From an uncultured Acidimicrobiales bacterium (GTDB lineage Bacteria; Actinomycetota; Acidimicrobiia; Acidimicrobiales; SHLQ01), in assembly GCA_938038785.1 (NCBI GenBank), contig CALHTB010000009.1, positions 51,513-115,512 of the forward strand: a stretch of DNA of 64,000 nt. The letters are read 5' to 3'. Under the pieces are notes generated by a model. The model was given only the letters and a program-made list of their open reading frames with translations. It was not told the origin of the DNA and did not search any database. Position numbers and translations under genes: made by a program. This document shows positions 1-64,000 of the stretch, piece by piece. Numbering within the stretch: position 1 is the stretch's first letter; each line of letters opens with the position of its first letter.

Positions 1-507
1 CGAAGCCATCGTGGCCCGTTGTTCGTCAACCCGTGTCATCTCGTTGGCCAAATCGGCGCCGGACAGCTCGGCAGTCTCGGCGATGTTCATTTGCGTCGTG
101 TGCGTCTGATCTGCAGCGGGCGATGCTTGCTCGAGAACGGACTGCTCGGTGCTGTCTCCGGCCCGGGCAAGGTCAGAGAACGACGATGTCTTCTCAGCCA
201 CGTCTGGTTCGGGCCGCAATTCCACGGTCGGAAATTCTTGGGCTTCGACTGGTGATTGCAGGTCGAGGTCGGCGAGCACAATCGTCTCGGTGTCGCCTGG
301 GGTGATGTGCGGTATGACCGAGATTTCGGGCACGTCGACTTCGGGTTCAATGACCGACTCGAGCGAGGGCAACGGGGGCTCGACGATCGGTTGTTCGTCG
401 GGTGCGGCAAACCGGGCGCGGTATCGCTCGTCGGGGTGATGCTCAGGCGGGTACCACTTGCCATCTGAGGCAATCCACCACCCAGGTCCTTCAAAGACGT
501 CGCTCAT
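1..507 (-). CDS. hypothetical protein, N-terminal 169 codons only (ORF runs off the window start)
   Basis: Hand-checked. The frame is open from the ATG (plus-strand cat 505-507) to base 1, with no in-frame tta/cta/tca triplets. It is absent from the ORF track because no stop lies in the window. The N-terminus MSDVFEGPGWWIASDGKWYPPE resembles the W-rich GYF_2/DUF2510-type motif. The rest is acidic/Pro-rich low complexity. No clear SD. Confidence 0.45.
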   Translation of the reverse strand, partial: MSDVFEGPGWWIASDGKWYPPEHHPDERYRARFAAPDEQPIVEPPLPSLESVIEPEVDVPEISVIPHITPGDTETIVLADLDLQSPVEAQEFPTVELRPEPDVAEKTSSFSDLARAGDSTEQSVLEQASPAADQTHTTQMNIAETAELSGADLANEMTRVDEQRATMAS

Positions 508-549
508 AAGACGACAGCGGTGTGATGGCGTACGTGGGTCATGTCGATC

Positions 550-627
550 TGGAGCGCCGGGCGGGATTTGAACCCGCGACTGTACGGCTTTGCAGGCCGT
601 TCCCTTGGGCCGCTCGGGCACCGACGC
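550..627 (-). tRNA. tRNA-Cys (anticodon GCA), CCA encoded
   Basis: The reverse complement reads GCGTCGG-TG-CCCGAGCGGCCCAAGGGA-ACGGC-CTGCAAA-GCCGT-ACAGTC-GCGGG-TTCAAAT-CCCGC-CCGGCGC-T-CCA. The acceptor stem has 7 bp (one G-U). The anticodon loop is CT-GCA-AA. The T-arm is GCGGG/CCCGC with a TTCAAAT loop. Confidence 0.85.
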
Positions 628-677
628 ATGGCTGCATACCGTAGCGCTTGTTCCCCACATACGCACATCATCAAGAC

Positions 678-776
678 GGCTGTCGGGCTGCTGGGGATCT
701 CCGTCACCGTGCGGAGCGAACCGGCGCTGTTGGCGGCTGTCGGGCTGCTGGGGATCTCCGCCACCGTGCGGAGCGA
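678..776. repeat. tandem direct repeat, 57-bp period, two copies of a 42-nt core
   Basis: ggctgtcgggctgctggggatctccgYcaccgtgcggagcga occurs at 678-719 and 735-776 with a single t/c difference. It lies in the spacer between the two tRNA genes. Confidence 0.9.
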
Positions 777-1057
777 GAGATAGCCGCTGCGTGTACGTCC
801 GTAGGCCCCTCCGCACTACGGACGCACACGCAAGTGCGACGTGGGAGGACGCTGGCCCTCTCCAGAACCAAACCGTAGAAGCTGGTTTGCCGAATGTCTC
901 CGCGCCCCCCACCTATCGACACGTTTCTGTTACGCGAACGACATAGAACACCACTTTCCGCGCGAATAGGGCTAAGGAAATTGGGGCTGGCGTGGTATTT
1001 ATGGGCAATTTTTGGATAGAAATTCTGGGAAGTCACGTCCGAATGGGCCAGGTTGGG

Positions 1058-1097
1058 CCGAAAACGCAGAACTGCGAGCCCGAAGGCTCGCAGTTCT
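1058..1097 (-). terminator. rho-independent terminator downstream of tRNA-Gly
   Basis: Perfect 13-bp stem agaactgcgagcc / ggctcgcagttct (1068-1080 / 1085-1097) with loop cgaa. On the minus strand it is followed by GCGTTTTCGG (plus-strand aaaa at 1061-1064). It starts 6 nt after the tRNA 3' end. Confidence 0.75.
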
Positions 1098-1102
1098 CGT
1101 TG

Positions 1103-1175
1103 AGCGGACGACCAGATTCGAACTGGCGACCCTCACCTTGGCAAGGTGATGCTCTACCAACTGAGCTACGTCCGC
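1103..1175 (-). tRNA. tRNA-Gly (anticodon GCC), no encoded CCA
   Basis: The reverse complement is GCGGACGTAGCTCAGTTGGTAGAGCATCACCTTGCCAAGGTGAGGGTCGCCAGTTCGAATCTGGTCGTCCGCT. It has canonical D (AGCTCAGTTGGTAGAGC) and T (GTTCGAATC) arms. The anticodon loop is TT-GCC-AA. Confidence 0.92.
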
Positions 1176-1206
1176 GAACGACACACGACTGTATCAGCCC
1201 GAATCG

Positions 1207-1431
1207 TCAGTCCCCACTCGGTGGGCGAAGATCGATTCGTAGCGTGAGGATCCCGTCCTCGAGCGTGTGCTCGGCATCGCCGATAATGGCGAAATCTCGG
1301 AAGTCGGTTTGGGCTTGTTCGATGAACATGGTGCGCTCATCTCCGCCCACTGGCGGTAGGTTCCGCTTCTTCACGGCGGCAGAGCGCTCCTTGAAGCGTT
1401 CAATCATTTCTGCTGGGTCGAAGTCATCCAT
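1207..1431 (-). CDS. small hypothetical protein (74 aa)
   Basis: This is the C-terminal part of track ORF 1207..1596. The internal start MDDFDPAEMIERFKERSAAVKK is preceded by a GAGAGG SD (rc of 1436-1441). The N-terminal extension in the track overlaps the upstream ORF and looks non-coding. Confidence 0.5.
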   Translation of the reverse strand: MDDFDPAEMIERFKERSAAVKKRNLPPVGGDERTMFIEQAQTDFRDFAIIGDAEHTLEDGILTLRIDLRPPSGD

Positions 1432-1669
1432 CGGTGCCTCTCGGGATAGGTGGCGGTGTCGGTATTGGTGGTGGGGTGAGATCGGCGGCGGTGCTGTCAG
1501 TGGCGATGCGCCCTGGACGGGTGAGCCACCAGAAGATCGCTGTGCCAACGAGCGTGAGGACGCCAAGGCCAATGAGGCCCCACAGCAGCGGGCCAAGGCT
1601 GCTGGTCTCTCGAATATTGATGATCTCCTGGCCGCCCTCGTCGACTTGAGAAAGGAAGGCCAGCAGCAT
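1424..1669 (-). CDS. small single-pass membrane protein (about 82 aa), hypothetical
   Basis: This is the portion of track ORF 1424..1771 starting at MLLAFLSQVDEGG. It has one hydrophobic helix (LGPLLWGLIGLGVLTLVGTAIFWWL) and a Pro-rich tail. It overlaps the next gene's start by 8 nt (coupling). The start codon is uncertain. Confidence 0.4.
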   Translation of the reverse strand: MLLAFLSQVDEGGQEIINIRETSSLGPLLWGLIGLGVLTLVGTAIFWWLTRPGRIATDSTAADLTPPPIPTPPPIPRGTDG

Positions 1670-1689
1670 CACGCCACGATCGTATCGTT

Positions 1690-2496
1690 TCAGCGCTGGT
1701 GCGCAGGGCACCACCAGGTCGAGCGGCCACCGACCGTGTCGTGGCGCATCGGCTCGCCGTCGCGAGGGCACGTGGCGTCGCTATCTCGAGCGGTGAAGCT
1801 GTCACCGGTGTGGGAACCGCCGCGTTGGGTCAGCTGGTCGACAGTCGCCCGGATCGTGGTCGCCAACGCATCGGTCTCGTCGAGAGTGAAGACGTTCGCA
1901 GCCCGGCTAGGGGCGATGCCCGCTGACCATAGGGTTTCGTCCACCAGCAGGTTGCCTAAGCCAGCGAGCAGCTTCTGATCGAGCAACACGGCCTTGATTG
2001 CCTTGGTCCGCCCTGACAGTGTATCTGCCAGCTCGTCGCCGGTGACCGTGGACGCCTCAGGACCTAGCAGGTCGGGGTTCGGGTCGAGCTCGACCGAGCC
2101 AAGTCGACGCTGGTCACGAATAGCGACGCGTTTCCCGCCGATGTTAAGTACGCAGCGGTCCCACCGCGGTTCGTCTCGGCCCGATGCGTACTCGAGCTTG
2201 TCTATTGGGCCGGTCCCGTCGACGAGCAAGCGTCCAGTCATGCCAAAGCGCATGCCCAGGGTCAGTTCGCCGGTGTGAACACCGTCTGAGCCGCCCTCGC
2301 CGAAGTGCAACATGAGGAGCTTGCCTCGACGGCTCGTCGCAGTGAGCGACTCGCCCACGAGTTGGGTAAACACTTCGGGCGGGCTGCCTTTGGGTCGGGT
2401 GAAGTTTTTGTCGGCAACCTGGACGTCTTCAACGAGTCCGCCGATCAGCGGTGCGAGCGCCGCGCGGTAGAACTCGACCTCGATGAGCTCGGGCAC
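1690..2496 (-). CDS. Fpg/Nei-family DNA glycosylase / AP lyase
   Basis: N-terminal MPELIEVE (catalytic Pro2/Glu3 signature of Fpg/Nei). H2TH region. C-terminal zinc-finger-like CPRDG...WWCPAHQ. 268 aa. Confidence 0.88.
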   Translation of the reverse strand: MPELIEVEFYRAALAPLIGGLVEDVQVADKNFTRPKGSPPEVFTQLVGESLTATSRRGKLLMLHFGEGGSDGVHTGELTLGMRFGMTGRLLVDGTGPIDKLEYASGRDEPRWDRCVLNIGGKRVAIRDQRRLGSVELDPNPDLLGPEASTVTGDELADTLSGRTKAIKAVLLDQKLLAGLGNLLVDETLWSAGIAPSRAANVFTLDETDALATTIRATVDQLTQRGGSHTGDSFTARDSDATCPRDGEPMRHDTVGGRSTWWCPAHQR

Positions 2497-2498
2497 CG

Positions 2499-3707
2499 CT
2501 AATTGGTCTCTACGAGGACCTTCGCAAAGAAGTCTTCGAGCATCGGAGCGAGCTTGTCATGCTCGACGAGGAACCCATCGTGGCCGTAGATCGAGTCGAT
2601 CGTGTGGTACGCGCAGCTTCGTCCGTCGAGGCTGAGCACGGCTGCGAGCTCGGCCTGTTGATGCGGTGGGTAGAGGAAGTCCGAGTTCACCGAGACCGTC
2701 ATCGACGGCCCGGTGAAGCGTTTGAGGGCGTCTTGGGCTCCACCACGGCCTCGACCAATGTCGTGGAGATCCATCGTGCGGTTCAGAATCAGGTAGCTGT
2801 TCGCGTCGAAGCGGTTAGCGAACTTTTTGCCGTGATAGTCGAGGTATCCCTCGACTTGGAAACGGCCCCATTGCGAGAACGAGTCCATACGGTCGATTGG
2901 GTCTCTGCCAAAGCGCTCGTCCCATTCGCCGTCGCTGCGATAGTGGATGAGTGCGATCTCGCGAGCGATCGCCAAGCCGTTGCCAGGACCTTGTTCTTGC
3001 TCGTAGTAGTCGCCGTTGTTGAAGTGTTGGTCGTTCGCAATAGCCAGGCGCCCCACTGCCGACCAGGCAATCTGTTGGGGCGACGCAGCCAGAGTGGTGC
3101 AGATGGGGGCCATCGAGCGAAGCCGATGCGGGTACATCGCTGCCCACTCGAGGACAGCCATACCGCCCATCGAACCTCCGACGACGCTAAACCAGCGGTC
3201 GACGCCAAGCTCGTCGGCCAAACACACTTGCGATCGGACGATGTCCCGGTTGGTGATTTGGGGAAACGACGAACCGTATGGCTTGTTGGTTGCTGGGTTG
3301 ATGGACGCCGGGCCGGTGGTGCCCTGGCAGCCGCCCAGCACGTTCGCGCACACCACAAAGTACTGGTTTGTGTCGATGGCTTTGTCGGGACCAACGATGC
3401 GTGACCACCAACCGTCGGCGGTATAGGTTCCGCCACCGCCGCCGGTGACATGAGAATCGCCGGTAAGCGCGTGGTGAATCAAAATGGCGTTGTCGCCAGC
3501 TTCGTTTAGCTCGCCCCATGTTTCGTATGCCAATACGACCTCGGCCAGCACGCCACCGCCTTCAAGGGCAAGGGGACGCGGCAAGGTGAAGAACTTTCGC
3601 GAACCGAAGGGCTCGCCAGGTTTCCAGGCCCCGCTCACCGGAAACTGCTCGGGCCAATCCCGCCGAAGATGAAGCGGGATGTCGTTGTCGTGTTGTTCGT
3701 TCGACAT
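2499..3707 (-). CDS. metX: homoserine O-acetyltransferase
   Basis: 402 aa alpha/beta hydrolase. Nucleophile elbow VVGGSMGGM. Conserved MetX blocks include ILIHHALTGDSH, FVVCANVLGGCQGTTGP, SDFLYPP and GHDGFL. Confidence 0.95.
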   Translation of the reverse strand: MSNEQHDNDIPLHLRRDWPEQFPVSGAWKPGEPFGSRKFFTLPRPLALEGGGVLAEVVLAYETWGELNEAGDNAILIHHALTGDSHVTGGGGGTYTADGWWSRIVGPDKAIDTNQYFVVCANVLGGCQGTTGPASINPATNKPYGSSFPQITNRDIVRSQVCLADELGVDRWFSVVGGSMGGMAVLEWAAMYPHRLRSMAPICTTLAASPQQIAWSAVGRLAIANDQHFNNGDYYEQEQGPGNGLAIAREIALIHYRSDGEWDERFGRDPIDRMDSFSQWGRFQVEGYLDYHGKKFANRFDANSYLILNRTMDLHDIGRGRGGAQDALKRFTGPSMTVSVNSDFLYPPHQQAELAAVLSLDGRSCAYHTIDSIYGHDGFLVEHDKLAPMLEDFFAKVLVETN

Positions 3708-3713
3708 GTTGCC

Positions 3714-5534
3714 TCAGCGAAGACGTGGACGGAGCGTGGTGTCTGAACCCGACGGGAGCCGGATTCGTTCCCACCACCAGGAACCAACGTGTTCCTCTAC
3801 ACCGTAGGCGGCTTGCATCGAGGTTGCTAGGTCCCTCATGGCACATATGTAGTCGGCCGCGTTCTCGCAGGCCGCGGCTGCATGGGCCCGTTGCGCATGC
3901 AGAGCCCCGTCGTTCCAATGCGCTTGGTCGGTCGGCAGCGGTGCCGTAGCCAGTGTCGCGGCGCGAACTCGTATCGCGTCGTGGCTCAAGCCAGTACCGG
4001 CAGCCTCGGTCAACATCCACGCGCTCACCGCGGGTGCGCTTAGCGCCGCGGCCAGGTGCCAGAGGTCGGCAGGTTGCTGAGGTTCGACGCTCACAACAGG
4101 CACAGATGGGACCAGGCTCCCGTCAGTATCTACGACTACTTCGACGACTTTGGTTTGAGATGCGAGAAGCAGCTTGGGCACACACCGTTGGGCAAACCAG
4201 TCGCGCACAGCGTCGTCTTCGATTGCACCGAGCTGTAGCACCGGAGCAGTCCAACGTGTTCCCGCGAACTTGACTGGCTTATCGGCCCACAACAATCGCA
4301 GCGGCTCGATGGCTCCGGAGGTGATCAGCTTGGGTCCGGGCTGGATATCGCTGGTGACGTCGGCTTCGATCACTGCATCGGCAATGCCGTAAAAGTGTTG
4401 GCGGAACCCTGCGGTGACGGTCGCCCGATCGCCCAAGGTCTTCTCCGTCACGAGATGTACCGGTGGCACTCCAAGTGCGTTGGCTAGCAGCGGCGCCCAT
4501 GACTTCGGTTCCGGTGTTGGCGCCGGTGTGAGGACAATTGGCTTGTTCACGCCGACGCTCAGCTCGGTCGTGGTCGCCGTTGGGGCCTCGCTCGACCGAT
4601 GCCTCTGCATGATCGCCGCAACCACGTCCACAGCAGCCTCAAACGACTGCCCTTCATCTATCCATAGCCGTGCGAGCCGAGCGTGGGAGGACACCGTGGT
4701 TCTCATGGCTTCAGCGTCGCGGGCGCCGAGGAGCGACTCGGGAATGACTAGCGCCACAACTCCGCCAGCTGCGGTGTGGCGTAAGGACAGCTCGACGAAT
4801 AGGCCGGCTTCGTCGATATACGCGCCGTTCGCTGACTCGAAGGAGGTGGCCAGCTGGGCGCGTCGGACAGCGCTTCGCGAGGTGTCGCTGGTGAGTTGGC
4901 CAAGAAACGGCGGGTTGCCGATGACCACATCGAAGTCGGCTGGCCAATCGGCGGGAAGATCGAGCAGCGAGTCGGACGCGGTCACGGTGGGTCGGGCTGC
5001 TCCCCCGCTCCAGAGCTCGAGCGCGGCGTCGCACACATCGAGGGCGGTCTCGTCGAGGTCTGTTGCGTGCATTGACGCAACGATGGCCGCCCGGGTGAAA
5101 CTCGTGTGGCGTTCGAGCCAGCGGCAGGCGGCGAGTAGGAACGCGCCGCCACCGCAGGCCGGGTCCCACACGCCGGGAGCGCCTTTCGTGGACCGGTCAA
5201 CGCACAGGTCAAGCGACAGTTCGGCAACCCGATCTGCAACCGGCCGTGGCGTGAAATGGGCCCCTCGGGTCCGGCGGTCATCCCCCTCGATCAATTGTTC
5301 CCATGCAATGCCGAGTTGGTCGACCGTGCAGAGTTCAACCGGCAGGTCAACGAGAGCCTGAGCCAGGGCAGGCGGGCTTGCCGGGTCGTGGGCGAAAGCA
5401 GTGGGCGGCGCCATCGAGGCCGCGCTCGAACAATGGCGGGCGTAAGCAACGACGACCTGGCGTGCGGTGAAGTTGCCACGAGCCGCATGCAAGCGTTCGC
5501 TCACGGTTTGCACGGATGCGGCTGCTGTAGCCAT
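3714..5534 (-). CDS. gamma-class N6-adenine (Eco57I/TaqI-like) DNA methyltransferase, orphan
   Basis: 606 aa. SAM motif I VWDPACGGGAFL and catalytic motif IV VVIGNPPFLGQ, in the gamma order (I before IV). A long C-terminal region is consistent with a TaqI-type target-recognition domain. No endonuclease gene is adjacent. Confidence 0.8.
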   Translation of the reverse strand: MATAAASVQTVSERLHAARGNFTARQVVVAYARHCSSAASMAPPTAFAHDPASPPALAQALVDLPVELCTVDQLGIAWEQLIEGDDRRTRGAHFTPRPVADRVAELSLDLCVDRSTKGAPGVWDPACGGGAFLLAACRWLERHTSFTRAAIVASMHATDLDETALDVCDAALELWSGGAARPTVTASDSLLDLPADWPADFDVVIGNPPFLGQLTSDTSRSAVRRAQLATSFESANGAYIDEAGLFVELSLRHTAAGGVVALVIPESLLGARDAEAMRTTVSSHARLARLWIDEGQSFEAAVDVVAAIMQRHRSSEAPTATTTELSVGVNKPIVLTPAPTPEPKSWAPLLANALGVPPVHLVTEKTLGDRATVTAGFRQHFYGIADAVIEADVTSDIQPGPKLITSGAIEPLRLLWADKPVKFAGTRWTAPVLQLGAIEDDAVRDWFAQRCVPKLLLASQTKVVEVVVDTDGSLVPSVPVVSVEPQQPADLWHLAAALSAPAVSAWMLTEAAGTGLSHDAIRVRAATLATAPLPTDQAHWNDGALHAQRAHAAAACENAADYICAMRDLATSMQAAYGVEEHVGSWWWERIRLPSGSDTTLRPRLR

Positions 5535-5535
5535 G

Positions 5536-6696
5536 TCAGTCGTCGGTCGGGTCCCATCCGGCGAGATCGGTCAACCGATCGTCGTTGGAGAACATCTCGA
5601 CTATCGGCAGGTCAACGCCGATGCGCTTTTGCAGTCGCCGAACCTCGAGCTCTTCGTTCCACATGACCAGACTGACCACGAGACCCTTGGAGCCAGCGCG
5701 GGCGGTTCGACCCGAGCGGTGCAGATAGGTCTTGTGTTCGTTCGGTGGGTCGTAGTGAATAACGATCTCTACCGAGTCGACGTGAATACCACGGGCAGCA
5801 ACGTCGGTGGCCACCATGACCGACAGCTTTCCAGCACCGAAGTCGTTCAGGGCTTTCTCTCGGTGGTTTTGGCGAAGGTCGCCATGAATTGCTGATGCCT
5901 TCACCCCGAGATCGTTGAGCTCGCGAGCTAACCGGTCGGCCATGTGCTTGGTTGCGGTGAACATGATCGTGCGGTCCACCGAGCCCGCAATGGCAGCAGC
6001 CACCTTGACCTTGTCCATGTTGTGGACCTGCACAAAGCGGTGAATCATCTGATCGACCGTGATCTCGGGCGACTCGACCTCGTGGAACACCGGATCGGTT
6101 TGATACCGGCGGACCAGACTGTCGACAACACCGTCAAGCGTTGCCGAAAACAGCAGAGTTTGGTGTTCGTTCTCTGCTTGGCGAAGCAGCCACTCGACCT
6201 GCGGCAAGAAGCCCATATCGGCCATGCGATCAGCTTCGTCCACAATGACGTGCGTGAGGTTCTCGAGCGAAACGGCCTTGCGCTCGACGAGGTCGATCAT
6301 GCGACCTGGGGTTGCGACAACAAAGTCGACGCCCTTTTCAAGTTTGGTGATCTGACGCTCGATATTGGCCCCGCCATAGACCGCAGCGATCGTGACGTCA
6401 CGGGACTTGGCGAGCGGCGTGAGCTCTTCAGCTACCTGGACGGCGAGTTCGCGAGTTGGCACGAGTGCAATGGCCAGCGGGCGCTTAGATTCGGCCTTGC
6501 CGATCCGTTCGAGCACTGGGATGCCAAAAGCGAGGGTCTTGCCCGACCCGGTCTTGGCTTTGCCACATACGTCTCGACCTGCGAGTGCGTCGGGAATTGC
6601 TATGGATTGAATGGAGAATGGTTCGGTGATGCCTCGCGAGGAAAGTGCGGCGCAAATATCATCCGAAACGCCGAGATCGGCGAACGTAGTTGTCAT
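5536..6696 (-). CDS. DEAD-box ATP-dependent RNA helicase (RhlE-like core)
   Basis: 386 aa. Q-motif region, AKTGSGKT (I), PTRELA (Ia), VIVDEADRM (II), SAT (III), HRSGRTARAG (VI). Confidence 0.95.
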   Translation of the reverse strand: MTTTFADLGVSDDICAALSSRGITEPFSIQSIAIPDALAGRDVCGKAKTGSGKTLAFGIPVLERIGKAESKRPLAIALVPTRELAVQVAEELTPLAKSRDVTIAAVYGGANIERQITKLEKGVDFVVATPGRMIDLVERKAVSLENLTHVIVDEADRMADMGFLPQVEWLLRQAENEHQTLLFSATLDGVVDSLVRRYQTDPVFHEVESPEITVDQMIHRFVQVHNMDKVKVAAAIAGSVDRTIMFTATKHMADRLARELNDLGVKASAIHGDLRQNHREKALNDFGAGKLSVMVATDVAARGIHVDSVEIVIHYDPPNEHKTYLHRSGRTARAGSKGLVVSLVMWNEELEVRRLQKRIGVDLPIVEMFSNDDRLTDLAGWDPTDD

Positions 6697-6781
6697 TAAG
6701 AGAGTGTCTTTTCGATTTGTAAGAAGTACTCAGCGTACTGGCACCACGGCCATGCCCGAGCGATATAGGCACGGTTGGTGG

Positions 6782-7081
6782 TTAGGTTGCCACCCTGCCG
6801 TTGCGAAGGGTGACGCCTTCTTTGGTGAGGAGTCGGGCGTGCTCGGTCTCGAGCCCGGGCACCAACCGTCCGGTCGAGGTGACAATTCGCCACCAGGGCA
6901 GTCCATTCCCGTTGCGGAGCACTCGCCCGACGGCGCGAGCGGCGCCCGGGAAGCCAGCTTCGCTGGCCACTTCTCCATAGGTCATCACATCGCCCGGCCC
7001 GAGCGCCTCGAGCACTGTTCGTACCGCAGTTTCGAAATCGGCAACCGGTTCGCCGTCGTCCACCGCGGGGGTGGCGCTCAT
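6782..7081 (-). CDS. alkyltransferase-like (ATL) protein; the MGMT DNA-binding domain lacks the acceptor cysteine
   Basis: 99 aa. It has the MGMT C-terminal fold blocks (TYGEVA...G.P.AARAVG..L..N). The active-site PCHR(V/I) is replaced by PWWRIV, with Trp in the Cys position as in Atl proteins. Confidence 0.78.
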   Translation of the reverse strand: MSATPAVDDGEPVADFETAVRTVLEALGPGDVMTYGEVASEAGFPGAARAVGRVLRNGNGLPWWRIVTSTGRLVPGLETEHARLLTKEGVTLRNGRVAT

Positions 7082-7605
7082 TAGATCTCGGCTGGTTCCA
7101 GACGGACCAGCTTCACCGGAGCCTTGATGCCAGGCAAGGTCTGTTCGCCGTGCGGTACTGCCCGTGTATTGACGAACAGCGATGTCATCATCGAGTCGGG
7201 CGCCAGAATTTCGTCGGGGCCAGCAAGGTCGCTCAACCGCGCCGCGAGGTTCACGGCTTGGCCGATGTGGTCGTCGCCCTCGAAGAGGATCACACCGCCA
7301 GATGCAACACCCGCGCGTAGTGACATCGATGTTGCTTTGCGGTTGTCCTCGATCATTTGCACCACCGCTTCGATAACCGGCTCAGGTTCGACGCCGACGA
7401 TCATGGCACCGTCACCGAGCCACTTTGCGATCCGTACGCCATGAACCGAGCAAAGGTGGCGGATGTTTCCGCGGATGGTCTCGAGTAGGTCGACCGCCGC
7501 AGCGTCGCCTTCTCGATCGGTGTAGGCGGTAAACCCGGATACGTCGACGAACGCAAACGTTCGCTGGACTCGGGTTACTCCGCCGATTCGGACAACATCA
7601 CTCAC
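7081..7605 (-). CDS. class III adenylate/guanylate cyclase catalytic-domain protein
   Basis: 174 aa. RTFAFVDVSGFTAYTD metal-binding block, KWLGDGAMIV, and GQAVNLAARL, typical of the CYTH-unrelated class III cyclase (CHD) domain. It overlaps the ATL gene by 1 nt. Confidence 0.85.
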   Translation of the reverse strand: MSDVVRIGGVTRVQRTFAFVDVSGFTAYTDREGDAAAVDLLETIRGNIRHLCSVHGVRIAKWLGDGAMIVGVEPEPVIEAVVQMIEDNRKATSMSLRAGVASGGVILFEGDDHIGQAVNLAARLSDLAGPDEILAPDSMMTSLFVNTRAVPHGEQTLPGIKAPVKLVRLEPAEI

Positions 7606-7614
7606 GCCAACACG

Positions 7615-8424
7615 TTAACTCAGCGCCAACAGCTCGGCGCGCAAGGCGTCGCTAAACGCTGGCCATCGGGGCTTGGCCCATTCGTCGAAGGGCTGGTCGG
7701 TCAGCACCACGCACGCGAGGTGCGAGGCCGGGTCGACCCACACGAACGTACCCGCTTGGCCAAAATGGCCCCACGTTGCCGGCGATTGCGATTCGCCCAT
7801 CCAATGCGGCCGTTTGTGACCACGGATCTCTGGGCCGAGGCCCCACGGGTTCGGCGCTTGGCGGCCATACCCCGGCAGAACGCCGATCAGCTCGGGCAGG
7901 TACTCGGTAGTCATCGACGCGACGGTCGAGCTGTCGAGAAGCGACGGCAGGCCCTGCACGAAGCGCACCAAGTCCTCGACGTTTGACTCGGCGCCAAACG
8001 CTGGGCTCGAGGTTAGTGCGGTTGACGTCATTGCGAGCGGGTCGAGCAGGCCCTCTTGCAGGTACGTGTGAAAGGGAATCTCGGTTGCGGTTTCGACCGC
8101 TGCAGCGAGCTGTTCATACCCCGCGTTTGAGTAGATGCGTCGGCGACCAGGATCGTCGAGCACGGTGCCGTTGGGGGCCAGGCCCGACGCGTGTGCCAGC
8201 AGGTCGGCAACGCTGGCTCCTCGTTCGCCCACGAGGTCGTCGAGCTCGATGCTGCCTTCTTCGATGGCCAGGTGGACGGCAGCCGCGGTGAGCAGCTTGG
8301 TGACCGAGGCGAGGGCAAACACCGCGCTGGTGTCGCCGTGGTAGAGCACATCACCGGTTGGGGTGATTGCTGCAGCGGCAACGTTTTGGACGGGCCATTC
8401 GGCGAGAAGATCAAACGCGGTCAC
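7615..8424 (-). CDS. serine hydrolase, beta-lactamase/transpeptidase-like family
   Basis: 269 aa. SxxK motif ASVTKLL, YSNAGY (YxN) motif, and a later HFGQAGT (H/KxG-like) motif. Confidence 0.85.
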   Translation of the reverse strand: MTAFDLLAEWPVQNVAAAAITPTGDVLYHGDTSAVFALASVTKLLTAAAVHLAIEEGSIELDDLVGERGASVADLLAHASGLAPNGTVLDDPGRRRIYSNAGYEQLAAAVETATEIPFHTYLQEGLLDPLAMTSTALTSSPAFGAESNVEDLVRFVQGLPSLLDSSTVASMTTEYLPELIGVLPGYGRQAPNPWGLGPEIRGHKRPHWMGESQSPATWGHFGQAGTFVWVDPASHLACVVLTDQPFDEWAKPRWPAFSDALRAELLALS

Positions 8425-8432
8425 GGTGCTGT

Positions 8433-9362
8433 TCAGTCGACGTCTGCGGTTACCGAGTCGGCATCATCGGAGTCTTCGGTGTCGTCAGCGTCTTCGGTGT
8501 CGGCAGTGTCTTTAGCGCCGCGGGTGGATTCCGATGCTTGTTGGTCCTGTTTCTCGCCGCCCGGCCAAAAGATGGTCGCGAGGCCAGCGATGATCAACGC
8601 TCCGCTCATCCAGATATTGATGCGAAGGCCAAGGATTTTGTTTACCGAATCGATCTTGATCGTCTCGATCCAGAGGCGGCCAATTCCGTAGCCCAGGAGA
8701 TAGATCGCGATCAGTCGGCCGCGGGGCAACAGCTTCTTCGCGTCAACACGAAGCAACACCACCGATAGCGCCAGGTTCCAGAGCATTTCGTACAGGAACG
8801 TTGGATGGAAGGTTGGAAAGGCCTGGACATCCTGCCATTCCTCGGGGATCGCGAAGCGATGATCGCCGTCGATTTCGAGACCCCACGGCAGGTCGGTTGG
8901 CCGACCGTAGAGCTCTTGGTTGAAGTAGTTGCCGAGGCGGCCGACGGCTTGAGCGAGGGGCAAGCCTGGTACTGCGGCATCGAGCGCGGACTTCACTTCC
9001 ATGCCGCGCCGACGAGCCGCCCACAGTCCGACGATGATGCCGAGGAACATGCCGCCAGGGATACCGAGGCCGCCCTCATTGATAAGAAACACCTCGTACC
9101 ACGGCTGGTCGGAGAATCGTTGGAAGTCGGTGATGACGTGATAGGCGCGTGCCCCGATGACTCCGGCGGGAATTCCCCACATAGCAACCGACGCCATGTC
9201 GTCTTCGTTGCCGCCCATTTCTACCCAACGTTTGCTCGCCAGAGCAACGGCCATAGCCGCACCAATGGCGATGGACAGGCCATAGAGCGTGAAGGGGCCA
9301 ATCGAGTTAAACCCAGGTGAGGGGATCGATGCGAGCTCTGAGATCAGGGCGAATGACAGCAC
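8433..9362 (-). CDS. lgt: prolipoprotein diacylglyceryl transferase with acidic C-terminal tail
   Basis: 309 aa, GTG start. Lgt signature AQAVGRLGNYFNQELYGRPTDLPWGL. Polytopic membrane profile. The C-terminus is a D/E/T-rich tail (TADTEDADDTEDSDDADSVTADVD). Confidence 0.93.
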   Translation of the reverse strand: MLSFALISELASIPSPGFNSIGPFTLYGLSIAIGAAMAVALASKRWVEMGGNEDDMASVAMWGIPAGVIGARAYHVITDFQRFSDQPWYEVFLINEGGLGIPGGMFLGIIVGLWAARRRGMEVKSALDAAVPGLPLAQAVGRLGNYFNQELYGRPTDLPWGLEIDGDHRFAIPEEWQDVQAFPTFHPTFLYEMLWNLALSVVLLRVDAKKLLPRGRLIAIYLLGYGIGRLWIETIKIDSVNKILGLRINIWMSGALIIAGLATIFWPGGEKQDQQASESTRGAKDTADTEDADDTEDSDDADSVTADVD

Positions 9363-9435
9363 AGCACTACCGTAGTGCTAAAGCGGGCGAGCGCTCCAGA
9401 GCGGGGAGTTTCTGCGCCCAGAATTTGGGAAGTTC

Positions 9436-11229
9436 TTAGAACTGCTCGGGTGTGAGCTTCATCAACACGTCGGCGCTGGCCAACACGGCCGATTCCTGTG
9501 CTGCCGCGAGCGGAAGAAGCTGTTCGCAATAGAACTGAGCGGTAACGACCTTGGCCGAAAGACGCTCGTCCGTATCTCCAGCGTCGAGGCGTCGCTGCGC
9601 TGCTTGTGCTTGGCGCACGAGCGACCAGCCGCCAACCAGCTGGCCGAGCATCTTGGCGTATGGCGTTGCACCCGCGAACGCATCGGCGGGTGCCGACGAG
9701 AGGCGTTCGATGACCTTCATGGTGGTCGCCCGAACCGTGGCGGTAGAGGTTGCCAATGCGGCGCCCATCGAAGCGATGGCCTCGTCCCCGCCTTGGGCTG
9801 CTGCAGCGGTTGCATCGATCTCGTCGAGGAGGTTAGAGATGACCGCTCCCCCGTCGAGTGGAAGTTTCCGGGCCACTAGATCGAGTGCCTGGATGCCGTT
9901 TGTGCCTTCATAGATGGGGTTGATGCGGGCATCGCGATAGTGCTGTGCGACGCCGGTCTCTTCAACGAAGCCCATCCCTCCGTGGATCTGTACGGCTATC
10001 GACGTCAGCTCCACGCCAAGGTCGGTGCACCAGCCCTTGGTGATGGGGGTCAGCAGCGCGGCGCGTGCCGATGCAGTCTCTCGACCTGCGTCATCGGGGT
10101 GATGTCCCTCTGCGTCTACCGCGGCAGCGTCGAGGAAGGCCACGCCACGCATGGCTTCGATGTAGGCCTTCATGGTCAGCAACATGCGGCGTACATCTGG
10201 GTGTTCGATGATCGGCGATGAGGTTCCTGCCGCCGCACCCAGCGCGCGACCCTGCTTGCGTTCGTTCGAGTAGTCGAGCGCGTCTTGGTAGGCCCGTTCG
10301 GCGATGGCTAGGCCTTGCACACCGACCGACAGCCGGGCGTTGTTCATCATGGTGAACATGTAGGCCATGCCCCGGTTTTCCTCACCGATGAGGTAGCCAA
10401 CGGCGCCGTCGTCGTCGCCGAACTGCAAGACACAGGTCGGGCTGCCGTGAATGCCGAGCTTGTGCTCGATCGAGGTGCACTTCACATCGTTGCGAATGGT
10501 GGGCTTGCCGTCGTCGTCGAGCAGGAACTTTGGGACGATGAAGGTCGAGATGCCTTTGGTGCCAGGAGGGGCGTCGGGGGTGCGCGCCAGGACGAGGTGG
10601 ACGATGTTGTCGGTCAGGTCATGTTCGCCGTAGGTAATGAAGATCTTCTGACCCGAGATTCGGTAGGTGCCATCGTCGGCTGGTTCGGCCTTGGTTCGCA
10701 GCGCACCTACATCAGAACCCGCATCGGGTTCGGTGAGGTTCATGGTGGCGCTCCACTCACCGCTGATCAGCGGGCGCAGCCAAGTTTCCTTTTGTTCCTC
10801 ATCGGAGTGCTCGTGGATGAGGTCGATTGCGCCTTGGGTAAGCAGCGGGCACAGGGCGAACGACATGCACGCCGAGTTCAACATCTCTTGGAGGGCGATC
10901 GAGATTACCCACGGGAGGCCGCCACCGCCGTAGGCTGGGTCGAACGGCACCGATTGCCAGCCGGCGTCGGCGTACTGCTTATATGCGTCGATGAAGCCGT
11001 CGGGTGTGGTGACGGAGAAGTCACTGTTCCACGTGCTGCCCTGCTCGTCGGAGTGTCGGTTCAACGGCGCGATCGTGCCTTCGATGAACCGGCCAGCCTC
11101 ATCGAGCAGCGGTTCGACCATGTCGGGGTCAAATTCGGCGAAGTCTGGGAAGGAGCTGATGTTCTTGACGTCAGCGAGCTCTTCGAGGATGAAGCGAATG
11201 TCCCAAAGCGGTGCGGAATAGTCAGCCAT
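9436..11229 (-). CDS. long-form acyl-CoA dehydrogenase (FadE-type with C-terminal extension)
   Basis: 597 aa. ACAD N, middle and C domains (TEPDAGSD, GQKIFIT, YEGTNGIQALDL) plus an additional ~150-aa C-terminal helical domain. Confidence 0.92.
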   Translation of the reverse strand: MADYSAPLWDIRFILEELADVKNISSFPDFAEFDPDMVEPLLDEAGRFIEGTIAPLNRHSDEQGSTWNSDFSVTTPDGFIDAYKQYADAGWQSVPFDPAYGGGGLPWVISIALQEMLNSACMSFALCPLLTQGAIDLIHEHSDEEQKETWLRPLISGEWSATMNLTEPDAGSDVGALRTKAEPADDGTYRISGQKIFITYGEHDLTDNIVHLVLARTPDAPPGTKGISTFIVPKFLLDDDGKPTIRNDVKCTSIEHKLGIHGSPTCVLQFGDDDGAVGYLIGEENRGMAYMFTMMNNARLSVGVQGLAIAERAYQDALDYSNERKQGRALGAAAGTSSPIIEHPDVRRMLLTMKAYIEAMRGVAFLDAAAVDAEGHHPDDAGRETASARAALLTPITKGWCTDLGVELTSIAVQIHGGMGFVEETGVAQHYRDARINPIYEGTNGIQALDLVARKLPLDGGAVISNLLDEIDATAAAAQGGDEAIASMGAALATSTATVRATTMKVIERLSSAPADAFAGATPYAKMLGQLVGGWSLVRQAQAAQRRLDAGDTDERLSAKVVTAQFYCEQLLPLAAAQESAVLASADVLMKLTPEQF

Positions 11230-11315
11230 AAATCCCTATCGGTAGTCAGCGAAACCAGAAAAGGTTGGATGTCCTACTATATAGGGTCGTACGACTTTGA
11301 GCCGGCACAAACGGA

Positions 11316-11339
11316 CTTTGTTACCCCTTGGTAACAAAG
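11316..11339. promoter_or_regulatory. perfect 10-bp inverted repeat (operator or weak terminator)
   Basis: ctttgttacc-cctt-ggtaacaaag. It sits 87 nt upstream of the acyl-CoA dehydrogenase start and 72 nt downstream of the YihY stop. No strong T-tract follows on the minus strand. Confidence 0.4.
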
Positions 11340-11410
11340 TGCGTTGACACCGCCCCCGGCGCCCAGACTGCGTGGCGCCTGAACGCTCCCCGAAGGGAAA
11401 CAATCGCGGA

Positions 11411-12367
11411 TTAGCTTCGACGGACGAAACGCCGAGCCCATTTGAATGCTCGGGTGAACAGCAACGGCTCGGTCCAGTTGTTGGGTGCCGGGCGGCGCGA
11501 CGCAAAGCCTGCGTTGACCTCGGCACCTAGCACGAGGCCGATCGCCAAGAGGTAGAGCCACAGCTGCAAGGTGATGGCGGTACCAATGACGCCAAAGACG
11601 GCGTTCGACGTGCTGCTCAGGGTGCGTAGGTAGACCCCAAACAACAGTGTTGCGATCAGCGAGAACACCGCCGAAAATGCCGCGCCAGGAATCTCGTTGC
11701 GCCATGACGCTCGACGATTTGGGGCGACGTGGTAGATCGTGGCTGACCAAGCGACGAGAATCGCTGCGGCAACTGGGTATCGAACCCAGTTCCAGAGGAA
11801 GGAGAGGAAGTCGCCGAGGAATCCATCGCCGAGAAAGTCCTCGCGTCCAAGGAGCGGACCGATAACGAGTGCAGCCAACGTCAGCGACCCGACGAGGATC
11901 GTTCCGACGGCAAGCAGTAGCCCGACGAGCTGTGTGCCGATCCAGCCTCGTGTGTTTTCGTGGCCGTATGCGACGTCGAGCGCTCGAACCACGGCAGCAA
12001 AGCCGCGCGAGGCGGTGTAGATCGTGGCGATGACACCAACGGTCAGTGCTGAGGTTGATGAGTCTTCGAACAAGGATCGAACGGCATCGGTCACGCCGCC
12101 CTCAACCCCAAAGACCTGTCCCGCCCAGTCGGTCACTTGGTTTTGCACGTCTTCAGCGAGATCGGTGCCGATGAGGTTGCCCAGCCAGCCGAGTGCCGAG
12201 GAGCTCACCAGGAGCAGCGGAAAGAGGCTGAGAAGTGCAAAGAAACCAATCTCGGCGGCGAGCCCACTGACACGATCGTCATGCCACGAGCGGTAGAGAT
12301 GACGCAGCCACCAACTTGGGGTCAGGCGTTGCGGCCCTGGGGGCGCGGCAGGATTCTCGGCACTCAT
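11411..12367 (-). CDS. YihY/BrkB-family (formerly RNase BN-like) membrane protein
   Basis: 318 aa. Six predicted TM helices. N-terminal block LAAEIGFFALLSLFPLLLV is typical of YihY. Confidence 0.78.
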   Translation of the reverse strand: MSAENPAAPPGPQRLTPSWWLRHLYRSWHDDRVSGLAAEIGFFALLSLFPLLLVSSSALGWLGNLIGTDLAEDVQNQVTDWAGQVFGVEGGVTDAVRSLFEDSSTSALTVGVIATIYTASRGFAAVVRALDVAYGHENTRGWIGTQLVGLLLAVGTILVGSLTLAALVIGPLLGREDFLGDGFLGDFLSFLWNWVRYPVAAAILVAWSATIYHVAPNRRASWRNEIPGAAFSAVFSLIATLLFGVYLRTLSSTSNAVFGVIGTAITLQLWLYLLAIGLVLGAEVNAGFASRRPAPNNWTEPLLFTRAFKWARRFVRRS

Positions 12368-12473
12368 GAAGAACCTAGTCTTGCCCGAATCCAGCGATTA
12401 TCGGTGGCACTAGGCGATGATTCTCGTCGCTTGTTGAACGCACGGGCGTTCGAGTCGACTCAATGCGAGCGGG

Positions 12474-13043
12474 TTAGCGCCCGAGGGGGAACCGGCGACG
12501 GACGTTGGAGACCATAGCGACCTCGTCGGTCGACGTGAGGTCGATCAGTTGATCGACGGTCGCGTCGTCTGCGCTGCCATGGCCTTGGTCGTGCTCGAAG
12601 TGTGAAAGCAGCGAGCTCGCACGTTTTTCGTCTTCGGGAACGACGAAGCTTAGGTGGACTGCCGACGCAAGTGCATCGAGGCGTTTTGCATAGTCGCGAA
12701 CCGACAATGCAGTCCGCAGGTGAATGGTCATCGATGCTCGTACGGGGCCCTGAGTCACGGCGTACTCATGTGTTGCTACAAGCGTGCTCGAAGCATCCGC
12801 GTAGAAGGACTTCACCGCTGCACCACTCGATGTATCGGTGCCCAAGTGCACGGGAACCCCGGAAAGCGTGAGGCGTTGGGCGTACTCGTCTGCGTCGCGC
12901 TCGGAGTTCGCTATCAGCGCGAGTCTCTGAGTTTGCGCGGCGAAAGACACCACGTGGGACAGTCGGTCACCACGTGAAACGCTCCAGAAGAACCCTCCAG
13001 GATGAACCCGCTGCACAGATGTAGGGGGTGATTGCTCCGCCAC
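12474..13043 (-). CDS. hypothetical protein resembling a degenerate helicase C-terminal (RecA2) domain
   Basis: 189 aa. The pattern LALIANSERDADEYAQRL...GVPVHL....VLVATHEYA....IHL mirrors the DEAD-box C-domain topology, but motif VI (HRxGRxxR) is absent. Function unknown. Confidence 0.5.
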   Translation of the reverse strand: MAEQSPPTSVQRVHPGGFFWSVSRGDRLSHVVSFAAQTQRLALIANSERDADEYAQRLTLSGVPVHLGTDTSSGAAVKSFYADASSTLVATHEYAVTQGPVRASMTIHLRTALSVRDYAKRLDALASAVHLSFVVPEDEKRASSLLSHFEHDQGHGSADDATVDQLIDLTSTDEVAMVSNVRRRFPLGR

Positions 13044-13185
13044 GTTAATGAGTACTCACTCGTTGCCGACTCCTCCGCAGGCGCACCTGCATCGTAACAC
13101 AAGCCGTAACAGTGTTGCGGTTAAGTGACGCGATTCGTCAGAATCAACAGCGCAAATACCGCTTTTGGTGAGTGAAGGTTACAAC

Positions 13186-14049
13186 TTATGCGCTGATCGT
13201 CACCGGGGCACCGAGAGGAACGTTCTCAGCGAGGAACGTGATCACGTCGTTGGGTACCCGAACACACCCGTTCGACCGCGACTGGCCAACCTGGTCGGGT
13301 CGGCTCGTGCCATGAATGGCGATGACGGGCAGGCCACCGCTGAAGGTGTCGTACACCTCGGAGAACGCTGACAAGGCCAACGCGTACGGGCCAATGAACG
13401 ACTCACTCGGTGGGTTCTCCCGGATCGCAGTGACGTAGAAGGTTCCAAGAGGCGTTGGTGTGGATGAGCTGCCGACGACTGCCTGGGTTTCGGCTATGAC
13501 GTCGTTGCCGTCGTAGACGATGACCTGGTGGGCACTGAGGTTGACTTCAGCGCGTACCCGGGTCGAAGACATGTCGTAGAGGTCAGCATCGATCCAACCG
13601 GTCTGGCCGTTTGGGCGGATTGGCAGCTGCACCTGCAGCCACTCGTCTCCGGGTTGGCCTTCGGTGACCATCAATGTCATTGGCCCGCCGAACTGGTGCG
13701 GGTTTGGGACCAAGAACTCGAACGGGATGATCTCGCCATCGGGCTTGTCGTAGGCCACGAGATGGGTGACCTCGGGCTTGGCCGTAACGACCCAGGTACG
13801 AAGCGGGTCGGGCGCAATCGTGCTTGTCGTCGTCGAGGTGGTGGTTGTCGTCGGAGCAGCCGTGGTCGTTGTGCTGGGGGCGGCTGCAATGGTGGTTGTT
13901 GTCGTTGTTGGATCCGCAAGCGCCAGGGAATCGGGTTGGCCATCGCTCGAGCAACCTGACGCCACAACTGCGGTGACCATCAGGAGCGCCAGCATGCGGC
14001 GAAGGTTGTGTCGGAAACGATTTCGAACCATCACCTGATATATCGGCAC
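13186..14049 (-). CDS. L,D-transpeptidase (YkuD domain) lipoprotein
   Basis: Signal peptide with lipobox VVASGC. Thr/Ala/Pro-rich linker. Catalytic motif IAIHGTSRPDQVGQSRSNGCVRV (HxxxxxxxS/NxGC). Confidence 0.9.
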   Translation of the reverse strand: MPIYQVMVRNRFRHNLRRMLALLMVTAVVASGCSSDGQPDSLALADPTTTTTTIAAAPSTTTTAAPTTTTTSTTTSTIAPDPLRTWVVTAKPEVTHLVAYDKPDGEIIPFEFLVPNPHQFGGPMTLMVTEGQPGDEWLQVQLPIRPNGQTGWIDADLYDMSSTRVRAEVNLSAHQVIVYDGNDVIAETQAVVGSSSTPTPLGTFYVTAIRENPPSESFIGPYALALSAFSEVYDTFSGGLPVIAIHGTSRPDQVGQSRSNGCVRVPNDVITFLAENVPLGAPVTISA

Positions 14050-14081
14050 GTTCGCGCCTCAACCAAACATCTAACTTTGGG

Positions 14082-14921
14082 GTGCCGGTAGATTTGGGCA
14101 TTGTGACTCATTCTCTCGTCCCGCTCGCACCAGGGGTTTTTGCCTGGATGGCAGATTCCCCTCACCCGAGCTCAACTAATGCGGGTGTGGTCCTCGCCGC
14201 GGATGGCGTCACTTTGGTCGACGCGGGCGCTGCACCATCGTGCGCGGCTCCCCTGGCCCAGGCCATTGCCGAACTCACTCCCCTGCCGGTTCGGCGACTT
14301 GTGCTCACCGGCTCCCACATAGACCTCGTAGGTGGGGCCTCGGCGTTTCCCCTGGCGGCGGTGTACGGCAGTGGTCAAACGTCTGACCATCTCGATCAAC
14401 CAGCAAACCCCGAAGCGTGGAAACGAATGCATCCGAGCCTGGCTGGCGAGTTCGATGAACTCCCAGCCCGGCCGGTGTCTCACGTCGTCACCGAAGCAGC
14501 ACATCTGTGCCCTGCCAGCATTGCCGTACCTTCTGGCGGTCCTCAGTTTGAGAACCTGGTGGTCCAGGTGCCGTCGGCCAATGTGGTCTTTGCCGGTGCA
14601 GTGGCGAGCTTCGGCACAGTACCGCTCGGATTCGAATCCGACTTTGCCGCGTGGGCGACCCATCTCGACACAATCGCCGCGTATGGCGAGATTTTCATTC
14701 CCGCGCACGGGCCGATAGGCGGGGTCGAAGAGCTGACAGAGCTTCGCGACTACCTCAACGCATGTGTTGACGCGAACGGTTCACTTGACGCGCTGGCCAG
14801 GGGTCCCTGGATGAGTTGGGAGAACCAACGCTTCCATGAGGTGAACGTCGAGCGAGCGCAAATGCTGGCCCAGGGAGATCCAAACCCACCGCCCGCAATG
14901 CTGCGACTGCTCGGGCTGTAG
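14082..14921 (+). CDS. MBL-fold (metallo-beta-lactamase-like) protein with degenerate metal motif
   Basis: 279 aa, GTG start. The MBL-like strand pattern is present (NAGVVLAADGVTLVDAG...RRLVLTGSHIDLVGG). The canonical HxHxDH is reduced to TGSHIDL. Confidence 0.55.
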   Translation: MPVDLGIVTHSLVPLAPGVFAWMADSPHPSSTNAGVVLAADGVTLVDAGAAPSCAAPLAQAIAELTPLPVRRLVLTGSHIDLVGGASAFPLAAVYGSGQTSDHLDQPANPEAWKRMHPSLAGEFDELPARPVSHVVTEAAHLCPASIAVPSGGPQFENLVVQVPSANVVFAGAVASFGTVPLGFESDFAAWATHLDTIAAYGEIFIPAHGPIGGVEELTELRDYLNACVDANGSLDALARGPWMSWENQRFHEVNVERAQMLAQGDPNPPPAMLRLLGL

Positions 14922-14925
14922 CGGC

Positions 14926-15900
14926 TTAGTGAGCAACGCTGTCTTTGTGCTCGGCGGACTTGGTGAGGCTCAGCACAACGCCGAGAACCAACATGGTGGT
15001 GATCACTCCGAGGGAGATGGCAATCGGAATGTGATACCACGGCGTCACCACGAGCTTGATGCCGACAAACAATAGGATTCCGCCTAGCGCAATGCCGAGA
15101 TAATGGAACCGCTCGCGGGCATCGGCCAGAAGAAAGTACATAGCGCGAAGTCCCATGATCGCAAATGCGTTGGCCGCAATGAGGATGTACGGATCGTTCG
15201 CGACGCCAAACGATGCAGGTACCGAGTCGACCGCGAAGATCACGTCAGTGAACTCGACCACGACGAGTGCAGCAAGCAACGGCGTTGCGGCTCGGCGGCC
15301 GTCGATCTGTGTAAAGAAATTCTGACCATCGAGTTCGTTGGAAACCGGCATGAACCGCTTCAACAGGTTCAGCCCCATCGTCGAGGCCTCGTCGTCTTCG
15401 CTTTCCTTATGGCGCATGATCTTGATGCCGGTGTAGATGAGGAAGATGCCGAAGAACACAAGAATGCCGCTAAATCGCTTGACGAGTTCAGATCCGACAA
15501 GAATGAAGGCCGCCCGCATCACGAGGGCTCCGAAAATGCCCCAGAACAGCACACGATGCTGGTACTTGAGCGGCACCTTCATCGAGGAGAACAGCAGCGC
15601 CCAGACGAATACGTTGTCGATGCTCAGTGATTTCTCGGTCAGATATACACCGAAGTATTCGCCGCCAGCTGTGCCGCCGTAATGCCACAGCATGAAGATG
15701 CCAAAGACGATGCTGCAGAACACCCAGAAGATCGACTCGAGGCCCGCCTCGCGAAACGTTGGTGCGTGGGCTTTGCGATGACGCCAAAGGTCGAGTGCGA
15801 GCAACGCAACAACCGACACGAGGAGAACTCCCCACGCCCAAGGGGCAACGTCGATGTCGACAAAGTTGTTCTCGGTGGACTCAGCAGCAAACACGAGCAT
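14926..15900 (-). CDS. TerC/Alx-family integral membrane protein
   Basis: 324 aa. TerC blocks EKSLSIDNVFVW and EFTDVIFAVDSVPA. About 9 TM helices. Confidence 0.9.
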   Translation of the reverse strand: MLVFAAESTENNFVDIDVAPWAWGVLLVSVVALLALDLWRHRKAHAPTFREAGLESIFWVFCSIVFGIFMLWHYGGTAGGEYFGVYLTEKSLSIDNVFVWALLFSSMKVPLKYQHRVLFWGIFGALVMRAAFILVGSELVKRFSGILVFFGIFLIYTGIKIMRHKESEDDEASTMGLNLLKRFMPVSNELDGQNFFTQIDGRRAATPLLAALVVVEFTDVIFAVDSVPASFGVANDPYILIAANAFAIMGLRAMYFLLADARERFHYLGIALGGILLFVGIKLVVTPWYHIPIAISLGVITTMLVLGVVLSLTKSAEHKDSVAH

Positions 15901-15973
15901 CCATCGATCCTACTGGCCCAAAAGTGAGCCAATGAGCACCTATGACGCCAATGTTGACCGCGCTTGACTGAGG

Positions 15974-16017
15974 CGAAAACGTCAACTGGCGTGGACTCCG
16001 GAGAGCCCACGCCAGTT
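15974..16017 (-). terminator. rho-independent-type terminator after the betaine-binding protein gene
   Basis: Perfect 11-bp stem aactggcgtgg / ccacgccagtt (15984-15994 / 16007-16017). On the minus strand it is followed by GACGTTTTCGCC. It lies 45 nt downstream of the stop at 16062. Confidence 0.7.
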
Positions 16018-16061
16018 TCGTTCGCTTATCTGCTATTCGCAGATGAAACTGTCAGTTTGGA

Positions 16062-17357
16062 TTAACCAGCAGCGAGTGCTGCGGCGACCCAGCTGTCAGC
16101 GAGATCACGGTTGTCCGAAATCCAGCCAGCAGCAATTTCGTTCACTGCATCGGTCGAGCCGTCAGAGGCGTCGAGTGCGATGCCAGCGATTGCGAGGTCG
16201 ATGAGTGGGGGCTTGAACTGGTTGAACATTTCGAGAGCTACTGGGTTCTCAGCCATCCACGCCTTGTTGGCGGTGATTTCGATGTCAGCAGCTTCCCAGC
16301 CAACCTGGCAGCCGTTGTCGCCAAGGCAGGTGTCTTCGCCGAGGCCGGTGTAACCGACGCTCTCACCGCAACGCTGGCAGTATGCCTCGCCACCTTCACG
16401 GCCGAGTGGGTTGGAGTCGTCGAGAACCGAGTCCTCGTCAACCGAGAGCCACATCGTGGTCTCGCCAGGGATTGCCTGTGCGAGGTACGAGGTAGGCGTC
16501 CAGGTGTAGATGATTGCTGGTTCGCCAGCCTGAGCCTTGGTCAGGAACTCGGCGAACATTGCGTCGTAGCCAGCCTGGGTCTGCTCGAGGTTTTCCCAAC
16601 CAGCGAACTCGATCTGCGAAGCCATGATGTCGTCGCAGGTCCAGTCTTCTGGGCAACCGAAGAACTCGCCCTTGCCGTTGCCGTCAGAGTCGAGCTGGCT
16701 CCAGAGAGCCTCGTCGTCGTTGATCTGGTCGAGGGTAAGAACACCGTTGTCTTCAGCCCAGCTCTTGGTTACGAGCATGCCCTGGAGACCGCCACCTTGC
16801 ATGAGGGAACCCTCGATGCGCTGAAGGTTGTCGCCAACCTGGGTGCCGTCTGGAAGCTCGCCTTCCCACCAGCTGAGGTGACCTGGGTACCAAGAGTTGG
16901 CCCAGAAGTCGATCTCGCCGGTAGCCATTGCCTGGTAACCGAGGTCAGGTGCGAATTCTGCGTCAGCAGGCTCGGAAACTTCGTATCCGACCTCTACGAG
17001 GAGATCACGCAAAATAGCAGCCTGGACGTAACCAGAGGACCAGTTTGCACGGCCCATGGTTGCGGTTCCGAGGGAGCCGGCTTCAGCCATAGCTTCGCCG
17101 TCTTCCATGGCCTCGTCGTCTTCCATGGCTTCATCGTCTTCCATGGCTTCATCGTCTTCCATGGCCTCGTCGTCTTCCATGGCTTCATCGACTGCGTCAG
17201 CAGCGTCACCCGCTGCGTCTTCTGCTGCATCAGCAACATCACCTGCAGCGTCTGCTGCATCCGATGCCACGTCGCTCACGGTGCTACCACATGCTGCAGC
17301 GAACATCGCTACAACTGTGAGCAACGCGAGCCAGAGGCTCTTTTTCGTTGTCTTCAT
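16062..17357 (-). CDS. proX: glycine betaine/proline betaine ABC transporter substrate-binding lipoprotein (OpuAC/ProX family)
   Basis: 431 aa. Signal peptide plus lipobox MFAAAC. Acidic linker with (DDEAME)x5. OpuAC-type aromatic-rich core ([19 protein letters not shown] motifs). Last gene of the proV-proW-proX operon. SD AAGGAGGGG. Confidence 0.9.
17099..17188. repeat. 18-bp in-frame tandem repeat x5 inside proX
   Basis: cgtcttccatggcYtcRt is repeated five times head to tail (17099-17188). It encodes EAMEDD x5 in the post-lipobox linker. Confidence 0.92.
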
Positions 17358-17464
17358 CTGTGAATCCCCTCCTTGGGATGTTTGTCAGAAATACCGTAAC
17401 GCACAAACTGGGGCGATTTAGGTCGCGCGTCACAATTGGGTCTTGTATTGCCCCAGGTCTTTTG

Positions 17465-19900
17465 TTAACCGCCGAGCAATGCCGACGTGTCGAGGTTTGC
17501 TTCGGCGTTCGCTGCGGCTTCCTCGTCGATCAGATCGATGTCGTCTCCGGCGATTAGTGCCGCTTCGATGTGAGCAACGTCGCTGTAAATCTTGCGACGG
17601 CGGAACTCATTCACGACACTTCGTCCACTAGTGAAGACCACAAACCCGGCGAGGAACGTCATAAACGCTCCGATGCCGCCAAGGGTCGTCGAACCAATGC
17701 CAACTCGAACAATGCCAAGAATAAACGCCATCGGGATGGTCATCATCGCAAGGCCAATTCCGGCCAGGAACGCCGAGCTCTTCCAGCGCATTTGCTCGCC
17801 AGCACCAATCAAGCCCGCAGAGAACAGCGAGGTGAGTACGGCGAGGGCTCCGAGACCCATCGAAATCCACCCGAGACCAGGTCCGTCGGGGTCAACACCG
17901 CTGTAGATGATCTTGTCACCGGACTGGACGCTGTTGATTAGGTTCTGAATGTCTTGAGCTGCAGCGATCTGCTTGTTGATGTCGTCGCCGGCCCCTTCGC
18001 GGAGCTCTTCGATGCGGGCGGCAATGTCTGGCGGGACGTCCTCTGAGGCTCGCTGGATGGCTTCCAAGCGCTCGTCGAAGTACCAACCCCAACCACCATT
18101 TGCGTCTTCACGTTCACCGACGCCGAATGCGGATCCGGTGACGAGAAGCAATGCAAATACGGTTGCCGCAATACGACCCCACGCAATGTCGGTAGGCAGT
18201 GGTCGACGTGGGCCATAGGGGGCGCTGAACGTTGCGACCGCAGCTCCAACAACGGCAAGCGCTGCGCCAAGAAGCCCAATGGTAACGCCGATGCCGTGGC
18301 TGTAGTCCACAACGAATGGCGATGGCTGCAACAGGAAGTAGCCCAACGCTGCGCCGAGCATTCCGATCGTGGCAATGAGTGCGCCGTCAGCGCCAAGGCG
18401 AGGTGTGCCTGTCGCGAACGTCTCAATGCCGATCATGACTACGCAGAGGCCGAAGAGGGCCAAACCGATGGTCGAAAGCAACCCGGTTGGGCCAAGGCCG
18501 CCGAAGACTCCCTCGAGGGTGTTCAAAAGCCATACGGCGATGATGATTGCGGTGATCGCTACCAGCATCATTCCCTGGCCCTTGAGCATCAACCGAGAGA
18601 TGGCGGCTGGGAAGGACAGCAAGGGCCGTAGCGACGCGACCAGAGCCAACAGCGCAAAGATGCCGAGGGCAATGCCAAACATCGTTCCGCCCGAGGCGGC
18701 AATGCCGTTGAACGAAAGTCCGCTGAGTTCGCCAGCGGCGTTCTCGTCGGCGAATCGGCCATAGGAGCTGACCAGACCAGCGTTGTTGGCCCATGGAAGG
18801 AACAGCGCAACGAGGGCAACGACCGAGCCTGCAGCAGACACCATCAGGCCGGTGCGCTCACGTCCACCAACAGGGGCAGGACGTTCGGTTTCCTCTGGCT
18901 CCTCGACAACCGGTGCTGCCTGGGCTGCCTGTGCTTCAAGGAGACCTTCGGGGTTTGCGCGGTAGGCGAATGCCTGCTTGATCTTGGTCGACAAGCTGAC
19001 GCCGTCCTGGGCTTCGGTTTGGGAGATGCGGTCGAGGATGACCGCCACCAAGAAGAAGGCCAGGCCAGCCGATGCGGCGAGACCCAGGTTGAGGTTGTTG
19101 ATTGCACGGAAGAGCAGGCGGCCAAGGCCACCAGCGCCCATAAGTGCTGCAATGCCGAGCATCGAGATGGCGAGCAACAAGGTCTGGTTGAGGCCGGTCA
19201 TAATCGCCGGGCGTGCCAGTGGTAGCTGCACATCGGTAAGGACTCGAAGCTCGGTGGCGCCGTAGGCACGAGAAGCTTCGACCACATCCTCGGGAACCTG
19301 ACGGATACCGAGGTTGGTGAGGCGCACAAGCGGCGGAAGCGCGAACACCATCGTCACCATCGTTGCCGAGACGTTGCCCAGGCCAAAGAAGAAGATGAAC
19401 GGCAACATGAACACAAAGGAGTGCACAACCTGCATGGCGTCGAGCGTGGGTCGCACCACGTTCCATACGCCGTCGAAACGGCCCGACAAGATGCCGAGCG
19501 GAATGCCGACGATGGCACACAAGGTGACCGACACCAAGATCATGCCGATGGTCTTCGCTGTCTCGGTCCAGTACTCGGCGCCGAGGAAGCCACACACCGA
19601 CAACATCGCCGCACAGGCAAGGCCGATGCGAGTGTTTCGGGTGAACGATGCAATGACGAATACGCCGATCACAACCCATACCCATGGGATGGTCATGATG
19701 GAGTCGCGGCCAACCCGTTCGCTCATGATGAGCTCGAAGAAGGTGCGGAACGGCCATTCGATCACGTCACCGATAAACGATGTGATGGGGTTGTTCACCG
19801 CCCAGAAAACAAGCTCCTTGAGCCACTCACCGAACGGGAACCGAAAGCCTTCCGGCCAGCTGTTGTCAATGAAACTCTCTTGTGCAAATACAACACTCAT
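17465..19900 (-). CDS. proW: betaine ABC transporter permease (ProW/OpuAB domain) fused to a ~500-aa polytopic C-terminal extension, paralog 1
   Basis: 811 aa. Residues ~1-300 form the ProW-type BPD_transp_1 permease (EAA-like loop ASRAYGATELRVLTDVQLPLARPAIMTG). The remainder has about 10 further hydrophobic helices and a conserved soluble segment, GWGWYFDERLEAIQRASEDVPPDI...SGDKIIYSGVDPDGPGLGW. The start overlaps the proV stop. Confidence 0.88.
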   Translation of the reverse strand: MSVVFAQESFIDNSWPEGFRFPFGEWLKELVFWAVNNPITSFIGDVIEWPFRTFFELIMSERVGRDSIMTIPWVWVVIGVFVIASFTRNTRIGLACAAMLSVCGFLGAEYWTETAKTIGMILVSVTLCAIVGIPLGILSGRFDGVWNVVRPTLDAMQVVHSFVFMLPFIFFFGLGNVSATMVTMVFALPPLVRLTNLGIRQVPEDVVEASRAYGATELRVLTDVQLPLARPAIMTGLNQTLLLAISMLGIAALMGAGGLGRLLFRAINNLNLGLAASAGLAFFLVAVILDRISQTEAQDGVSLSTKIKQAFAYRANPEGLLEAQAAQAAPVVEEPEETERPAPVGGRERTGLMVSAAGSVVALVALFLPWANNAGLVSSYGRFADENAAGELSGLSFNGIAASGGTMFGIALGIFALLALVASLRPLLSFPAAISRLMLKGQGMMLVAITAIIIAVWLLNTLEGVFGGLGPTGLLSTIGLALFGLCVVMIGIETFATGTPRLGADGALIATIGMLGAALGYFLLQPSPFVVDYSHGIGVTIGLLGAALAVVGAAVATFSAPYGPRRPLPTDIAWGRIAATVFALLLVTGSAFGVGEREDANGGWGWYFDERLEAIQRASEDVPPDIAARIEELREGAGDDINKQIAAAQDIQNLINSVQSGDKIIYSGVDPDGPGLGWISMGLGALAVLTSLFSAGLIGAGEQMRWKSSAFLAGIGLAMMTIPMAFILGIVRVGIGSTTLGGIGAFMTFLAGFVVFTSGRSVVNEFRRRKIYSDVAHIEAALIAGDDIDLIDEEAAANAEANLDTSALLGG

Positions 19901-21123
19901 TACATGAACACCTCTCGCTCGAAGCCGTCTATCAGTTGCTCGACTCGGCCCATCTCTTCCATCATTTCGCGAGGATTCAGCACGCCGACAAGGCGTCCTG
20001 ACTCATCGACGACGGCCATCGGGAGCCCGCGGCCAGCTGAGGCGTACACCTCGTTGAATGTTTGTGTTGGCGCACACGTTTCGAAGTCGATGCGAAGCGC
20101 CGAGCCGACCTCGGTCGTTCCCATCTGCGCAGCACGAATGCCGTCCTCGACGGTGAGCAAACCAGTAGGTCGCCCGTCGTCATCAACGGCGAAGGCACCC
20201 GACGCGTCGCCAAGGCTGGTGATGGCATCGGAGAGCGTTGCGCTCGACGAAACAGTGGTGGCGCCAGACATGATTGTCTGTACGTCGATCACTCGACCCT
20301 GGTCGACGTCCTGAACGAACTCGGCTACATAGCCGGTTGCAGGTTGGGTGAGGATCTCCTCGGGAGTGCCGATCTGGACGACCGCGCCGTCCTTCATGAT
20401 GCAGACACGGTCGCCAATGCGAAGTGCCTCGTTCAGATCGTGAGTAATAAAGAGGATGGTCTTCTTCAGTTGTTCCTGAATTGCCATCATCTCGTCCTGC
20501 ATCTGACGGCGGATGAGCGGATCGAGTGCAGAGAACGCCTCGTCCATAAGGAGAATGTCGGGGTCAGCTGCGAGTGCACGGGCAAGACCAACGCGCTGCT
20601 GCATACCGCCGGAAAGTTCACGGGGGCTGTTGTGGGCGAACGACTCGAGGCCGACAAGCTTCAGCGCTTCGAGCGAAGCCTTATCGCGCTCGGCCTTCTC
20701 GACCTTTTGCACCTTGAGGCCATAACCGGTGTTGTCGATGACCGAGCGATGCGGGAAAAGGGCGAAGTGCTGGAACACCATGCCCATCTTCTCTCGGCGG
20801 AACTGCTGCAGCGATGGCCCGTTGAGTGCCTGCACATCGACACCATCGACGAACACATGGCCGTCGGTGATGTCGTGAAGCTTGTTCACGGTTCGGATAG
20901 CGGTGGACTTGCCCGAGCCGGACAATCCCATGATCACGAACGTCTCGCCGCGGTTCACGCTGAACGTCACGTCACTCATGCCGACCACGTGATCGGTGGC
21001 GGCTTGGACGTCGTTCTTTTTCATGCCGCTCTTGGCGAGCGTGAGTGCACGACCCCGGGGCTGAGGCCCAAAGATCTTGAAGACGTTCTCTAGCCTGATG
21101 ATTTCGTCACCGTGTTCAGCCAC
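19900..21123 (-). CDS. proV: glycine betaine/L-proline ABC transporter ATP-binding protein with tandem CBS domains
   Basis: 407 aa, GTG start. Walker A GLSGSGKST, signature LSGGMQQRVGLARAL, Walker B ILLMDEAFSALD. The C-terminal ~130 aa is a CBS pair, as in OpuAA/ProV. Confidence 0.95.
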   Translation of the reverse strand: MAEHGDEIIRLENVFKIFGPQPRGRALTLAKSGMKKNDVQAATDHVVGMSDVTFSVNRGETFVIMGLSGSGKSTAIRTVNKLHDITDGHVFVDGVDVQALNGPSLQQFRREKMGMVFQHFALFPHRSVIDNTGYGLKVQKVEKAERDKASLEALKLVGLESFAHNSPRELSGGMQQRVGLARALAADPDILLMDEAFSALDPLIRRQMQDEMMAIQEQLKKTILFITHDLNEALRIGDRVCIMKDGAVVQIGTPEEILTQPATGYVAEFVQDVDQGRVIDVQTIMSGATTVSSSATLSDAITSLGDASGAFAVDDDGRPTGLLTVEDGIRAAQMGTTEVGSALRIDFETCAPTQTFNEVYASAGRGLPMAVVDESGRLVGVLNPREMMEEMGRVEQLIDGFEREVFM

Positions 21124-21277
21124 GCGCGATACCCCTATCCATTGTGTCGGCGGTCACGAGAGTAGCACTGAACCCAAGTACTTCCGAACTGGGCCGTATG
21201 AACTCTGAACCGTGAATTTGTTGATTTTTCATTTGTTTTGGTGTCTCTTTGTCACGCGTTTGGAATGTTCTTTCCAG

Positions 21278-23710
21278 CTATGAACCTAAGGCAGCGTCGA
21301 TATCGAGGTTCTCGGCCGCGTTCGCCTCGACGTCCTCATCGACGAGATCGATGAATTCATCGTCGCCAGCGATGCGCGCGGCCTTGACATGAGCGTCATC
21401 GCTGTAGATCTTGCGTCGGCGGAACTCTTCGACAACCCCGCGACCGCTCGCGAACACGATGAACCCTGCGAGGACGGTCATGAACGCTCCGATACCGCCG
21501 AGGGTTGTCGAGCCAATGCCAACTCGAACAATGCCCAGGATGAAGGCCATCGGGACGGTCATCATGGCCAGTCCAAGACCGGCGAGCACCGCGGAGGCGC
21601 GCCAACGCCGTTGCTCTCCCCCGCCGAGAACACCGGCCGAGAACAACGAGGCAACCACGGCAAGCCCGGCGAATGCCATCGAGATCCAGCCAAGGCCTGG
21701 GCCGTCCGCGTCGACACCGCTGTAGATGACCCGGTCACCACTTTGGACACTGTTCATCAGGTTCTGAATGGCCTGAGCATTCGCGATCTGCTTGTTGATG
21801 TCGTCACCGGCTTCTTCGCGGAGTCGTTCGATCTCTGCTTCGATGTCTGGCGGCACGTCCTCAGAGGTTCGCTGGATTGCTTGGACACGCTCGTCGAAGT
21901 ACCAGCCCCACCCGCCGTTGGCGGTTTCACGCTCGCCAACGCCGAATGCCGAGCCAACAACAAGGAGCAACGCGAAGACGGCGGCACCAACGCGACCCCA
22001 CGAAATGGTTGCGGGGAGCGGGCGCCGCGGACCGTATGGCGCGGACAAGGTTGCGAGTGCGCCGCCGGCGAGGGCGACTGCCGAGCCCGCAATCGCAAGC
22101 ATGATGCCCGTACCGTGGCTGTAGCCAACAACGAAGTTCGATGGCTGTAAGAAGAAGTAGCCCAGCGATGATCCGAGCATGCCGATTGCGAGCAGTAGCG
22201 CACCGTCAGATCCGAGCCGCGGAGTGCCTCGGCTAAAGGTCTCAACTGCGATCATGGCAACGGTAATAGCGAAGAGCCACAGTCCAATCGTCGAGAGAAG
22301 ACTTGTGGGGCCAAGAGTGCCGAGGACCCCTTCGAAGATGTTGAGCAGCCAAACGGCGACGATGATCGCCGTTATGGCCGCGAGCATGACGCCTTGTCCT
22401 CTCAGCATCAGCTTTCCAACCGCGTCGGGAAATGACACAAGCGGTCGCACCGACGCGAGGAGCGCGAGCACGGTAAACAGACCCAGCAAGATGCCGTAGA
22501 ACGTGCCGCCCGATGCAACGAAGCCATTGAACGACTGGCCAGCGAGTTCCGTCTCGTCGGCGAAGCGACCATAGGAACTGACCAAGCCTGCGTTGTTACC
22601 CCACGGCAGAAACAGCGATACGAGTGCAAGGATCGAGCCGAGTGCGCCAAGGAGAAGGCCGATCCGCTCGGTTGAACTCACCGGTGCGGGACGCTCGGCT
22701 GGTTCGGCGTCAGGTTCGATTGGCTTGGCTTGGGCAGCCTGAGCTTCGAGAAGGCCCTCGGGGTCGGCCCGGTACGCAAATGCCTGTTTGATCTTGGTCG
22801 ACAGGTTGACACCGTCTTGGGCTTCGGTCTGTGACATGCGGTCGAGGATGACTGCGACAAGGAAGAAGGCCAGCCCAGCCGAAGCCGCCAGGCCGAGGTT
22901 GAGGTTGTTGATTGCACGGAAGAGCAAGCGGCCGAGACCGCCAGCACCCATGAGCGCTGCGATGCCGAGCATCGAGAACGCAAGCAACAAGGTCTGGTTG
23001 AGGCCAGTCATGATTGCAGGTCGCGCCAGCGGCAGCTGCACATCGGTAAGGACTCGCAGCTCGGTGGCTCCGTAGGCTCTCGATGCTTCCACCACATCTT
23101 CGGGCACCTGCCTCACCCCTAAGTTCGTCAGACGAACGAGCGGGGGAAGCGCAAACACCATCGTGGTCATGGTTGCCGAGACGTTGCCAAGGCCGAAGAA
23201 GAAGATGAAGGGCAACATAAACACGAACGGGTGTACAACCTGCATGGCGTCGAGGGTTGGTCGCACCACGTTCCACACGTTGTCGAATCGACCCGACACG
23301 ATGCCGAGTGGTATGCCGACGATTGCACACAGCGTGACCGAAACGAGGATCATGCCGATGGTCTTTGCGGTCTCAGTCCAGTACTCGGCGCCGAGGAACC
23401 CACATACGGACAGCATCGCGGCACAGGCGAGCCCGATGCGGGTGTTGCGGAGGAAGGAGGCGATCACGAAGATGCCGATTACGACCCACACCCACGGGAT
23501 GGTCATGATCGAGTCACGGCCAACGCGTTCACTCATGATGAGTTCGAAGAAGGTGCGAAACGGCCATTCGACCACGTCGCCGAGGAATGCGGTGACGGGG
23601 TTATTCACCGCCCAGAAGACGAGCTCCTTGAGCCATTCGCCGAACGGAAACCGAAAGCCTTCTTGCCAACTGTTGTCCGTGAAATTCTCTTGAGCAAAAA
23701 GGACGCCCAT
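21278..23710 (-). CDS. proW: betaine ABC transporter permease with ~500-aa C-terminal extension, paralog 2
   Basis: Track ORF 21278..23743. The preferred start is MGVLFAQENF at 23710, preceded by a GGGGGAGA SD, and it aligns with the paralog 1 start MSVVFAQESF. The permease half is nearly identical to paralog 1 by eye. The C-terminal half is collinear but more diverged. Confidence 0.88.
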   Translation of the reverse strand: MGVLFAQENFTDNSWQEGFRFPFGEWLKELVFWAVNNPVTAFLGDVVEWPFRTFFELIMSERVGRDSIMTIPWVWVVIGIFVIASFLRNTRIGLACAAMLSVCGFLGAEYWTETAKTIGMILVSVTLCAIVGIPLGIVSGRFDNVWNVVRPTLDAMQVVHPFVFMLPFIFFFGLGNVSATMTTMVFALPPLVRLTNLGVRQVPEDVVEASRAYGATELRVLTDVQLPLARPAIMTGLNQTLLLAFSMLGIAALMGAGGLGRLLFRAINNLNLGLAASAGLAFFLVAVILDRMSQTEAQDGVNLSTKIKQAFAYRADPEGLLEAQAAQAKPIEPDAEPAERPAPVSSTERIGLLLGALGSILALVSLFLPWGNNAGLVSSYGRFADETELAGQSFNGFVASGGTFYGILLGLFTVLALLASVRPLVSFPDAVGKLMLRGQGVMLAAITAIIVAVWLLNIFEGVLGTLGPTSLLSTIGLWLFAITVAMIAVETFSRGTPRLGSDGALLLAIGMLGSSLGYFFLQPSNFVVGYSHGTGIMLAIAGSAVALAGGALATLSAPYGPRRPLPATISWGRVGAAVFALLLVVGSAFGVGERETANGGWGWYFDERVQAIQRTSEDVPPDIEAEIERLREEAGDDINKQIANAQAIQNLMNSVQSGDRVIYSGVDADGPGLGWISMAFAGLAVVASLFSAGVLGGGEQRRWRASAVLAGLGLAMMTVPMAFILGIVRVGIGSTTLGGIGAFMTVLAGFIVFASGRGVVEEFRRRKIYSDDAHVKAARIAGDDEFIDLVDEDVEANAAENLDIDAALGS

Positions 23711-23880
23711 GAACTGTCTCCCCCATGGTGGTTCGCGAATCACGAACCACCGCCGTATGTGTCGCGCGTCACGACCGTAGCATGAGGTATGGGTATTGCC
23801 GCCATGTTCAGTCCGGTAATAACCGTTGAGATTTCAGTACCCTTACGTGGTGTTTGGGTGGGTATACCTGAGGTTTGGAC

Positions 23881-25272
23881 TCATCCCACCGATTCAACGG
23901 TTTCGGCGGTTTCGAGAACCTGCGCGAGGTCGAACACCGCCACGTCAGATTCGGGCAATCGGTCACCCATTGCCCCAATCGGGCTCACGATTCGAGCTGC
24001 TGGCAGTCCATCGACGTCTCGACCAATGCCGGTCACATCGAGCGATACCAACGTGCCTTCGGCAACCCAAACCAGCGCTCGAGAGTCGGGGGTCCACGTG
24101 ATGGTGTCGTCGACCGCCAGGCGTTCGGTCCAGAAGTGAGACGAGTTCCCTTCGAGGTCGAACAGCGACCATCGAGTTCCCTGCACGGATAGAAGCAGCC
24201 TGCCATCGGGGCTAATGCGCACGATTGCATCATTGCTGAGAGCGTTGGCGTCGACGATCTGCTGATCCGACCCGTCCCAGCGCGACACCGACCCCACACA
24301 CTCCAGTCGGTTATCGCAGGCCACCCCCGCAATGTGCTCTGGGCTGGCGGCAATCGCCCGGCCCACACTGCGGGGCAGCGCCTCAAAGCCGCCACCTTCG
24401 ACAATGCTGCTTTCGGCAGTTGGGCTCGACACGATAATTCCCGCGCCGGCAACAGGAAGGATGGTCCACGATTTCGGAGCCTGCGCAGTGCCGTTCATCG
24501 CTGGGCCCCATAGCGAACCGACAAAGAAGTCGGTCGGTGCATCTTCGTTCTCGGAAATGAACGCGTAGCTATCGAGCTCGCTGCCGAGGCGAACCATTCG
24601 AACCGAGTTGGACAACTTCCCCGAGCGTTCTGGTTCGAGGAGGTCGATAAGCCAGGTTGCGTTCTCGCCGCCGATGAGTTGAATGTGCTCCGGCAGCGGC
24701 GGGACGTCGTGTTGTGCGAGCGTCGCCACCGGTAATGCCGCTCCGGTTTCAAGTGATCGCAGCTCGAGCTGATCATCGTCTCGTACCCACGCAATGACCA
24801 GCCCTTCAAGGAGTTCGTTGTCGACGAACGAAAGCCGACTCAGGTACTGCAGCTGGTCTTGCCGCTCAAGCTCTTCTGGGTCGACCTCCTCGACGGGTTC
24901 GTCGTCCGCTGTCTCAACCTCGGGATCTAACGGCAGCTCGATGGAACTTGGCGTGGCCTGCTGATGGTCAGAATCACCTTCGTCGGTGGTCGACGAACCA
25001 AGCAGTACGAGGGCAACGAATGCCAGGGCGAGCAAGCCAACTATTGCCGCCAAAGCTCCGACCTGGCTGGAACGACCATGTGGTTCTGGAAGTGCAAGGT
25101 CATCGCCCGAGAGGTCGGACCCTCCGGGGCCGTATCCCAGCAGTTCGATACCAACCGAAGGCGGTGGTGCCGACTCGTTGGACTCACTAGGTGCCAAGCC
25201 GCCGTCACCGCCGCTGGTCGGACTGCCAGGACGGGCGTTGCGGCCACCACGAGATGGCCGCGTTCTTCCCAT
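23881..25272 (-). CDS. hypothetical single-pass membrane protein with possible beta-propeller-like ectodomain
   Basis: 463 aa. Disordered G/S/P-rich N-terminus, one TM helix (VGALAAIVGLLALAFVALVLLG), an acidic linker, then a ~300-aa beta-rich region with repeated W/D-containing strands. No recognisable catalytic motif. Confidence 0.6.
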   Translation of the reverse strand: MGRTRPSRGGRNARPGSPTSGGDGGLAPSESNESAPPPSVGIELLGYGPGGSDLSGDDLALPEPHGRSSQVGALAAIVGLLALAFVALVLLGSSTTDEGDSDHQQATPSSIELPLDPEVETADDEPVEEVDPEELERQDQLQYLSRLSFVDNELLEGLVIAWVRDDDQLELRSLETGAALPVATLAQHDVPPLPEHIQLIGGENATWLIDLLEPERSGKLSNSVRMVRLGSELDSYAFISENEDAPTDFFVGSLWGPAMNGTAQAPKSWTILPVAGAGIIVSSPTAESSIVEGGGFEALPRSVGRAIAASPEHIAGVACDNRLECVGSVSRWDGSDQQIVDANALSNDAIVRISPDGRLLLSVQGTRWSLFDLEGNSSHFWTERLAVDDTITWTPDSRALVWVAEGTLVSLDVTGIGRDVDGLPAARIVSPIGAMGDRLPESDVAVFDLAQVLETAETVESVG

Positions 25273-25282
25273 TCGGCGAGGC

Positions 25283-25288
25283 TAGCAT
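25283..25288 (+). promoter_or_regulatory. candidate -10 element (TANNNT) for a leaderless MFS transcript
   Basis: TAGCAT ends 6 nt before the ATG at 25295. No SD is present. The divergent gene starts only 22 bp away (25272). Confidence 0.3.
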
Positions 25289-25294
25289 ACGCCG

Positions 25295-26674
25295 ATGTCT
25301 ACAGATCTGGCTGGAGAGGCGGGTGGCCCGGCCGTGAGTGTCGCGGAAGATGGGCCGCTCGTCGGCGCCCAATCTCGGCCGGCGATTACCTCACCGCTTC
25401 TGTCGATGTGGGCGCTGTTCTTGGGCGTGCTGGCAATGATGCTCGGCAACGGCTTGCAGGGCACCGCAATGGGTGTGCGTGCAATCAACGAGGAGTTCGC
25501 CGTCACCGTCATCGGGTTCATCCAGGCTGCCTACTACGTGGGTTTCCTCGCCGGTTCGCGCTTCACCATCCGGGCCCTATCGAAAGTCGGCCATGTCCGA
25601 GTCTTCGCCGCGTTGGCCTCGATGGCATCGACTGCGTTCGTCCTCCCAGCGTTGCTCGTGAATCCGGTCGCCTACCTGGCGATGCGTCTCGTGATTGGCT
25701 TTTGTATGGCGGGGCTCTATGTCGTGGTTGAAAGCTGGCTCAACGATCAAGCAACACCAGAGACGCGTGGCCGTACTCTGTCGATCTACATGGTCGTGAC
25801 CATGGGCGGCGTCACCGGTGGCCAGCTGCTGTTGAACGTGGCCGATCCAAACGGATTTGAACTGTTCGTGATCGCATCGGTCTTGGTGTCGATTTCGCTG
25901 GTGCCGATGGCATTGTCCGAATCGAGCGCACCCCCGCTGCCAGCGGTCGGGCGGCTGCCGTTTAAGACACTCTTTGGCATTGTCCCAACCGGTGTCATCA
26001 TGATGTTCTTATCTGGGGCTGCTGCCGGTGCGGTCTTCGCATTTGCCCCGGTCTATGCCGCACGAATTGGCATGAGCACCGCGCAGATCTCGTTGTTCAT
26101 CGCAATGGCGTTGTTTGGTTCGATGATCTTTCAAATGCCGATCGGCTATATCTCCGACAAGGTGCCGCGCCGAGGCGTGATGGCGGTGTGTGCGGCCGGA
26201 GCCACCGCAGCCTCGTTCGTCGGCATCGGAACCAGCACTGGCACTGATGCGCTCGTCGTCATGTTCGTTATCGGTGCTACGTCGTTCCCGCTCTACTCGC
26301 TGGCGATCGCCTACACCAACGACTGGATCTCCGACGACCAGCGCGTTGGCGCATCGGGCTTGCTGGTCATGATCAACGGCGTTGGCGCAGTGCTCGGGCC
26401 GCTCGTCGCCTCGGTGCTGATGTCGCAATTTGGCTCGTCGGCGTATTTCTGGATCTTGGTCGGAACCCACGGCGCCATGCTGTGCTACCTGATGTATCGC
26501 ATCGTCGTTCGTGACGCTGTGGCCGTCGAAGACCAGTCTCAATACCGCCCGTACCACGCACGTTCGTCGCCGCTTGCAACAACGATTGGCCGCCGACGTC
26601 TGCCAAAGCCCCCGCGCCCCAAACTTCCCCGCTCCGCCCAGCGTGTTGGTGCCAAGAAGGCGCCCGAAAAGTAA
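25295..26674 (+). CDS. MFS transporter
   Basis: 459 aa. 12 TM profile. MFS loop motif region (GYISDKVPRRGVM). Confidence 0.88.
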   Translation: MSTDLAGEAGGPAVSVAEDGPLVGAQSRPAITSPLLSMWALFLGVLAMMLGNGLQGTAMGVRAINEEFAVTVIGFIQAAYYVGFLAGSRFTIRALSKVGHVRVFAALASMASTAFVLPALLVNPVAYLAMRLVIGFCMAGLYVVVESWLNDQATPETRGRTLSIYMVVTMGGVTGGQLLLNVADPNGFELFVIASVLVSISLVPMALSESSAPPLPAVGRLPFKTLFGIVPTGVIMMFLSGAAAGAVFAFAPVYAARIGMSTAQISLFIAMALFGSMIFQMPIGYISDKVPRRGVMAVCAAGATAASFVGIGTSTGTDALVVMFVIGATSFPLYSLAIAYTNDWISDDQRVGASGLLVMINGVGAVLGPLVASVLMSQFGSSAYFWILVGTHGAMLCYLMYRIVVRDAVAVEDQSQYRPYHARSSPLATTIGRRRLPKPPRPKLPRSAQRVGAKKAPEK

Positions 26675-26747
26675 CCGGTTTGGCCCGGGTCGCGTGGTTG
26701 CGTCCATACTGTCTCGCAGTCAACGACGACTCGTGGAGGAGACACTG

Positions 26748-27965
26748 ATGAGCGCAGATATGGATCGCCTGGTTACCTGGCACAACGGCGAGAAGACCCT
26801 TGGTCCGTTCTCGGTTGCCGAAATGGAATCACGCCAGCAGAAGCTGCGGACGCATATGGCCGAGAATGATGTCGACGCGGTGGTGCTCACCAGCTATCAC
26901 AACATCACCTATTTCTCCGGGTTCATGTACTGCGCGTTTGGCCGCAACTACGGGTTCGTCGTAACCCCTGATGCAGCGACGAGCGTTTCTGCTGGCATCG
27001 ATGGCGGCCAGCCGCACCGCCTTACAAATGGCGACAACATCACCTACACCGACTGGCGCAAAGACAACTTCTTCTACGCACTGCAAACCCTCATCACCGG
27101 GGCCAAGCGCATCGGGATCGAGTTCGACGAGGTCAGCATCGATCTTCGCGACAAGATCCAAGCAGCGTTCCCCGAGGTCGAACTGGTCGACGTCGGAGCA
27201 CCCACGATGTGGATCCGAACCATCAAGTCGGCCGAAGAGATCGCCCACATCAAGAAGCTCACCGCCATTGCCGACATCGGCGGCGAAGCGTGCCGTCAAG
27301 CCATCGGCGTTGGCGTACCCGAACATGAGGTGGCGCTCGCGTCGACTCAAGCCATGGTGCGAGAGCTCGCCAAGACCTACGAGTACTCCGAGCTGATGGA
27401 CACCTGGACCTGGTTCCAGTCAGGCATCAACACCGATGGAGCGCACAACCCGGTCACCAACCGTGTAATCGAAGAGGGCGACATTCTGTCGATCAACTGC
27501 TTCCCCATGCTTTTTGGCTACTACGTCGCCCTCGAGCGCACGCTGTTCGCGAACTCCGTGTCCGACGAACACATGCGTCTATGGAACATCAACGTCGAAG
27601 TACACGAGGCAGGCCTCGAGCTCATCAAGCCCGGCGCGAAATGCTCCAACATTGCCTCCGAGCTCAACGACATCTACCGCGGCTACGACCTGCTCAACAC
27701 CCGCTCATTCGGCTATGGACACAGCTTCGGCGTGCTCTGCCACTACTACGGACGCGAAGCTGGCGTAGAGCTACGCGAAGACATCGAAACCGAGCTCCAA
27801 CCCGGCATGGTCGTCTCGATGGAACCAATGATCATGATCCCCGAAGGGCAACCCGGAGCTGGCGGCTACCGCGAACACGACGTGCTCGTCATCAACGACG
27901 ACGGCACCGTCGACAACATCACCGGCTTCCCATACGGCCCCGAACACAACATCGTCCCGAACTAG
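26748..27965 (+). CDS. creatinase (creatine amidinohydrolase, M24-fold)
   Basis: The real start is MSADMDRLVTW, with SD GGAGGAG at 26735-26741. The track ORF from 26511 overlaps the MFS gene. The 405 aa match the creatinase family nearly block for block as I recall it: TSYHNI.YFSGF.YC.FGR, DGGQP.R, WTWFQSGINTDGAHNPVT, YGHSFG...HYYGREAG.ELRED, MEPMIM.PEG.PGAGGYREHD. Confidence 0.9.
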   Translation: MSADMDRLVTWHNGEKTLGPFSVAEMESRQQKLRTHMAENDVDAVVLTSYHNITYFSGFMYCAFGRNYGFVVTPDAATSVSAGIDGGQPHRLTNGDNITYTDWRKDNFFYALQTLITGAKRIGIEFDEVSIDLRDKIQAAFPEVELVDVGAPTMWIRTIKSAEEIAHIKKLTAIADIGGEACRQAIGVGVPEHEVALASTQAMVRELAKTYEYSELMDTWTWFQSGINTDGAHNPVTNRVIEEGDILSINCFPMLFGYYVALERTLFANSVSDEHMRLWNINVEVHEAGLELIKPGAKCSNIASELNDIYRGYDLLNTRSFGYGHSFGVLCHYYGREAGVELREDIETELQPGMVVSMEPMIMIPEGQPGAGGYREHDVLVINDDGTVDNITGFPYGPEHNIVPN

Positions 27966-27979
27966 CTCGTATCGAAGGC

Positions 27980-28020
27980 GAACCTGGTACCAAAACGCGA
28001 AAAGGTGCCAGGTTCGTTTT
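27980..28020 (+). terminator. rho-independent terminator (copy 1) after creatinase
   Basis: gaacctggtacc-aaaacgcgaaaa-ggtgccaggttc (one mismatch), followed by gtttt. Confidence 0.75.
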
Positions 28021-28080
28021 GGGTGAAAGGTGCCTGGTACCACCGAGAAACACCGTCCCGAACTAGCTCGTATCGAAGGC

Positions 28081-28121
28081 GAACCTGGTACCAAAAGGCA
28101 AAAAGGTACCAGGTTCGTTTT
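28081..28121 (+). terminator. rho-independent terminator (copy 2)
   Basis: gaacctggtacc-aaaaggcaaaaa-ggtaccaggttc, a perfect 12-bp stem, followed by gtttt. Confidence 0.75.
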
Positions 28122-28162
28122 GGGTGAAAGGAGCGTGGTACCACCGAGTCAATTCGACGGTC

Positions 28163-29164
28163 TTAGCGGCGGCGGGTGGCGACAATGAGGTCTCGGGTGA
28201 TGGCTCGGTCGACGACGTGTTCGAACGAACGCGGGTGGTCAATAATGGTGAAGCCCGCCGCTGCGAGTGCGGCGGACACTTGCTCGCGCGTCATGGTCTT
28301 CAGATTCCATGCCAGGCCGATAGCGCCGCCGCGCACTAACACCGAATGCCACGCGTGGGCGGCGCCTTGCACGAGTTCGAGCGGCGAGCGTCGGGCGCTC
28401 TTTGCCGTAGCGGTGTGTCGGACCCCGTAGGGTAGGTCGCCCACGATGAGGTCGAAGTTCTGGCCGGGCATCAACTCCTTTGCCTTCGACGTATCGCCGC
28501 AGGCCATGCGAAGGTTCTGGCGGCCCCGGTCGATATCGACATCAAATGCTGAGGCTCCAGCGAGGTCTCCTTTTCGGAACCGTTCTGAGGTGGTCTTGTG
28601 CTTCACCCGATGGCCCTTGAGGTAGGTGGTAATGAAGGTGCGGTAGTGCTCGACGTCTTTGTCGGTGAGCTCGATCCCGGATGCGTCAAAGCCATACACC
28701 AGCGCACGGTTGAGCGTGCTGCCCCGACCGGCCACCGGGTCGAGTAGGTGTACTTGGTCCTCGTTTGCGGCCCGTTCGTGTGCTGCGGTTGACTCGGCCA
28801 ACGTCAAGTTGAGGAGCATGTGGGTGAACTGTTCATTCGTCTTACCCGAGTAGCGCTGAATGGTGATGAGGTCGTCGTCGAACCACTCGAGTGTCTTTAG
28901 GTCCAGTGGGTACAGTGCGTCTCCTTTCAGGGTGAAAACCGCACGCGTGCCCGACAAGTTGGACACAATGAACCGGTCTTGGTCGTCAAGCTCTCCCCCG
29001 CCGAACGTGACGTAGTCAACTCCACCAAGGTTGGTCACCTCGATGTCGGTGACCGCAAACGAGAAATACCTGGCGATCGCAGCGAGCTCAGCGGCGAGCA
29101 ACCGAGAGGCCGAATCGGCGTACACCCGATTCGCAGATTCCTTTGTCAAGACTGCATACAGCAT
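28163..29164 (-). CDS. class I SAM-dependent methyltransferase with (D/N)(P/L)PY-type amino-methyltransferase motif
   Basis: 333 aa. SAM motif LLDPVAGRGSTL. Catalytic-type motif DLIVGDLPYG, as in the UPF0020 / RNA m2G / N6-A methylase families. The N-terminal ~110 aa domain is of unknown type. The gene sits 4 nt downstream of the LysR gene. Confidence 0.68.
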   Translation of the reverse strand: MLYAVLTKESANRVYADSASRLLAAELAAIARYFSFAVTDIEVTNLGGVDYVTFGGGELDDQDRFIVSNLSGTRAVFTLKGDALYPLDLKTLEWFDDDLITIQRYSGKTNEQFTHMLLNLTLAESTAAHERAANEDQVHLLDPVAGRGSTLNRALVYGFDASGIELTDKDVEHYRTFITTYLKGHRVKHKTTSERFRKGDLAGASAFDVDIDRGRQNLRMACGDTSKAKELMPGQNFDLIVGDLPYGVRHTATAKSARRSPLELVQGAAHAWHSVLVRGGAIGLAWNLKTMTREQVSAALAAAGFTIIDHPRSFEHVVDRAITRDLIVATRRR

Positions 29165-29168
29165 TTCT

Positions 29169-30050
29169 CTACCCGAAGAGTTCGCCGATGACGTGTTCGG
29201 CTTGGACGACTACTCGCAGCGGCTCATCCGAGCGGCGGATGACGTGCATCGCCATCTCGGCGCCCGCATCACTGATCTTTACGTACGTGACACCCTCGGG
29301 ATGAAACGTTCGGACGCCGTTGGGCACGATGGCGCTTCCCTCGCCAGAGCTCACCAAGCCAAGGATGGTGGTGTACTCGGTGGCCTCGATCGCCGGGTCA
29401 TAGGACGAGCCGGCGTTGGTAAAGAGTTGCTGAAGTTGCTCGTGCAGGGTTGGCGACAACCTGCGGTCGAACCCAATGAGCGATGACGCGTCGATCTTTG
29501 CGACCGACACGCGCGTTTTGCCCGTCAGGCGGTGATCAGGGCCTACAGCGAGATACAAGGGCTCATCGAGGAACTTTGACGCGTGGATTCGCTCGTCGGC
29601 GGGAGAGGTGCGGCTGATGCCGAGGTCGATCTGTCCAGCCAAAAGCGCATCGGTTTGATTCGCGCTCGACATAATTTGCAGATCGTGGTCGACCTTGGGC
29701 CACCGTTGCCGGAATGCCCGGAGATAGCGAGGCATAACTTCAAACGACGCCGAATCAACGAACGCAAGGCGGAGCAGCCCGCCTTCGCCGCTGCGGAACT
29801 CTTCCATAACCCGTTCAGCGGAGTCGGCAGCAACCACGACTCGCTCGGCTTCGGTGCGAAGAACTGCGCCCGCGGCTGTGAGCGACACTCGGCGGGTTGT
29901 TCGGTCGAAGAGCTGGACGCCAAGCTCGGATTCGAGCAGACGGATCTGCTGGCTGAGCGGTGGTTGGGCCATGTGGAGGCGTTCGGCAGCGCGGCCAAAG
30001 TGCAGTTCGTCGGCGACGGCGAGGAAGTACCTCAAACGCTGCAGGTTCAT
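29169..30050 (-). CDS. LysR-family transcriptional regulator, divergent from soxBDAG
   Basis: The start is MNLQRLRYFLAVADELHFGRAAERLHMAQPPLSQQIRLLE (canonical LysR HTH), 294 aa. The track ORF extension to 30662 is antisense to soxB and rejected. Confidence 0.9.
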   Translation of the reverse strand: MNLQRLRYFLAVADELHFGRAAERLHMAQPPLSQQIRLLESELGVQLFDRTTRRVSLTAAGAVLRTEAERVVVAADSAERVMEEFRSGEGGLLRLAFVDSASFEVMPRYLRAFRQRWPKVDHDLQIMSSANQTDALLAGQIDLGISRTSPADERIHASKFLDEPLYLAVGPDHRLTGKTRVSVAKIDASSLIGFDRRLSPTLHEQLQQLFTNAGSSYDPAIEATEYTTILGLVSSGEGSAIVPNGVRTFHPEGVTYVKISDAGAEMAMHVIRRSDEPLRVVVQAEHVIGELFG

Positions 30051-30052
30051 GT

Positions 30053-30071
30053 GGCAATGATAGTAATTGCC
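30053..30071. promoter_or_regulatory. dyad symmetry in the LysR/soxB divergent intergenic region (candidate LysR box)
   Basis: ggcaat-gatagta-attgcc, a perfect 6-bp arm inverted repeat immediately upstream of the LysR start. It sits in an AT-richer 90-bp spacer. Confidence 0.45.
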
Positions 30072-30140
30072 TCTTAATGATGCCAAGATTGATACGGCAG
30101 ATTGCGTGACCGCCTCTCTGCGCCTTCCTACACTGCGCCC

Positions 30141-31448
30141 ATGGTGTCCTTTCGAAAATCGAACCCAGGGCCGGTGCGCTATAGCGCTGCGACCCTTGCA
30201 CGCAAAGGCCTCTCGGGCGACGACTGGCCTCGGGTCTGGCGAGACCACGACCTCAGGAAGACCTACGACGTCATCATCATCGGCGGCGGCGTGCACGGTC
30301 TGGCGACGGCGTACTATCTCGCCACCAACCATGACATCACCAACGTTGCCGTGCTCGACAAGGGCTACCTCGGTGGTGGCGGCTCGGGCCGCAACACCGC
30401 GATTGTTCGCTCGAACTACCTGACCCCCGAGGGTGTGGCGTTCTACGACCGGTCGCTCACGCTGTACAACTCGATGGCTGCCGACTTGAACATCAACGTG
30501 ATGTTCAGCGAGCGGGGCCATATGACGTTGGCCCACACCGACTCGGCGCTTCGCACCATGCATTGGCGGGCCGAGGTCAACAAGCTCCAGGGCATCGATA
30601 GCTCGGTCATCGACCCCCAAGAGGTCAAGAAGATCTGCCCGAGCCTCGACATCACCAGCCATCCCCGCTATCCGATCCTCGGAGCACTACACCACCCCCC
30701 GGGCGGCATCATTCGACACGACGCAGTCGTGTGGGGGTACGCCCGTGGCGCCGACCACGCCGGCGTACACCTGCATCAAAAGACCGAAGTGCTTGACATC
30801 TTGTGTGAAGGCGGAGGGCTCGCCGACGGCAAAGGCGCTGGTGGCAAGGTCACCGGAGTCCGCACGAACCGCGGCGACATCTCGGCGCCGATCGTGGTCA
30901 ACTGCACCGCTGGCTGGGGCTCGCTCATTTCGAACATGGCTGGCGTGAAGCTGCCCATCGTCACCCACCCTCTCGAAGCTGCCGTAACCGAACCGGTCAA
31001 GGTGTTCCTGCCAGCGGTCGTGGTGTCGGGGTCGCTACACGTTTACGTAAGTCAAACCGACCGCGGCGAACTGGTCTTTGGTGCATCGGTCGACCCGTTG
31101 GCTACCTACTCGATGCGGGGCTCACTGAGCTTCACCGAAGAGCTCGCTGGCCACATCCTCGAGCTCATGCCAGGCATCTCGAAGATGCGGCTGCTGCGCC
31201 AGTGGGCCGGGCTGTGCGACATGACACCCGACTATTCGCCGATCATGGGCTTCACGCCGGTCGAGGGCCACCTCACCGACGTGGGCTGGGGCACCTACGG
31301 CTTCAAGGCTGGCCCCGTTTCTGGAGAACAAATGGCTGAATGCATTGCCACTCAACAAACCCCCAAGCTGATCGCACCGTTCAAACTGTCTCGCTTCGAG
31401 ACCGGTGAACTGGTTGGCGAAAAGGGTGCTGCGGCGGTGGGTCACTAA
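30141..31448 (+). CDS. soxB: heterotetrameric sarcosine oxidase subunit beta
   Basis: FAD motif YDVIIIGGGVHGLATAYYL. Other blocks are GRNTAIVRSNYL, HVYVSQTDRGELV, WGTYGFK and C-terminal LSRFETGELVGEKGAAAVGH. The start is either 30141 (MVSFRK) or 30102. Confidence 0.93.
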   Translation: MVSFRKSNPGPVRYSAATLARKGLSGDDWPRVWRDHDLRKTYDVIIIGGGVHGLATAYYLATNHDITNVAVLDKGYLGGGGSGRNTAIVRSNYLTPEGVAFYDRSLTLYNSMAADLNINVMFSERGHMTLAHTDSALRTMHWRAEVNKLQGIDSSVIDPQEVKKICPSLDITSHPRYPILGALHHPPGGIIRHDAVVWGYARGADHAGVHLHQKTEVLDILCEGGGLADGKGAGGKVTGVRTNRGDISAPIVVNCTAGWGSLISNMAGVKLPIVTHPLEAAVTEPVKVFLPAVVVSGSLHVYVSQTDRGELVFGASVDPLATYSMRGSLSFTEELAGHILELMPGISKMRLLRQWAGLCDMTPDYSPIMGFTPVEGHLTDVGWGTYGFKAGPVSGEQMAECIATQQTPKLIAPFKLSRFETGELVGEKGAAAVGH

Positions 31449-31784
31449 ATGTTGCTCGTACCTTGCCCGCACTGCGGCCCACGAAACCAAAGCGACCTGC
31501 GCCTTCTCGGCGAAGCTGTCCCCCGTCCCAACCCCAACACGGCCACCCGTGCCGAATGGGGCGAGTACTTGTACCTGCGGGACAACCCCGCTGACTACGT
31601 AACCGAGACCTGGTACTGCCGTGCCGGCTGCCGTCGATACTTCACTGTCGAGCGTCATCAGGCGACCAACGAATTTCGCAATCCCCCGCTGCCCGGCGAC
31701 AAGGTCGGCAACAGCACCTACACGACCATCACGGTTGGCAGCTCCGGCAAGCAACGCGGCGCAAACGAGGGAGAGGCTTCATGA
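31449..31784 (+). CDS. soxD: sarcosine oxidase subunit delta
   Basis: MLLVPCPHCGPRN...GEA (Zn-ribbon Cys cluster CPxCG ... C..GC). 111 aa. The start abuts the soxB stop (TAAATG). Confidence 0.9.
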   Translation: MLLVPCPHCGPRNQSDLRLLGEAVPRPNPNTATRAEWGEYLYLRDNPADYVTETWYCRAGCRRYFTVERHQATNEFRNPPLPGDKVGNSTYTTITVGSSGKQRGANEGEAS

Positions 31785-31899
31785 TGTTAGCCACCTGCGA
31801 CGTTTCGAGGCCCCCGCAAACGCTCCGCGTTTGTGCGAGAAACTCGGTTAGTGAGCGAAGCGAACGGCCGAGTCTCCAGCGGAAGTCTGGAGAACAACG

Positions 31900-34779
31900 A
31901 TGACTATGCGTCGACTGCCCCAACAGCCTGGTGAGGTCATCGACCGTAGCCAGCCACTGAAGTTCACCTGGAACGGCAAGCCCGCCGTTGGGTATCAGGG
32001 TGACACGATCGCCTCGGCTATTGCGGCTGGAGACAACCGCATTATGAGCCGGTCGATGAAGTACCACCGTCCACGTGGCTTGCTCACGGCAGACTTCTGG
32101 GACCCGAATGCCTTTGTTCAGGTCGACGACGAGCCGAACGTCCGCTCGGGGCATCGTCTGCTCACGAACGGCATCGACGTCGGGCCACAGAACGTGTGGC
32201 CATCGCTCGACTACGACGTGAAGGCAGCGAACCAGCTCGTCGGGCGATTCTTGTCTCCCGGCTTTTACTACAAGACCTTCATTCATCCACAGAAGCTTTG
32301 GCCTGCCTACGAGAAGGTGCTTGCACAGTTCGCTCCTGGTGGCACGGTTGACTACGAGTCCGAAATGGCGTATTTCGATAAGCGCTACACGCACCCCGAC
32401 GTCGTTGTCGCAGGTGGCGGGCCAGCTGGTTTGGCTGCTGCAACTGCGGCAGCTGAGGCGGGCGCAAGCGTCCTGCTCGTCGAGCACGAACATCACCTCG
32501 GGGGCCACCTTCGTTATGGCACCGAAGACGATCGGGCGTTGGCGAACGGGCTCGAACTTGCAGCGCGCTCGGCTGGGGTCGAGATCTTGCTCGACTCCAC
32601 GGTCACGGGTCGCTACGAAGACAACTGGCTTGGCATCGTCCAGCGTTCGCATCCGTTGGCTTCTGAGCGCTTGGTCAAGGCCCGGGCAAAGACGCTGATC
32701 GTGGCCGCCGGCCTCATCGAGCGCCCGTACGTGTTCGAAGGAAACGATCGTCCCGGCGTCATGCTCGCAAGCGCAGCTCGACGCCTGATCAACATGTACT
32801 CGGTGAAGCCAGGTGACCGAGCCGTCGTGCTCACCGCCAACGAGTCCGGCGACCAGACTGTCGCCGACCTCGAGCGTGCGGGCGTGAAGATCGCAGAAGT
32901 GGTCGATGCACGTGCTGGCGGCAACGTCACCGCCACGGCTGGTTCGCAAAAGGCGGTCGAATCGGTGACCTTGGGCGATGGCTCAACCCGCGACGCCGAT
33001 CTGTTGATCACCGCTGTGGGCTGGACTGCACCGACCTCGCTGCTCAATATGAGCGGCGATCGCCCCGTGTACGACCCAGCTGGCGCCCGGTTCTTCCCCG
33101 ACCGCACTCCAGACAACGTCCTGGTGACCGGAGGAATCGCCGGTGATGGCACGCTCGACCAGATCGTCGAGCACGGCCGCGAGACGGGGGCGCTTGCCGC
33201 GTCGCGAGCTTTGGCAGTCGCCCATCGTCTCCAGGCGCTCACCGCCCGGGCGATGCCCGTGTCGGACCCTGAACCCGCCATGGCGCCAGATGCGCGCACG
33301 CCGCTTGGCCGGGACCCACACCCCGAGCTCTATCGCTCGACCACCCACGGCATCGTCGACTACTCCGAAGATGTCGGGTCGAAGGACCTGGTGTCGGCCA
33401 CCAAGGAGGGCTACGACTCGGTTGAGCTGCTCAAGCGATACACCACAGCCACCATGGGCCCTGCCCAGGGCAAGCTCGAAACGGTCAATACGGTTGCAGT
33501 GTTGGCCGAGGCTCGCGGCGAGACCATCGCCGAGGTCGGAACCACGATCTGGCGCCCGCCATACGCCCCGCTGACGCTGGGTGCACTAGCTGGTCGAATC
33601 TTCGAACCAGAGCGAGTGTCTTCGGTGCATTCCTGGCATGTGGCGAACGGTGCAAAGCCGATTCTCGCTGGCCAGTGGATTCGCCCCGAGCACTACGGCA
33701 ACCCACAAGCAGAGGTCACTAACGTTCGCGAGAACGTCGGCATCATCGACATCAGCCCGCTCGGCAAGCTCGATCTGCAAGGCGCCGACGTACCGAAGTT
33801 GCTGAACCTGCTCTACACGAACAAGTGGAGCAAGCTCGGAGTTGGATCAGTGCGCTACGGCATCATGTGTGCCGAAGATGGCGTGGTCATGGACGACGGC
33901 GTCACCGGCCGCATCAGTGAGAACCGCTGGCTCATGACCACCACCTCGTCGGGCGCAGGCAGCGTGTGGGAGTGGGCCGAGAACTGGCTCCAAACCGCGC
34001 ACCCCGACTGGGACGTTCACATCACCCCGGTCACCACGTCGTACACCTCGATCAACGTCGCTGGCCCGAAGAGCCGCGAGCTTCTGTCTCGCCTCACCGA
34101 TGTGCCTCTCGACAACGACTCGTTTGACTACATGCAGGTACGACCTGGCACCGTTGCCGGTGTCGAGGACTGCATCATGTGGCGCATTGGCTTCACGGGA
34201 GAGCTCAGCTTCGAACTGCATGTTCCGGCCGGCTATGGCCTGCATGTGTGGGAGGCGCTCATGGATGAAGGTGCCGATCTCGGTATCAAGCCATTCGGTC
34301 TTGAAGCGCAACGCATCATGCGTCTTGAGAAGGGTCACTTCATCGTGGGACAAGACACCGACGGCCTTACCAAAGCACCCACTACTGGCTTGCAGCCGCT
34401 GATCAAGCTCGACAAAGACGACTTTGCCGGAAAGCCCGAACTTGCGTGGGCCATGGGTCAGGGAGTTGGCGACGCAGCTGACGCCGCAGGTATGGACCTC
34501 CCAGTACTCGTCTCCGTGCAAATGACCGACAGCTCGATCGTGCCGCCCGAGGCGTCGCAGATCGTGCGCCCCAACACCAACGAGATCCTGGGGCGTATCA
34601 CATCGTCTCGGTATTCGCCGACCCTGAAGGCCTCAATCGGCTTGGCTCAGGTCCCGCCGTCGCACGCCTCGTCGGGCACTCAGCTCACCGTGTTATTGAC
34701 GAACGGCGACCGCACGACCGCCACGGTGCAGCAGCACCATGCCCATTTCGACCCCGATGGCCTTCGGCTGCGGTCTTAG
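31900..34779 (+). CDS. soxA: sarcosine oxidase subunit alpha
   Basis: 959 aa. N-terminal 2Fe-2S-like/SoxA_A3 region, NAD(P)/FAD Rossmann motif DVVVAGGGPAGLAAA, and a C-terminal GcvT-like folate-binding domain (aminomethyltransferase fold). SD GGAGAA. Confidence 0.95.
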   Translation: MTMRRLPQQPGEVIDRSQPLKFTWNGKPAVGYQGDTIASAIAAGDNRIMSRSMKYHRPRGLLTADFWDPNAFVQVDDEPNVRSGHRLLTNGIDVGPQNVWPSLDYDVKAANQLVGRFLSPGFYYKTFIHPQKLWPAYEKVLAQFAPGGTVDYESEMAYFDKRYTHPDVVVAGGGPAGLAAATAAAEAGASVLLVEHEHHLGGHLRYGTEDDRALANGLELAARSAGVEILLDSTVTGRYEDNWLGIVQRSHPLASERLVKARAKTLIVAAGLIERPYVFEGNDRPGVMLASAARRLINMYSVKPGDRAVVLTANESGDQTVADLERAGVKIAEVVDARAGGNVTATAGSQKAVESVTLGDGSTRDADLLITAVGWTAPTSLLNMSGDRPVYDPAGARFFPDRTPDNVLVTGGIAGDGTLDQIVEHGRETGALAASRALAVAHRLQALTARAMPVSDPEPAMAPDARTPLGRDPHPELYRSTTHGIVDYSEDVGSKDLVSATKEGYDSVELLKRYTTATMGPAQGKLETVNTVAVLAEARGETIAEVGTTIWRPPYAPLTLGALAGRIFEPERVSSVHSWHVANGAKPILAGQWIRPEHYGNPQAEVTNVRENVGIIDISPLGKLDLQGADVPKLLNLLYTNKWSKLGVGSVRYGIMCAEDGVVMDDGVTGRISENRWLMTTTSSGAGSVWEWAENWLQTAHPDWDVHITPVTTSYTSINVAGPKSRELLSRLTDVPLDNDSFDYMQVRPGTVAGVEDCIMWRIGFTGELSFELHVPAGYGLHVWEALMDEGADLGIKPFGLEAQRIMRLEKGHFIVGQDTDGLTKAPTTGLQPLIKLDKDDFAGKPELAWAMGQGVGDAADAAGMDLPVLVSVQMTDSSIVPPEASQIVRPNTNEILGRITSSRYSPTLKASIGLAQVPPSHASSGTQLTVLLTNGDRTTATVQQHHAHFDPDGLRLRS

Positions 34780-34787
34780 GAGACACC

Positions 34788-35363
34788 ATGACTATGCCTA
34801 CATTTCAAAGCCCAGTCACCGCCAGTTACGAACCAACTCCCGGTGCAGCTCTCACGCTCACCGACGAGTCAGCCCTGTCGAAGATGGTCGTCCGGGCCGC
34901 CCCCGGTACTGCAGCACGAGGAGTTTTGGCTCAGGCGTTTGCTGGGAGTCGAGTCGCCGGCAACGTGCTCATTGCGGGCAGCCGTCCTGATGAGTGGATG
35001 CTCATCGGGCCAGCTGACGCTGTGGCCACTCGGGTAAGCGAAATCCCGACCGACGGACACGTGAGTCTTGTCGACTGGACGCACGGCCGAGCAATGTTCC
35101 GCCTCACCGGTGATGTTGCCTCGTCGGCGATGGAGAAGGTCTGCAGTCTCGATTGGTCCGATGCCATGATGCCCAACGGCGCCGTCACCTCAGCCTCGGT
35201 CGCAAAGGTCACCTGCGACATTGCTCGCAACGACGTCTCGGGCCCTGACGGCGGCGAGCGAGCGCCAAGCTATGTGATCCTGTGCGACCGCAGCTTCGGC
35301 CAATACCTCTTCGATGCCCTGCTAGACGCAGGCGAAGAATTCGGAATCTCCGCCGTTTCCTAG
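34788..35363 (+). CDS. soxG: sarcosine oxidase subunit gamma
   Basis: 191 aa. The position after soxA and the size fit. Typical block SLVDWTHGRAMFRLTG...KVCSLD. Confidence 0.85.
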   Translation: MTMPTFQSPVTASYEPTPGAALTLTDESALSKMVVRAAPGTAARGVLAQAFAGSRVAGNVLIAGSRPDEWMLIGPADAVATRVSEIPTDGHVSLVDWTHGRAMFRLTGDVASSAMEKVCSLDWSDAMMPNGAVTSASVAKVTCDIARNDVSGPDGGERAPSYVILCDRSFGQYLFDALLDAGEEFGISAVS

Positions 35364-35387
35364 CGGCCAGTCCTGTAAACGCGGAAA

Positions 35388-35420
35388 GTGCCCCGGCCGG
35401 TAGCCGGGGCACCCTTTTGG
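35388..35420 (+). terminator. rho-independent terminator after soxG
   Basis: gtgccccgg-ccggtag-ccggggcac followed by ccttttgg. It lies between the convergent soxG and aqpZ genes. Confidence 0.8.
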
Positions 35421-35449
35421 ATGGTTGTCGTTCTCGAGATGACTGCGGG

Positions 35450-36202
35450 TTACGCAGCTACGAGGTCGTCTTCCTTGTCACCAAGAAGGCCGCGGTAGAT
35501 CAATGCACCGAGGATGCCGCCGATGATTGGAGCCACCCAGAACAGCCACAGCTGCGGGATGTAGTCGCCACCGGTGAACACTGCTGTCGCCGTTGAACGA
35601 GCAGGGTTAACCGATGTGTTGGTTACCGGGATCGAGATGAGGTGAATGAGTACCAGCATGAGGCCGATCGCAAGGCCACCCATGCCTGCGGCTGCCTTCT
35701 TGGCGGTTGCGCCCATGATCACGATGAGGAACATTGCGGTCATCACAACTTCGGTGATGAACGCGGTTCCCACGGCTGACCCGTTCGGTGAAAGGTCGCC
35801 GTAACCGTTCGATGCGAATGCGCCTGCGGCGGTGTTATCGATGTCTGGCGACCCAGCCATGATGAACACGAGCAGTGCACCCACGATGCCGCCAGCAACC
35901 TGCGCTGCAATGTACAGCGGGGCCTTCGCTGCCGGAAAGCGTCCACCAACAGTGAGGCCCGCGGTAACCGCAGGGTTGAAGTGGCCGCCGGAGATGTGCC
36001 CAAGTGCGTAAGCGCCGGTCACGACCGTAAGACCGAAGGCCAAGCTGACGCCAACGAAGCCCAAGCCAAGGCTGGTTCCGCCATCAAGCACGCCGCCTGC
36101 GTCTGTCGAACCGAAGTTTGCGGCAAGTACCGCTGCACCACATCCGCCCAAAACGAGTCCAAGGGTGCCAATAAATTCGGCTCCCAGTTCTTTGATATTC
36201 AT
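35450..36202 (-). CDS. aqpZ: aquaporin Z (MIP family water channel)
   Basis: The start is [13 protein letters not shown], with SD GAGGGAGAA. Two NPA boxes ([22 protein letters not shown]). 250 aa. The track extension to 36316 is rejected. Confidence 0.92.
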
Positions 36203-36371
36203 ATATGTTCTCCCTCTCGAAATCGCACGGATCGAATGTCGATCAAGAGGAGAAGCCAGAAAACGGTTCCCTCGACGTGCCCCGCGCCTATGCAGTTGTG
36301 ACGCCGCACACAGCACAAAGGTCGCGTCATAGTGGCAGTTGGATCAAATCCCGAAGACGATTTCTCTTTCC

Positions 36372-36423
36372 CAACTACACCGCCCAACCACACCGCCCAA
36401 CCACACTGCCCCCGGCCACACCG
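36372..36423. repeat. 13-bp tandem repeat x3 (plus a degenerate 4th) in the aqpZ/ALDH divergent intergenic region
   Basis: caacYacacYgcc at 36372-36384, 36385-36397 and 36398-36410, then cccggccacaccgcg. It ends 15 nt before the ALDH start. Confidence 0.8.
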
Positions 36424-36437
36424 CGTAGTGTGCAGGC

Positions 36438-37904
36438 ATGACATCGACTGCAATTCCAGAAGGCGCTCATCTCATTGGTGGCGAGTGGATCTCCACCGGG
36501 TCTTCGACCACCACGAGCATTAACCCGGCCCGCCCAGACGAACCCGTGGGCGATCATCCCGTCGGGGATGCATCAACGGCAGCTGATGCTGTTTCGGCGG
36601 CTGTCGATGCGCTTTCATCATGGCGCAACGCCGGATACAAGGTCCGAGCGGCGGTCCTCGAGAAGGCTGCGATCTTGTTCGAAGAGCGAGCCGACGAGCT
36701 CGCCATGATCGGCACCCTCGAAGAGGGCAAGATGTTGGGCGAGATGCGTGGAGAGGCAATGCTCTCGGCCGAGACCTGCCGCTATCAGGCGGGCATAATC
36801 AAGATGCCCACCGAGCGCATCTACCCCACGGGTAAGCCGGGCGAGACAATCCGCACACTGCGTGCTCCGCTAGGCGTTGTCGGCGTGGTGACGCCGTGGA
36901 ACTTCCCAATTCTCATTCCGGTGTGGAAGATCGCTCCGGCCCTGGCTGCTGGCAACACGGTCGTGTGGAAGACCGCCAGCAACACTCCCCTGGTTTCGGT
37001 AGCGATCGCCAAGGTGTTCGAAGACGCCGGAGTGCCGGCCGGTGCGCTCAATTTGATCCTCGGGCCGGGCTCGATGGGCGGCGCAATGATTGAAGACCTT
37101 CGCGTCGATGGCGTGACCTTCACCGGCTCGGTGCCGGTTGGCTTTGGTATTCGCGATGCCGTCACCGCACGCAATGGCCGCGTTCAGCTCGAACTCGGCG
37201 GCCACAACCCGGCCATCGTGTTCGATGATGCGAACCTCGACCTTGCGGTTCCGCAGATCGTTGCTGGCGCCATGGGTTCAACTGGACAAAAGTGCACCGC
37301 TACCCGACGCATCATTGCCGTGGGCGGGGTGTACGACGAGCTGGTCGAGCGACTTGGTCAGGGCGTTCAAGCGTTGAAGATCGGTGATGGGCTCGATCCT
37401 GACGCTGCGATTGGTCCGATCGTTGCTCCGCGGGCACGAGCCGAAGTAGCCGAGGGCCTCGAAAAGGCGATCTCCCAAGGCGCTGAGGTCGTCGCCACCG
37501 CCGACACGCCCGATACCAGCGAGTGCTTCTTCGCTCCGACGTTGCTTACCGGCACGACCGAGCTCGATATCTGGACCGAAGAGGTCTTTGGCCCAATCAG
37601 CACGGTGGTCAAGGTCGACAGTGACGATGAAGCCTTCGCATTGGCCAACAACACCGAGTTTGGGCTCTCCGCATCGGTGTTCACAACCGACATGTGGCGT
37701 GTGGACCGCGCAGTCAACACGCTCGAAGCGGGCATCATCAAGATCAACGCCCCAACCACAGGCTCTGAGCTGCACGTGCCGTTCGGCGGAGAGAAAGCGT
37801 CGTCAGGACACGCCCCTCGCGAGCAAGGCGACACCGCCCACGACTTTTTCACCCGGACCCGTTCGGTCTACATCAACCCAGGTAGCCCCAACCCGTACGC
37901 GTAA
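36438..37904 (+). CDS. NAD(P)-dependent aldehyde dehydrogenase
   Basis: 488 aa. Catalytic Glu LELGGHNP, catalytic Cys GQKCTATRR, cofactor-binding block PWNFP and FTGS. Confidence 0.9.
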   Translation: MTSTAIPEGAHLIGGEWISTGSSTTTSINPARPDEPVGDHPVGDASTAADAVSAAVDALSSWRNAGYKVRAAVLEKAAILFEERADELAMIGTLEEGKMLGEMRGEAMLSAETCRYQAGIIKMPTERIYPTGKPGETIRTLRAPLGVVGVVTPWNFPILIPVWKIAPALAAGNTVVWKTASNTPLVSVAIAKVFEDAGVPAGALNLILGPGSMGGAMIEDLRVDGVTFTGSVPVGFGIRDAVTARNGRVQLELGGHNPAIVFDDANLDLAVPQIVAGAMGSTGQKCTATRRIIAVGGVYDELVERLGQGVQALKIGDGLDPDAAIGPIVAPRARAEVAEGLEKAISQGAEVVATADTPDTSECFFAPTLLTGTTELDIWTEEVFGPISTVVKVDSDDEAFALANNTEFGLSASVFTTDMWRVDRAVNTLEAGIIKINAPTTGSELHVPFGGEKASSGHAPREQGDTAHDFFTRTRSVYINPGSPNPYA

Positions 37905-37929
37905 CCCGTACGCCCTTTAGGAGCGTGAG

Positions 37930-39096
37930 TTAGCGCCGTAGAAGTCGCGCCGACAATACCCAGACGAGCAGTGCCCCGGGGATGGTCGTCACGGCGATTG
38001 CTGCGCCAACGGTCATTGCATCGGTATCTGCCATGAAACCGACCGCCAACGGGGCAATGAGCAACATGACTCGCGTGCCGGCCGTCAGTCCGCCTAGTGC
38101 ACTTGCTGGTTGTGGGTGCTGGGCGGCTGCGTCGTAGAGTTGCGGGAACATCACTGACACACCGAGGCCAGCGATGAACAGGCCGACGAAGACCGCCGCT
38201 GTTGCGGGAATGACGGTGGCGATCAACGTGCCGATTGCAGCGAGCATGGTGGCTCGCCGCAGGACCGTCGATGAGCCGATCCGTTCGACGATGGCGTCGC
38301 CGGAGAACCTGCCGGTGACCATTCCCGAGGTGAACGCGACGTAGGCCACCGCGGCCAGGCCAGCGGATGCGCCAAGGTCGTCGGTAAGTCGGAAGGCGGC
38401 CCAGTCGCTGTTGATCATCTCGGGCAGAATCGCAGCTCCACCCAATGCAGCGAACGCAACGACGGCCGTCCGTCCGGCGCTACGAGTGTTGGCTGCCGGC
38501 GTGTCAGCGACGTCATCTTCGGGAGGCGAATCGGTAGTGAGCAGACCAGGCCCGACGTACAGCAGCGTTGCCGCTAGAACGAGCGCCGCACCGACCAGAT
38601 GAGCACGGAGATCGACGCCAAGCGACGCCATTATCGATGCAACCACGGCACCCACGACCGTTCCGAGGCTCCACATGCCGTGCAAGCGGTTCATGACTGG
38701 GCTGTTTCGACGAGCACTCAGTACCGAGCCTTGGACATTCATCGAGACGTCCACGATGACGTCGCCGATCGAGAGCGCGCCCAGGACCAAAAGCAGCACC
38801 CACCATGTTGGGCTGAATGCAACCAGCGGAAGCAAGACGACAAGGCACATAGCGCCGTAGATCATGGCGTTGCGAGTTCCGTAGCGTTCGACGATCGGGC
38901 CTTGCACGATGCTGCCGACCACACCGAAGCCGGTCGCGATGGCAATGATCAATCCGATGGTTCCGAGTGTGACATCCAAACGGTCGCGAATGCCGGGCAG
39001 CCGAGGCACGTACGAGGCAACGACGGCACCGTTGACAAAGAACTGGACAGCGATGGCCTTGAGGGCGCGATGTTCGGTGGGGTTCAGGCCATTCAT
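37930..39096 (-). CDS. MFS transporter
   Basis: 388 aa, 12 TM-like hydrophobic profile. Confidence 0.82.
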   Translation of the reverse strand: MNGLNPTEHRALKAIAVQFFVNGAVVASYVPRLPGIRDRLDVTLGTIGLIIAIATGFGVVGSIVQGPIVERYGTRNAMIYGAMCLVVLLPLVAFSPTWWVLLLVLGALSIGDVIVDVSMNVQGSVLSARRNSPVMNRLHGMWSLGTVVGAVVASIMASLGVDLRAHLVGAALVLAATLLYVGPGLLTTDSPPEDDVADTPAANTRSAGRTAVVAFAALGGAAILPEMINSDWAAFRLTDDLGASAGLAAVAYVAFTSGMVTGRFSGDAIVERIGSSTVLRRATMLAAIGTLIATVIPATAAVFVGLFIAGLGVSVMFPQLYDAAAQHPQPASALGGLTAGTRVMLLIAPLAVGFMADTDAMTVGAAIAVTTIPGALLVWVLSARLLRR

Positions 39097-39167
39097 TACG
39101 TTCTTAGTGCCCCGAGATTCACTGGCTCAGACTAGGTTCTCGGGTAGCCGTCACCTCAGGAGCCTCA

Positions 39168-39935
39168 ATGAAAATCGTTGCCCACTTGCATCCCCAGCAC
39201 GCCAGCTATAACCAGATCCGCGAAGCCGCAATTCAGGCCGAGGAGATGGGCTTCGACGGCATCTACAACTGGGACCACTTCTATCCGTTGTATGGCGAGC
39301 CTGACGGTGAGCACTTCGAGGCGTGGACAATGCTCGCATCATGGGCTGAAGTCACGAGCAAGGTCGAGATTGGCTGCCTCGTCACGTGCAACTCCTACCG
39401 CAACCCTGAACTGCTCGCTGATATGGCTCGAACGGTTGACCACATCTCCGATGGACGGCTTGTGCTGGGCATTGGTTCGGGCTGGTTTGAGCGCGACTAC
39501 GACGAGTTTGGCTACGAGTTTGGTACTGCCGGGTCACGACTGAACGACTTGCGGGACGCGCTGCCGCGAATCGAAACCCGGATGAGCAAGCTGAACCCGC
39601 CACCCAAGCGCAAGATCCCGCTTCTTATCGGCGGTGGTGGCGAGAAGAAGACGCTCCAGTACACGGCCCGCCACGCCGACGTGTGGCACTTCTGGTGGGG
39701 CGACGAGTGGGAGCGCAAGAACGGCATCCTCGAGCAGTGGTGTGCCAAGGTCGACCGTGACCCCGGCGACATCAGCCGCTCGGTAGGTGTCGACACCGAC
39801 AAGGTCGAGGACTGGGACGCGCTGTTCACTGACCTGGCGGCCGCAAACGTGCACGAGATCACCCTCGGAACTGGTGGCCCCGACTACAAGATGGACCAGA
39901 TGCAGCGTTTCCTCGACTGGCGCGACAGCCTGTAG
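39168..39935 (+). CDS. LLM-class (luciferase-like) F420-dependent oxidoreductase
   Basis: 255 aa. DHF.P...E....EAWT.L...A..T..I.IG.LV....YR.P..LA....T.D..S.GR..LG.G.GW pattern, typical of the short F420-dependent LLM clade. Confidence 0.82.
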   Translation: MKIVAHLHPQHASYNQIREAAIQAEEMGFDGIYNWDHFYPLYGEPDGEHFEAWTMLASWAEVTSKVEIGCLVTCNSYRNPELLADMARTVDHISDGRLVLGIGSGWFERDYDEFGYEFGTAGSRLNDLRDALPRIETRMSKLNPPPKRKIPLLIGGGGEKKTLQYTARHADVWHFWWGDEWERKNGILEQWCAKVDRDPGDISRSVGVDTDKVEDWDALFTDLAAANVHEITLGTGGPDYKMDQMQRFLDWRDSL

Positions 39936-39974
39936 ACAAGCGGCTACCTGACAGCTGGGGTCAGACCCCTGATG

Positions 39975-40727
39975 TCAGGAAAGGATGCCCGGGAGCGGTG
40001 GACGAACGGTGCGTCCGCCGTCGATGGTGACGACTTGGCCGGTCACAAACCGGCTTTCATCGCCGGCGAGCCACACGACGACATCGGCAACATCTGATGG
40101 GGCTCCGACTCGGCCAATTGGGTGCAGCTTCGCGAGCTCGTCGATGACCATCTCGCGGTCGGGGTGGCTGTCGACGTAGGACGCGTTGAGCGGAGTGTCT
40201 ATCCAGCCTGGTGCCACTGCGTTGCATCGGATATTCATCGGCCCGAGGTCGATCGCAGTAGCGCGGGTTAGCCCGTGGACGCCCGACTTTGTGGCGGCGT
40301 ACGCCGAGTGATGTGGGTTGCAGCGGTCGCCCTCGATCGAGCCGACGTTCACAATCGAGCCGCCGGTTTCGTTCGCTGCGAGATGCGCTGACGCATGTTT
40401 GGTGACAAGCATCGGGCCGGTGAGGTTGATGGCCAGCATGCGGTCCCACGTCGACCGGTCATGGTCGGCAACCGACTCTTCGAACATGATGCCTGCGTTG
40501 TTCACGATGATGTCGAGGCGACCGTGCTTCGCCACGATCTCGGCGATGGCAGCCCCGACCGACTCCTCATTCGACACATCGAGGGTCAACGATTCATGGG
40601 TCGGCGACGGATAGAGGTCACCCACGACAACAGTGGCGCCAGCTGCGGCGAGGCCATCTGCGATCGCAGCCCCGATACCTTGCGCTCCTCCGGTAACGAG
40701 GGCAACTCGGTTGGCTAGCTTGCTCAT
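39975..40727 (-). CDS. SDR-family oxidoreductase
   Basis: 250 aa. TGGAQGIG cofactor motif, NNAG, catalytic S...YAATK. 4-nt overlap with the upstream SDR gene. Confidence 0.9.
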   Translation of the reverse strand: MSKLANRVALVTGGAQGIGAAIADGLAAAGATVVVGDLYPSPTHESLTLDVSNEESVGAAIAEIVAKHGRLDIIVNNAGIMFEESVADHDRSTWDRMLAINLTGPMLVTKHASAHLAANETGGSIVNVGSIEGDRCNPHHSAYAATKSGVHGLTRATAIDLGPMNIRCNAVAPGWIDTPLNASYVDSHPDREMVIDELAKLHPIGRVGAPSDVADVVVWLAGDESRFVTGQVVTIDGGRTVRPPLPGILS

Positions 40728-41605
40728 CCTGCGACGTATCCTCCGTCGATTGGTAGGGCGACGCCCGTGATGTGGCTCGATGCGTCGCTTGCAAGAAACA
40801 GCATCGACTTTGCGATCTCGTCTGGTGAGGGAATCCGACCCTCAGGGATGCCTGCGATGTTCGCCGCGAAGACATCCTCGGGAGTGCGCCCGGTCTTGTC
40901 ATGTCCGCTCACAAGCATTGGGGTATCCACGGCCCCAGGGCACAGGGCGTTAATGCGGATGCCCTCGGAAGCGTGGTCGAGGGCCATCGACTTGGTGAGC
41001 TGCACCACGGCACCTTTTGAGGCGCAGTACGCGGGCAAGCCAGCGCTCCCAACGAGGCCGACGTTCGAGGCAAGATTGACGATGGTGCCCTTATTCGCAG
41101 CAACTTCCGTGCTGATCCCCACTTCGCGATCGAGTGGCTCAACGTTTCTATTCCCAGCAACTTCCGTGCTGATCCCCACTTCACTATCGGTCGGCCTTGC
41201 TTGCAGCCGCATTTGTCGAACCGCAGCCCTCGACATGAAGAACACGCTGTCGACGTTCACGCGCATGTTCTGATACCACTCGTCGTCGGTGGTCTCGGTG
41301 GCGTCGCCGCGTGTAATGGTGCCCGCAACGTTCGCGAGAATGTCGACGCGCCCAAATTCGGCCGCTGCGTACGCAACGAGCTCGGCGCAGAAGGCAGAGT
41401 CAGTGACGTCGCCAAGTTTGATTCGGGTGTCCCCTCCAACTGAAGCAATAGCTGCTGCGGTTGCTTCGGCACCGGCGCTCGAACGTCCCGACAGGACAAC
41501 CTGCGCCCCGGCGTCTGCGAACGCCTTTGCAGTCGCCGCGCCGATTCCCGAAGTTGCCCCCGTGACGATCGCAACCTTGCCACCAAGGCCACTCATGTGA
41601 ACCAC
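40724..41605 (-). CDS. SDR-family oxidoreductase carrying a ~40-aa repeat-containing insertion
   Basis: 293 aa. TGATSGIG, catalytic S...YCASK. Between the helix ending MRLQ and the strand TIVNLAS lies the insertion ARPTDSEVGISTEVAGNRNVEPLDREVGISTEVAANKG. Confidence 0.85.
   Translation of the reverse strand: MVHMSGLGGKVAIVTGATSGIGAATAKAFADAGAQVVLSGRSSAGAEATAAAIASVGGDTRIKLGDVTDSAFCAELVAYAAAEFGRVDILANVAGTITRGDATETTDDEWYQNMRVNVDSVFFMSRAAVRQMRLQARPTDSEVGISTEVAGNRNVEPLDREVGISTEVAANKGTIVNLASNVGLVGSAGLPAYCASKGAVVQLTKSMALDHASEGIRINALCPGAVDTPMLVSGHDKTGRTPEDVFAANIAGIPEGRIPSPDEIAKSMLFLASDASSHITGVALPIDGGYVAG
41099..41182. repeat. in-frame direct repeat, 57-bp period (27-nt identical core x2), inside the SDR gene
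   Basis: agcaacttccgtgctgatccccacttc occurs at 41099-41125 and 41156-41182. It encodes EVGISTEVA twice. Confidence 0.9.
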
Positions 41606-41613
41606 CCAAGAAA

Positions 41614-41658
41614 TCTAGAGGCTGTAGCCCACGTCAGGCGTGGGCTACAGCCTCTAGA
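41614..41658. other. 45-nt perfect hairpin (20-bp stem, 5-nt loop) between mttB-like and SDR genes
   Basis: tctagaggctgtagcccacg-tcagg-cgtgggctacagcctctaga. It lies 44 nt after the mttB-like stop (41702) and 9 nt before the SDR start (41605). On the minus strand it is followed by TTTCTTGGG. Confidence 0.85.
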
Positions 41659-41701
41659 ACTCGAAATGCTGATGGAAATCACTGAAGTCCCTCCGAATTG
41701 T

Positions 41702-43231
41702 TCATCGCAATCCCTCCGGGATTGTTGCTCGCTTGCGGTCGCGAAACTCGCCGAGTTCTTCGAGCTTGGCCGAATCCATGGCGGGCTCTTCGTAGCTGGC
41801 GAGGGTCTTCTTGGCCATGGCGATGCCACGCGTGTTCGCGTCTACTCGCCCGGCGGCATTCCAATTCTCGTAGGCATCGCCATCCATGAGCTCGGGCATG
41901 AAGAACGCCGTCTCGAAATTCGCCAGCGTGTGCTGGGTGCCGAGGTAGTGATCGCCAGGATCGATCTCGCGGACGGCGTCCATTGCGGGGTCGAGCTCGT
42001 CCATGTTCACGCCTGAGCCGAGGCGGTACATCATGCGCATCTGTTCCCCGTCGAGCATCGCCTTGGAGTAGCTCTGGCACAAGGCCGATTCGAGGTAACC
42101 CGTCGTCGAGAGCACAAAGTTCGCTCCGGCCATGAGCACTCCATACATGTTGCGGGCAGCTTCGTATCCAGCCTGGGCATCGACCAGCTTCGAGCTGGAA
42201 CACCCGCCGCTGCAGCGCCACGGCAACTTGTAGAAGCGGGCCAGCTGGCCGACGAGCATGTTGATGTGGTCGATCTCGGGTGTCCCTGCCAGGGGCGCCC
42301 CTGAGTTCATTGCGACGGTGGCTGTCCATTGCCCGTAGACCGACGGAGAACCCGGACGGACCAGCTGCATGAACGCAACACCAGCTAGGGCCTCGGCGCT
42401 GAGCTGGGCAACCGCCCCAACGGTGCTAGCAGGAGTGCTTGCTCCACCGAGAACAAACGGGCTGAAGAGCATGGCCTGGTTCGACGATGCGTATACCTTG
42501 ACCGCATCGAGCATCGTTTGATCCCACACGAGGGGGCTGTTGCAGTTGGCGAGCGACGTGCTGACCGTCGTGTCCTTGATGTAGTCGTGACCAAAGACGA
42601 TGCCCATCATGTGCAGCGAGTCCTCAGCGCGTTCGCGTGAAGTCACCGAACCCATGAGTGGCTTATCGCTGTAGCGAAGCAGGCTGTAGGTCATCTCGAG
42701 GTGGCGGTGCGGAACGGGGACGTCCATTGGCTCGCACAACACGCCACCCGCCATGTGCATTGAGGGTTCGAGGTGGGCGATCTTCGCGAAATTGTTGAAG
42801 TCGTCGAGCGTCGCATGACGTCGCTTGTTGTCCATGTCGAGGACAAACGGCGCCCCGTACGCAGGGGTGAACACGGTCTTTTGGCCACCGAGTGACACAG
42901 CCCGACCGGGCGTTCGGGACTCCATGGTGTACTCGGCGGGCGCAGTCGAGATCAGCTCCATCAGCATCTCGCGACCGATGCGAACTCGATAGCCCTCGAC
43001 CGATGCACCAGCCTCTCGCCAGATTTTGATCGACTCGTCGTCTCGAAACTCGATTCCGACTTCTTCAAGCAAGGTCATCGACGCATCGTGGATGCGCAGT
43101 AGCTGTTCGTGAGGGACAAGATCAAGGTAAGGCATGCCACGAGTGAGCTCGGGCAACCACGGCGTCTCGTCGGCTTCGCGAGCTGCTCGGCGTGCGCTTC
43201 GCCCCCGTCGTTTCGGTGCGGTGTCGGTCAT
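41702..43231 (-). CDS. MttB-superfamily (COG5598) methyltransferase, non-pyrrolysine type; quaternary-amine (betaine-type) methyltransferase candidate
   Basis: 509 aa uninterrupted ORF with no in-frame TAG. The length and conserved TIM-barrel blocks resemble trimethylamine methyltransferase homologs (IH.AS..LLEE.G..F, CNSPL.WD..ML, GAP.aG.PE, YE.WN..G). The start overlaps the LysR stop (ATGA). Confidence 0.85.
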   Translation of the reverse strand: MTDTAPKRRGRSARRAAREADETPWLPELTRGMPYLDLVPHEQLLRIHDASMTLLEEVGIEFRDDESIKIWREAGASVEGYRVRIGREMLMELISTAPAEYTMESRTPGRAVSLGGQKTVFTPAYGAPFVLDMDNKRRHATLDDFNNFAKIAHLEPSMHMAGGVLCEPMDVPVPHRHLEMTYSLLRYSDKPLMGSVTSRERAEDSLHMMGIVFGHDYIKDTTVSTSLANCNSPLVWDQTMLDAVKVYASSNQAMLFSPFVLGGASTPASTVGAVAQLSAEALAGVAFMQLVRPGSPSVYGQWTATVAMNSGAPLAGTPEIDHINMLVGQLARFYKLPWRCSGGCSSSKLVDAQAGYEAARNMYGVLMAGANFVLSTTGYLESALCQSYSKAMLDGEQMRMMYRLGSGVNMDELDPAMDAVREIDPGDHYLGTQHTLANFETAFFMPELMDGDAYENWNAAGRVDANTRGIAMAKKTLASYEEPAMDSAKLEELGEFRDRKRATIPEGLR

Positions 43232-44085
43232 GATCGATCTCCTAGCGAGCTGGTGAGTGCCTCTCGGAGCGCTGCGAGTGCGTCAGGGTCGCCACCGGCG
43301 CCGGTGCGGACGACTTCGGTGAGTTTGGGAAGAGCGATCTTCTTGCCGCGGGTCCAGGGCACCATGGCGTTGGTGATGTTTCGAGTGTTCAACGCGCACA
43401 CGCCAAGGCCGGACTCAACCGCAGCTTGGACACCGGAGAGCATCGGGCACTCGAGTACGGTTCGCCACCGCAGTCCACTGTTCTTGAGCGCTTCTTCCGC
43501 GCTGTCGAGATAGACGAGACCTGGTCCGAACGACACGACAGGAATCACCTCATCGGCGCCAAAGTCGGCCTCGGCACCTTGGACCCACGTGAGAGGTTCG
43601 GTCCACAACGCAACGTCATCGGGGCGAACGTCGCTGGCCTCGACCTGTACGACGGCGAGGTCCACTTCACCGTCATCGAGCCACTCGCGTACAACACCTG
43701 AAAGCTGGACCCGAACGTCAAGGCGAATTTGGGGGTACATGCGGCCGAACCGAGCGAGCACATCTGCAAGCTCGCCACCGCGAAGGTCTTCGTTGGTACC
43801 GAGGCGAATAACGCCAGCGAGGTCGGAACGGCTGAGGTGTTCAACCGCCTCGTCATGAGCGTCGAGCATCCGCTCGCCGTACAGCAGCAGGTCGCGGCCG
43901 TCGGGTGTGGCCTCGATCTCACTGCCACCACGCTTGACCAGTTCAAGCCCAACACGTTCTTCGAGACGCTTGATCTTCCAACTGACCGCACTCTGAGTCA
44001 TCCCCAACTGCGCAGCAGCCTCGGTAAAGGTCCCGGCTTCGACAACGCTCCGCAATGCCCGGAGTGATTCCACATCTAGCTTCAC
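43228..44085 (-). CDS. LysR-family transcriptional regulator
   Basis: HTH LRALRSVVEAGTFTEAAAQLGMTQSAVSWKIKRLEE. The preferred start is GTG at 44085, with an AGGAG SD about 9 nt upstream. The track start at 44175 would add 30 atypical residues. Confidence 0.85.
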   Translation of the reverse strand: MKLDVESLRALRSVVEAGTFTEAAAQLGMTQSAVSWKIKRLEERVGLELVKRGGSEIEATPDGRDLLLYGERMLDAHDEAVEHLSRSDLAGVIRLGTNEDLRGGELADVLARFGRMYPQIRLDVRVQLSGVVREWLDDGEVDLAVVQVEASDVRPDDVALWTEPLTWVQGAEADFGADEVIPVVSFGPGLVYLDSAEEALKNSGLRWRTVLECPMLSGVQAAVESGLGVCALNTRNITNAMVPWTRGKKIALPKLTEVVRTGAGGDPDALAALREALTSSLGDRS

Positions 44086-44290
44086 TGTTTCCCGCTCCTG
44101 CGTCGCTCCCGACAATCGCTCATTCGCTTCGCTCGGTGCGCTCTGCGGAATGCCGGAGGCCGCGAGCCGCTCCATCGTCCCTCAGTCGCTCCGGTGCTGG
44201 CGTCCGGCCGTGCGTATACAGAATGCAGGGGGAACCGAGTCTGCTCCATCGTGCAACCATGACATAACTTGACATTCGTTGCCACCCGGC

Positions 44291-45334
44291 ATGACACTTC
44301 CTTATATGCCTCCTGCACACAACGCCGCCTCCGAAACGAAAGACTTCCACGGAGTCATCGTTGCGCTTGCAATGCCGATGACCGATGCGGGAGAGCGCAT
44401 CGATGAACCGGCGCTCCTCGATCACATCGACTGGCTCATTGACGCAGGAGTGCACGGCATTCTCGTGCTGTCGGGAACAGGCGAGTATGCCTATCTACGG
44501 CCTGAGGAGAAGCGACGCGTCGTCGAGCTCTGCCTCCCGCACATCGACGGGCGTGTTCCGGTCATGGTGCAAAGTTCGGAGATGAGCGTCACCGACACGG
44601 TCGAATCGTCAAAGCACGCCGTCGACTTCGGTGCTGACGCACTCATGGTGCTGCCACCCTGGCTCGAGAGCCCGTTTGAACGTGGTGTGATGTACCACTA
44701 CGAGCGAGTCGCCCAATCGGTCGCTACCGACATCGTGCTCTACAACACACCGGCAGCTAGCGGTGTCGAGATCACCCCTGCGATGTACCGGCAACTCCTC
44801 GCAATCGACAACGTTCGCTATATGAAGGACAGTCAGGGCGACCTCAGCCGCATTCAAAAGCTCGCCGCGATTAGCGAGGGCAGTAACGCCAAGGTGCTGT
44901 GTGGTGTTGACCCACTCGCTCCCTATGCCCTGATGGCGGGCGCTGTTGGCATGATCTGGGGCTGTGCGAACATCATGCCTCACGAAGCGGTGCAGCTCGT
45001 CGAGCACATCGAAGCCGGACGTCTGCCCGATGCGCTCGAGCTGTGGAAGGCCATGTGGCCGATCAACGCGTTCATGTGGGAGAACGAACTCGACGTCGGC
45101 TTCCTTCCAGGAGTGAAGGCGGCGACCGAGATGGTCGGCCGTCAGATGGGTCCCGTTCGACGACCGCAGATGCCGGTCACCGGAGCTGCACGATTGGCCA
45201 TTGAAGCGGGCCTGTCGACATTGCCGATTAACGGGGTGCAGCGATCGCGACTGAAATGGCGCGAGTGGGAAGACGAACAGGACTGGCTGGTTAAGCGGAC
45301 CGAGGGTTCACTCTCGGAGGGGGTTGCACGATGA
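44291..45334 (+). CDS. DapA/HypD-family class I aldolase-type enzyme (dihydrodipicolinate synthase family)
   Basis: About 347 aa. Blocks FHGVIVALAMPMT..G.ID...L...I.WLI..GV.GI.V.G.TGE and YN.P. The start is uncertain (44279 TTG, 44291 ATG or 44306 ATG). Confidence 0.85.
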   Translation: MTLPYMPPAHNAASETKDFHGVIVALAMPMTDAGERIDEPALLDHIDWLIDAGVHGILVLSGTGEYAYLRPEEKRRVVELCLPHIDGRVPVMVQSSEMSVTDTVESSKHAVDFGADALMVLPPWLESPFERGVMYHYERVAQSVATDIVLYNTPAASGVEITPAMYRQLLAIDNVRYMKDSQGDLSRIQKLAAISEGSNAKVLCGVDPLAPYALMAGAVGMIWGCANIMPHEAVQLVEHIEAGRLPDALELWKAMWPINAFMWENELDVGFLPGVKAATEMVGRQMGPVRRPQMPVTGAARLAIEAGLSTLPINGVQRSRLKWREWEDEQDWLVKRTEGSLSEGVAR

Positions 45335-46941
45335 GCGCTGCAAAGAAGAAGGCGGCAAAGAAGAGCGCCGTGAAGAAGCCAGCCAAGAAGGCGGCGGCAA
45401 AGAAGAAGGCACCAACGAAGAAGGCACCGACGCGTGTCGCCAAGAAGAAGGCTGCTTCCCTGTCGCCTGCGGCCAAGCTCGCGAAGTCGATCCATATGCC
45501 GACGAACGCCATGATCGGCGGCCGGTCGGTTCCTGCAGCGAGCGGCAAGACGTTCGCCACCATCAACCCAGCTACCGGCGAGGTCCTCGCCGAGGTCGCC
45601 GACTGCGGCTCGATGGATGTCGATCGTGCCGTCGCAGCTGCTCGTTCTGCCTTTCACGGTCCCTGGAGCCGGCTGACCCCCGGCGAACGCAAGCGTGTCA
45701 TGCAGCGCTTTGCCACCCTCATCGAGGCGCACGCGACCGAACTCGCAACGATCGAGACGCTCGAGGGCGGCAAACCAATCACCGACACCGCCAACATCGA
45801 TGTCGCCGACACGATCGCCACCATTCGCTGGCACGCCGAGGCCGCTGACAAGATCAACGACCAGCTCACTCCGGCGGGCATGGGCATCGTGTCGATGGTG
45901 GTTCGCGAACCTATTGGGGTTGTCGGCGTGGTTCTTCCGTGGAACTTCCCGCTCATGATGGCCGCGTGGAAGCTCGGGCCGATTCTGGCCACCGGCAACA
46001 CCTGTGTACTCAAGCCCGCCGAGCAAACGTCCATCACCACCCTGCGCCTCGCCGAGCTGGCCACCGAGGCCGGCATCCCCGACGGCGTAATCAACGTCGT
46101 GCCCGGCTTTGGCCCAGCTGTCGGCGAACCACTCGGACGGCACCCTGACGTCGACGCCGTGGCATTCACCGGCTCAACCGAAACCGGCCGACGTTTCCTG
46201 AACTACTCGGCCGAATCGAACCTCAAACGCGTGCTGCTCGAATGCGGCGGGAAGAACCCGTTCGTAGTGATGCACGATGCTGACGACCTCGATGCGATCG
46301 CCGAGCATGCAGCCAACGCCATCTATTGGAACGGCGGGCAGAACTGCTCTTCGAACTCACGGCTGATCGTTCACCGGTCTCTCAAGGACGAACTGCTCGG
46401 GCTTCTGCTCGAGAAGAGTCGCGAATGGACCGTCGGTGATCCGCTCGACCCCAACACACGAATCGGTGCGATGATCGAACCCGAGCACCTCGACAAGGTG
46501 CTCGACAACATCAACTCGGGCCATGTCGAAGGTGCCGATTGTGTGCTGGGTGGCAACCAGGTTCGTATGGCGTCGGGCGGCTATTTCGTCGAGCCGACCA
46601 TCTTCGACAACGTGACCCCGCAGATGCGCTTGGCACGCGAAGAGATCTTCGGTCCGGTGCTCAGCGTGATCACCTTCGACCAGCCCGAAGAGGCAATTCA
46701 GATCGCCAATGACACGGCCTACGGACTGTCGGCTTCGGTATTCACTTCGGACCTGCGGACAGCGCACCTTGCGGCTCGGTCGATTCGAGCAGGCACGGTC
46801 ACCGTCAACACCTACGGCGAAGGCGACGTTGCCACTCCGTTCGGTGGCTTTGGACTCTCCGGCTTCGGAGGACGAGACAAGAGCCTCCACGCACACGACC
46901 AATACACCGAGCTCAAAACCATCTGGATCGATCTGGGATAG
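45331..46941 (+). CDS. aldehyde dehydrogenase with a Lys/Ala-rich N-terminal tail
   Basis: 536 aa. The ATG overlaps the upstream stop (ATGA). The first ~50 aa are MSAAKKKAAKKSAVKKPAKKAAAKKKAPTKKAPTRVAKKKAAS. The ALDH core follows, with PWNFP, catalytic Glu LECGGKNP and catalytic Cys GQNCSSNSR. Confidence 0.85.
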   Translation: MSAAKKKAAKKSAVKKPAKKAAAKKKAPTKKAPTRVAKKKAASLSPAAKLAKSIHMPTNAMIGGRSVPAASGKTFATINPATGEVLAEVADCGSMDVDRAVAAARSAFHGPWSRLTPGERKRVMQRFATLIEAHATELATIETLEGGKPITDTANIDVADTIATIRWHAEAADKINDQLTPAGMGIVSMVVREPIGVVGVVLPWNFPLMMAAWKLGPILATGNTCVLKPAEQTSITTLRLAELATEAGIPDGVINVVPGFGPAVGEPLGRHPDVDAVAFTGSTETGRRFLNYSAESNLKRVLLECGGKNPFVVMHDADDLDAIAEHAANAIYWNGGQNCSSNSRLIVHRSLKDELLGLLLEKSREWTVGDPLDPNTRIGAMIEPEHLDKVLDNINSGHVEGADCVLGGNQVRMASGGYFVEPTIFDNVTPQMRLAREEIFGPVLSVITFDQPEEAIQIANDTAYGLSASVFTSDLRTAHLAARSIRAGTVTVNTYGEGDVATPFGGFGLSGFGGRDKSLHAHDQYTELKTIWIDLG

Positions 46942-48254
46942 TGGAAATCTCGCTGACGCCTTCGTACGACAACAACAATGGGTGGCAGGAGATCTTGCCC
47001 GCGCCAGCCGAAGCCACCGTGCTCACCGGAGACCTCACCTGTGACTACCTGGTCATCGGCGCCGGGTATTCAGGTCTTTCGGTAACCCGCCGTCTCGCAG
47101 AACTCGACCCTTCCGCGTCGGTCGTGCTCGTCGAAGGCGACCGCATCGGCAACAACGCCGCCGGGCGCTCATCGGGTTTCGCAATCGACCACGCGCACAA
47201 CCTTCGGGCCAAGAGCTTTGCCGACGCGAAGGCTGCTGCGATTGCCGGCGTCACCATGAACCGCGCCGGGCTCGACTACCTCGACCAGACCATCACCGCT
47301 CACAACATCGATTGCCAATGGGTCAAGGAAGGCAAATACCACGCCGCTGCGACCAGCCGTGGTGAAGGCATGCTCGACAGCTTCGCTGAGAGTCTCGACG
47401 CCATCGACGAGGACTACACGATGCATCACGCGGCCAAGTGCGAGGAGGTGTTCGGAACCAGGTACTACACCAAGGCACTCCACGCACCGCACAGCTACCT
47501 CGTGCAACCTGCGGCCATGGTGCGAGGTCTGGCCGGCACCATGCCCGAGAACGTATCGATTTACGAAAGCTCGATGGTGAAGTCGGTCGAATACGGCACT
47601 CCACACACCGTGCACACCCAACGAGGCTCAGCGACCGCCCCGGTCCTCGTGCTCGCAACAAACGGGTTCACCGAGGGGTTTGGCTTCCTTCAAAAGCAGC
47701 TCATCCCACTCATCACCTGGGGCTCGCTCACACGCGAGCTCACCGACGCCGAGTCCGAGCAACTTGGCGGCCACCCGAGCTACGGGATCATCGCCGCCCA
47801 CCCCGCTGGTACTTCGGTTCGACGGGTCACCACCCCAAACAACCGCATCCTGGTACGGAACATCTTCAGCTTCAGCAAGCGATCCGACTTCACCAGCCGA
47901 GTGTCGTGGGCAGCAAAGTCCCACCGCAAGGCCTTCGACAACCGTTGGCCCGAATTGTCCGGCGTTCCGTTTTCGCACAGCTGGGGTGGCGCGCTGAGCC
48001 TCAGCCGAAACGGCGAGCCGGTCTTCGGCGAGTTGCGGCCAAACGTATACGGCACCGTCGTGCACAACGGTGTTGGGATCGCTCGCGGCACGATCAGCGG
48101 AAAGCTGCTCGCCGAGATGATCATGGGAGAGGATTCCGAGCTGCTTCGTCAAATGCAGGCGAAGGGCCGACCCAATACCAACCTGCCCTTCCAAGACCTT
48201 GGTGTTCGCATCAATGCACGTGCACGCCGCCTAATTGCTGGACGCGAGGAATAG
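46941..48254 (+). CDS. FAD-dependent oxidoreductase (DAO family)
   Basis: 437 aa. The GTG start overlaps the ALDH stop. Dinucleotide motif DYLVIGAGYSGLS. DAO-type C-terminal region. Confidence 0.85.
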   Translation: MEISLTPSYDNNNGWQEILPAPAEATVLTGDLTCDYLVIGAGYSGLSVTRRLAELDPSASVVLVEGDRIGNNAAGRSSGFAIDHAHNLRAKSFADAKAAAIAGVTMNRAGLDYLDQTITAHNIDCQWVKEGKYHAAATSRGEGMLDSFAESLDAIDEDYTMHHAAKCEEVFGTRYYTKALHAPHSYLVQPAAMVRGLAGTMPENVSIYESSMVKSVEYGTPHTVHTQRGSATAPVLVLATNGFTEGFGFLQKQLIPLITWGSLTRELTDAESEQLGGHPSYGIIAAHPAGTSVRRVTTPNNRILVRNIFSFSKRSDFTSRVSWAAKSHRKAFDNRWPELSGVPFSHSWGGALSLSRNGEPVFGELRPNVYGTVVHNGVGIARGTISGKLLAEMIMGEDSELLRQMQAKGRPNTNLPFQDLGVRINARARRLIAGREE

Positions 48255-48256
48255 CT

Positions 48257-49360
48257 ATGAAGATTTCTGCCATCTCGGCCTATTCGGTCGAATTAGCGCT
48301 CAAAGAGGGGGCTTATAGCTGGGGCACCCAGTCGTTCCCGTCGTTCGCCTCGACCGTCGTTGTCGTCGACACCGACGAAGGGCTTCGCGGGTACGGCGAG
48401 ATCTGCCCCCTCGGCCCGGGTTACATGCCATCGTTTGCCGAAGGTGCCCGTGCTGGCATGAAGGCGATCGCCCCACAGCTCATAGGCCTCGACCCACGCG
48501 AGATCGACGTCGTGTCGAACGCGATGGACATCGCATTGAAGGGCCATCCCTACGCCAAGTCCGGCATAGACATGGCCATCTGGGACGTTGCTGCCAAAGC
48601 AGCGGGTGTTCCGGTTACGACACTGCTTGGCGGCTGTTATCGCGATGCGGTGAAGCTGTTTCGGGTGATCAGCCGGGACACTCCCCAAGAGATGGTCGAG
48701 CGCCTGTGTGAATATCGCGGCGAAGGCTTCGAGCAGTACCAGATGAAGGTCGGCGAACGCCTCGACACGGACCTCGCCCGTATGGAAGCGGTCACCGACG
48801 CCATTCTCGATAGTGAGACACTGGCAGCGGACGCGAACACGGGGTGGCGGCAGCATGAGGCCATGAGGGTCGCCCACGAGATGGCGGACCGTCCGCTCTA
48901 CATCGAGCAACCCTGCCTCACTTATGAGGAATGCTTGGCCGTACGCCCGCACCTCAACCGTCCACTCATCCTCGACGAAGTGATGGATTCTCGGCACGCG
49001 ATTCGCCGGGGCGCAGCTGACGGGGCGATGGACGTGATCAACCTCAAGATCAGTCGGTTCGGAGGTCTGAGCGGCGCTCGCCGGGCGCGCGATCTGTGCG
49101 TCGACCTCGGGATCGCAATGACGATCGAGGACACTTGGGGTGGAGAGATCGCCACCGCGGCAATAGCGCACCTTGCTGCGTCTACACCAGACGGTTTCCA
49201 CTTTCAGTCCAGTGCCTTTCACGACTACCACAGCCAGCCAATCGCCTCTGGCGGGCCGGTCGTGGCCGACGGACATATGTCGGTCAGCACCGAACCCGGT
49301 CTCGGTGTCGAACCGGCCTGGGACTTGTTGGGCGCTCCCCTATTCACAATCTCCAGCTAA
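48257..49360 (+). CDS. enolase-superfamily enzyme (MLE-subgroup-like racemase/epimerase/dehydratase)
   Basis: The start is MKISAISAY, with SD GAGGAA. The track ORF from 47438 is an out-of-gene extension. Metal ligands sit in ADANTGW, YIEQP and ILDEV. Base candidates are QMKVG and NLKISRFGG. 367 aa. Confidence 0.88.
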   Translation: MKISAISAYSVELALKEGAYSWGTQSFPSFASTVVVVDTDEGLRGYGEICPLGPGYMPSFAEGARAGMKAIAPQLIGLDPREIDVVSNAMDIALKGHPYAKSGIDMAIWDVAAKAAGVPVTTLLGGCYRDAVKLFRVISRDTPQEMVERLCEYRGEGFEQYQMKVGERLDTDLARMEAVTDAILDSETLAADANTGWRQHEAMRVAHEMADRPLYIEQPCLTYEECLAVRPHLNRPLILDEVMDSRHAIRRGAADGAMDVINLKISRFGGLSGARRARDLCVDLGIAMTIEDTWGGEIATAAIAHLAASTPDGFHFQSSAFHDYHSQPIASGGPVVADGHMSVSTEPGLGVEPAWDLLGAPLFTISS

Positions 49361-49388
49361 TGGAGCGCATCGTCGGTAGCCTGCCTCG

Positions 49389-50225
49389 ATGCCACCTCTC
49401 GTCCTAGGAGCTATCGCTGCACTTTGCATTGGCATCAGCGACTCGTTCGGGCGAGCAAGCTCCAAGCGGGGCAGCTCGATTAGCCACGTCGCCACGCAGA
49501 TGTTCGTGGGCATCTTCGTGTCGATTCCCTTGCTTTGGGTGTTCGACAGCACCCTGCGCACGAGTGACGCGATCATGGGAGCGCTCTCCGGTGCGTGCGT
49601 TGGCATCGGGCTATCGATCGTCTACAAGGCCATGGCCGACTCGTCGTCTGCAATCGCTGCACCCACCGCAGGCGTCATCGCCGCTGTTCTTCCTTTGCTG
49701 TTCGATGTCGGGTTCCGAGGCGCAACGCTGAGTGTTCTCACCGGTATCGGTTGCGTCATCGCAATCGTGGCACTGGCCATCGTCAGCTACAGCCCGTCAC
49801 TCGGCGCGGACGCGATCCGCAGCGGGCTCGGCAAGGCGGTCATCGGAGGCATCTTCTTCGGAGCGACGATCATCTTTCTTGGCGATACCTCCGATGGCGC
49901 CGGGGTGTGGCCGGCGCTGATACAGCGCGTCGTTGCGTTCCTGTCGATGATTCCCCTGGCCGCCCGCGGTGCCGTGCCCGTGTTTCTTCCGCCATCACTG
50001 CGAACGTTCGGCGTGCTTTCCGGCATCACCGGAGCGCTCGGTATGGCGTCGTTTGCCGTCGGCAGCCAACAGGGCGACCTCGGGACGGTGTCAGTGGTTG
50101 CGGCCACCTATCCCGCGGTCATCGTTGTGCTGACCACGCTCTTTGACGACGACGAGATTCGTTGGTGGCAGGGCCTTGGCATCATCGGCGCGATTGCGGG
50201 CACGGCGCTCATAGCCTTGGGTTGA
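49389..50225 (+). CDS. DMT-superfamily (EamA-like) membrane transporter
   Basis: 278 aa. About 10 TM helices in two similar halves. Confidence 0.65.
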   Translation: MPPLVLGAIAALCIGISDSFGRASSKRGSSISHVATQMFVGIFVSIPLLWVFDSTLRTSDAIMGALSGACVGIGLSIVYKAMADSSSAIAAPTAGVIAAVLPLLFDVGFRGATLSVLTGIGCVIAIVALAIVSYSPSLGADAIRSGLGKAVIGGIFFGATIIFLGDTSDGAGVWPALIQRVVAFLSMIPLAARGAVPVFLPPSLRTFGVLSGITGALGMASFAVGSQQGDLGTVSVVAATYPAVIVVLTTLFDDDEIRWWQGLGIIGAIAGTALIALG

Positions 50226-50950
50226 TGTCGGAGCTTTCATTTCAGCGGGATGCCTTCGTAGATGGGGTTCGACGAGTGTTTCCGCTTGCGGTCCCCGGTG
50301 CCCCATTCGGGTTTGTGCTGGGTGTGCTCATCGCCGAAGAGGAACTCTTGCCGTCCTTCGCTTCTTGGGCATCCTCGTGGATAATCCTCGCCGGAGCTGC
50401 ACAGCTGGCAGCGTTGACGTTGCTTGCTGACAACGCATCAGCCCTAGTCGTCATTACAACAGTGTTCCTCATCAACTCCCGCCACGCGATGTATTCAGCT
50501 GCCCTCCGCGGACGACTGTCTGAGTATTCGATCGCGACACGAGTGCTGATGTCTTACTTGTTGATCGATCAACAATTCGCCATCAACGAAACGGCGCCCG
50601 AGCTCGAGTCGCCAACGCTGCGATATCGGCTGTGGCACTACCTAGGAGCCGGTGCGCTCTTGTTCGTGATGTGGAATGTTGCCGTCGCTCTGGGTGTGAT
50701 CGGCGGCAATTGGGTCCCTGAGAGTTGGGGACTGAGCTTTGCTGTTCCACTCTTGTTCGGCGGCCTGCTCGTGCTGTCCCTTAGGGATTTTCCAGGAATG
50801 GTTGCTGCGGTAGTCGGCGCAACCGTCGCTGTCCTCGGTCGAACGCTTCCGCAGGGTTCTGGACTACTTCTGGGAATTGTCCTCGGTGTCGCCGCTGCGG
50901 GGTTTCTCGCTGAACGACGGGGCGATACCGATCAAGAGGTTGTCGCATGA
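50225..50950 (+). CDS. azlC: AzlC-family branched-chain amino acid transporter subunit
   Basis: The start is MSELSFQRDAF (the ATG overlaps the upstream TGA). Block INSRHAMYSAAL, typical of AzlC. It is followed by azlD with a 4-nt overlap. Confidence 0.82.
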   Translation: MSELSFQRDAFVDGVRRVFPLAVPGAPFGFVLGVLIAEEELLPSFASWASSWIILAGAAQLAALTLLADNASALVVITTVFLINSRHAMYSAALRGRLSEYSIATRVLMSYLLIDQQFAINETAPELESPTLRYRLWHYLGAGALLFVMWNVAVALGVIGGNWVPESWGLSFAVPLLFGGLLVLSLRDFPGMVAAVVGATVAVLGRTLPQGSGLLLGIVLGVAAAGFLAERRGDTDQEVVA

Positions 50951-51252
50951 GGTTCTGGCTGATCATTATCGGATCGGGACTGGTCACCTACCTGACGCGC
51001 GCGTCCTTCATCGTCTTCGGTGACAAGGTTCCTCTCCCGCCGGTTGTAGAGCGATCGCTGAAGTACGTCGCCCCCGCATCCTTTGCTGCTATCTCGGTTC
51101 CGCTCTTTCTCGGCGGCGATGGCATCGCCGGGTTCGGCGAGGACATCCCTCGGATCATTGCTGGTGCCGCTGCGGCCGCAGTTATCTGGAGGTGGAAGAA
51201 TATCCCCGCGAGTCTGGTCGTTGGAATGGGGCTCTTCTGGCTCCTTGGGTAA
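50947..51252 (+). CDS. azlD: AzlD-family small membrane protein
   Basis: 101 aa. N-terminal W.....G..TY..R block. The position after azlC fits. Confidence 0.78.
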   Translation: MRFWLIIIGSGLVTYLTRASFIVFGDKVPLPPVVERSLKYVAPASFAAISVPLFLGGDGIAGFGEDIPRIIAGAAAAAVIWRWKNIPASLVVGMGLFWLLG

Positions 51253-51317
51253 ATAGGCATCGATCTACATCTGGACGATTGCGATTCCGAATCCCCTGGG
51301 TCTGCCATTCCGCCCAA

Positions 51318-51983
51318 TTACGACGCAACGCGCTCCTCTAGAACATGCGGCCAGCCCACTTGATGCGCTAACGCGACTGCCTGCAGCTGAGACGAGACAC
51401 CGAGCTTTCGCAGGACTGCTTTGATCTGCGTCCGAATGGTTGAGACAGCCACGAACGATTGCTCGCTGATCTCTGCGGGAGATTGTCCATTCATGAGGCA
51501 GTGGAGCACAGCCATCTCGCGCCCGCTGAGTGTGCGAAACGGCTCGATCGCTTCGCGGCATGAACGTCGGTGTGCAGCAAGTTCCTGCAGAAGCTCAAGG
51601 CGCTGGGCCATCGGCGGACCGATCGTTTGACTCGTGAGTCCGTTGGAGATTTGTTGGACCAGCACATTGAACGCAATGTCCTTCCCGATGATGCCCGCCA
51701 CGCCATGTTCTAGGCACCGCCCGAGAAGGAGTCGATCATCGACCCCGCTCAAAATGATGACCTGTAGACCAAGTCCCAGTAGTGGTTCGATCAGGTCCAC
51801 GCCGGGAACACTGTCCTGACCAAGCTCGAGGTCGAGTAGCACCACGTCGACCTCAGCGGCTGCGACGTCGTTCACAATGTTCGCGCCGACAGGAATTGAG
51901 GTGGCACCGAAGCCAGCCTCGATAAGTCCCGCAACCAACACGTGACCCAGCAGCACATGATCGTCAATGACGGCAACGTTCAT
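51318..51983 (-). CDS. response regulator, NarL/FixJ (LuxR HTH) family
   Basis: Receiver domain (IDDH, VVLLDLEL acceptor Asp, ILSG, GKD). C-terminal LuxR HTH (LSGREMAVLHCLMNGQSPAEISEQSFVAVSTIRTQIKAVLRKLGV). 4-nt overlap with the kinase gene. Confidence 0.9.
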   Translation of the reverse strand: MNVAVIDDHVLLGHVLVAGLIEAGFGATSIPVGANIVNDVAAAEVDVVLLDLELGQDSVPGVDLIEPLLGLGLQVIILSGVDDRLLLGRCLEHGVAGIIGKDIAFNVLVQQISNGLTSQTIGPPMAQRLELLQELAAHRRSCREAIEPFRTLSGREMAVLHCLMNGQSPAEISEQSFVAVSTIRTQIKAVLRKLGVSSQLQAVALAHQVGWPHVLEERVAS

Positions 51984-53482
51984 ACGCTCACCCGTTCGTC
52001 ACCAATGGGCTGCATGGAGTGGGGCGCCGCAGCCGGGAGACAGAAGGTGAAAATCGAGCCACCACCGTATCGGTCGGTGACAATGAGTTCGCCTCCGTGT
52101 TGTTCAACGAGGCGACGTGAGATGTGCAATCCGACGCCGCTACCGCTGCCGCCGCTCACACCGTGGTCAAAGATGGTCTCGCGCAGGTTCTCATCGATGC
52201 CTTGCCCACGGTCGGCGACACGAACCTCGATGTGGGCGCCCGTGGTGAAGACCCATACAACCACCTCAGATCCGCTATGTACGATGGCGTTTTCAATAAG
52301 GTTCTGCGTTACCTCTGCAGCAATGCTGGGTCGGCCACGAGCCCACACAGGACCGTCGTGCTTGAGTACGACTGGAGTTCCGCTTGCGCTATAGCACGAC
52401 ACCATCGGGCGCAGTGCCTCGACCATGTCAAAGGTGATGGGAAGGGGGCTCTCCTGGATCTCAAGCAAGGTTCGAAGGCGGTCGACCTCGCTCGACACCG
52501 CATCAACGATCGTGTTGTCGGTAGCCGATGCCAGTGCAGACAAGCCACCTTGTATGGCAAGAAGCGCATTTCGGGTGTCGTGCACGAATCGTTCTTGGTA
52601 GGACAGCTGCGCCACGAGCCTGTCGGCCGCCCGCTCAGACTCACCCTGGGCTAGCAGAGCTCGCTCGCGGTCGCGGAGCGCAAGATCGCGGAGCTCGATG
52701 ACGGTAAAGATCAACAGGGCGGCGATTACACAGAGACGCATCCACTTGCTACTAACGATTGCGAGCTGACCACCGTCGACAAACGTTTCGCGCCCGTCGG
52801 CTATGGCGACCACGACCAGCGCGAACGCAAGGACTGTCGAGCGGCGGTCGTTACGCCGCAATCCGCTGGCCCCAATCCAAAAGGCGGTGAGTACAAGCAG
52901 AATGGCCGCTGAGACACCGACTGCTTCCTCAAGTTCTGGACCATCAAGGTCGCTGGCCTCGATGATGCTCGACGAGACCACCGTGAGAAGAAGAGTGGCA
53001 ATGACGGTCAACACGACCGAACGACCAAGCCGGGCCTTTTCGGCGGGTCGGTCGAGACAAAGCGCCAGGCCTATTGCAGCGAGCGCTACACGGGAGGCGA
53101 TCCGCACAGCGACCACGAGTGTCGTTCCCTCTGCGCCGAAGACGAGGTCGACCGGAAGCACAATTCCGCCCAAAATGGCAAGCATGCACCCGGCGGCAAG
53201 GTTCGTGTGATCTGGTTCGGCGCGGTTGCGAGCACCCAGTGCTGCGAATCCCAGAAACGCAATGCCCAATGCCATCGAGTCGATAACGGTGGAGAGCCGG
53301 TTGGCCAGAGCATTTTCGAGAAGTGACTCGTCGGCGAAGTGTTCTAACCCAATACCGATACAGCCAATGAGAATTGCGAGCGAGACCAACCCCGTCGAGC
53401 GACTCGTCCACTCATAGGGAGCCCGCTGCCCCGTCGATTGTCCCGCTTTCGCAGGAGAAACTTGCCCACCAAGTACGACCAC
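51980..53482 (-). CDS. sensor histidine kinase with polytopic N-terminal membrane domain
   Basis: 500 aa. About 7 TM helices, H-box FVHDTRNAL, HATPase_c N/G boxes (QNLIENAIVHSG, DRGQGID, GSGSGVGLHISR). Confidence 0.85.
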   Translation of the reverse strand: MVVLGGQVSPAKAGQSTGQRAPYEWTSRSTGLVSLAILIGCIGIGLEHFADESLLENALANRLSTVIDSMALGIAFLGFAALGARNRAEPDHTNLAAGCMLAILGGIVLPVDLVFGAEGTTLVVAVRIASRVALAAIGLALCLDRPAEKARLGRSVVLTVIATLLLTVVSSSIIEASDLDGPELEEAVGVSAAILLVLTAFWIGASGLRRNDRRSTVLAFALVVVAIADGRETFVDGGQLAIVSSKWMRLCVIAALLIFTVIELRDLALRDRERALLAQGESERAADRLVAQLSYQERFVHDTRNALLAIQGGLSALASATDNTIVDAVSSEVDRLRTLLEIQESPLPITFDMVEALRPMVSCYSASGTPVVLKHDGPVWARGRPSIAAEVTQNLIENAIVHSGSEVVVWVFTTGAHIEVRVADRGQGIDENLRETIFDHGVSGGSGSGVGLHISRRLVEQHGGELIVTDRYGGGSIFTFCLPAAAPHSMQPIGDERVSV

Positions 53483-53626
53483 TGTCGTTCCCCTTTTTCG
53501 AGTTGACTCCCGTCAGTCAACTCAGCTCCTCACTCGCTCCTAGTGACCATTTCGGGTCTCTACAGCTCATTACGTGAAGGTGCTCCCCAATATTGGTACC
53601 ACCCACCACGGTGCGTTGCAAAGGCG

Positions 53627-53644
53627 TTCCCCTATCTAGGGGAA
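53627..53644. promoter_or_regulatory. 18-bp perfect palindrome upstream of flp (candidate regulator site)
   Basis: ttcccctatctaggggaa, 118 nt upstream of the flp ATG. Nearby, a direct repeat ggccaaccggcc x2 sits at 53703-53714 and 53722-53733. Confidence 0.4.
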
Positions 53645-53761
53645 AGAGGGTTCCACCGTTGGGGCGAAGATTTGTCGTGAGAAAGCCCTCACATTGGTGT
53701 CAGGCCAACCGGCCCATTAGCGGCCAACCGGCCAATCACACTTCACAACGGAGGAAAATCC

Positions 53762-53938
53762 ATGTTTGTCAAGCTACTCAGTGCGCTCCACGCACGCTCT
53801 AACGAGGACCGCGGCGCGGTTGCTGCCGAGTACGCAGTGCTCCTCGCGCTCATCGCAGTCGCACTTGTGGGCATTATCGGCGGCCTCACCGGCGGCATCG
53901 TCAACGCTTTCCAGGCTGCGATCGACGTCCTGCCGTAG
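53762..53938 (+). CDS. flp: Flp-family type IVb pilin precursor
   Basis: 58 aa, below the ORF-track cutoff and hand-translated: MFVKLLSALHARSNEDRGAVAAEYAVLLALIAVALVGIIGGLTGGIVNAFQAAIDVLP. It has the Flp processing motif G/AVAAEY followed by a hydrophobic helix. SD GGAGGA. Confidence 0.88.
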   Translation: MFVKLLSALHARSNEDRGAVAAEYAVLLALIAVALVGIIGGLTGGIVNAFQAAIDVLP

Positions 53939-53956
53939 GCAGGAACCAAGACAACT

Positions 53957-53987
53957 GTGGGTTGGGTCGTTTCGCGATCCAACCCAC
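53957..53987 (+). other. intercistronic hairpin after flp
   Basis: gtgggttgg-13 nt-ccaacccac, 19 nt after the flp stop, with no T-tract. It could act as an mRNA-stabilising or attenuating element. Confidence 0.5.
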
Positions 53988-54003
53988 ATACGTCAGGACC
54001 GTG

Positions 54004-54405
54004 ATGTCAGTTTTCTCCTTCCTTAAGCAGCGCAGCCACGATGATCGCGGCGCGATTGCAGCGGAGTTCGCGCTCATGCTGCCGTTGTTGCTTCTGTTGG
54101 TCTTCGGCATGTTGCAATTGGGCCTCACCTATCAGCGCCAGGAAGCAGTCCATGCCGCGGCACGCGAAGGAGCCCGCGTCGCGTCCCTTCCCACATCGAG
54201 CACCGCCGAGGCATGTGCGCGAACAACCGCCACGCTCGTCGGGACCGGATTCACCGCTACGCCGACGTGCCAAGTATCGGGCGACTGCTCGACCAGCACC
54301 GGGTCCGTCGTCGTGACGGTCACCGTGGCAAACACCATCGACATTCCATTCTTCGGAGTCTCGACATTTGATCTCACTGGCAGAGGAGACTTCCGATGCG
54401 AGTAG
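54004..54405 (+). CDS. tadE: TadE-like pseudopilin
   Basis: MSVFSFLKQRSHDDRGAIAAEFALMLPLLLLLVFG carries the TadE/Flp-like G/AIAAEF processing motif and hydrophobic helix. SD AGGA sits 5 nt upstream. Confidence 0.82.
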   Translation: MSVFSFLKQRSHDDRGAIAAEFALMLPLLLLLVFGMLQLGLTYQRQEAVHAAAREGARVASLPTSSTAEACARTTATLVGTGFTATPTCQVSGDCSTSTGSVVVTVTVANTIDIPFFGVSTFDLTGRGDFRCE

Positions 54406-55376
54406 TGAACCTTTCTCTCCCTGACCGTGGCGCAGCAGCAGCAGTCACCACCCTCATGCTCTCGGTGTTTCTCGGCGTCTCAGCGCTGGTCGTCGATGTC
54501 GGGCTCGTCTGGCAGGAACGACGCCAAACCATCACCGCTACCGACGCCGCCGCACTCGCAGCAGCTCAAAGCTATGTCGACCAAATTGACGGGTGCTCGA
54601 CTACCGCACCTACAAAAGTCGTTGCCAACAACCCGGCAGCGACTATGACTGCGTGCTCCCACGTTCCTCCTTCAGGCGGAACCCCCGGCCGAGTCACCGT
54701 CGAGGCAACGGCACCTGTCACCTACATCTTTGCGGGAGTCCTCGGACTAACAAGCACCGACGTCACCAGCTCGACGACAGCCAGCTACGACGTCGCAAGC
54801 TCCATCACGGGGGGCCTGCGGCCCTTCGGCCTCTGTCTCGAAGCCCTCGACGCGCTGACTCCCACGATGGTTCCAGGCAACGGAGTCACCTACCGAGTTT
54901 TTTACGGCAAGGACGCTCAACCCGACAGCTGCGGCGGGAATGACGTGCCGGGCAACTGGGGCATTCTTGATCTCGATGGCGGCGCGAACAGCCAGGACGA
55001 CACCAAGGACTGGACCCGCAACGGGTACGACGGCACCGTGTCGATCGGCGACATCATCGAGGGCGACACCGGCGCCTTCAGTAACGCGCTTCGAACCGAG
55101 CTCGACTACCTCATCACAATCGACGACTTCACGCTCCCAGTCTTTGACGTAGCCACCGGCAGCGGAGCAAATTCCGAGTTTCACATCGTCAACTTCGTGG
55201 CCGCCCGGCTGGTCAGTTACAAGGCGACCGGCCCGGAGGACGCTCGATACTTCGACATCCAGTTCCTTCGGGAGGTCACCCAAGGAGTTGGCGGTGGCCC
55301 AGGTGATGGGCTCGGAGCATACGTCATTGGTATCTGCGCAGTGGACGGCGTAAACGCCTCCACTACATGCACCTAA
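54396..55376 (+). CDS. TadG-like pilus assembly protein (putative minor pilin/tip component)
   Basis: 326 aa. N-terminal RGAAAAVTTLMLSVFLGVSALVVDVG (Tad_N-type helix). SD GAGGAG. Confidence 0.7.
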   Translation: MRVVNLSLPDRGAAAAVTTLMLSVFLGVSALVVDVGLVWQERRQTITATDAAALAAAQSYVDQIDGCSTTAPTKVVANNPAATMTACSHVPPSGGTPGRVTVEATAPVTYIFAGVLGLTSTDVTSSTTASYDVASSITGGLRPFGLCLEALDALTPTMVPGNGVTYRVFYGKDAQPDSCGGNDVPGNWGILDLDGGANSQDDTKDWTRNGYDGTVSIGDIIEGDTGAFSNALRTELDYLITIDDFTLPVFDVATGSGANSEFHIVNFVAARLVSYKATGPEDARYFDIQFLREVTQGVGGGPGDGLGAYVIGICAVDGVNASTTCT

Positions 55377-55410
55377 TTCATCTCACAATTCGCATAGAAG
55401 GTTGAAAATC

Positions 55411-56271
55411 ATGAAAAAGAGAATCATCGGATTCCTAGCAGCGCTAGTGCTCGCCTTGGTCGGTAGCACCTTGCTTGTGGCGTTCGTCAGTGGCGCTGAG
55501 GATCGAGCCCTCGCCGGCGAAACGGTCGTCGAGGTCTGGGTTGCTGAGAGCGAGATCGAACAAGGTACCTCCGGCGAGAACCTCGAAGATCTCGTCGTTC
55601 TTGAGCGAATCCCGACCAAAGTCCAGGTGGAAGGCGCAATCGCCGACTTGGCAAGCCTCGACGGACTGGTGGCCGCGATCGACGTACTCCCAGGCGAGCA
55701 GTTGACGATTGATCGGTTCATCGAGCCCCGGTCGGTCAGCAAGTACGCCCGAGTTGAACAAGCACCAGAGGGCTTTCTTGAGATGTCGATGTCGCTCTCA
55801 CCCGAGCGAGTTGTCGGCGGCTCGGTTAAGCCCGGAGACACCGTGGCTCTCGTCGCCTCATTCGACCCCTTTGACCAGTCGCAGGGCACTCTTCCAGACG
55901 GCCTTGAAATTGTCGTAACCAATGAGCAACTCGACACCCTGCTCGATCGCTACCTGGACTCGTCTAACTCGGACAAGACGCCAAGCGAGAGCCACATCCT
56001 CCAGCACAAAGTACTTGTCACGAATGTCCAGGAAGAAGAGCTTCCCCAGTCAACGTTCTCCGATGATGACACCGTCGAAACCGGAGCTGCGTTGGCCCCA
56101 ACTGGCAACCTGCTCGTAACCGTAGCGCTCGATGCGCCGTCAATTGAACGCCTGGTGTTTGCAATGGAGTTCGGCCGAATCTGGCTCGCCATCGATCCCG
56201 AGGGCGCACCAGAAGATGGCACACAGATCATCACCTGGAGCACAGCATACGAAGGTGGCAACCTCCGATGA
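55411..56271 (+). CDS. cpaB: Flp pilus assembly protein CpaB/RcpC (SAF domain)
   Basis: N-terminal TM anchor MKKRIIGFLAALVLALVGSTLLV, then a SAF-like region (VVEVWVAESEIEQGT). An alternative TTG start lies at 55402. Confidence 0.82.
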   Translation: MKKRIIGFLAALVLALVGSTLLVAFVSGAEDRALAGETVVEVWVAESEIEQGTSGENLEDLVVLERIPTKVQVEGAIADLASLDGLVAAIDVLPGEQLTIDRFIEPRSVSKYARVEQAPEGFLEMSMSLSPERVVGGSVKPGDTVALVASFDPFDQSQGTLPDGLEIVVTNEQLDTLLDRYLDSSNSDKTPSESHILQHKVLVTNVQEEELPQSTFSDDDTVETGAALAPTGNLLVTVALDAPSIERLVFAMEFGRIWLAIDPEGAPEDGTQIITWSTAYEGGNLR

Positions 56272-57458
56272 CCCTCATCAACCATGCGTCGTCTAGCGAG
56301 ATCTTTGCCCAGCGGCTTCGCGAGGCGGTGGAGCAGGCCGATGGCGCGACCCTGGTGTCTTCGCCTGAGGCGTTCGCATCGGGAGATATCAACACCATTG
56401 TTGCGACGCTGATGGTCGAGAAACCCTCTCTAGTGGTTGTGGGACCCGACTCTGACGTCGACACAGCGCTAATGGTCGCGGAACAGCTGGACTTGAACCA
56501 CCCGGAGACGGCCGTCGTTATCGTGGCCCCACCAACACCGACGGTTCTTGAGCGAGCCCTGCAGGCAGGAACCCGTGGAGTCATTTCGCCCGATGCAGAC
56601 CAGGTCGAGATCGAGCGCGTGATCAATCGTGCGCTCGCTGCGGTAACTCGGCGCCGCGAGGTCATCCACGAACCTTTCACCGAAACGAAGAACCGGATCA
56701 TTCCTGTCCTCGCAGCCAAGGGCGGCTCTGGCAAGACGACCGTCTCCTCGAATCTCGCGGTTTCGCTGGCTCACAAGTATCCCGGGGACGTGGTTCTCGT
56801 CGATCTTGATCTCCAGTTCGGCGATGTCGGCTCGGCGTTTGGCATCGAGCCCGCCAACACCATGGCCGACGTGCTCAACCATCCGGGCGAGATGACGACG
56901 GCTCGACTCAAGACGCTCCTCACGCCGAACCAGTCGACCGGGATTTACGTGCTCGCCGCGCCGAACACGCCGGCCGAGGCCGACGACATGTCGCCGAAGC
57001 TGGTCGCCGACACCCTCAAGACCCTGGCGTCAGAGTTTCCCTACGTGGTTGTCGATACGGCTGCGGGAATTGATGAGTTCACGCTCGAGGTCCTCGATAT
57101 TGCCACCGACTTGGTGTTGCTCGCGAGCATGGACGTGCCGTCGGTGCGTGCAGTTGCAAAGGAGATCGATGCACTGCAGATGTTGGGAATTCGTCACGCT
57201 GACTGGCACCTGGTCCTGAATCGAGCGTCGTCAAAGGTCGGTATCTCAATCGAGGACATCGAGGCCACGCTCGGACTGAGCATCGACGTCAGGATTCCTT
57301 CCTCGCGATCGGTGCCGCTATCGGTGAACCGCGGGGTACCGGTGTCTGCAGACGACCGACGCTCCCCTGTCGGACGAGCATTTGAAGAATTAGCTCGACG
57401 CACCGCACACACAGAGGCAGCGGAACAGAGCTGGCTACGAAGGAGACGCAGCGAATGA
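56268..57458 (+). CDS. tadZ: TadZ/CpaE-like ParA/MinD-family ATPase with N-terminal receiver-like domain
   Basis: 396 aa. Deviant Walker A VLAAKGGSGKTTVSSNLA and Walker B VVVDTAAG. Its position before tadA fits. Confidence 0.85.
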   Translation: MTLINHASSSEIFAQRLREAVEQADGATLVSSPEAFASGDINTIVATLMVEKPSLVVVGPDSDVDTALMVAEQLDLNHPETAVVIVAPPTPTVLERALQAGTRGVISPDADQVEIERVINRALAAVTRRREVIHEPFTETKNRIIPVLAAKGGSGKTTVSSNLAVSLAHKYPGDVVLVDLDLQFGDVGSAFGIEPANTMADVLNHPGEMTTARLKTLLTPNQSTGIYVLAAPNTPAEADDMSPKLVADTLKTLASEFPYVVVDTAAGIDEFTLEVLDIATDLVLLASMDVPSVRAVAKEIDALQMLGIRHADWHLVLNRASSKVGISIEDIEATLGLSIDVRIPSSRSVPLSVNRGVPVSADDRRSPVGRAFEELARRTAHTEAAEQSWLRRRRSE

Positions 57459-58843
57459 GACTTGGTGACCGAATCAAAGCAGCCGATGTGGCCCCGGTGG
57501 AATCGTCGGACTTCCTCATTGCTGAACCAGCACAACAGGTAGCTGAGGACCCATTCGAGGGGTTCAAGCAGCGAGCCCAAGAGCGCCTGTACGCCCGCCT
57601 TGGCGGCCGCATCACCGACCCGTCGATGACGGAGACCGAGCTGAGACAAATGCTTGTTCAAGAGCTCTCGCACGCAGTCGATGATGACGCCGCACCGCTC
57701 AGTACCGCTGAGCGAGCACAGCTTGTCGAAGAAATCTGTCGAGACGTCATTGGGTATGGGCCAATTCAACGGTTTCTCGACGACGCATCGATCACCGAGA
57801 TCATGGTCCTGTCCGACAAGTCAATCTACGTGGAACGCGATGGCCGACTCGAGCTGACAGACGCCCACTACATCACGCAGGAACAGCTTCGAAATGTCAT
57901 CGAGCGAATCGTCAGCGGCGTCGGCCGTCGAATCGATGAAAGCTCACCTACCGTCGACGCCCGTCTTCCAGACGGGTCTCGCGTCAACGCTGTCATTCCG
58001 CCGCTTGCGGTAGATGGCCCGCAACTGACCATTCGAAAGTTCGCGAAACGGCCGCTAATGGCGGCCGACCTCATCAGGCTGGGCTCATTTTCCGAAGAGA
58101 TGTCGGACTTCTTCACGAACTGTGTGGGCGGACGACTGAACATCCTGGTGACCGGTGGAACCGGCACGGGAAAGACCACGATGTTGAACGTTCTCAGCGC
58201 GGCGATACCCGACTCGGATCGAATTGTCACAATCGAGGATGCGGTCGAACTTCGAATGCACCAGCGTCACGTTGTTCGCCTCGAGGCGAGGCCACCGAAC
58301 ATCGAGGGCCGTGGCGAAGTGTCGATTCGTGACCTCGTCCGCAACAGTCTTCGCATGCGGCCTGATCGAATTGTCGTTGGCGAGGTGCGAGGTGCAGAAG
58401 CACTCGACATGTTGCAGGCAATGAATACCGGCCATGAGGGATCACTATCGACGCTGCACGCGAACTCGCCTCGCGATGCGCTTTCACGTCTCGAGACCAT
58501 GGTGATGATGGCGGGATTCGAATTGCCAGTGAAGGCGATTCGAGAACAAGTTGTGGGCGCCGTGGATCTCATCGTGCACCTGAGCCGGATGCGCGATGGC
58601 TCTCGTCGAGTTACACGCGTCGTAGAGGTCGAGGGCATCGAGGGCGACACGATCACACTCAGCGACCTGTTCGTATTCGATCATTCGCTTGGTCGGGATG
58701 AGGATGGAACCGTACTTGGATCGGTGGTGCCCACAGGCATCCGTCCGAAATTCGAGGCCCGCCTTTCTGACTATGGCTTTACCTTGGACGACGGGATCTT
58801 TGGTGACCCACACGCTGGCATGACACTGAAGCGCGCGAACTGA
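57455..58843 (+). CDS. tadA: CpaF/TadA type IV pilus secretion ATPase
   Basis: 462 aa. Walker [12 protein letters not shown], Asp box, Walker [10 protein letters not shown], His box LSTLHANS. Confidence 0.95.
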
Positions 58844-60846
58844 TGGGCCCCAACGTTTACCACCGTCTTGTTGCCGGACTAGCTGGCCTCCTCGTCGCAG
58901 CGATGGTCGTCCTCGCTGCTCCCCCCGCTGGCGCTCAAGACGAAGTCGAACCGGGCACGGATGAAACACTCCAAGGCCGCGATGAAGAGCTCATAGTTGA
59001 CACTGTTCGCCGAGACAAGGAGACGGGAGAGGTTGAGGCCGAAGTTGTTGTACCCGTCAAACTCTCGCTCTCGGAGATCGAACCCGAATCGGTGACCGTC
59101 GTTGTTGGTAACGAACGGCCCGACGTGACCTTCGAGGCAATCTCAAGTGACAACCTTGAAGTCGTACTCGTCATCGACATCTCCGGAAGCATGAAGGGTG
59201 CACCGCTTGACGCAGCGAAGGCGGCAGCCTCCTCGTTCGTACAGCAACTTCCTCCGGGGGTGGGCATTGCCGTTGTCGCGTTCGATCAGAAGGCCACAAC
59301 CGTCGCTGAGCGCTCGGCCACTCGCGACGAGACACTACAAGCAATCAACTCCCTCGCCGTCGGCGGCGATACGGCACTATTCGACGCATTGGTCTTGGCC
59401 GAATCGCTCTTCAGCGAAGCCGAAGGTACAAAGCGTGTCCTCGTCGCACTGACGGACGGCGGCGACAGCGCGAGCACAGCCTCCCTCGAGCAAGCGCGTG
59501 ACGCTCTACTTGCTGGCAACGTCGAACCGTTCGCAGTTGCACTCGCGACGTCGGAGACCGCAACGGGCAACTTGGAGGATGTGGTAGCAGGTACTTCTGG
59601 CAGGGTTGAGCGCACCGACAGCGTTGATGCGCTGCTCCCCCTGTACAACGACCTTGCGAACCAGCTTGCCAACCGATTTGTCATTCGATTCACGCCCGAC
59701 GGCAACGCAGCGGGCAGCGCGCTTGTCTTGGTCAACACCGAAGTTCTTCTGGCGGGTACTGAGGTTCGGTTCCTACGAGCATCGGTGCCTCCGGCCATCG
59801 ACGGTGGCGCCGAACGACCCCCGCCTGATGCGGCTGCAATCGCTGCCGAGAACATCCGTCGCAATCCGCCCGTTCAGGTCTCGATCTCTGAGAGTTGGAG
59901 GATGTCGTCCACGGTGAAGACAGCGGGCATTGCTGCGCTTGCGGCCACCTTCTTCCTGGTCGGGCTCTTACTGAGCTTCCCGAGTGAGCGCGTAACGTTG
60001 CTCACTGAGCGGGGCCGCAACACCATTAGCGGTGGCGGCACGCAGGTTGGAAACCTCGCCGGCCAGCTCGAACACGCTGCCGAGCGCGTGCTTGGTCGAA
60101 ACGGGCGTGGACGGCGCCTGAGCCGGGCCCTCGAACGTGCTGGGTGGGCGCTGCGACCCGCTGAGTTCGTCGTGATCGCGTGTTCTTACGCAATTGTCCA
60201 AGCACTACTTACCGGACTGCGGTTCGGGGTCGTGTTGGGTGTGTTGTCGTTCATTTGGGCCTACTTCCTAGCTCGCATGTCCCTCTCGTATCGAGCATCC
60301 AAACGAAAGAAGCAGTTTGTCGAGCAACTCCCTGCGACGTTGCAACTGATGGCCGGCGGTCTGCGCGCCGGGTATGCGCTTCCCCAGGCGACCGAGCACA
60401 TCGCTAACGAGACAGACTCACCTACCTCTGACGAGTTCCATCGACTGACGACCGAACACCGCTTGGGCCGCGATTACGGCGATGCGCTGCACGCACTCGC
60501 CGACCGAATCGAATCAGATGACTTCACTTGGGTCGTCCATGCCATCGACATTCACCGCGAAGTTGGCGGCGACCTCGCCGAAGTGCTCGACAATGTGCAC
60601 GCCACCATGCTCGATCGCAACTTCGTACGTAGGCAGTTCGCTGCCGTTTCCGCTGAGGGGCGGTACTCGGGCTACCTCATCGTCTCACTCCCCTTCGTCG
60701 TGGCCGCGATCATGGCAATCACGAATCCGAACTACATCGGCCAATTGGTCGCAGACACCCGCGGATTCGTCGCTCTGGCTCTGGCCTTCGTGCTGATCAC
60801 TACTGGCAGCCTTTGGATGCGCTCTCTCATGAAAGTCAGGTTCTAG
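58843..60846 (+). CDS. tadB: fusion protein: secreted vWA (MIDAS) domain + TadB-type platform (T2SSF) domain
   Basis: 667 aa. Signal/TM at the N-terminus. vWA with MIDAS DISGSM...GDTAL...TDGGDS (about residues 100-290). Then TM helices and a T2SSF domain (LPATLQLMAGGLRAGYALPQA...). The ATG overlaps the tadA stop. Confidence 0.85.
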   Translation: MGPNVYHRLVAGLAGLLVAAMVVLAAPPAGAQDEVEPGTDETLQGRDEELIVDTVRRDKETGEVEAEVVVPVKLSLSEIEPESVTVVVGNERPDVTFEAISSDNLEVVLVIDISGSMKGAPLDAAKAAASSFVQQLPPGVGIAVVAFDQKATTVAERSATRDETLQAINSLAVGGDTALFDALVLAESLFSEAEGTKRVLVALTDGGDSASTASLEQARDALLAGNVEPFAVALATSETATGNLEDVVAGTSGRVERTDSVDALLPLYNDLANQLANRFVIRFTPDGNAAGSALVLVNTEVLLAGTEVRFLRASVPPAIDGGAERPPPDAAAIAAENIRRNPPVQVSISESWRMSSTVKTAGIAALAATFFLVGLLLSFPSERVTLLTERGRNTISGGGTQVGNLAGQLEHAAERVLGRNGRGRRLSRALERAGWALRPAEFVVIACSYAIVQALLTGLRFGVVLGVLSFIWAYFLARMSLSYRASKRKKQFVEQLPATLQLMAGGLRAGYALPQATEHIANETDSPTSDEFHRLTTEHRLGRDYGDALHALADRIESDDFTWVVHAIDIHREVGGDLAEVLDNVHATMLDRNFVRRQFAAVSAEGRYSGYLIVSLPFVVAAIMAITNPNYIGQLVADTRGFVALALAFVLITTGSLWMRSLMKVRF

Positions 60847-61761
60847 ATGTTCGACTTACCTGCAATTGCACTCTTTGGTGCCGTGTGTGCCGGGCTCTCG
60901 ATTCCCGTGTTGTGGTGGTCTTTCTCTGCCGAAGACTCTCGCAGCGGCGTCCGCGACAGGTTGCGAGTCAACAACGACTTGCGAGAAATTGTCCTTGCTC
61001 AGGCGGCGGGCGAACGTGTCGTGGCTCCCGGTATCGCCCGCTTGGCCGACGCAGCGCGAGCGGTCTCGCCCGTCGGGTTCGTCGATCGTCTCGCACGAAA
61101 GATCACCTTGGCCGGGGTCGGCCGAACCTGGCCTCTCGAACGAGTCCTTGTTTGGAAGCTCTTGCTTGGCACCGGTATCGGTCTGGTGATGTTCCTGCAA
61201 TGGGTATCCGATGTCACGAACGTGCGCGGACTCTTAATGGGAATCGTCTTGACGATCGGTGCGTTCATGACTCCCGACCTTCTGATTGGCATTCGTGGCC
61301 AGAAGCGTCAACAAGAGATTGCTCAATCGCTACCGGACATTCTTGATCAGGTGACGATCAGTGTTGAGGCCGGGCTGGGCTTCAACTCGGCCCTGAGCCA
61401 CGTCGCCGCCACCGTCGATTCGCCGCTGAGCGAGGAACTTGGCCACACGTTGCAAGACATGAAAGTCGGCATGACCCGTGCCACTGCGTTCGACAACCTC
61501 ACGTATCGAACCGACGTTCCCGAGCTGCGCCAGTTTGTCGTCGCCCTTCAACAGGCGGAGAAGCTCGGCGTGCCAATTGCTCAGGTACTGCGGTCGCAGT
61601 CGAAGGAGCTCCGGGTCATTCGTCGCCAGCGTGCCGAGGAGATGGCCCAAAAGCTGCCGGTCAAGATGATTCTTCCGCTCGTGCTGTTCATCTTGCCCGC
61701 CCTCATCATCGTCGTCCTCGCACCAGCTGTCTTCTCCGCCATCGATACGTTTGGAACCTGA
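60847..61761 (+). CDS. tadC: TadC-type platform protein (T2SSF family)
   Basis: 304 aa. T2SSF block LPDILDQVTISVEAGLGFNSAL, with terminal TM helices. Confidence 0.88.
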   Translation: MFDLPAIALFGAVCAGLSIPVLWWSFSAEDSRSGVRDRLRVNNDLREIVLAQAAGERVVAPGIARLADAARAVSPVGFVDRLARKITLAGVGRTWPLERVLVWKLLLGTGIGLVMFLQWVSDVTNVRGLLMGIVLTIGAFMTPDLLIGIRGQKRQQEIAQSLPDILDQVTISVEAGLGFNSALSHVAATVDSPLSEELGHTLQDMKVGMTRATAFDNLTYRTDVPELRQFVVALQQAEKLGVPIAQVLRSQSKELRVIRRQRAEEMAQKLPVKMILPLVLFILPALIIVVLAPAVFSAIDTFGT

Positions 61762-61762
61762 C

Positions 61763-62737
61763 ATGACCGACCTGGAAGTCTCCGCACCACTTCGTCAGCA
61801 CGGGGTTGTGTCGCTGTCGAACCTGCTTCAGCCCGATCACATGGCACTGCTGAGCGCCCCAACAGACTTGCGGCCTACCGGCTACACGCTCGTCGACTCC
61901 ATTCTCTCTGGCGGACTGGCGCCTGAGGAGCTGATCGTCATCGGGGGCCGCCCGGGCATCGGAAAATCGGTGACCGCAGTTCAATGGGCGCGAAACCTTG
62001 CATCAGCTGGACGAACGGTGGTCCTCGCGTGCTACGAGCACAGCGAGTTGATCGTTATGGCTCAGCTCTTGCTGATCGAGCTTGGCGAACTCGTCGCAAC
62101 CCCGATCGAGAGTGCCAGTTCGAGGGGAATGATCGACCGGCTGATTTCCGGTCAGGCAAGCTGGGAAGAAACCGTCAAGAGCGACACACTCCTGCAAACG
62201 GCAGCAGATCGCCTGGTACGAATGTCTGATCGAATCGTCGTGCTCGATACCCGCGGCCGACGCGGTGGATTTGCCTTCCTTCGAACTGCCGTAGAGAGCA
62301 TCGGCGCTGACGTACTGGTTGTGGACCACCTTGGAAAGGTGGATGGCCTGCCCGGCGATGCGGCCATTGCCTGTAAGGAGCTCGCGGTTGAAACAGGCGC
62401 AACCGTCATTGCGACCGCGATGACGTCCGATAGCGGCATCGCCTCCAAGCGACTTCGCGGAGCGGGCTTGGCCGATGCAGCTCGCATTGCTCACGAGAGT
62501 GATATTGAACTGCTATTGAATGACAAGCTGTCGATCGTCTCTCGAAATCACTCGGCGTTCGACTCGGTGCGTGCGGAGAGCTTCCACTCAAAGGTGATCT
62601 TTTCGATCGAGAAAAACCGACGAGGCGTAGCTGGGTTGGACTTCGAGTTCACTCGTGACTTTGCACACCGCCGCTTTGATGTGGACGGCGGTTATGTTCC
62701 TGAACGTCTAATTGATGACGTGTTGGTCCGCGAGTGA
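61763..62737 (+). CDS. stand-alone DnaB-C-terminal-like / RecA-superfamily ATPase
   Basis: 324 aa. TGYTLVDSILSGGLAPEELIVIGGRPGIGKS (Walker A), CYEHS (equivalent to DnaB SLEMS), Walker B VLVVDHLG, IEKNRRG (equivalent to DnaB KNRNG). No DnaB N-terminal domain. The ATG lies 1 nt after the tadC stop. Confidence 0.75.
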   Translation: MTDLEVSAPLRQHGVVSLSNLLQPDHMALLSAPTDLRPTGYTLVDSILSGGLAPEELIVIGGRPGIGKSVTAVQWARNLASAGRTVVLACYEHSELIVMAQLLLIELGELVATPIESASSRGMIDRLISGQASWEETVKSDTLLQTAADRLVRMSDRIVVLDTRGRRGGFAFLRTAVESIGADVLVVDHLGKVDGLPGDAAIACKELAVETGATVIATAMTSDSGIASKRLRGAGLADAARIAHESDIELLLNDKLSIVSRNHSAFDSVRAESFHSKVIFSIEKNRRGVAGLDFEFTRDFAHRRFDVDGGYVPERLIDDVLVRE

Positions 62738-63189
62738 TCGCCGCTCTGTCGATCCTCCGCCTGCTGGTCTTCGCCGCGTCGTTGGCTTCGCTGGCATCGG
62801 TTCGCGAAGACCGCAAGATGCCCGAACGCCCGCATACTTTGCTTCTCACCGCGCTGTGCGTCGTCCTCGTAGTCACACTCTCGCTTATGGTTGACGGGTC
62901 GATAACGACAGGGTTGCTGTCGATGTTCGTGCTCGCTGGCATTCCGTTCTTCGCCCGGGTGTTTCACCCAGGGGGCATCGACCGTCAAGACATCTACATC
63001 TCCGCGTTGGTTGGCTTTGTGCTGGGGACCACCAGCTGGACGATGGCCTGGACGTCGGCGCTTGTCGCTGCCGGCATCTCCGCCGTGTTGTCTATCGGTT
63101 CGCTGCTAAGCGAACGTGACGCCGACAAGCGAGTCCCATTTGGGCTGATACTCGCGGCGGTCGCTGTCGTTGTCCCACTGGCCAGCTAG
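62734..63189 (+). CDS. tadV: TadV/CpaA-like A24 prepilin peptidase (short, non-methylating type)
   Basis: 151 aa polytopic membrane protein. The GTG start overlaps the upstream TGA. Two candidate catalytic Asp contexts (VREDRKMP and PGGIDRQDIY) and a C-terminal PFG motif. The size matches TadV-type peptidases. Confidence 0.6.
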   Translation: MIAALSILRLLVFAASLASLASVREDRKMPERPHTLLLTALCVVLVVTLSLMVDGSITTGLLSMFVLAGIPFFARVFHPGGIDRQDIYISALVGFVLGTTSWTMAWTSALVAAGISAVLSIGSLLSERDADKRVPFGLILAAVAVVVPLAS

Positions 63190-63201
63190 ATCGACGGCAC
63201 C

Positions 63202-64000
63202 CTAGCCAAGTACCGTGCCGGTCGAGTCGGGATTGATCGTGCGGTTACGGCTGAAGTCAGCCATGTTCAACTTGGCACCGGTGTAACGGCCGGTGACGAC
63301 GAGCGGGTCGTTGTCGTGGTCCAGGCCATTGGTGACCGCGTTGATGAGCTCAGCCATTAGGTGTGATCCAACGCACGCGTTCTTGAACTGATTCCCGCTG
63401 GTGCCACGGGCGGCGAAGAAACCATCGAGGTCGGTCCGGTCATAGATCGGACCCCAGTCGGAGCTCACGTCGTAGGCGTCAGCCAAACCCTTCTTCTGAT
63501 GGGGCACGCCAAATGTCGGGATGCGCTTGGCGAGACGCATGGTCTGTATGTTCCACCGCTCCTCGGTGATCTCGCGATTGAGGGTCGAGAGGTCGTCGAC
63601 CCATTCGACGGGGTCGCAGTCCGGGTCGGTCGAGCCGATGAAGATCTGATTACCGGCCTCGGGACGGAAGTACATTCCTTGGTCGAGGTCTGCGACCATC
63701 ATGCCGTCGTTCTCGTAGTCGACACCCTCGGGCGCCGCAGCCACGTGGACCTCGTGGCGCATTGGTTTGGTGGTGATGGCCTCGGTACCGCTCAGACCAG
63801 CCATGCTGTTCAGCGTCGCCGAGAACGGCCCGCCAACATTGACCACGACAGGCGAATGGATCTCGGTTCCATCGTCGAGCTTTACTCCACGAACGGCCGA
63901 TGCGTCGTCGGTGGTGAGGATTTCGTTGACGGTGGTGTTGAACCTGAACTCGCCACCCTTCGCCTTAGCCGCGGTGTGCAGATTGTGGGCGGCCAGCTGC
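63202..64000 (-). CDS. FAD-dependent oxidoreductase (DAO-like), C-terminal part; ORF continues beyond the window end
   Basis: Hand-checked. The frame stays open from 63846 to 64000. The upstream residues read ...QLAAHNLHTAAKAKGGEFRFNTTVNEILTTDDASAVRGVKLDDGTEIHSPVVVNVGGPFS, which is typical of the substrate domain of DAO-family flavoenzymes. Confidence 0.78.
   Translation of the reverse strand, partial: QLAAHNLHTAAKAKGGEFRFNTTVNEILTTDDASAVRGVKLDDGTEIHSPVVVNVGGPFSATLNSMAGLSGTEAITTKPMRHEVHVAAAPEGVDYENDGMMVADLDQGMYFRPEAGNQIFIGSTDPDCDPVEWVDDLSTLNREITEERWNIQTMRLAKRIPTFGVPHQKKGLADAYDVSSDWGPIYDRTDLDGFFAARGTSGNQFKNACVGSHLMAELINAVTNGLDHDNDPLVVTGRYTGAKLNMADFSRNRTINPDSTGTVLG

Follow-up and report, generated by a model that had tools for sequence, protein, structure and literature searches.

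Both ProW permeases encoded in this stretch of Acidimicrobiales DNA (64,000 nucleotides, hereafter the window) continue beyond the permease into a ~470-aa membrane module without a named relative, and the two fused genes flank a single proV. We propose that these ProWs represent an Acidimicrobiia-specific variant, in which an otherwise ordinary permease carries an accessory membrane module of ten transmembrane (TM) helices. This explanation as a whole, including the heterodimeric pairing of the two ProWs, is held with middling confidence.

The genes lie on the minus strand in the order proW-b, proV, proW-a, proX (Table 1), and the stop codon of proV overlaps the start of proW-a (TGATG). The ORFs at 17465-19900 (811 aa) and 21278-23743 are both intact. 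The longer ORF of proW-b begins with GTG and extends to 23743; we place the start at the ATG at 23710, which aligns with the proW-a start and has a GGGAG Shine-Dalgarno sequence 8 nt upstream, yielding a protein of 810 aa. The preliminary description of this DNA had correctly recognized two paralogues of about 810 aa flanking proV, as well as the AT-richer 154-bp spacer between the second paralogue and proV. With a CBS-containing ProV, a lipoprotein-type ProX and the ProWs, the locus is best explained as an OpuA/ProU-type ABC importer for a quaternary-amine solute. Among the neighbouring genes are catabolic ones, encoding a creatinase-like protein and sarcosine oxidase alpha.

Table 1. Features of the locus, in positions of the window
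Feature	Position	Strand	Description
proW-b	21278..23710	-	Upstream paralogue, 810 aa; OpuA/ProU-type permease and C-terminal module
proW-a	17465..19900	-	Downstream paralogue, 811 aa; architecture as proW-b
proV	19900..21123	-	ATPase; OpuA-type helix-turn-helix (HTH) insert, tandem CBS pair
proX	16062..17357	-	OpuAC substrate-binding protein, lipoprotein-type, acidic repeat linker
proW-b-proV spacer	21124..21277	-	154 bp, A-rich; contains second motif copy (21143-21167)
proW-b permease half (aa 1-320)	22751..23710	-	N-terminal scaffold helices and BPD_transp_1 core; PF00528 at aa 132-291
proW-a permease half (aa 1-320)	18941..19900	-	OpuABC 7ahc_A alignment aa 38-294; fold match TM-score 0.80
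proW-b module (aa 340-810)	21281..22693	-	10 TM helices; module profile (Cmod) match 1e-218
proW-a module (aa 340-811)	17468..18883	-	10 TM helices c1-c10; hydropathy and AlphaFold
Predicted extracytoplasmic loop EL4 (aa 593-676)	17873..18124	-	Strand GWGWYFDER, acidic helical hairpin, strand IIYSGV, GPGLGW
Cytoplasmic tail (aa 764-811), proW-a	17468..17611	-	Conserved EFRRRKxY, then acidic stretch
Promoter-like 25-nt motif TGCTACGGTCGTGACGCGCGACACA	23758..23782	-	48 nt upstream of proW-b; extended -10 (TGnTAnnnT)

The N-terminal half of both ProWs is a type I ABC importer permease. PF00528 (BPD_transp_1) matches at 80.4 and 79.0 bits (gathering cut-off 26.4) over aa 132-292, and the coupling-loop stretch EASRAYGATE...PLARPAI (EAA loop) is identical in the two copies. 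All Pfam and NCBIfam matches are restricted to aa 20-321, the region spanned by the ChoW and ProW families. These are the best-matching families, but both remain below their equivalog cut-offs (ProW NF008196, 215 bits against 439; ChoW TIGR03416, 218-220 against 363), and the scores do not assign a ProW or ChoW substrate. In a phmmer search, aa 38-294 of ProW-a align with residues 10-274 of the OpuABC chain 7ahc_A at 6e-44, including the N-terminal scaffold region, and Foldseek superimposes the permease half on OpuABC (E 1e-10, rmsd 3.5 Å). ProV scores 373.9 bits with TIGR01186 (cut-off 326.6), contains ABC_tran and CBS domains, and aligns end to end with the Lactococcus lactis OpuAA chain 7ahc_D at 1.5e-104. 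This alignment spans the HTH region, where KRIK of OpuAA is replaced by PQPRGR, with more Lys nearby. ProX matches PF04069 (87.2 bits, cut-off 21.2) and stays below its equivalog cut-off (185 against 215). The TMD fold with its N-terminal scaffold region, the ProV-type ATPase and the OpuAC/ProX-type binding protein are those of the OpuA/ProU subfamily.

Behind the permease, hydropathy and two AlphaFold runs agree on exactly 10 TM helices past aa 346, an 80-aa non-membrane segment at 593-676, and an acidic tail after the helices, bearing out the earlier report of a ~500-aa extension with roughly ten hydrophobic helices. The model of the proW-a module alone has a mean pLDDT of 78.8 and a pTM of 0.72. 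The join to the permease is best explained as a Pro/Glu-rich cytoplasmic linker, and the charge distribution fits a module that would both enter from and end in the cytoplasm. The soluble segment is probably part of the loop that joins helices 7 and 8, where it would form an acidic helical hairpin on the extracytoplasmic side (EL4; 15 D+E versus 5.5 K+R per sequence). No polar residue is conserved inside the TM helices, where the conserved positions are Gly or membrane-interface residues, while the extracytoplasmic residues W370, G375, R382, D385, W606, D609 and R732 are invariant. The most conserved motifs of the module, RPAPV, APYxPRRPLP and EFRRRKxY, are cationic and cytoplasmic; they are predicted to form a small sheet with the acidic tail (4 K+R versus 11 D+E) behind it.

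What is this module related to? Pfam, searched at E <= 10 with 24 module members, gave no family common to more than three of them, and NCBIfam gave no match past aa 321. Against the PDB, the best E values were 0.13 for the sequence-profile search and 0.08 for Foldseek. The module therefore matches no named Pfam or NCBIfam family and no PDB sequence or fold, in agreement with the preliminary description, and neither a known domain family nor a separating frameshift or stop was found in the window. The module seems to be built of two tetraspan-like units. In each, a first helix would be followed by a short beta strand, a loop, another strand and finally a Gly-rich helix, and some lineages would carry additional inserted helix pairs. 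An alignment of c1-EL1-c2 with c7-EL4-c8 as a candidate internal repeat (hhalign P ~1e-3, probability 15-22%) is suggestive only. Each half resembles a claudin/PMP22-like tetraspan in its predicted order of TM helix, short extracellular strand pair and TM helices, in an additional strand contributed by the following outer loop, and in the conserved Trp after the first helix, and claudins are the sole PDB matches with a Foldseek probability near 0.6. However, the superposition falls short of significance (E 0.16-0.43, TM-score 0.35-0.39 on the target, rmsd >10 Å), and no claudin match was found in the same 24-member Pfam search; the modelled resemblance would thus be one of shape only.

The fused architecture is real and not an assembly artefact. 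A spurious joining of proW to a separate downstream gene, by misassembly or frameshift, would have a precedent in two distant genomes (L039 and L041), where the module is a separate gene overlapping the proW stop. Nevertheless, the probability of such an error here is negligible: the window holds two independent uninterrupted copies, the same uninterrupted fusion recurs in independent assemblies, in more than 60 full-length homologues, and codon-level purifying selection is continuous across the permease-module junction.

A profile search with the module through 1.84 billion proteins returned only 139 clusters. The labelled loci are all from Acidimicrobiia, except for two probably mis-binned contigs, and the module is confined to marine-type Acidimicrobiia. 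All placeable matches are fused to ProW or encoded directly after proW; no module away from proW was found in any locus with readable context. The long matches all carry a ProW permease, with the exceptions of the split cases and of P0204 and P0213, in which a permease match was undetectable (short fragments without context were exempt from this count). The membrane domain ranges from 8 to 14 helices across the family: the c3-c4 pair is missing in 14 of the 66 members, and part of the module is matched twice in members of 930-950 aa. The EL4 hairpin is cut to 9-18 aa in four of the 66, and an acidic insert appears by eye to replace it in a few members. Accordingly, the soluble segment highlighted in the preliminary description is well conserved between the window paralogues (82.5% identity) but not across the family. 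The two split modules, 44.5% identical to each other and without DNA similarity, lack the EFRRRK motif and, as read by eye from their translations, the acidic tail.

ProW-a and ProW-b are 81% identical overall. Consistent with the first impression of near-identical permeases and more diverged extensions, the permease core (aa 21-300) is 95.4% identical, differing at 13 of 280 positions, while the module is about 73% identical (c1-c7, 68%; c8-c10, 79%; tail, 69%). Both halves are under purifying selection: between the paralogues, dN/dS is 0.04 for the permease and rises to 0.10-0.15 for the module. Recent gene conversion of the permease halves was considered and rejected, since dS is about 0.84 there (0.84-1.5 over the pair); strong purifying selection explains their near identity instead. 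The whole fusion was indeed duplicated and both copies retained, and all 22 family-invariant module residues are kept in each.

Most relatives have one fused proW, the commonest state, so the fusion predates the duplication; proW-a is the orthologue of these single-copy genes. The pairs arose separately, by at least two or three duplications, and the older ones have diverged to 67-75% identity in the permease. In the lineage of the window, the fused gene may have been duplicated together with its promoter-like leader. The 25-nt motif has two matches in the window (23758-23782 and 21143-21167) against zero expected, and it also occurs upstream of proW-b in locus L008 and upstream of proV in L021. 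Two transcription units would result, proW-b alone and proV-proW-a-proX.

How do the two ProWs assemble? Two distinct TMD genes, one ATPase and one substrate-binding protein (SBP) in one cluster is the gene content of the OpuB/OpuC type. We propose that the most likely arrangement combines ProW-a and ProW-b in a heterodimeric TMD on a dimer of ProV, which is plausible from these genes. The preliminary description had regarded such a pair as unusual for OpuA/ProU; among osmoprotectant ABC transporters at large it has a precedent, as Bacillus subtilis OpuB and OpuC each use two different TMDs (PMC11466899). Alternatively, the paralogues could form separate homodimers sharing ProV and ProX, giving two isoforms that differ in regulation or expression. 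The gene content fits two homodimers equally well, single-copy relatives must function as homodimers, proW-b has a promoter-like motif of its own, and with so few core differences the homodimer interfaces are probably intact. On the other hand, pairs were kept after each of the independent duplications, always within a cluster the size of one operon that has just one proV and one proX, and the divergence of the older pairs follows the pattern of obligate heterodimers such as OpuCB/OpuCD (PMC11466899). We consider separate homodimers rather unlikely, though a substantial alternative to the heterodimer. Because most relatives are single-copy, the ancestral complex was most simply a homodimer, with the pair as a lineage-specific addition.

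Next, we consider what the module does. It is most likely a dedicated accessory subunit of the transporter, because it always accompanies ProW, has no conserved intramembrane polar residues and tolerates the gain and loss of helix pairs. Next to the translocation core, it may provide a static scaffold in the membrane or a platform for regulation. The scaffold label is partly a default reading, and the invariant extracytoplasmic residues could instead form a specific binding surface; the osmosensing, lipid-sensing or scaffolding roles raised in the preliminary description are conjecture. The size of the membrane domain is typical of secondary carriers and the top Foldseek rows are transporters, as expected if the module were an independent transporter or channel, such as an efflux valve or secondary carrier for the same solute, fused for co-expression. 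However, those rows are insignificant (E at least 0.08, TM-score at most 0.18), and the same three features that point to an accessory subunit make this very improbable; the sequence argues against a second transport pathway in the module.

An accessory subunit might also regulate. The cationic mini-sheet could bind anionic lipids, and the tail, with its 11-15 acidic residues, could give ProV a built-in anionic partner for its cationic HTH or CBS region, so that electrostatic screening at high ionic strength would switch the transporter on. ProV retains the basic OpuA-type HTH insert and the CBS pair, and the ionic-strength sensor of L. lactis OpuA combines a cationic HTH with anionic lipid (PMC7673798). 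Still, the tail is poorly conserved (25% column identity), and the catabolic neighbours point to the uptake of nutrients, a function that does not have to be osmoregulated. Since the split-gene versions lack both EFRRRK and the acidic tail, a tail-based role is not universal, and we regard this ionic-strength or osmotic regulator as unlikely. A broader form of the idea, also doubtful, is that the module represents an undescribed class of membrane-embedded sensor, a bacterial tandem claudin-like tetraspan that would gate an OpuA-type importer in response to ionic strength or the state of the bilayer. In this reading, the cationic sheet and the acidic tail would act together with the HTH and CBS sensor of ProV, and duplication into a and b copies would have recurred because an asymmetric regulatory assembly was selected for.

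The invariant residues on the outside also invite another reading, in which the extracytoplasmic cap (EL1, EL4 and EL5) docks or retains the lipoprotein ProX, as a functional analogue of the arrangement in L. lactis OpuA, whose binding domain is fused to the TMD. The C-terminus of the OpuABC TMD is likewise continued by a helix crossing to the outside, and the OpuA scaffold has been proposed to aid docking of the substrate-binding domain (SBD; PMC7673798). Against this, some lineages can dispense with the EL4 hairpin, and ten membrane helices far exceed what a docking loop needs. In L039, moreover, proX comes only after another gene and on the other strand, and the ~1.2 kb of contig that follows the module in L041 has no proX. 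ProX docking is thus quite improbable as the function of the module, and the accessory subunit remains the preferred reading.

OpuA and ProU are model systems for osmotic-stress sensing by ABC importers, and the accessory membrane parts of such transporters, including the OpuA scaffold, are poorly understood. The module provides a natural variant in which the accessory domain is larger than the transporter core; its membrane fold is modelled with confidence and has no relative of solved structure. It has been conserved throughout an abundant and mostly uncultured class of Actinomycetota from the sea and from fresh water, and its fused, split, single-copy and paired forms offer ready-made comparisons for accessory-domain function. 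The practical payoff will be modest until transport is measured with and without the module.

Among known systems, OpuB and OpuC share the two different TMD genes with one ATPase and one binding protein, and OpuCB/OpuCD is an obligate heterodimeric TMD pair (PMC11466899). Unlike these, the ProWs of the window are recent ProW/OpuAB-type paralogues with 95% identical cores, not orthologues of OpuCB/OpuCD; most relatives are single-copy, and the pairing in the window is a prediction. The closest match of the core is OpuA/ProU (L. lactis OpuA, Escherichia coli ProVWX), with which the permease fold, the end-to-end ProV architecture and the type of binding protein agree. OpuA is a homodimeric complex, whereas the window has two different proW genes, and its ProWs score below both the ProW and ChoW equivalogs. 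E. coli ProW simply ends after the permease. A helix that passes back through the membrane follows the C-terminus of the TMD in OpuABC, as here, but there it is a single anchor helix leading into a soluble binding domain, as compared to a 10-TM module without a binding domain. OpuA depends on its N-terminal scaffold domain for activity, and this domain stays static through the transport cycle (Sikkema et al. 2020, PMC7673798); roles in stability, SBD docking or local membrane thinning have been proposed for it (PMC7673798). The window ProWs appear to have this OpuA-type N-terminal region too, and no homology between it and the C-terminal module is detectable. As a membrane accessory that is joined covalently to a TMD of the OpuA type, the scaffold nevertheless offers the closest functional analogy for the module. 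In OpuA it comprises two amphipathic helices and two TM helices at the N-terminus, whereas the module of these ProWs is C-terminal and five times larger.

The transporter genes proW-b, proV, proW-a, and proX share one orientation on the minus strand of the window. At its core, this is a standard importer of the OpuA/ProU type, and ProV scores above the NCBIfam proV subfamily cut-off. The preliminary description reported two long proW ORFs, each fused to a C-terminal module (here taken from aa 340), and an AT-richer spacer before proV. Both observations hold: the two ORFs are intact, and the spacer between proW-b and proV is A-rich and 154 bp long. The Pfam match to BPD_transp_1 is limited to aa 132–292 in each ProW, and the top NCBIfam models for both proteins, the ChoW and ProW permeases, cover only aa 20–321 with scores below the equivalog cut-offs. 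Consistently, the full-length ProW model matches the OpuA TMD through its N-terminal half only (TM-score 0.80).

The rest of each ProW forms an accessory membrane domain. None of the curated families and solved structures searched matches it, in agreement with its original designation as an unrecognised domain. In Pfam searches with 24 diverse modules at E ≤ 10, no family was common to more than three members; the weak matches (HisKA_7TM in 1/24, DUF6724 and DUF2207_C in 3/24, and DUF3619 at E 0.14) were taken as chance. NCBIfam gave no match past aa 321 of either ProW, and a profile search of PDB sequences with the module reached a best E of 0.13. When the module model was compared with the PDB by Foldseek, no match was found at E ≤ 0.001, and the best rows had E values of 0.08–0.5 and query TM-scores of at most 0.18. 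Claudins were the sole Foldseek matches with a probability near 0.6, and this resemblance (TM-score 0.35–0.39, rmsd >10 Å) was rejected as insignificant. Literature searches on long ProW variants and on betaine transport in Acidimicrobiia turned up no title or abstract concerned with this architecture.

The extension, described at first as having about ten hydrophobic helices, has exactly ten (c1–c10) according to hydropathy and two concordant AlphaFold runs: a full-length run with 66 sequences (mean pLDDT 79.1, pTM 0.73, with module blocks mostly at 85–97) and a module-only run with 24 sequences (pLDDT 78.8, pTM 0.72). In type I importers, the C-terminus of the TMD is cytoplasmic. Since Lys/Arg clusters also fall in the predicted inside loops, after c2, c4, c6, c8, and c10, the module would be N-in/C-in, and the 80-aa segment 593–676 (the soluble segment, or loop EL4) would be extracytoplasmic. 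Acidic residues strongly predominate in this segment (15 D+E versus 5.5 K+R per sequence). The three inside strands fall on the best-conserved motifs of the module, RPAPV, APYxPRRPLP, and EFRRRKxY, and are predicted to form one small cationic sheet. Beyond EFRRRK, the acidic tail contains 11–15 D/E residues and is poorly conserved. Moreover, a profile self-comparison pairs c1-EL1-c2 (EL1 being the first extracytoplasmic loop) with c7-EL4-c8 (P ~1e-3, probability 15–22%), with the helical hairpin of EL4 as an insertion, which suggests an internal duplication within the module.

Positions of the features discussed (window coordinates for genes and motifs, proW-a residue numbers for helices and strands)
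Feature	Position	Strand	Remarks
proX	16062-17357	minus	OpuAC (Pfam)
ProX acidic linker	17087-17258		within proX, after lipobox
proW-a	17465-19900	minus	one base of ATG common to proV stop
proV	19900-21123	minus	ABC_tran and CBS (Pfam)
25-nt motif	21143-21167	minus	20 nt before proV
proW-b	21278-23710	minus	ORF extendable to GTG 23743; start ATG 23710 aligns with proW-a, preceded by GGGAG
25-nt motif	23758-23782	minus	48 nt before proW-b
463-aa protein	23881-25272	minus	Pro/Gly/Arg-rich cytoplasmic N-terminus, one TM helix, 370-aa extracytoplasmic domain
Creatinase/prolidase-like M24 protein	26511-27965		just upstream of transporter
LysR regulator	29169-30662		just upstream of transporter; 497 aa, HTH at aa 207-265
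Sarcosine oxidase alpha-subunit-like protein	31900-34779		just upstream of transporter
c1	346-365		hydropathy, AlphaFold
c2	407-427		hydropathy, AlphaFold
c3	432-466		hydropathy, AlphaFold
c4	472-497		hydropathy, AlphaFold
c5	504-523		hydropathy, AlphaFold
c6	537-559		hydropathy, AlphaFold
c7	574-592		hydropathy, AlphaFold
c8	677-694		hydropathy, AlphaFold
c9	702-733		hydropathy, AlphaFold
c10	743-763		hydropathy, AlphaFold
Outside strands	369-372 with 396-398; 607-609 with 664-666 and 739-741		predicted in both AlphaFold runs
Inside strands	339-341, 562-564, 766-772		predicted in both AlphaFold runs
Split locus L039			proV, proW (384 aa), module (357 aa); TGATG overlap
Split locus L041			proV, proW (352 aa), module (342 aa); 8-nt overlap

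How widely does the module occur? A word-indexed search retrieved 80 protein clusters, nearly all of which have PF00528 and a length of 700–820 aa; sources are named for only a few of them and point mostly to Acidimicrobiales or Actinomycetota MAGs. When 1.84 billion representatives were searched exhaustively with a profile, only 139 clusters reached E ≤ 1e-3, and nearly all of the matches of at least 250 aa have an N-terminal ProW permease, are fragments, or are split genes. Two matches of this length, P0204 and P0213, lack a permease match; P0213 (fn3 repeats, probably spurious) and P0205 (zinc ribbon, judged spurious) are the weakest profile matches. Across 185,579 species genomes, a search with a six-member alignment gave 35 loci. 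Their labels are Acidimicrobiales, Acidimicrobiia, Ilumatobacter(aceae), or Actinomycetota, except for one “bacterium” and two “Verrucomicrobia” bins. The latter are L009 (CAXMRH010000192.1, Chthoniobacterales) and L012 (JBLIMK010000169.1, Verrucomicrobiales). Because their modules are 64–65% identical to the window module, both are probably mis-binned Acidimicrobiia contigs; L009 also keeps the order upstream gene, proV, proW, proX. The module appears to be confined to Acidimicrobiia.

Within this group, the helix number varies. The c3-c4 pair is missing in 14/66 members, the shorter forms of 700–730 aa, leaving an 8-TM module, and loci labelled Ilumatobacter(aceae) or Acidimicrobiaceae encode proteins of similar length. 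In P0081 (950 aa) and P0090 (933 aa), conversely, one part of the module profile (roughly c3–c6) finds two matches, implying that helix pairs were duplicated internally and that these modules have ~14 TM helices. The EL4 hairpin is shortened to 9–18 residues in 4/66 members. The 22 positions invariant in the 66 sequences are either glycines in helices or interface residues (E348, R349, W370, G375, R382, D385, D505, G506, A560, P561, W606, D609, G673, W706, R732, F766, and R768), and conserved charged or polar residues are absent from the helix interiors throughout the family.

Two genomes, L039 and L041, encode the module separately, in a gene whose start lies on or ahead of the proW stop. The two split modules share 44.5% identity with no DNA similarity, and the split arrangement is therefore conserved, rather than a sequencing error. 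Only these two stand up among the stand-alone candidates: P0062 is truncated at a contig end, P0094/L038 is a fused gene with a frameshift, L043 is fragmented, and L044 was set aside as it has no upstream context. Parts that are fused in one lineage and encoded by neighbouring, coupled genes in another are a classic sign of joint work in one complex, as would be the case for ProW and the module. The split forms also bear on the attractive idea that the cationic sheet and the acidic tail tune the ionic-strength sensor made by the ProV HTH and anionic lipid: they have no tail, which weakens it.

The two window copies are 81% identical overall. The near-identical permease halves and more diverged extensions noted from the raw sequence were confirmed by the regional identities: 95.4% in the permease core, 68% in helices 1–7, 82.5% in the soluble segment, 79% in helices 8–10, and 69% in the tail. 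Recent gene conversion could have produced the near-identity of the core, but dS is 0.84 there (versus ~1.0–1.6 across the module regions, with saturation in the tail) and the sliding-window pS never falls below 0.42, so it was rejected. With a dN/dS of 0.04, the core is instead near-identical by constraint. The module itself, at 0.10–0.15, is also under purifying selection.

Among the 40 loci surveyed for gene order, the commonest arrangement is an upstream 463-aa membrane protein, proV, one fused proW, proX, and terC. Two copies occur as W′-V-W-X (W′ being the upstream proW) in the window, a close MAG (L003, L004, L008), and L001, and as V-W′-W-X in L020 and L022. In another locus, L040 (6781–17574 of a 4.08-Mb contig), two consecutive proV/long-proW/proX sets encode ProW proteins of 728 and 709 aa, and the first ProX has 777 aa, ~2x the usual length. 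Neighbour-joining trees of either half gave the same picture: the single proW genes of L005 and L006 cluster with proW-a, and the close MAG has its upstream copy next to proW-b. The pairs of L001 and L020/L022 sit elsewhere in the tree, so at least two or three separate duplications took place. The permease/module identities are 95%/73.5% for the window pair and 67–75%/37–45% for the older pairs. All 22 invariant residues are kept in all copies but one, the upstream paralogue of L022 (5540–7876), which carries G375S, R382N, and R732V together. As both are extracytoplasmic and lost together, an interaction between R382 and R732 is hinted at. The retained residues and the dN/dS values bear out the proposal that the whole fused architecture was duplicated and both copies kept. 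For two copies kept repeatedly beside one proV and one proX, a heterodimeric TMD pair would be the simplest reading; two homodimeric isoforms are the alternative.

A 25-nt motif, TGCTAC(G/T)(G/C)TCGTGAC...CGACACA, is present at exactly two sites in the 64-kb window, versus 0 expected by chance. It starts with an extended -10-like TGnTAnnnT; the promoter-like whole reads TGCTACNNT and then CGTGAC...CGACACA, and an A-rich stretch 5′ of it is also partly conserved. The motif recurs before the first transporter gene in L008 (7905–7928, before the upstream copy) and L021 (6725–6748, before proV in a single-copy locus). The duplication may therefore have carried the operon promoter or leader along, in which case proW-b and proV-proW-a-proX would be two transcription units under similar control. 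No promoter emerged from a sigma-70 consensus scan, terminator-like sites were about as frequent as expected by chance, and Rfam gave no riboswitch or other RNA family in the spacers. The sole Rfam matches in the window are tRNA genes at 553–627 and 1103–1175 (minus).

The 463-aa protein, which has no Pfam or NCBIfam match, is kept directly upstream of the transporter in many module loci (L001, L005–L011, L013, L015, L021). ProX is a lipoprotein, and two DNA repeats encode its long acidic linker: an 18-nt tandem repeat in 5.8 copies, which gives EDDEAM repeats, and an adjacent 33-nt repeat. For the LysR regulator, the position of the HTH points to either a miscalled start or a 200-aa N-terminal extension. 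Related loci have MttB-family, FTHFS, TauD/GBBH-like, and BKACE genes nearby. The window neighbours suggest that the transporter feeds methylated-amine catabolism, and both sets of genes point to betaine-type compounds being taken up as nutrients, possibly besides osmoprotection.

What, then, might the module do? While the original observation is confirmed, its interpretation is supported in part. The module is associated exclusively with ProW, its helices are Gly-rich and lack intramembrane polar residues, and it tolerates gain and loss of helix pairs. Taken together, these traits make a dedicated accessory subunit, acting as scaffold or regulator, more likely than a second transport path. 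The N-terminal scaffold of OpuA comes closest as a precedent: it is needed for activity yet static in the cycle, and roles in complex stability, help with binding-domain docking, or membrane thinning have been proposed for it (PMC7673798).

Follow-up and report, generated by a model that had tools for sequence, protein, structure and literature searches.

Described betaine demethylases and the layout of the locus

The closest known systems to the locus described here are the catabolic clusters for hydroxyproline betaine and proline betaine that are built around HpbD in Pelagibaca bermudensis, Paracoccus denitrificans and Rhodobacter (Cereibacter) sphaeroides (Zhao et al. 2013; Kumar et al. 2014, PMC3950512). 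In them, as here, a DapA-family enzyme, an ALDH and an FAD oxidase form the lower pathway and control is of the LysR type. The rsHpbD protein has been characterised experimentally as a hydroxyproline-betaine 2-epimerase (PMC3950512). A Rieske double mutant of P. denitrificans does not grow on proline betaine and the Rieske genes of R. sphaeroides are induced about 10-fold (PMC3950512), so that Rieske proteins are the proven demethylases in these organisms and the MttB-family protein could serve another substrate, a point against the reading proposed below. The same publication gives the methyltransferase and the SDRs no role, the word "methyltransferase" occurring in it 0 times.

For the methyl transfer itself, the MtgBCD(E) system of Ruegeria pomeroyi is a cobalamin-dependent glycine betaine demethylase/split methionine synthase (PMC12478193). 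Work from 2025 showed that in aerobic bacteria a single unlinked MtgC/MtgD/RamA core supplies several MttB paralogs encoded at scattered sites. In R. pomeroyi the paralogs served by the unlinked MtgC and MtgD are PF06253 proteins, likewise scattered, with up to seven per genome (PMC12478193). MtpB, the proline betaine:corrinoid methyltransferase of Eubacterium limosum, and its paralogs MtcB, MtyB and MthB share superfamily and predicted substrate class with the protein studied here; their host is a strict anaerobe in which they feed the Wood-Ljungdahl pathway, and the N-methylproline produced by MtpB is not degraded further in E. limosum.

The DNA analysed here, termed the window, is a 64-kb portion of a 142.5-kb metagenome contig; its nearest relatives are Acidimicrobiales MAGs, and the host is an uncultured marine-type actinobacterium. 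A gene-for-gene check finds every gene of the original prediction at its claimed position:

39975-40727, minus strand: SDR "a", 250 aa (PF13561 and PF00106), which ends the LysR-MttB-SDR-SDR transcription unit
40724-41596, minus strand: SDR "b", 290 aa (gene call)
41614-41658, minus strand: terminator- or attenuator-like hairpin of 45 nt between MttB and the SDRs
41702-43231, minus strand: non-pyrrolysine MttB-family protein, 509 aa (PF06253)
43228-44175, minus strand: LysR regulator, coupled to MttB
44176-44305, no strand: divergent intergenic control region separating LysR-MttB from the DapA operon
44306-45334, plus strand: DapA/DHDPS-family protein, 342 aa (PF00701)
45331-46941, plus strand: NAD(P)-dependent ALDH, 536 aa (PF00171)
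46941-48254, plus strand: DAO-family FAD amine/amino-acid oxidoreductase, 437 aa (PF01266)
48257-49360, plus strand: enolase-superfamily enzyme, MLE subgroup
49389-50225, plus strand: EamA/DMT transporter
50225-50950, plus strand: AzlC
50947-51252, plus strand: AzlD

The ALDH gene overlaps its DapA and DAO neighbours by 4 nt and 1 nt, respectively, and the TGA stop of LysR overlaps the ATG of MttB as ATGA, which couples the two translationally; LysR and MttB also overlap in three related loci (L038, L039 and L044). A sigma-70 consensus was looked for in the divergent region and not found, as expected for Actinomycetota. The predicted hairpin is borne out: two perfect arms of 20 bp enclose a loop of 5 nt, a TTTCTT tail follows, and the 106-nt MttB-SDR spacer folds with −50.2 kcal/mol (z = −6.65). 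No second mismatch-free copy of the arm occurs elsewhere in the window, and two relatives (L039 and L042) have no room for the hairpin because the MttB and SDR genes overlap there.

The MttB-family protein and its predicted corrinoid partners

The MttB protein matches PF06253 in Pfam (639 bits, positions 2-500 of 500) and, as had been claimed, contains no in-frame TAG, its ORF being uninterrupted. It scores 263 bits against TIGR02369, far under the cutoff of 525, and among PDB entries it scores 495 bits to 4YYC and 379 bits to DhMtgB (2QNE/9YCE). Two MtgB residues are retained, Y97 as Y125 and R312 as R339; R312 is conserved across all members acting on acidic quaternary amines, and the Arg for the substrate carboxylate is shared with MtpB and its paralogs (PMC13080624). 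The other two of the four experimentally required glycine-betaine contacts of MtgB (PMC13080624) differ, with S375 in place of H348 and A383 in place of F356. Ser in place of H348 is a signature of the entire MttB clade (at least 62% identity). The predicted activity is that of an acidic quaternary-amine:corrinoid methyltransferase, with (hydroxy)proline betaine as the probable substrate.

The reported absence of corrinoid-partner genes from the window holds in both Pfam scans and motif searches. Among about 50 ORFs in the 64 kb, Pfam detects no B12-binding (PF02310/PF02607), pterin-binding/MtrH-like or RACo/RamA-like protein, a six-frame search of the window finds no cobalamin motif (DxHxxG...SxL...GG), and no cobalamin riboswitch occurs in it; the partners are also absent from a further 7.5 kb leftward on the contig, bringing the stretch covered to about 72 kb. 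From this absence the original prediction concluded that the partners are distal or that the methyl acceptor is a different one, for example tetrahydrofolate directly. The absence is not anomalous: published work shows that aerobic MttB paralogs normally share unlinked MtgC/MtgD/RamA genes (PMC12478193); the missing partner is no puzzle and direct transfer to tetrahydrofolate is not needed. One actinobacterial MAG (L037) carries an operon of MtgC, DUF1638, MtgD, RACo, an MttB paralog and MTHFR, and most MtgC homologs at 84-96% identity that bear a taxon name are labelled Acidimicrobiia. The B12 partner proteins are expected to be encoded elsewhere in the genome. The predicted arrangement is then like that of R. 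pomeroyi, with a PF06253 methyltransferase in an aerobe, shared unlinked corrinoid, pterin-binding and activase genes, and the methyl group ending on tetrahydrofolate, whereas the window neighbours are hydroxyproline-type enzymes instead of dimethylglycine or sarcosine genes.

Conservation of the gene set and its candidate lower-pathway enzymes

The conserved unit, comprising LysR-MttB, the two SDRs, the DapA-family enzyme, the ALDH and the DAO-type oxidase, recurs with several different gene orders across about 25 species of Acidimicrobiales, as well as on unassigned metagenomic contigs and a Mesorhizobium plasmid. Across 29 non-redundant loci whose MttB is at least 60% identical, and counting partner homologs at 50% identity or more, LysR is present in 24, ALDH in 23, DapA in 22, each SDR in 21 and DAO in 17, many of the gaps being contig ends. 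At least four gene orders retain the set: L039 and L042 match the window, L038 has DapA-ALDH-DAO-SDR-SDR divergent from LysR-MttB, L045 has DapA-DAO-SDR-SDR divergent from MttB, and L044 holds all seven genes in a single operon. The proposed tie between MttB and the divergent DapA/ALDH/DAO operon thus persists through rearrangements and across phyla. The two SDRs stay paired even when relocated into the DapA operon and belong to the conserved core; they are not incidental. SDR "b" matches its Pfam model in two stretches (residues 10-133 and 168-290) separated by an insertion of about 35 aa. We know of no step for two SDRs in the canonical hydroxyproline-betaine pathway.

The link to hydroxyproline betaine comes from loci in which HpbD itself is present. 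In L043, a 66%-identical MttB ortholog adjoins an HpbD ortholog (531 bits to pdHpbD, PDB 4E8G), with DapA-ALDH-DAO-SDR-SDR no more than 10 kb from this pair. Plasmid pB of Cereibacter sphaeroides 2.4.1 carries an MttB-HpbD-SDR-SDR operon that is convergent to FAD oxidase-ALDH-DapA and adjoins the ProVWX-type hpbH-J transporter, so that the full window set surrounds rsHpbD and hpbH-J; the HpbD of this operon scores 671 bits to 4E8G and, by gene order, is RSP_4007, the characterised rsHpbD. The same gene set, with a 65%-identical MttB and a ProX-type ABC system, occurs on Mesorhizobium amorphae plasmid pM0123d. The C. sphaeroides MttB is only 46% identical to the window protein, has His at the clade's Ser position and Thr at that of Y125, and falls in a different clade; function is therefore transferred by context and not by orthology. 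In contrast to the HpbD clusters, Pfam scans of the roughly 50 ORFs in the window show no Rieske HpbBC demethylase, the dedicated N-methylproline demethylase HpbA is not identified in it, and its host is an actinobacterium. With no Rieske protein in the window, the most economical reading is that MttB would replace it, an idea put forward in the original prediction and now well supported by comparative genomics because the set recurs and an MttB-family gene and two SDRs share an operon with rsHpbD in C. sphaeroides.

The enolase-superfamily enzyme had been set beside HpbD, and its grouping with a non-betaine function, together with a lack of induction by betaines, had been named as grounds for refutation; it does group with a non-betaine function. 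It scores 403 bits (50% identity) against PDB 4MGG, the L. aggregata enzyme, and only 217 and 200 bits against HpbD structures, its 478.9 bits against NF043002 lie slightly under the curated cutoff of 500, and it lacks the EGVW loop of HpbD, the source of the sole Trp in the neighbourhood of pdHpbD position 312. By these scores the window enolase is cis-3-hydroxyproline dehydratase-like, not HpbD-like. LhpJ lies within an L-hydroxyproline gene cluster (PMC5144071). Most relatives do without the window enolase gene, which occurs in only 6 of the 29 loci, and no pyrroline-2-carboxylate reductase was found near it. The EamA/DMT, AzlC and AzlD genes are variable accessories present in a minority of relatives, others having SBP_bac_5 or ProVWX-type ABC systems in their place.

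The DapA-family protein (169 bits to PF00701) is distant from true DapA, its best PDB entry scoring 131 bits, and its best plasmid homolog (Leisingera, 39% identity) lies beside a proline-racemase-family gene and an ALDH; it is a candidate pyrroline-4-hydroxy-2-carboxylate deaminase-type or aldolase-type enzyme. The ALDH is 58% identical to that of the C. sphaeroides hpb cluster and nearest to aminoaldehyde dehydrogenases of the PuuC/KauB type. It reaches 539 bits with PuuC and 379 bits with GucD, a model for alpha-ketoglutarate-semialdehyde dehydrogenase, a preference that counts against the hydroxyproline-betaine reading. DAO matches L-pipecolate oxidase and aminophosphonate oxidoreductase models weakly and has no PDB relative at E < 1e-10; the lack of close characterised relatives found for DAO and DapA likewise counts against this reading.

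A proposed pathway and its alternatives

Taken as a whole, the locus is best read, with a probability of roughly 0.55, as a module that breaks down a proline-type betaine bearing N-methyl and hydroxyl groups, the likeliest substrate being 4-hydroxyproline betaine and/or proline betaine. The genes are observed, and from them we infer every step of the chemistry. MttB would remove one N-methyl group from the quaternary amine and transfer it to Co(I) of a stand-alone MtgC-like corrinoid protein, an MtgD-like pterin-binding methyltransferase would pass it to tetrahydrofolate, and a RamA/RACo-type activase would repair the cofactor, all three being encoded elsewhere and common to other MttB paralogs. 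The DAO-family flavoenzyme may then oxidise the resulting N-methyl-(hydroxy)proline, the DapA-family enzyme would act on the product by pyrroline-4-hydroxy-2-carboxylate deaminase-type chemistry or aldol cleavage, and the ALDH would oxidise the aldehyde formed. At an undefined point of the route the two SDRs may convert a hydroxyl or keto group of the ring, the cis-3-hydroxyproline dehydratase/epimerase-like enolase and the DMT/AzlCD transporters would be lineage-specific add-ons, and LysR, co-translated with MttB, would control both divergent units.

It is possible, if rather unlikely, that MttB acts on another acidic hydroxylated quaternary amine (3-hydroxyproline betaine, carnitine, or a hydroxylated lysine or ornithine betaine) and that DAO, a DapA-type aldolase, an aminoaldehyde-type ALDH and the SDRs form a pathway other than the canonical D-hydroxyproline route. 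In one version an N-methyl ring would be opened oxidatively, aldol cleavage would yield pyruvate and an N-methylaminoaldehyde, and the aldehyde would become sarcosine. Such a substrate would fit the ALDH nearest to PuuC, KauB and betaine-aldehyde-type enzymes, the 3-hydroxyproline-type enolase, a DapA protein far from all characterised family members, the heterotetrameric sarcosine-oxidase operon 5 kb away (30102-35363) and two conserved SDRs that are not known to have a role in the published pathway. However, HpbD orthologs directly adjoin the MttB gene in L043 and C. sphaeroides, ProX-type betaine/proline transporters flank the module in alphaproteobacteria, the best plasmid homolog of DapA sits within a classical proline-racemase-type hydroxyproline cluster, and the Sox operon is linked in the closest relatives only.

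It is also improbable that MttB is an ordinary glycine betaine methyltransferase (MtgB) feeding the sarcosine-oxidase genes and lying beside the hydroxyproline-like operon incidentally. Such a role would agree with an OpuA-type betaine ABC transporter (16062-23743) and SoxBDAG (30102-35363) in the window and with MtgB being the sole function of the family so far shown in aerobes (PMC12478193), but the protein has other residues at H348 and F356, two of the four glycine-betaine contacts that experiments showed to be required (PMC13080624), and the DapA/ALDH/DAO/SDR linkage is conserved through rearrangements and across phyla while that of Sox and OpuA is not. A corrinoid-free MttB whose methyl group goes straight to tetrahydrofolate or to some other acceptor is very improbable: its one point of support is that partner genes are missing from the 64-kb window and, in the Acidimicrobiales loci, within 10 kb on either side. 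Against it, all characterised members of the family methylate a corrinoid (PMC13080624, PMC8604678), aerobes are documented to keep the partners unlinked (PMC12478193), operons of the form MtgC-DUF1638-MtgD-RACo occur in Acidimicrobiia, and a CbiMQO cobalt transporter lies directly downstream of the SDRs in one relative. Under the proline-type betaine reading, the first step in degrading a proline-derived osmolyte probably falls to MttB, a vitamin-B12-type methyltransferase encoded in a conserved actinobacterial cluster, and not to the oxygenase that usually performs it.

Gene content of the locus and assignment of the MttB-family protein

Every gene of the original prediction, together with the hairpin, is found at the locus by ORF, Pfam and gene-call checks.

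Features of the MttB module and the neighboring SoxBDAG operon (window coordinates)
39975-40727, minus strand: SDR gene (Pfam)
40724-41596, minus strand: second SDR gene (Pfam)
41614-41658, minus strand: perfect 45-nt hairpin with a 20-bp stem, 5-nt loop and T-rich tail
41702-43231, minus strand: MttB family, 509 aa (PF06253, 639 bits, full length)
43228-44175, minus strand: LysR, its stop overlapping the MttB start as ATGA
44306-45334, plus strand: DapA family (Pfam)
45331-46941, plus strand: ALDH (Pfam)
46941-48254, plus strand: DAO family (Pfam)
48257-49360, plus strand: enolase superfamily, MLE subgroup (profile matches)
to 51252, plus strand: EamA/DMT, AzlC and AzlD (Pfam/gene calls)
30102-31448: SoxB
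31449-31784: SoxD
31900-34779: SoxA
34788-35363: SoxG

Successive genes of the plus-strand operon, which is divergent from LysR-MttB, overlap or are set apart by just 1-4 nt. The hairpin spacer has a folding energy of -50.2 kcal/mol (z = -6.65) and is not a REP-like repeat, as its arm sequence is unique within the window. An Rfam scan of the window (G+C ~61%) returns two tRNAs only, both of them minus-strand genes close to the left end (553-627 and 1103-1175), with no cobalamin riboswitch or further element. The second SDR carries a ~35-residue insertion and is matched by Pfam in two stretches (10-133 and 168-290); the length of its homologs in relatives varies between 256 and 290 aa. PDB searches give no functional lead for either SDR, which match generic SDRs only, or for the DAO protein, which has no relative at E < 1e-10.

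The surroundings of the module include several other gene groups. An OpuA-type betaine ABC transporter (16062-23743) comprises an OpuAC binding protein and a CBS-domain ATPase together with two permease ORFs that are unusually long at 811 and 821 aa, of which ~160 residues each match BPD_transp_1, and which may be fusions or over-extended ORFs. A heterotetrameric sarcosine-oxidase-like operon (29169-35363), preceded by a divergent LysR gene, lies ~5 kb from the module. Directly downstream of the SDR genes, an ALDH, an MFS transporter and a luciferase-like monooxygenase (36438-39935) may form an extension of the catabolic island; all three are kept at 56-93% identity in five Acidimicrobiales loci (L003, L004, L011, L014, L015), and locus L010 retains the MFS and monooxygenase genes. 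To the right of the module, and beyond a two-component pair of LuxR type, a locus for Tad/Flp pilus assembly (53766-62737) contains TadE, TadG-like, RcpC/CpaB, a CpaE-like ATPase, CpaF and two TadB/C genes with a VWA fusion.

The 509-aa protein matches PF06253, above the gathering score, across profile positions 2-500 of 500 (639 bits), the full length of the TIM barrel. Its ORF is uninterrupted, with no in-frame UAG (pyrrolysine) codon, and it scores 263 bits against TIGR02369, the model for Pyl-type trimethylamine methyltransferases, vs a cutoff of 525. These profile matches assign it as a bona fide non-Pyl member of the MttB family. In MtgB, the residues Y97, F356, R312 and H348 contact glycine betaine, R312 pairs with the substrate carboxylate, and R312 is conserved in every characterized member, each of them active on an acidic quaternary amine (Picking et al., PMC13080624). 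Mapping of these residues by alignment to 2QNE/9YCE and by a wider alignment finds Y97 and R312 kept, as Y125 and R339, and H348 and F356 replaced by Ser375 and Ala383. The pattern argues for a protein that probably binds a carboxylated quaternary amine and that is not MtgB proper, a reading rejected on the two replacements. The Ser is conserved across the clade of at least 62% identity, and the FVLS motif is present in 9 of 9 aligned clade sequences (Acidimicrobiales, loci L041-L045 and Mesorhizobium). His is kept at this position in 4YYC, DhMtgB, the Cereibacter sphaeroides protein and the paralog of an actinobacterial MAG (L037), as well as in Geminicoccus and other alphaproteobacterial loci (L028-L035) and a Chloroflexota MAG (L036).

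A conserved gene set with probable links to proline-type betaines

The original prediction tied the MttB gene to the divergent operon, and a gene-neighborhood check in relatives bears this out, with linkage kept through rearrangement. With the MttB protein as query, 36 loci were retrieved from species-representative genomes. Where MttB is 78-92% identical, nearly all are MAGs that bear an Acidimicrobiales or Acidimicrobiia label, which makes an uncultured Acidimicrobiales actinobacterium the most likely source of the window, itself a piece of a 142.5-kb ENA metagenome contig (ERZ6864144:c_000002911987). Two loci with the same synteny and MttB identities of 85-88% (L005 and L008) are binned as Verrucomicrobiales and Chthoniobacterales MAGs, labels that likely reflect mis-binning, or else very recent transfer. 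Linkage was surveyed by tblastn of the window proteins against all fetched loci, with homologs called at 50% identity or more. Among the 29 non-redundant loci with MttB of at least 60% identity, where many absences are contig ends, the survey finds LysR in 24, DapA in 22, ALDH in 23, DAO in 17 and each SDR in 21. The window-type enolase occurs in just 6 of the 29, the DMT gene in 1 and the AzlCD genes in 5-6, and the DMT and AzlCD genes are judged to be accessory on these counts. In L038, a closed Acidimicrobiales chromosome of 5.39 Mb, the SDR genes are relocated behind DAO to give DapA-ALDH-DAO-SDR-SDR-SBP, with LysR-MttB still divergent. Locus L044 has a single co-directional operon of seven genes (LysR-MttB-DapA-ALDH-DAO-SDR-SDR), and in L045, which has neither LysR nor ALDH, MttB is divergent from DapA-DAO-SDR-SDR. 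The Mesorhizobium amorphae plasmid pM0123d carries a 65%-identical MttB within 10 kb of FAD oxidase-DapA-ALDH, an SDR pair and a ProX-type betaine ABC transporter. Taken together, the counts and the survival of rearrangement define the predicted functional unit as MttB, two SDRs, DapA and DAO, usually with ALDH and LysR.

Other observations concern the surroundings of the module and a related arrangement. An M24 creatinase/prolidase-like protein is encoded 12 kb upstream in the window (26511-27965), and in a Mesorhizobium locus (L047, 17938-19185) Xaa-Pro peptidase family, 4-oxalocrotonate tautomerase and hydantoinase/oxoprolinase genes flank the SDR pair; an M24/Xaa-Pro peptidase-type gene may be another recurrent neighbor. 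On Agrobacterium tumefaciens plasmid pAt1D1609a (L050, 2202-12258), LysR is divergent from FAD oxidase-DapA-SDR-ALDH, with ETF alpha/beta, an 815-aa FAD-dependent oxidoreductase, FolD and PurU as neighbors, apparently a cousin of the module that does without the methyltransferase and is tied to oxidative N-demethylation and C1-THF metabolism.

Proline-type betaines are the likely substrates of the module, as two independent links indicate. In locus L043, whose MttB is 66% identical, the adjoining enolase matches PDB 4E8G with 531 bits and 2PMQ/4H2H, which we take to be the Pelagibaca enzyme, with 420 bits. On plasmid pB of C. sphaeroides 2.4.1, an MttB-family gene is followed after 55 bp by an enolase gene (671 bits to 4E8G) and then two SDR genes, and convergent to these are genes for an FAD oxidase, ALDH, DapA and a GntR regulator, with a ProVWX-type transporter next; by gene order, the enolase is RSP_4007, which is needed for growth on D-proline betaine, and the transporter RSP_4000-3998. 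The structure 4E8G is that of Paracoccus denitrificans HpbD, a hydroxyproline betaine 2-epimerase and proline betaine racemase, and 2PMQ is a related proline betaine racemase (Kumar et al., PMC3950512). The main text of that study nowhere mentions a methyltransferase, a literature search on the neighbors RSP_4004-4008 found the hpbD paper only, and another found no stated connection of MttB-family enzymes to hydroxyproline betaine. The C. sphaeroides MttB beside HpbD is 46% identical to the window protein and belongs to a different clade. Two MttB clades have thus been recruited into the same neighborhood, which makes the context argument stronger and simple transfer by orthology weaker. The best plasmid homolog of the window DapA (39%, Leisingera) adjoins a proline-racemase-family gene and an ALDH gene, the arrangement of a classical hydroxyproline cluster; this context and that of the Agrobacterium plasmid are in line with the two links.

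As in the hpb cluster, a betaine demethylase candidate is co-located across genomes with DapA-family, ALDH and FAD oxidase genes and is linked to HpbD. The window differs from that cluster in having neither the Rieske-type HpbBC nor the flavin HpbA demethylase, and the Pfam scan of ~50 window ORFs found no Rieske domain. The only demethylase candidates in the window are MttB, DAO and the distant SoxBDAG operon, and a specific MttB clade apparently replaces the Rieske demethylase.

The enolase and the corrinoid partner

An HpbD-like identity of the window enolase is not sustained by the active-site comparison with HpbD structures. It is closer to 4MGG (403 bits, 50% identity) than to 4E8G (217 bits) or 2PMQ/4H2H (200 bits). 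The KVG, ADANTGW, EQPC, LDE and NLKIS motifs match in the alignment with 4MGG, and these Lys and acidic-residue motifs presumably hold the catalytic and metal-binding residues of the subgroup. The enolase has a 3-residue deletion at the HpbD 'EGVW' loop, the site of the only Trp near position 312, and this Trp is for that reason taken to be Trp312; the Asp of the DxWGG motif, probably the equivalent of Asp293, is retained. The two substrate-binding residues of P. denitrificans HpbD are Trp312 and Asp293 (Kumar et al., PMC3950512). The similarity to 4MGG and the missing loop with its Trp rule out the window enolase as HpbD. The NF043002 model gives 478.9 bits, narrowly under its 500-bit curated equivalog cutoff, and the cis-3-hydroxyproline dehydratase-type family that it represents is nevertheless the closest. 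The dehydratase/2-epimerase LhpJ is located in the L-hydroxyproline cluster of Labrenzia aggregata (Watanabe et al., PMC5144071). The window enolase is best regarded as an optional, accessory component of the module that may admit 3-hydroxyproline or act as a 2-epimerase for non-betaine intermediates.

The original prediction that no corrinoid partner is visible in the window holds under Pfam scans and a motif search. B12-binding, pterin-binding and RACo/RamA proteins are absent by Pfam from ~50 window ORFs and from a further 7.5 kb to the left, and a six-frame search for the cobalamin-binding motif in the window and 40 loci gives no match except in L037. In aerobic Ruegeria pomeroyi, PF06253 proteins rely on an unlinked corrinoid protein, MtgC, and pterin-binding MtgD, which together also function as a split methionine synthase, with RamA and DUF1638 encoded elsewhere, and the MtgC/MtgD core is probably common to the PF06253 paralogs, of which a genome can have as many as seven (Mausz et al., PMC12478193). 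The actinobacterial MAG L037 (3345-10446) mirrors this aerobic MtgBCD system, having in one operon MtgC (PF02607 and PF02310), DUF1638, pterin-binding MtgD, RACo/RamA, an MttB paralog (45% identity) and an MTHFR-like gene. Most of the taxon-named homologs of its MtgC (84-96% identity) are labelled 'Acidimicrobiia bacterium'. In an Acidimicrobiales locus (L039, 13226-18974), the genes next downstream of the SDR pair encode a CbiMQO-type cobalt ECF transporter, and they are followed by a DAO gene and a reductive-dehalogenase-like gene (PF13486 and Fer4). Given an unlinked core in Ruegeria and the same core in Actinomycetota, the absence of the partners from the window would be as expected. All the component families are known ones. 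The lack of a partner is a puzzle already solved in the literature, and direct methyl transfer to THF, offered earlier as an option, is unnecessary since unlinked, shared partners are already published (PMC12478193).

A possible cobalamin-dependent route and its implications

From the observed gene content, conserved linkage, residue pattern and HpbD adjacency in relatives, a sequence of steps can be proposed. MttB would strip one methyl group from (hydroxy)proline betaine and pass it to a distal corrinoid protein and on to THF, and DAO would oxidize the resulting N-methyl imino acid through demethylation or else at the C-N bond of the ring. Conversion to a central metabolite would be finished by the DapA-family enzyme together with ALDH, and LysR might sense the betaine or an intermediate. 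SoxBDAG could strip a second N-methyl group, and the Sox operon is linked to the module in the closest relatives only (L001 and L004). By score the ALDH lies closer to aminoaldehyde dehydrogenases of the PuuC/KauB type than to the curated alpha-ketoglutarate-semialdehyde dehydrogenase models, and is rejected as an equivalog of the latter with a score under all cutoffs. To our knowledge, the published hydroxyproline-betaine pathway has no place for two SDRs. Since the ALDH is closer to the former type and the SDRs are also unplaced, the lower pathway may differ from the textbook D-hydroxyproline route, leaving room for a direct route through an N-methyl intermediate.

The most far-reaching reading, to which a rough probability of 15% is given, is that the MttB clade and its invariably linked SDR pair mark a route for hydroxyproline-type betaines that is aerobic, cobalamin-dependent and so far undescribed. 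One methyl group would go to methyl-THF and the N-methyl intermediate would be degraded directly, with no second demethylase or 2-epimerase; DAO would open the ring by oxidation, DapA-type elimination or cleavage would release methylamine or an N-methylaminoaldehyde, the aminoaldehyde-type ALDH would oxidize the latter, and the module would have spread horizontally between Actinomycetota and Alphaproteobacteria. A doubtful but conceivable alternative is that the substrate is another hydroxylated betaine, degraded through a lower pathway of non-canonical type; the ALDH and SDR genes speak for it and the HpbD links to proline-type betaines against it. That the protein is a plain glycine betaine MtgB is favored by the nearby OpuA and Sox genes, but the active-site substitutions and the synteny pattern weigh against it, and it is improbable. 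A corrinoid-independent reaction would fit a window with no partner genes, and with unlinked, shared partners already described it is very improbable.

Proline betaine and hydroxyproline betaine are common osmolytes of plants, algae and invertebrates, and the known aerobic breakdown of both begins with Rieske oxygenases and releases formaldehyde. If the cobalamin-dependent start is true, the methyl group would be conserved as methyl-THF and osmolyte turnover would be bound to the supply of vitamin B12. Three features appear to be undescribed so far: a specific MttB clade that apparently stands in for the Rieske enzyme, an SDR pair that is strictly co-conserved, and the presence of such a system in Acidimicrobiia. 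C. sphaeroides 2.4.1, in which the methyltransferase gene adjoins the characterized hpbD, is genetically tractable. The module also draws attention to the conserved SDR pair. If true, the proposed route would give a testable function to one of many orphan MttB paralogs and would take the aerobic MtgBCD system discovered in 2025 past glycine betaine and past Proteobacteria to the abundant uncultured Acidimicrobiia.
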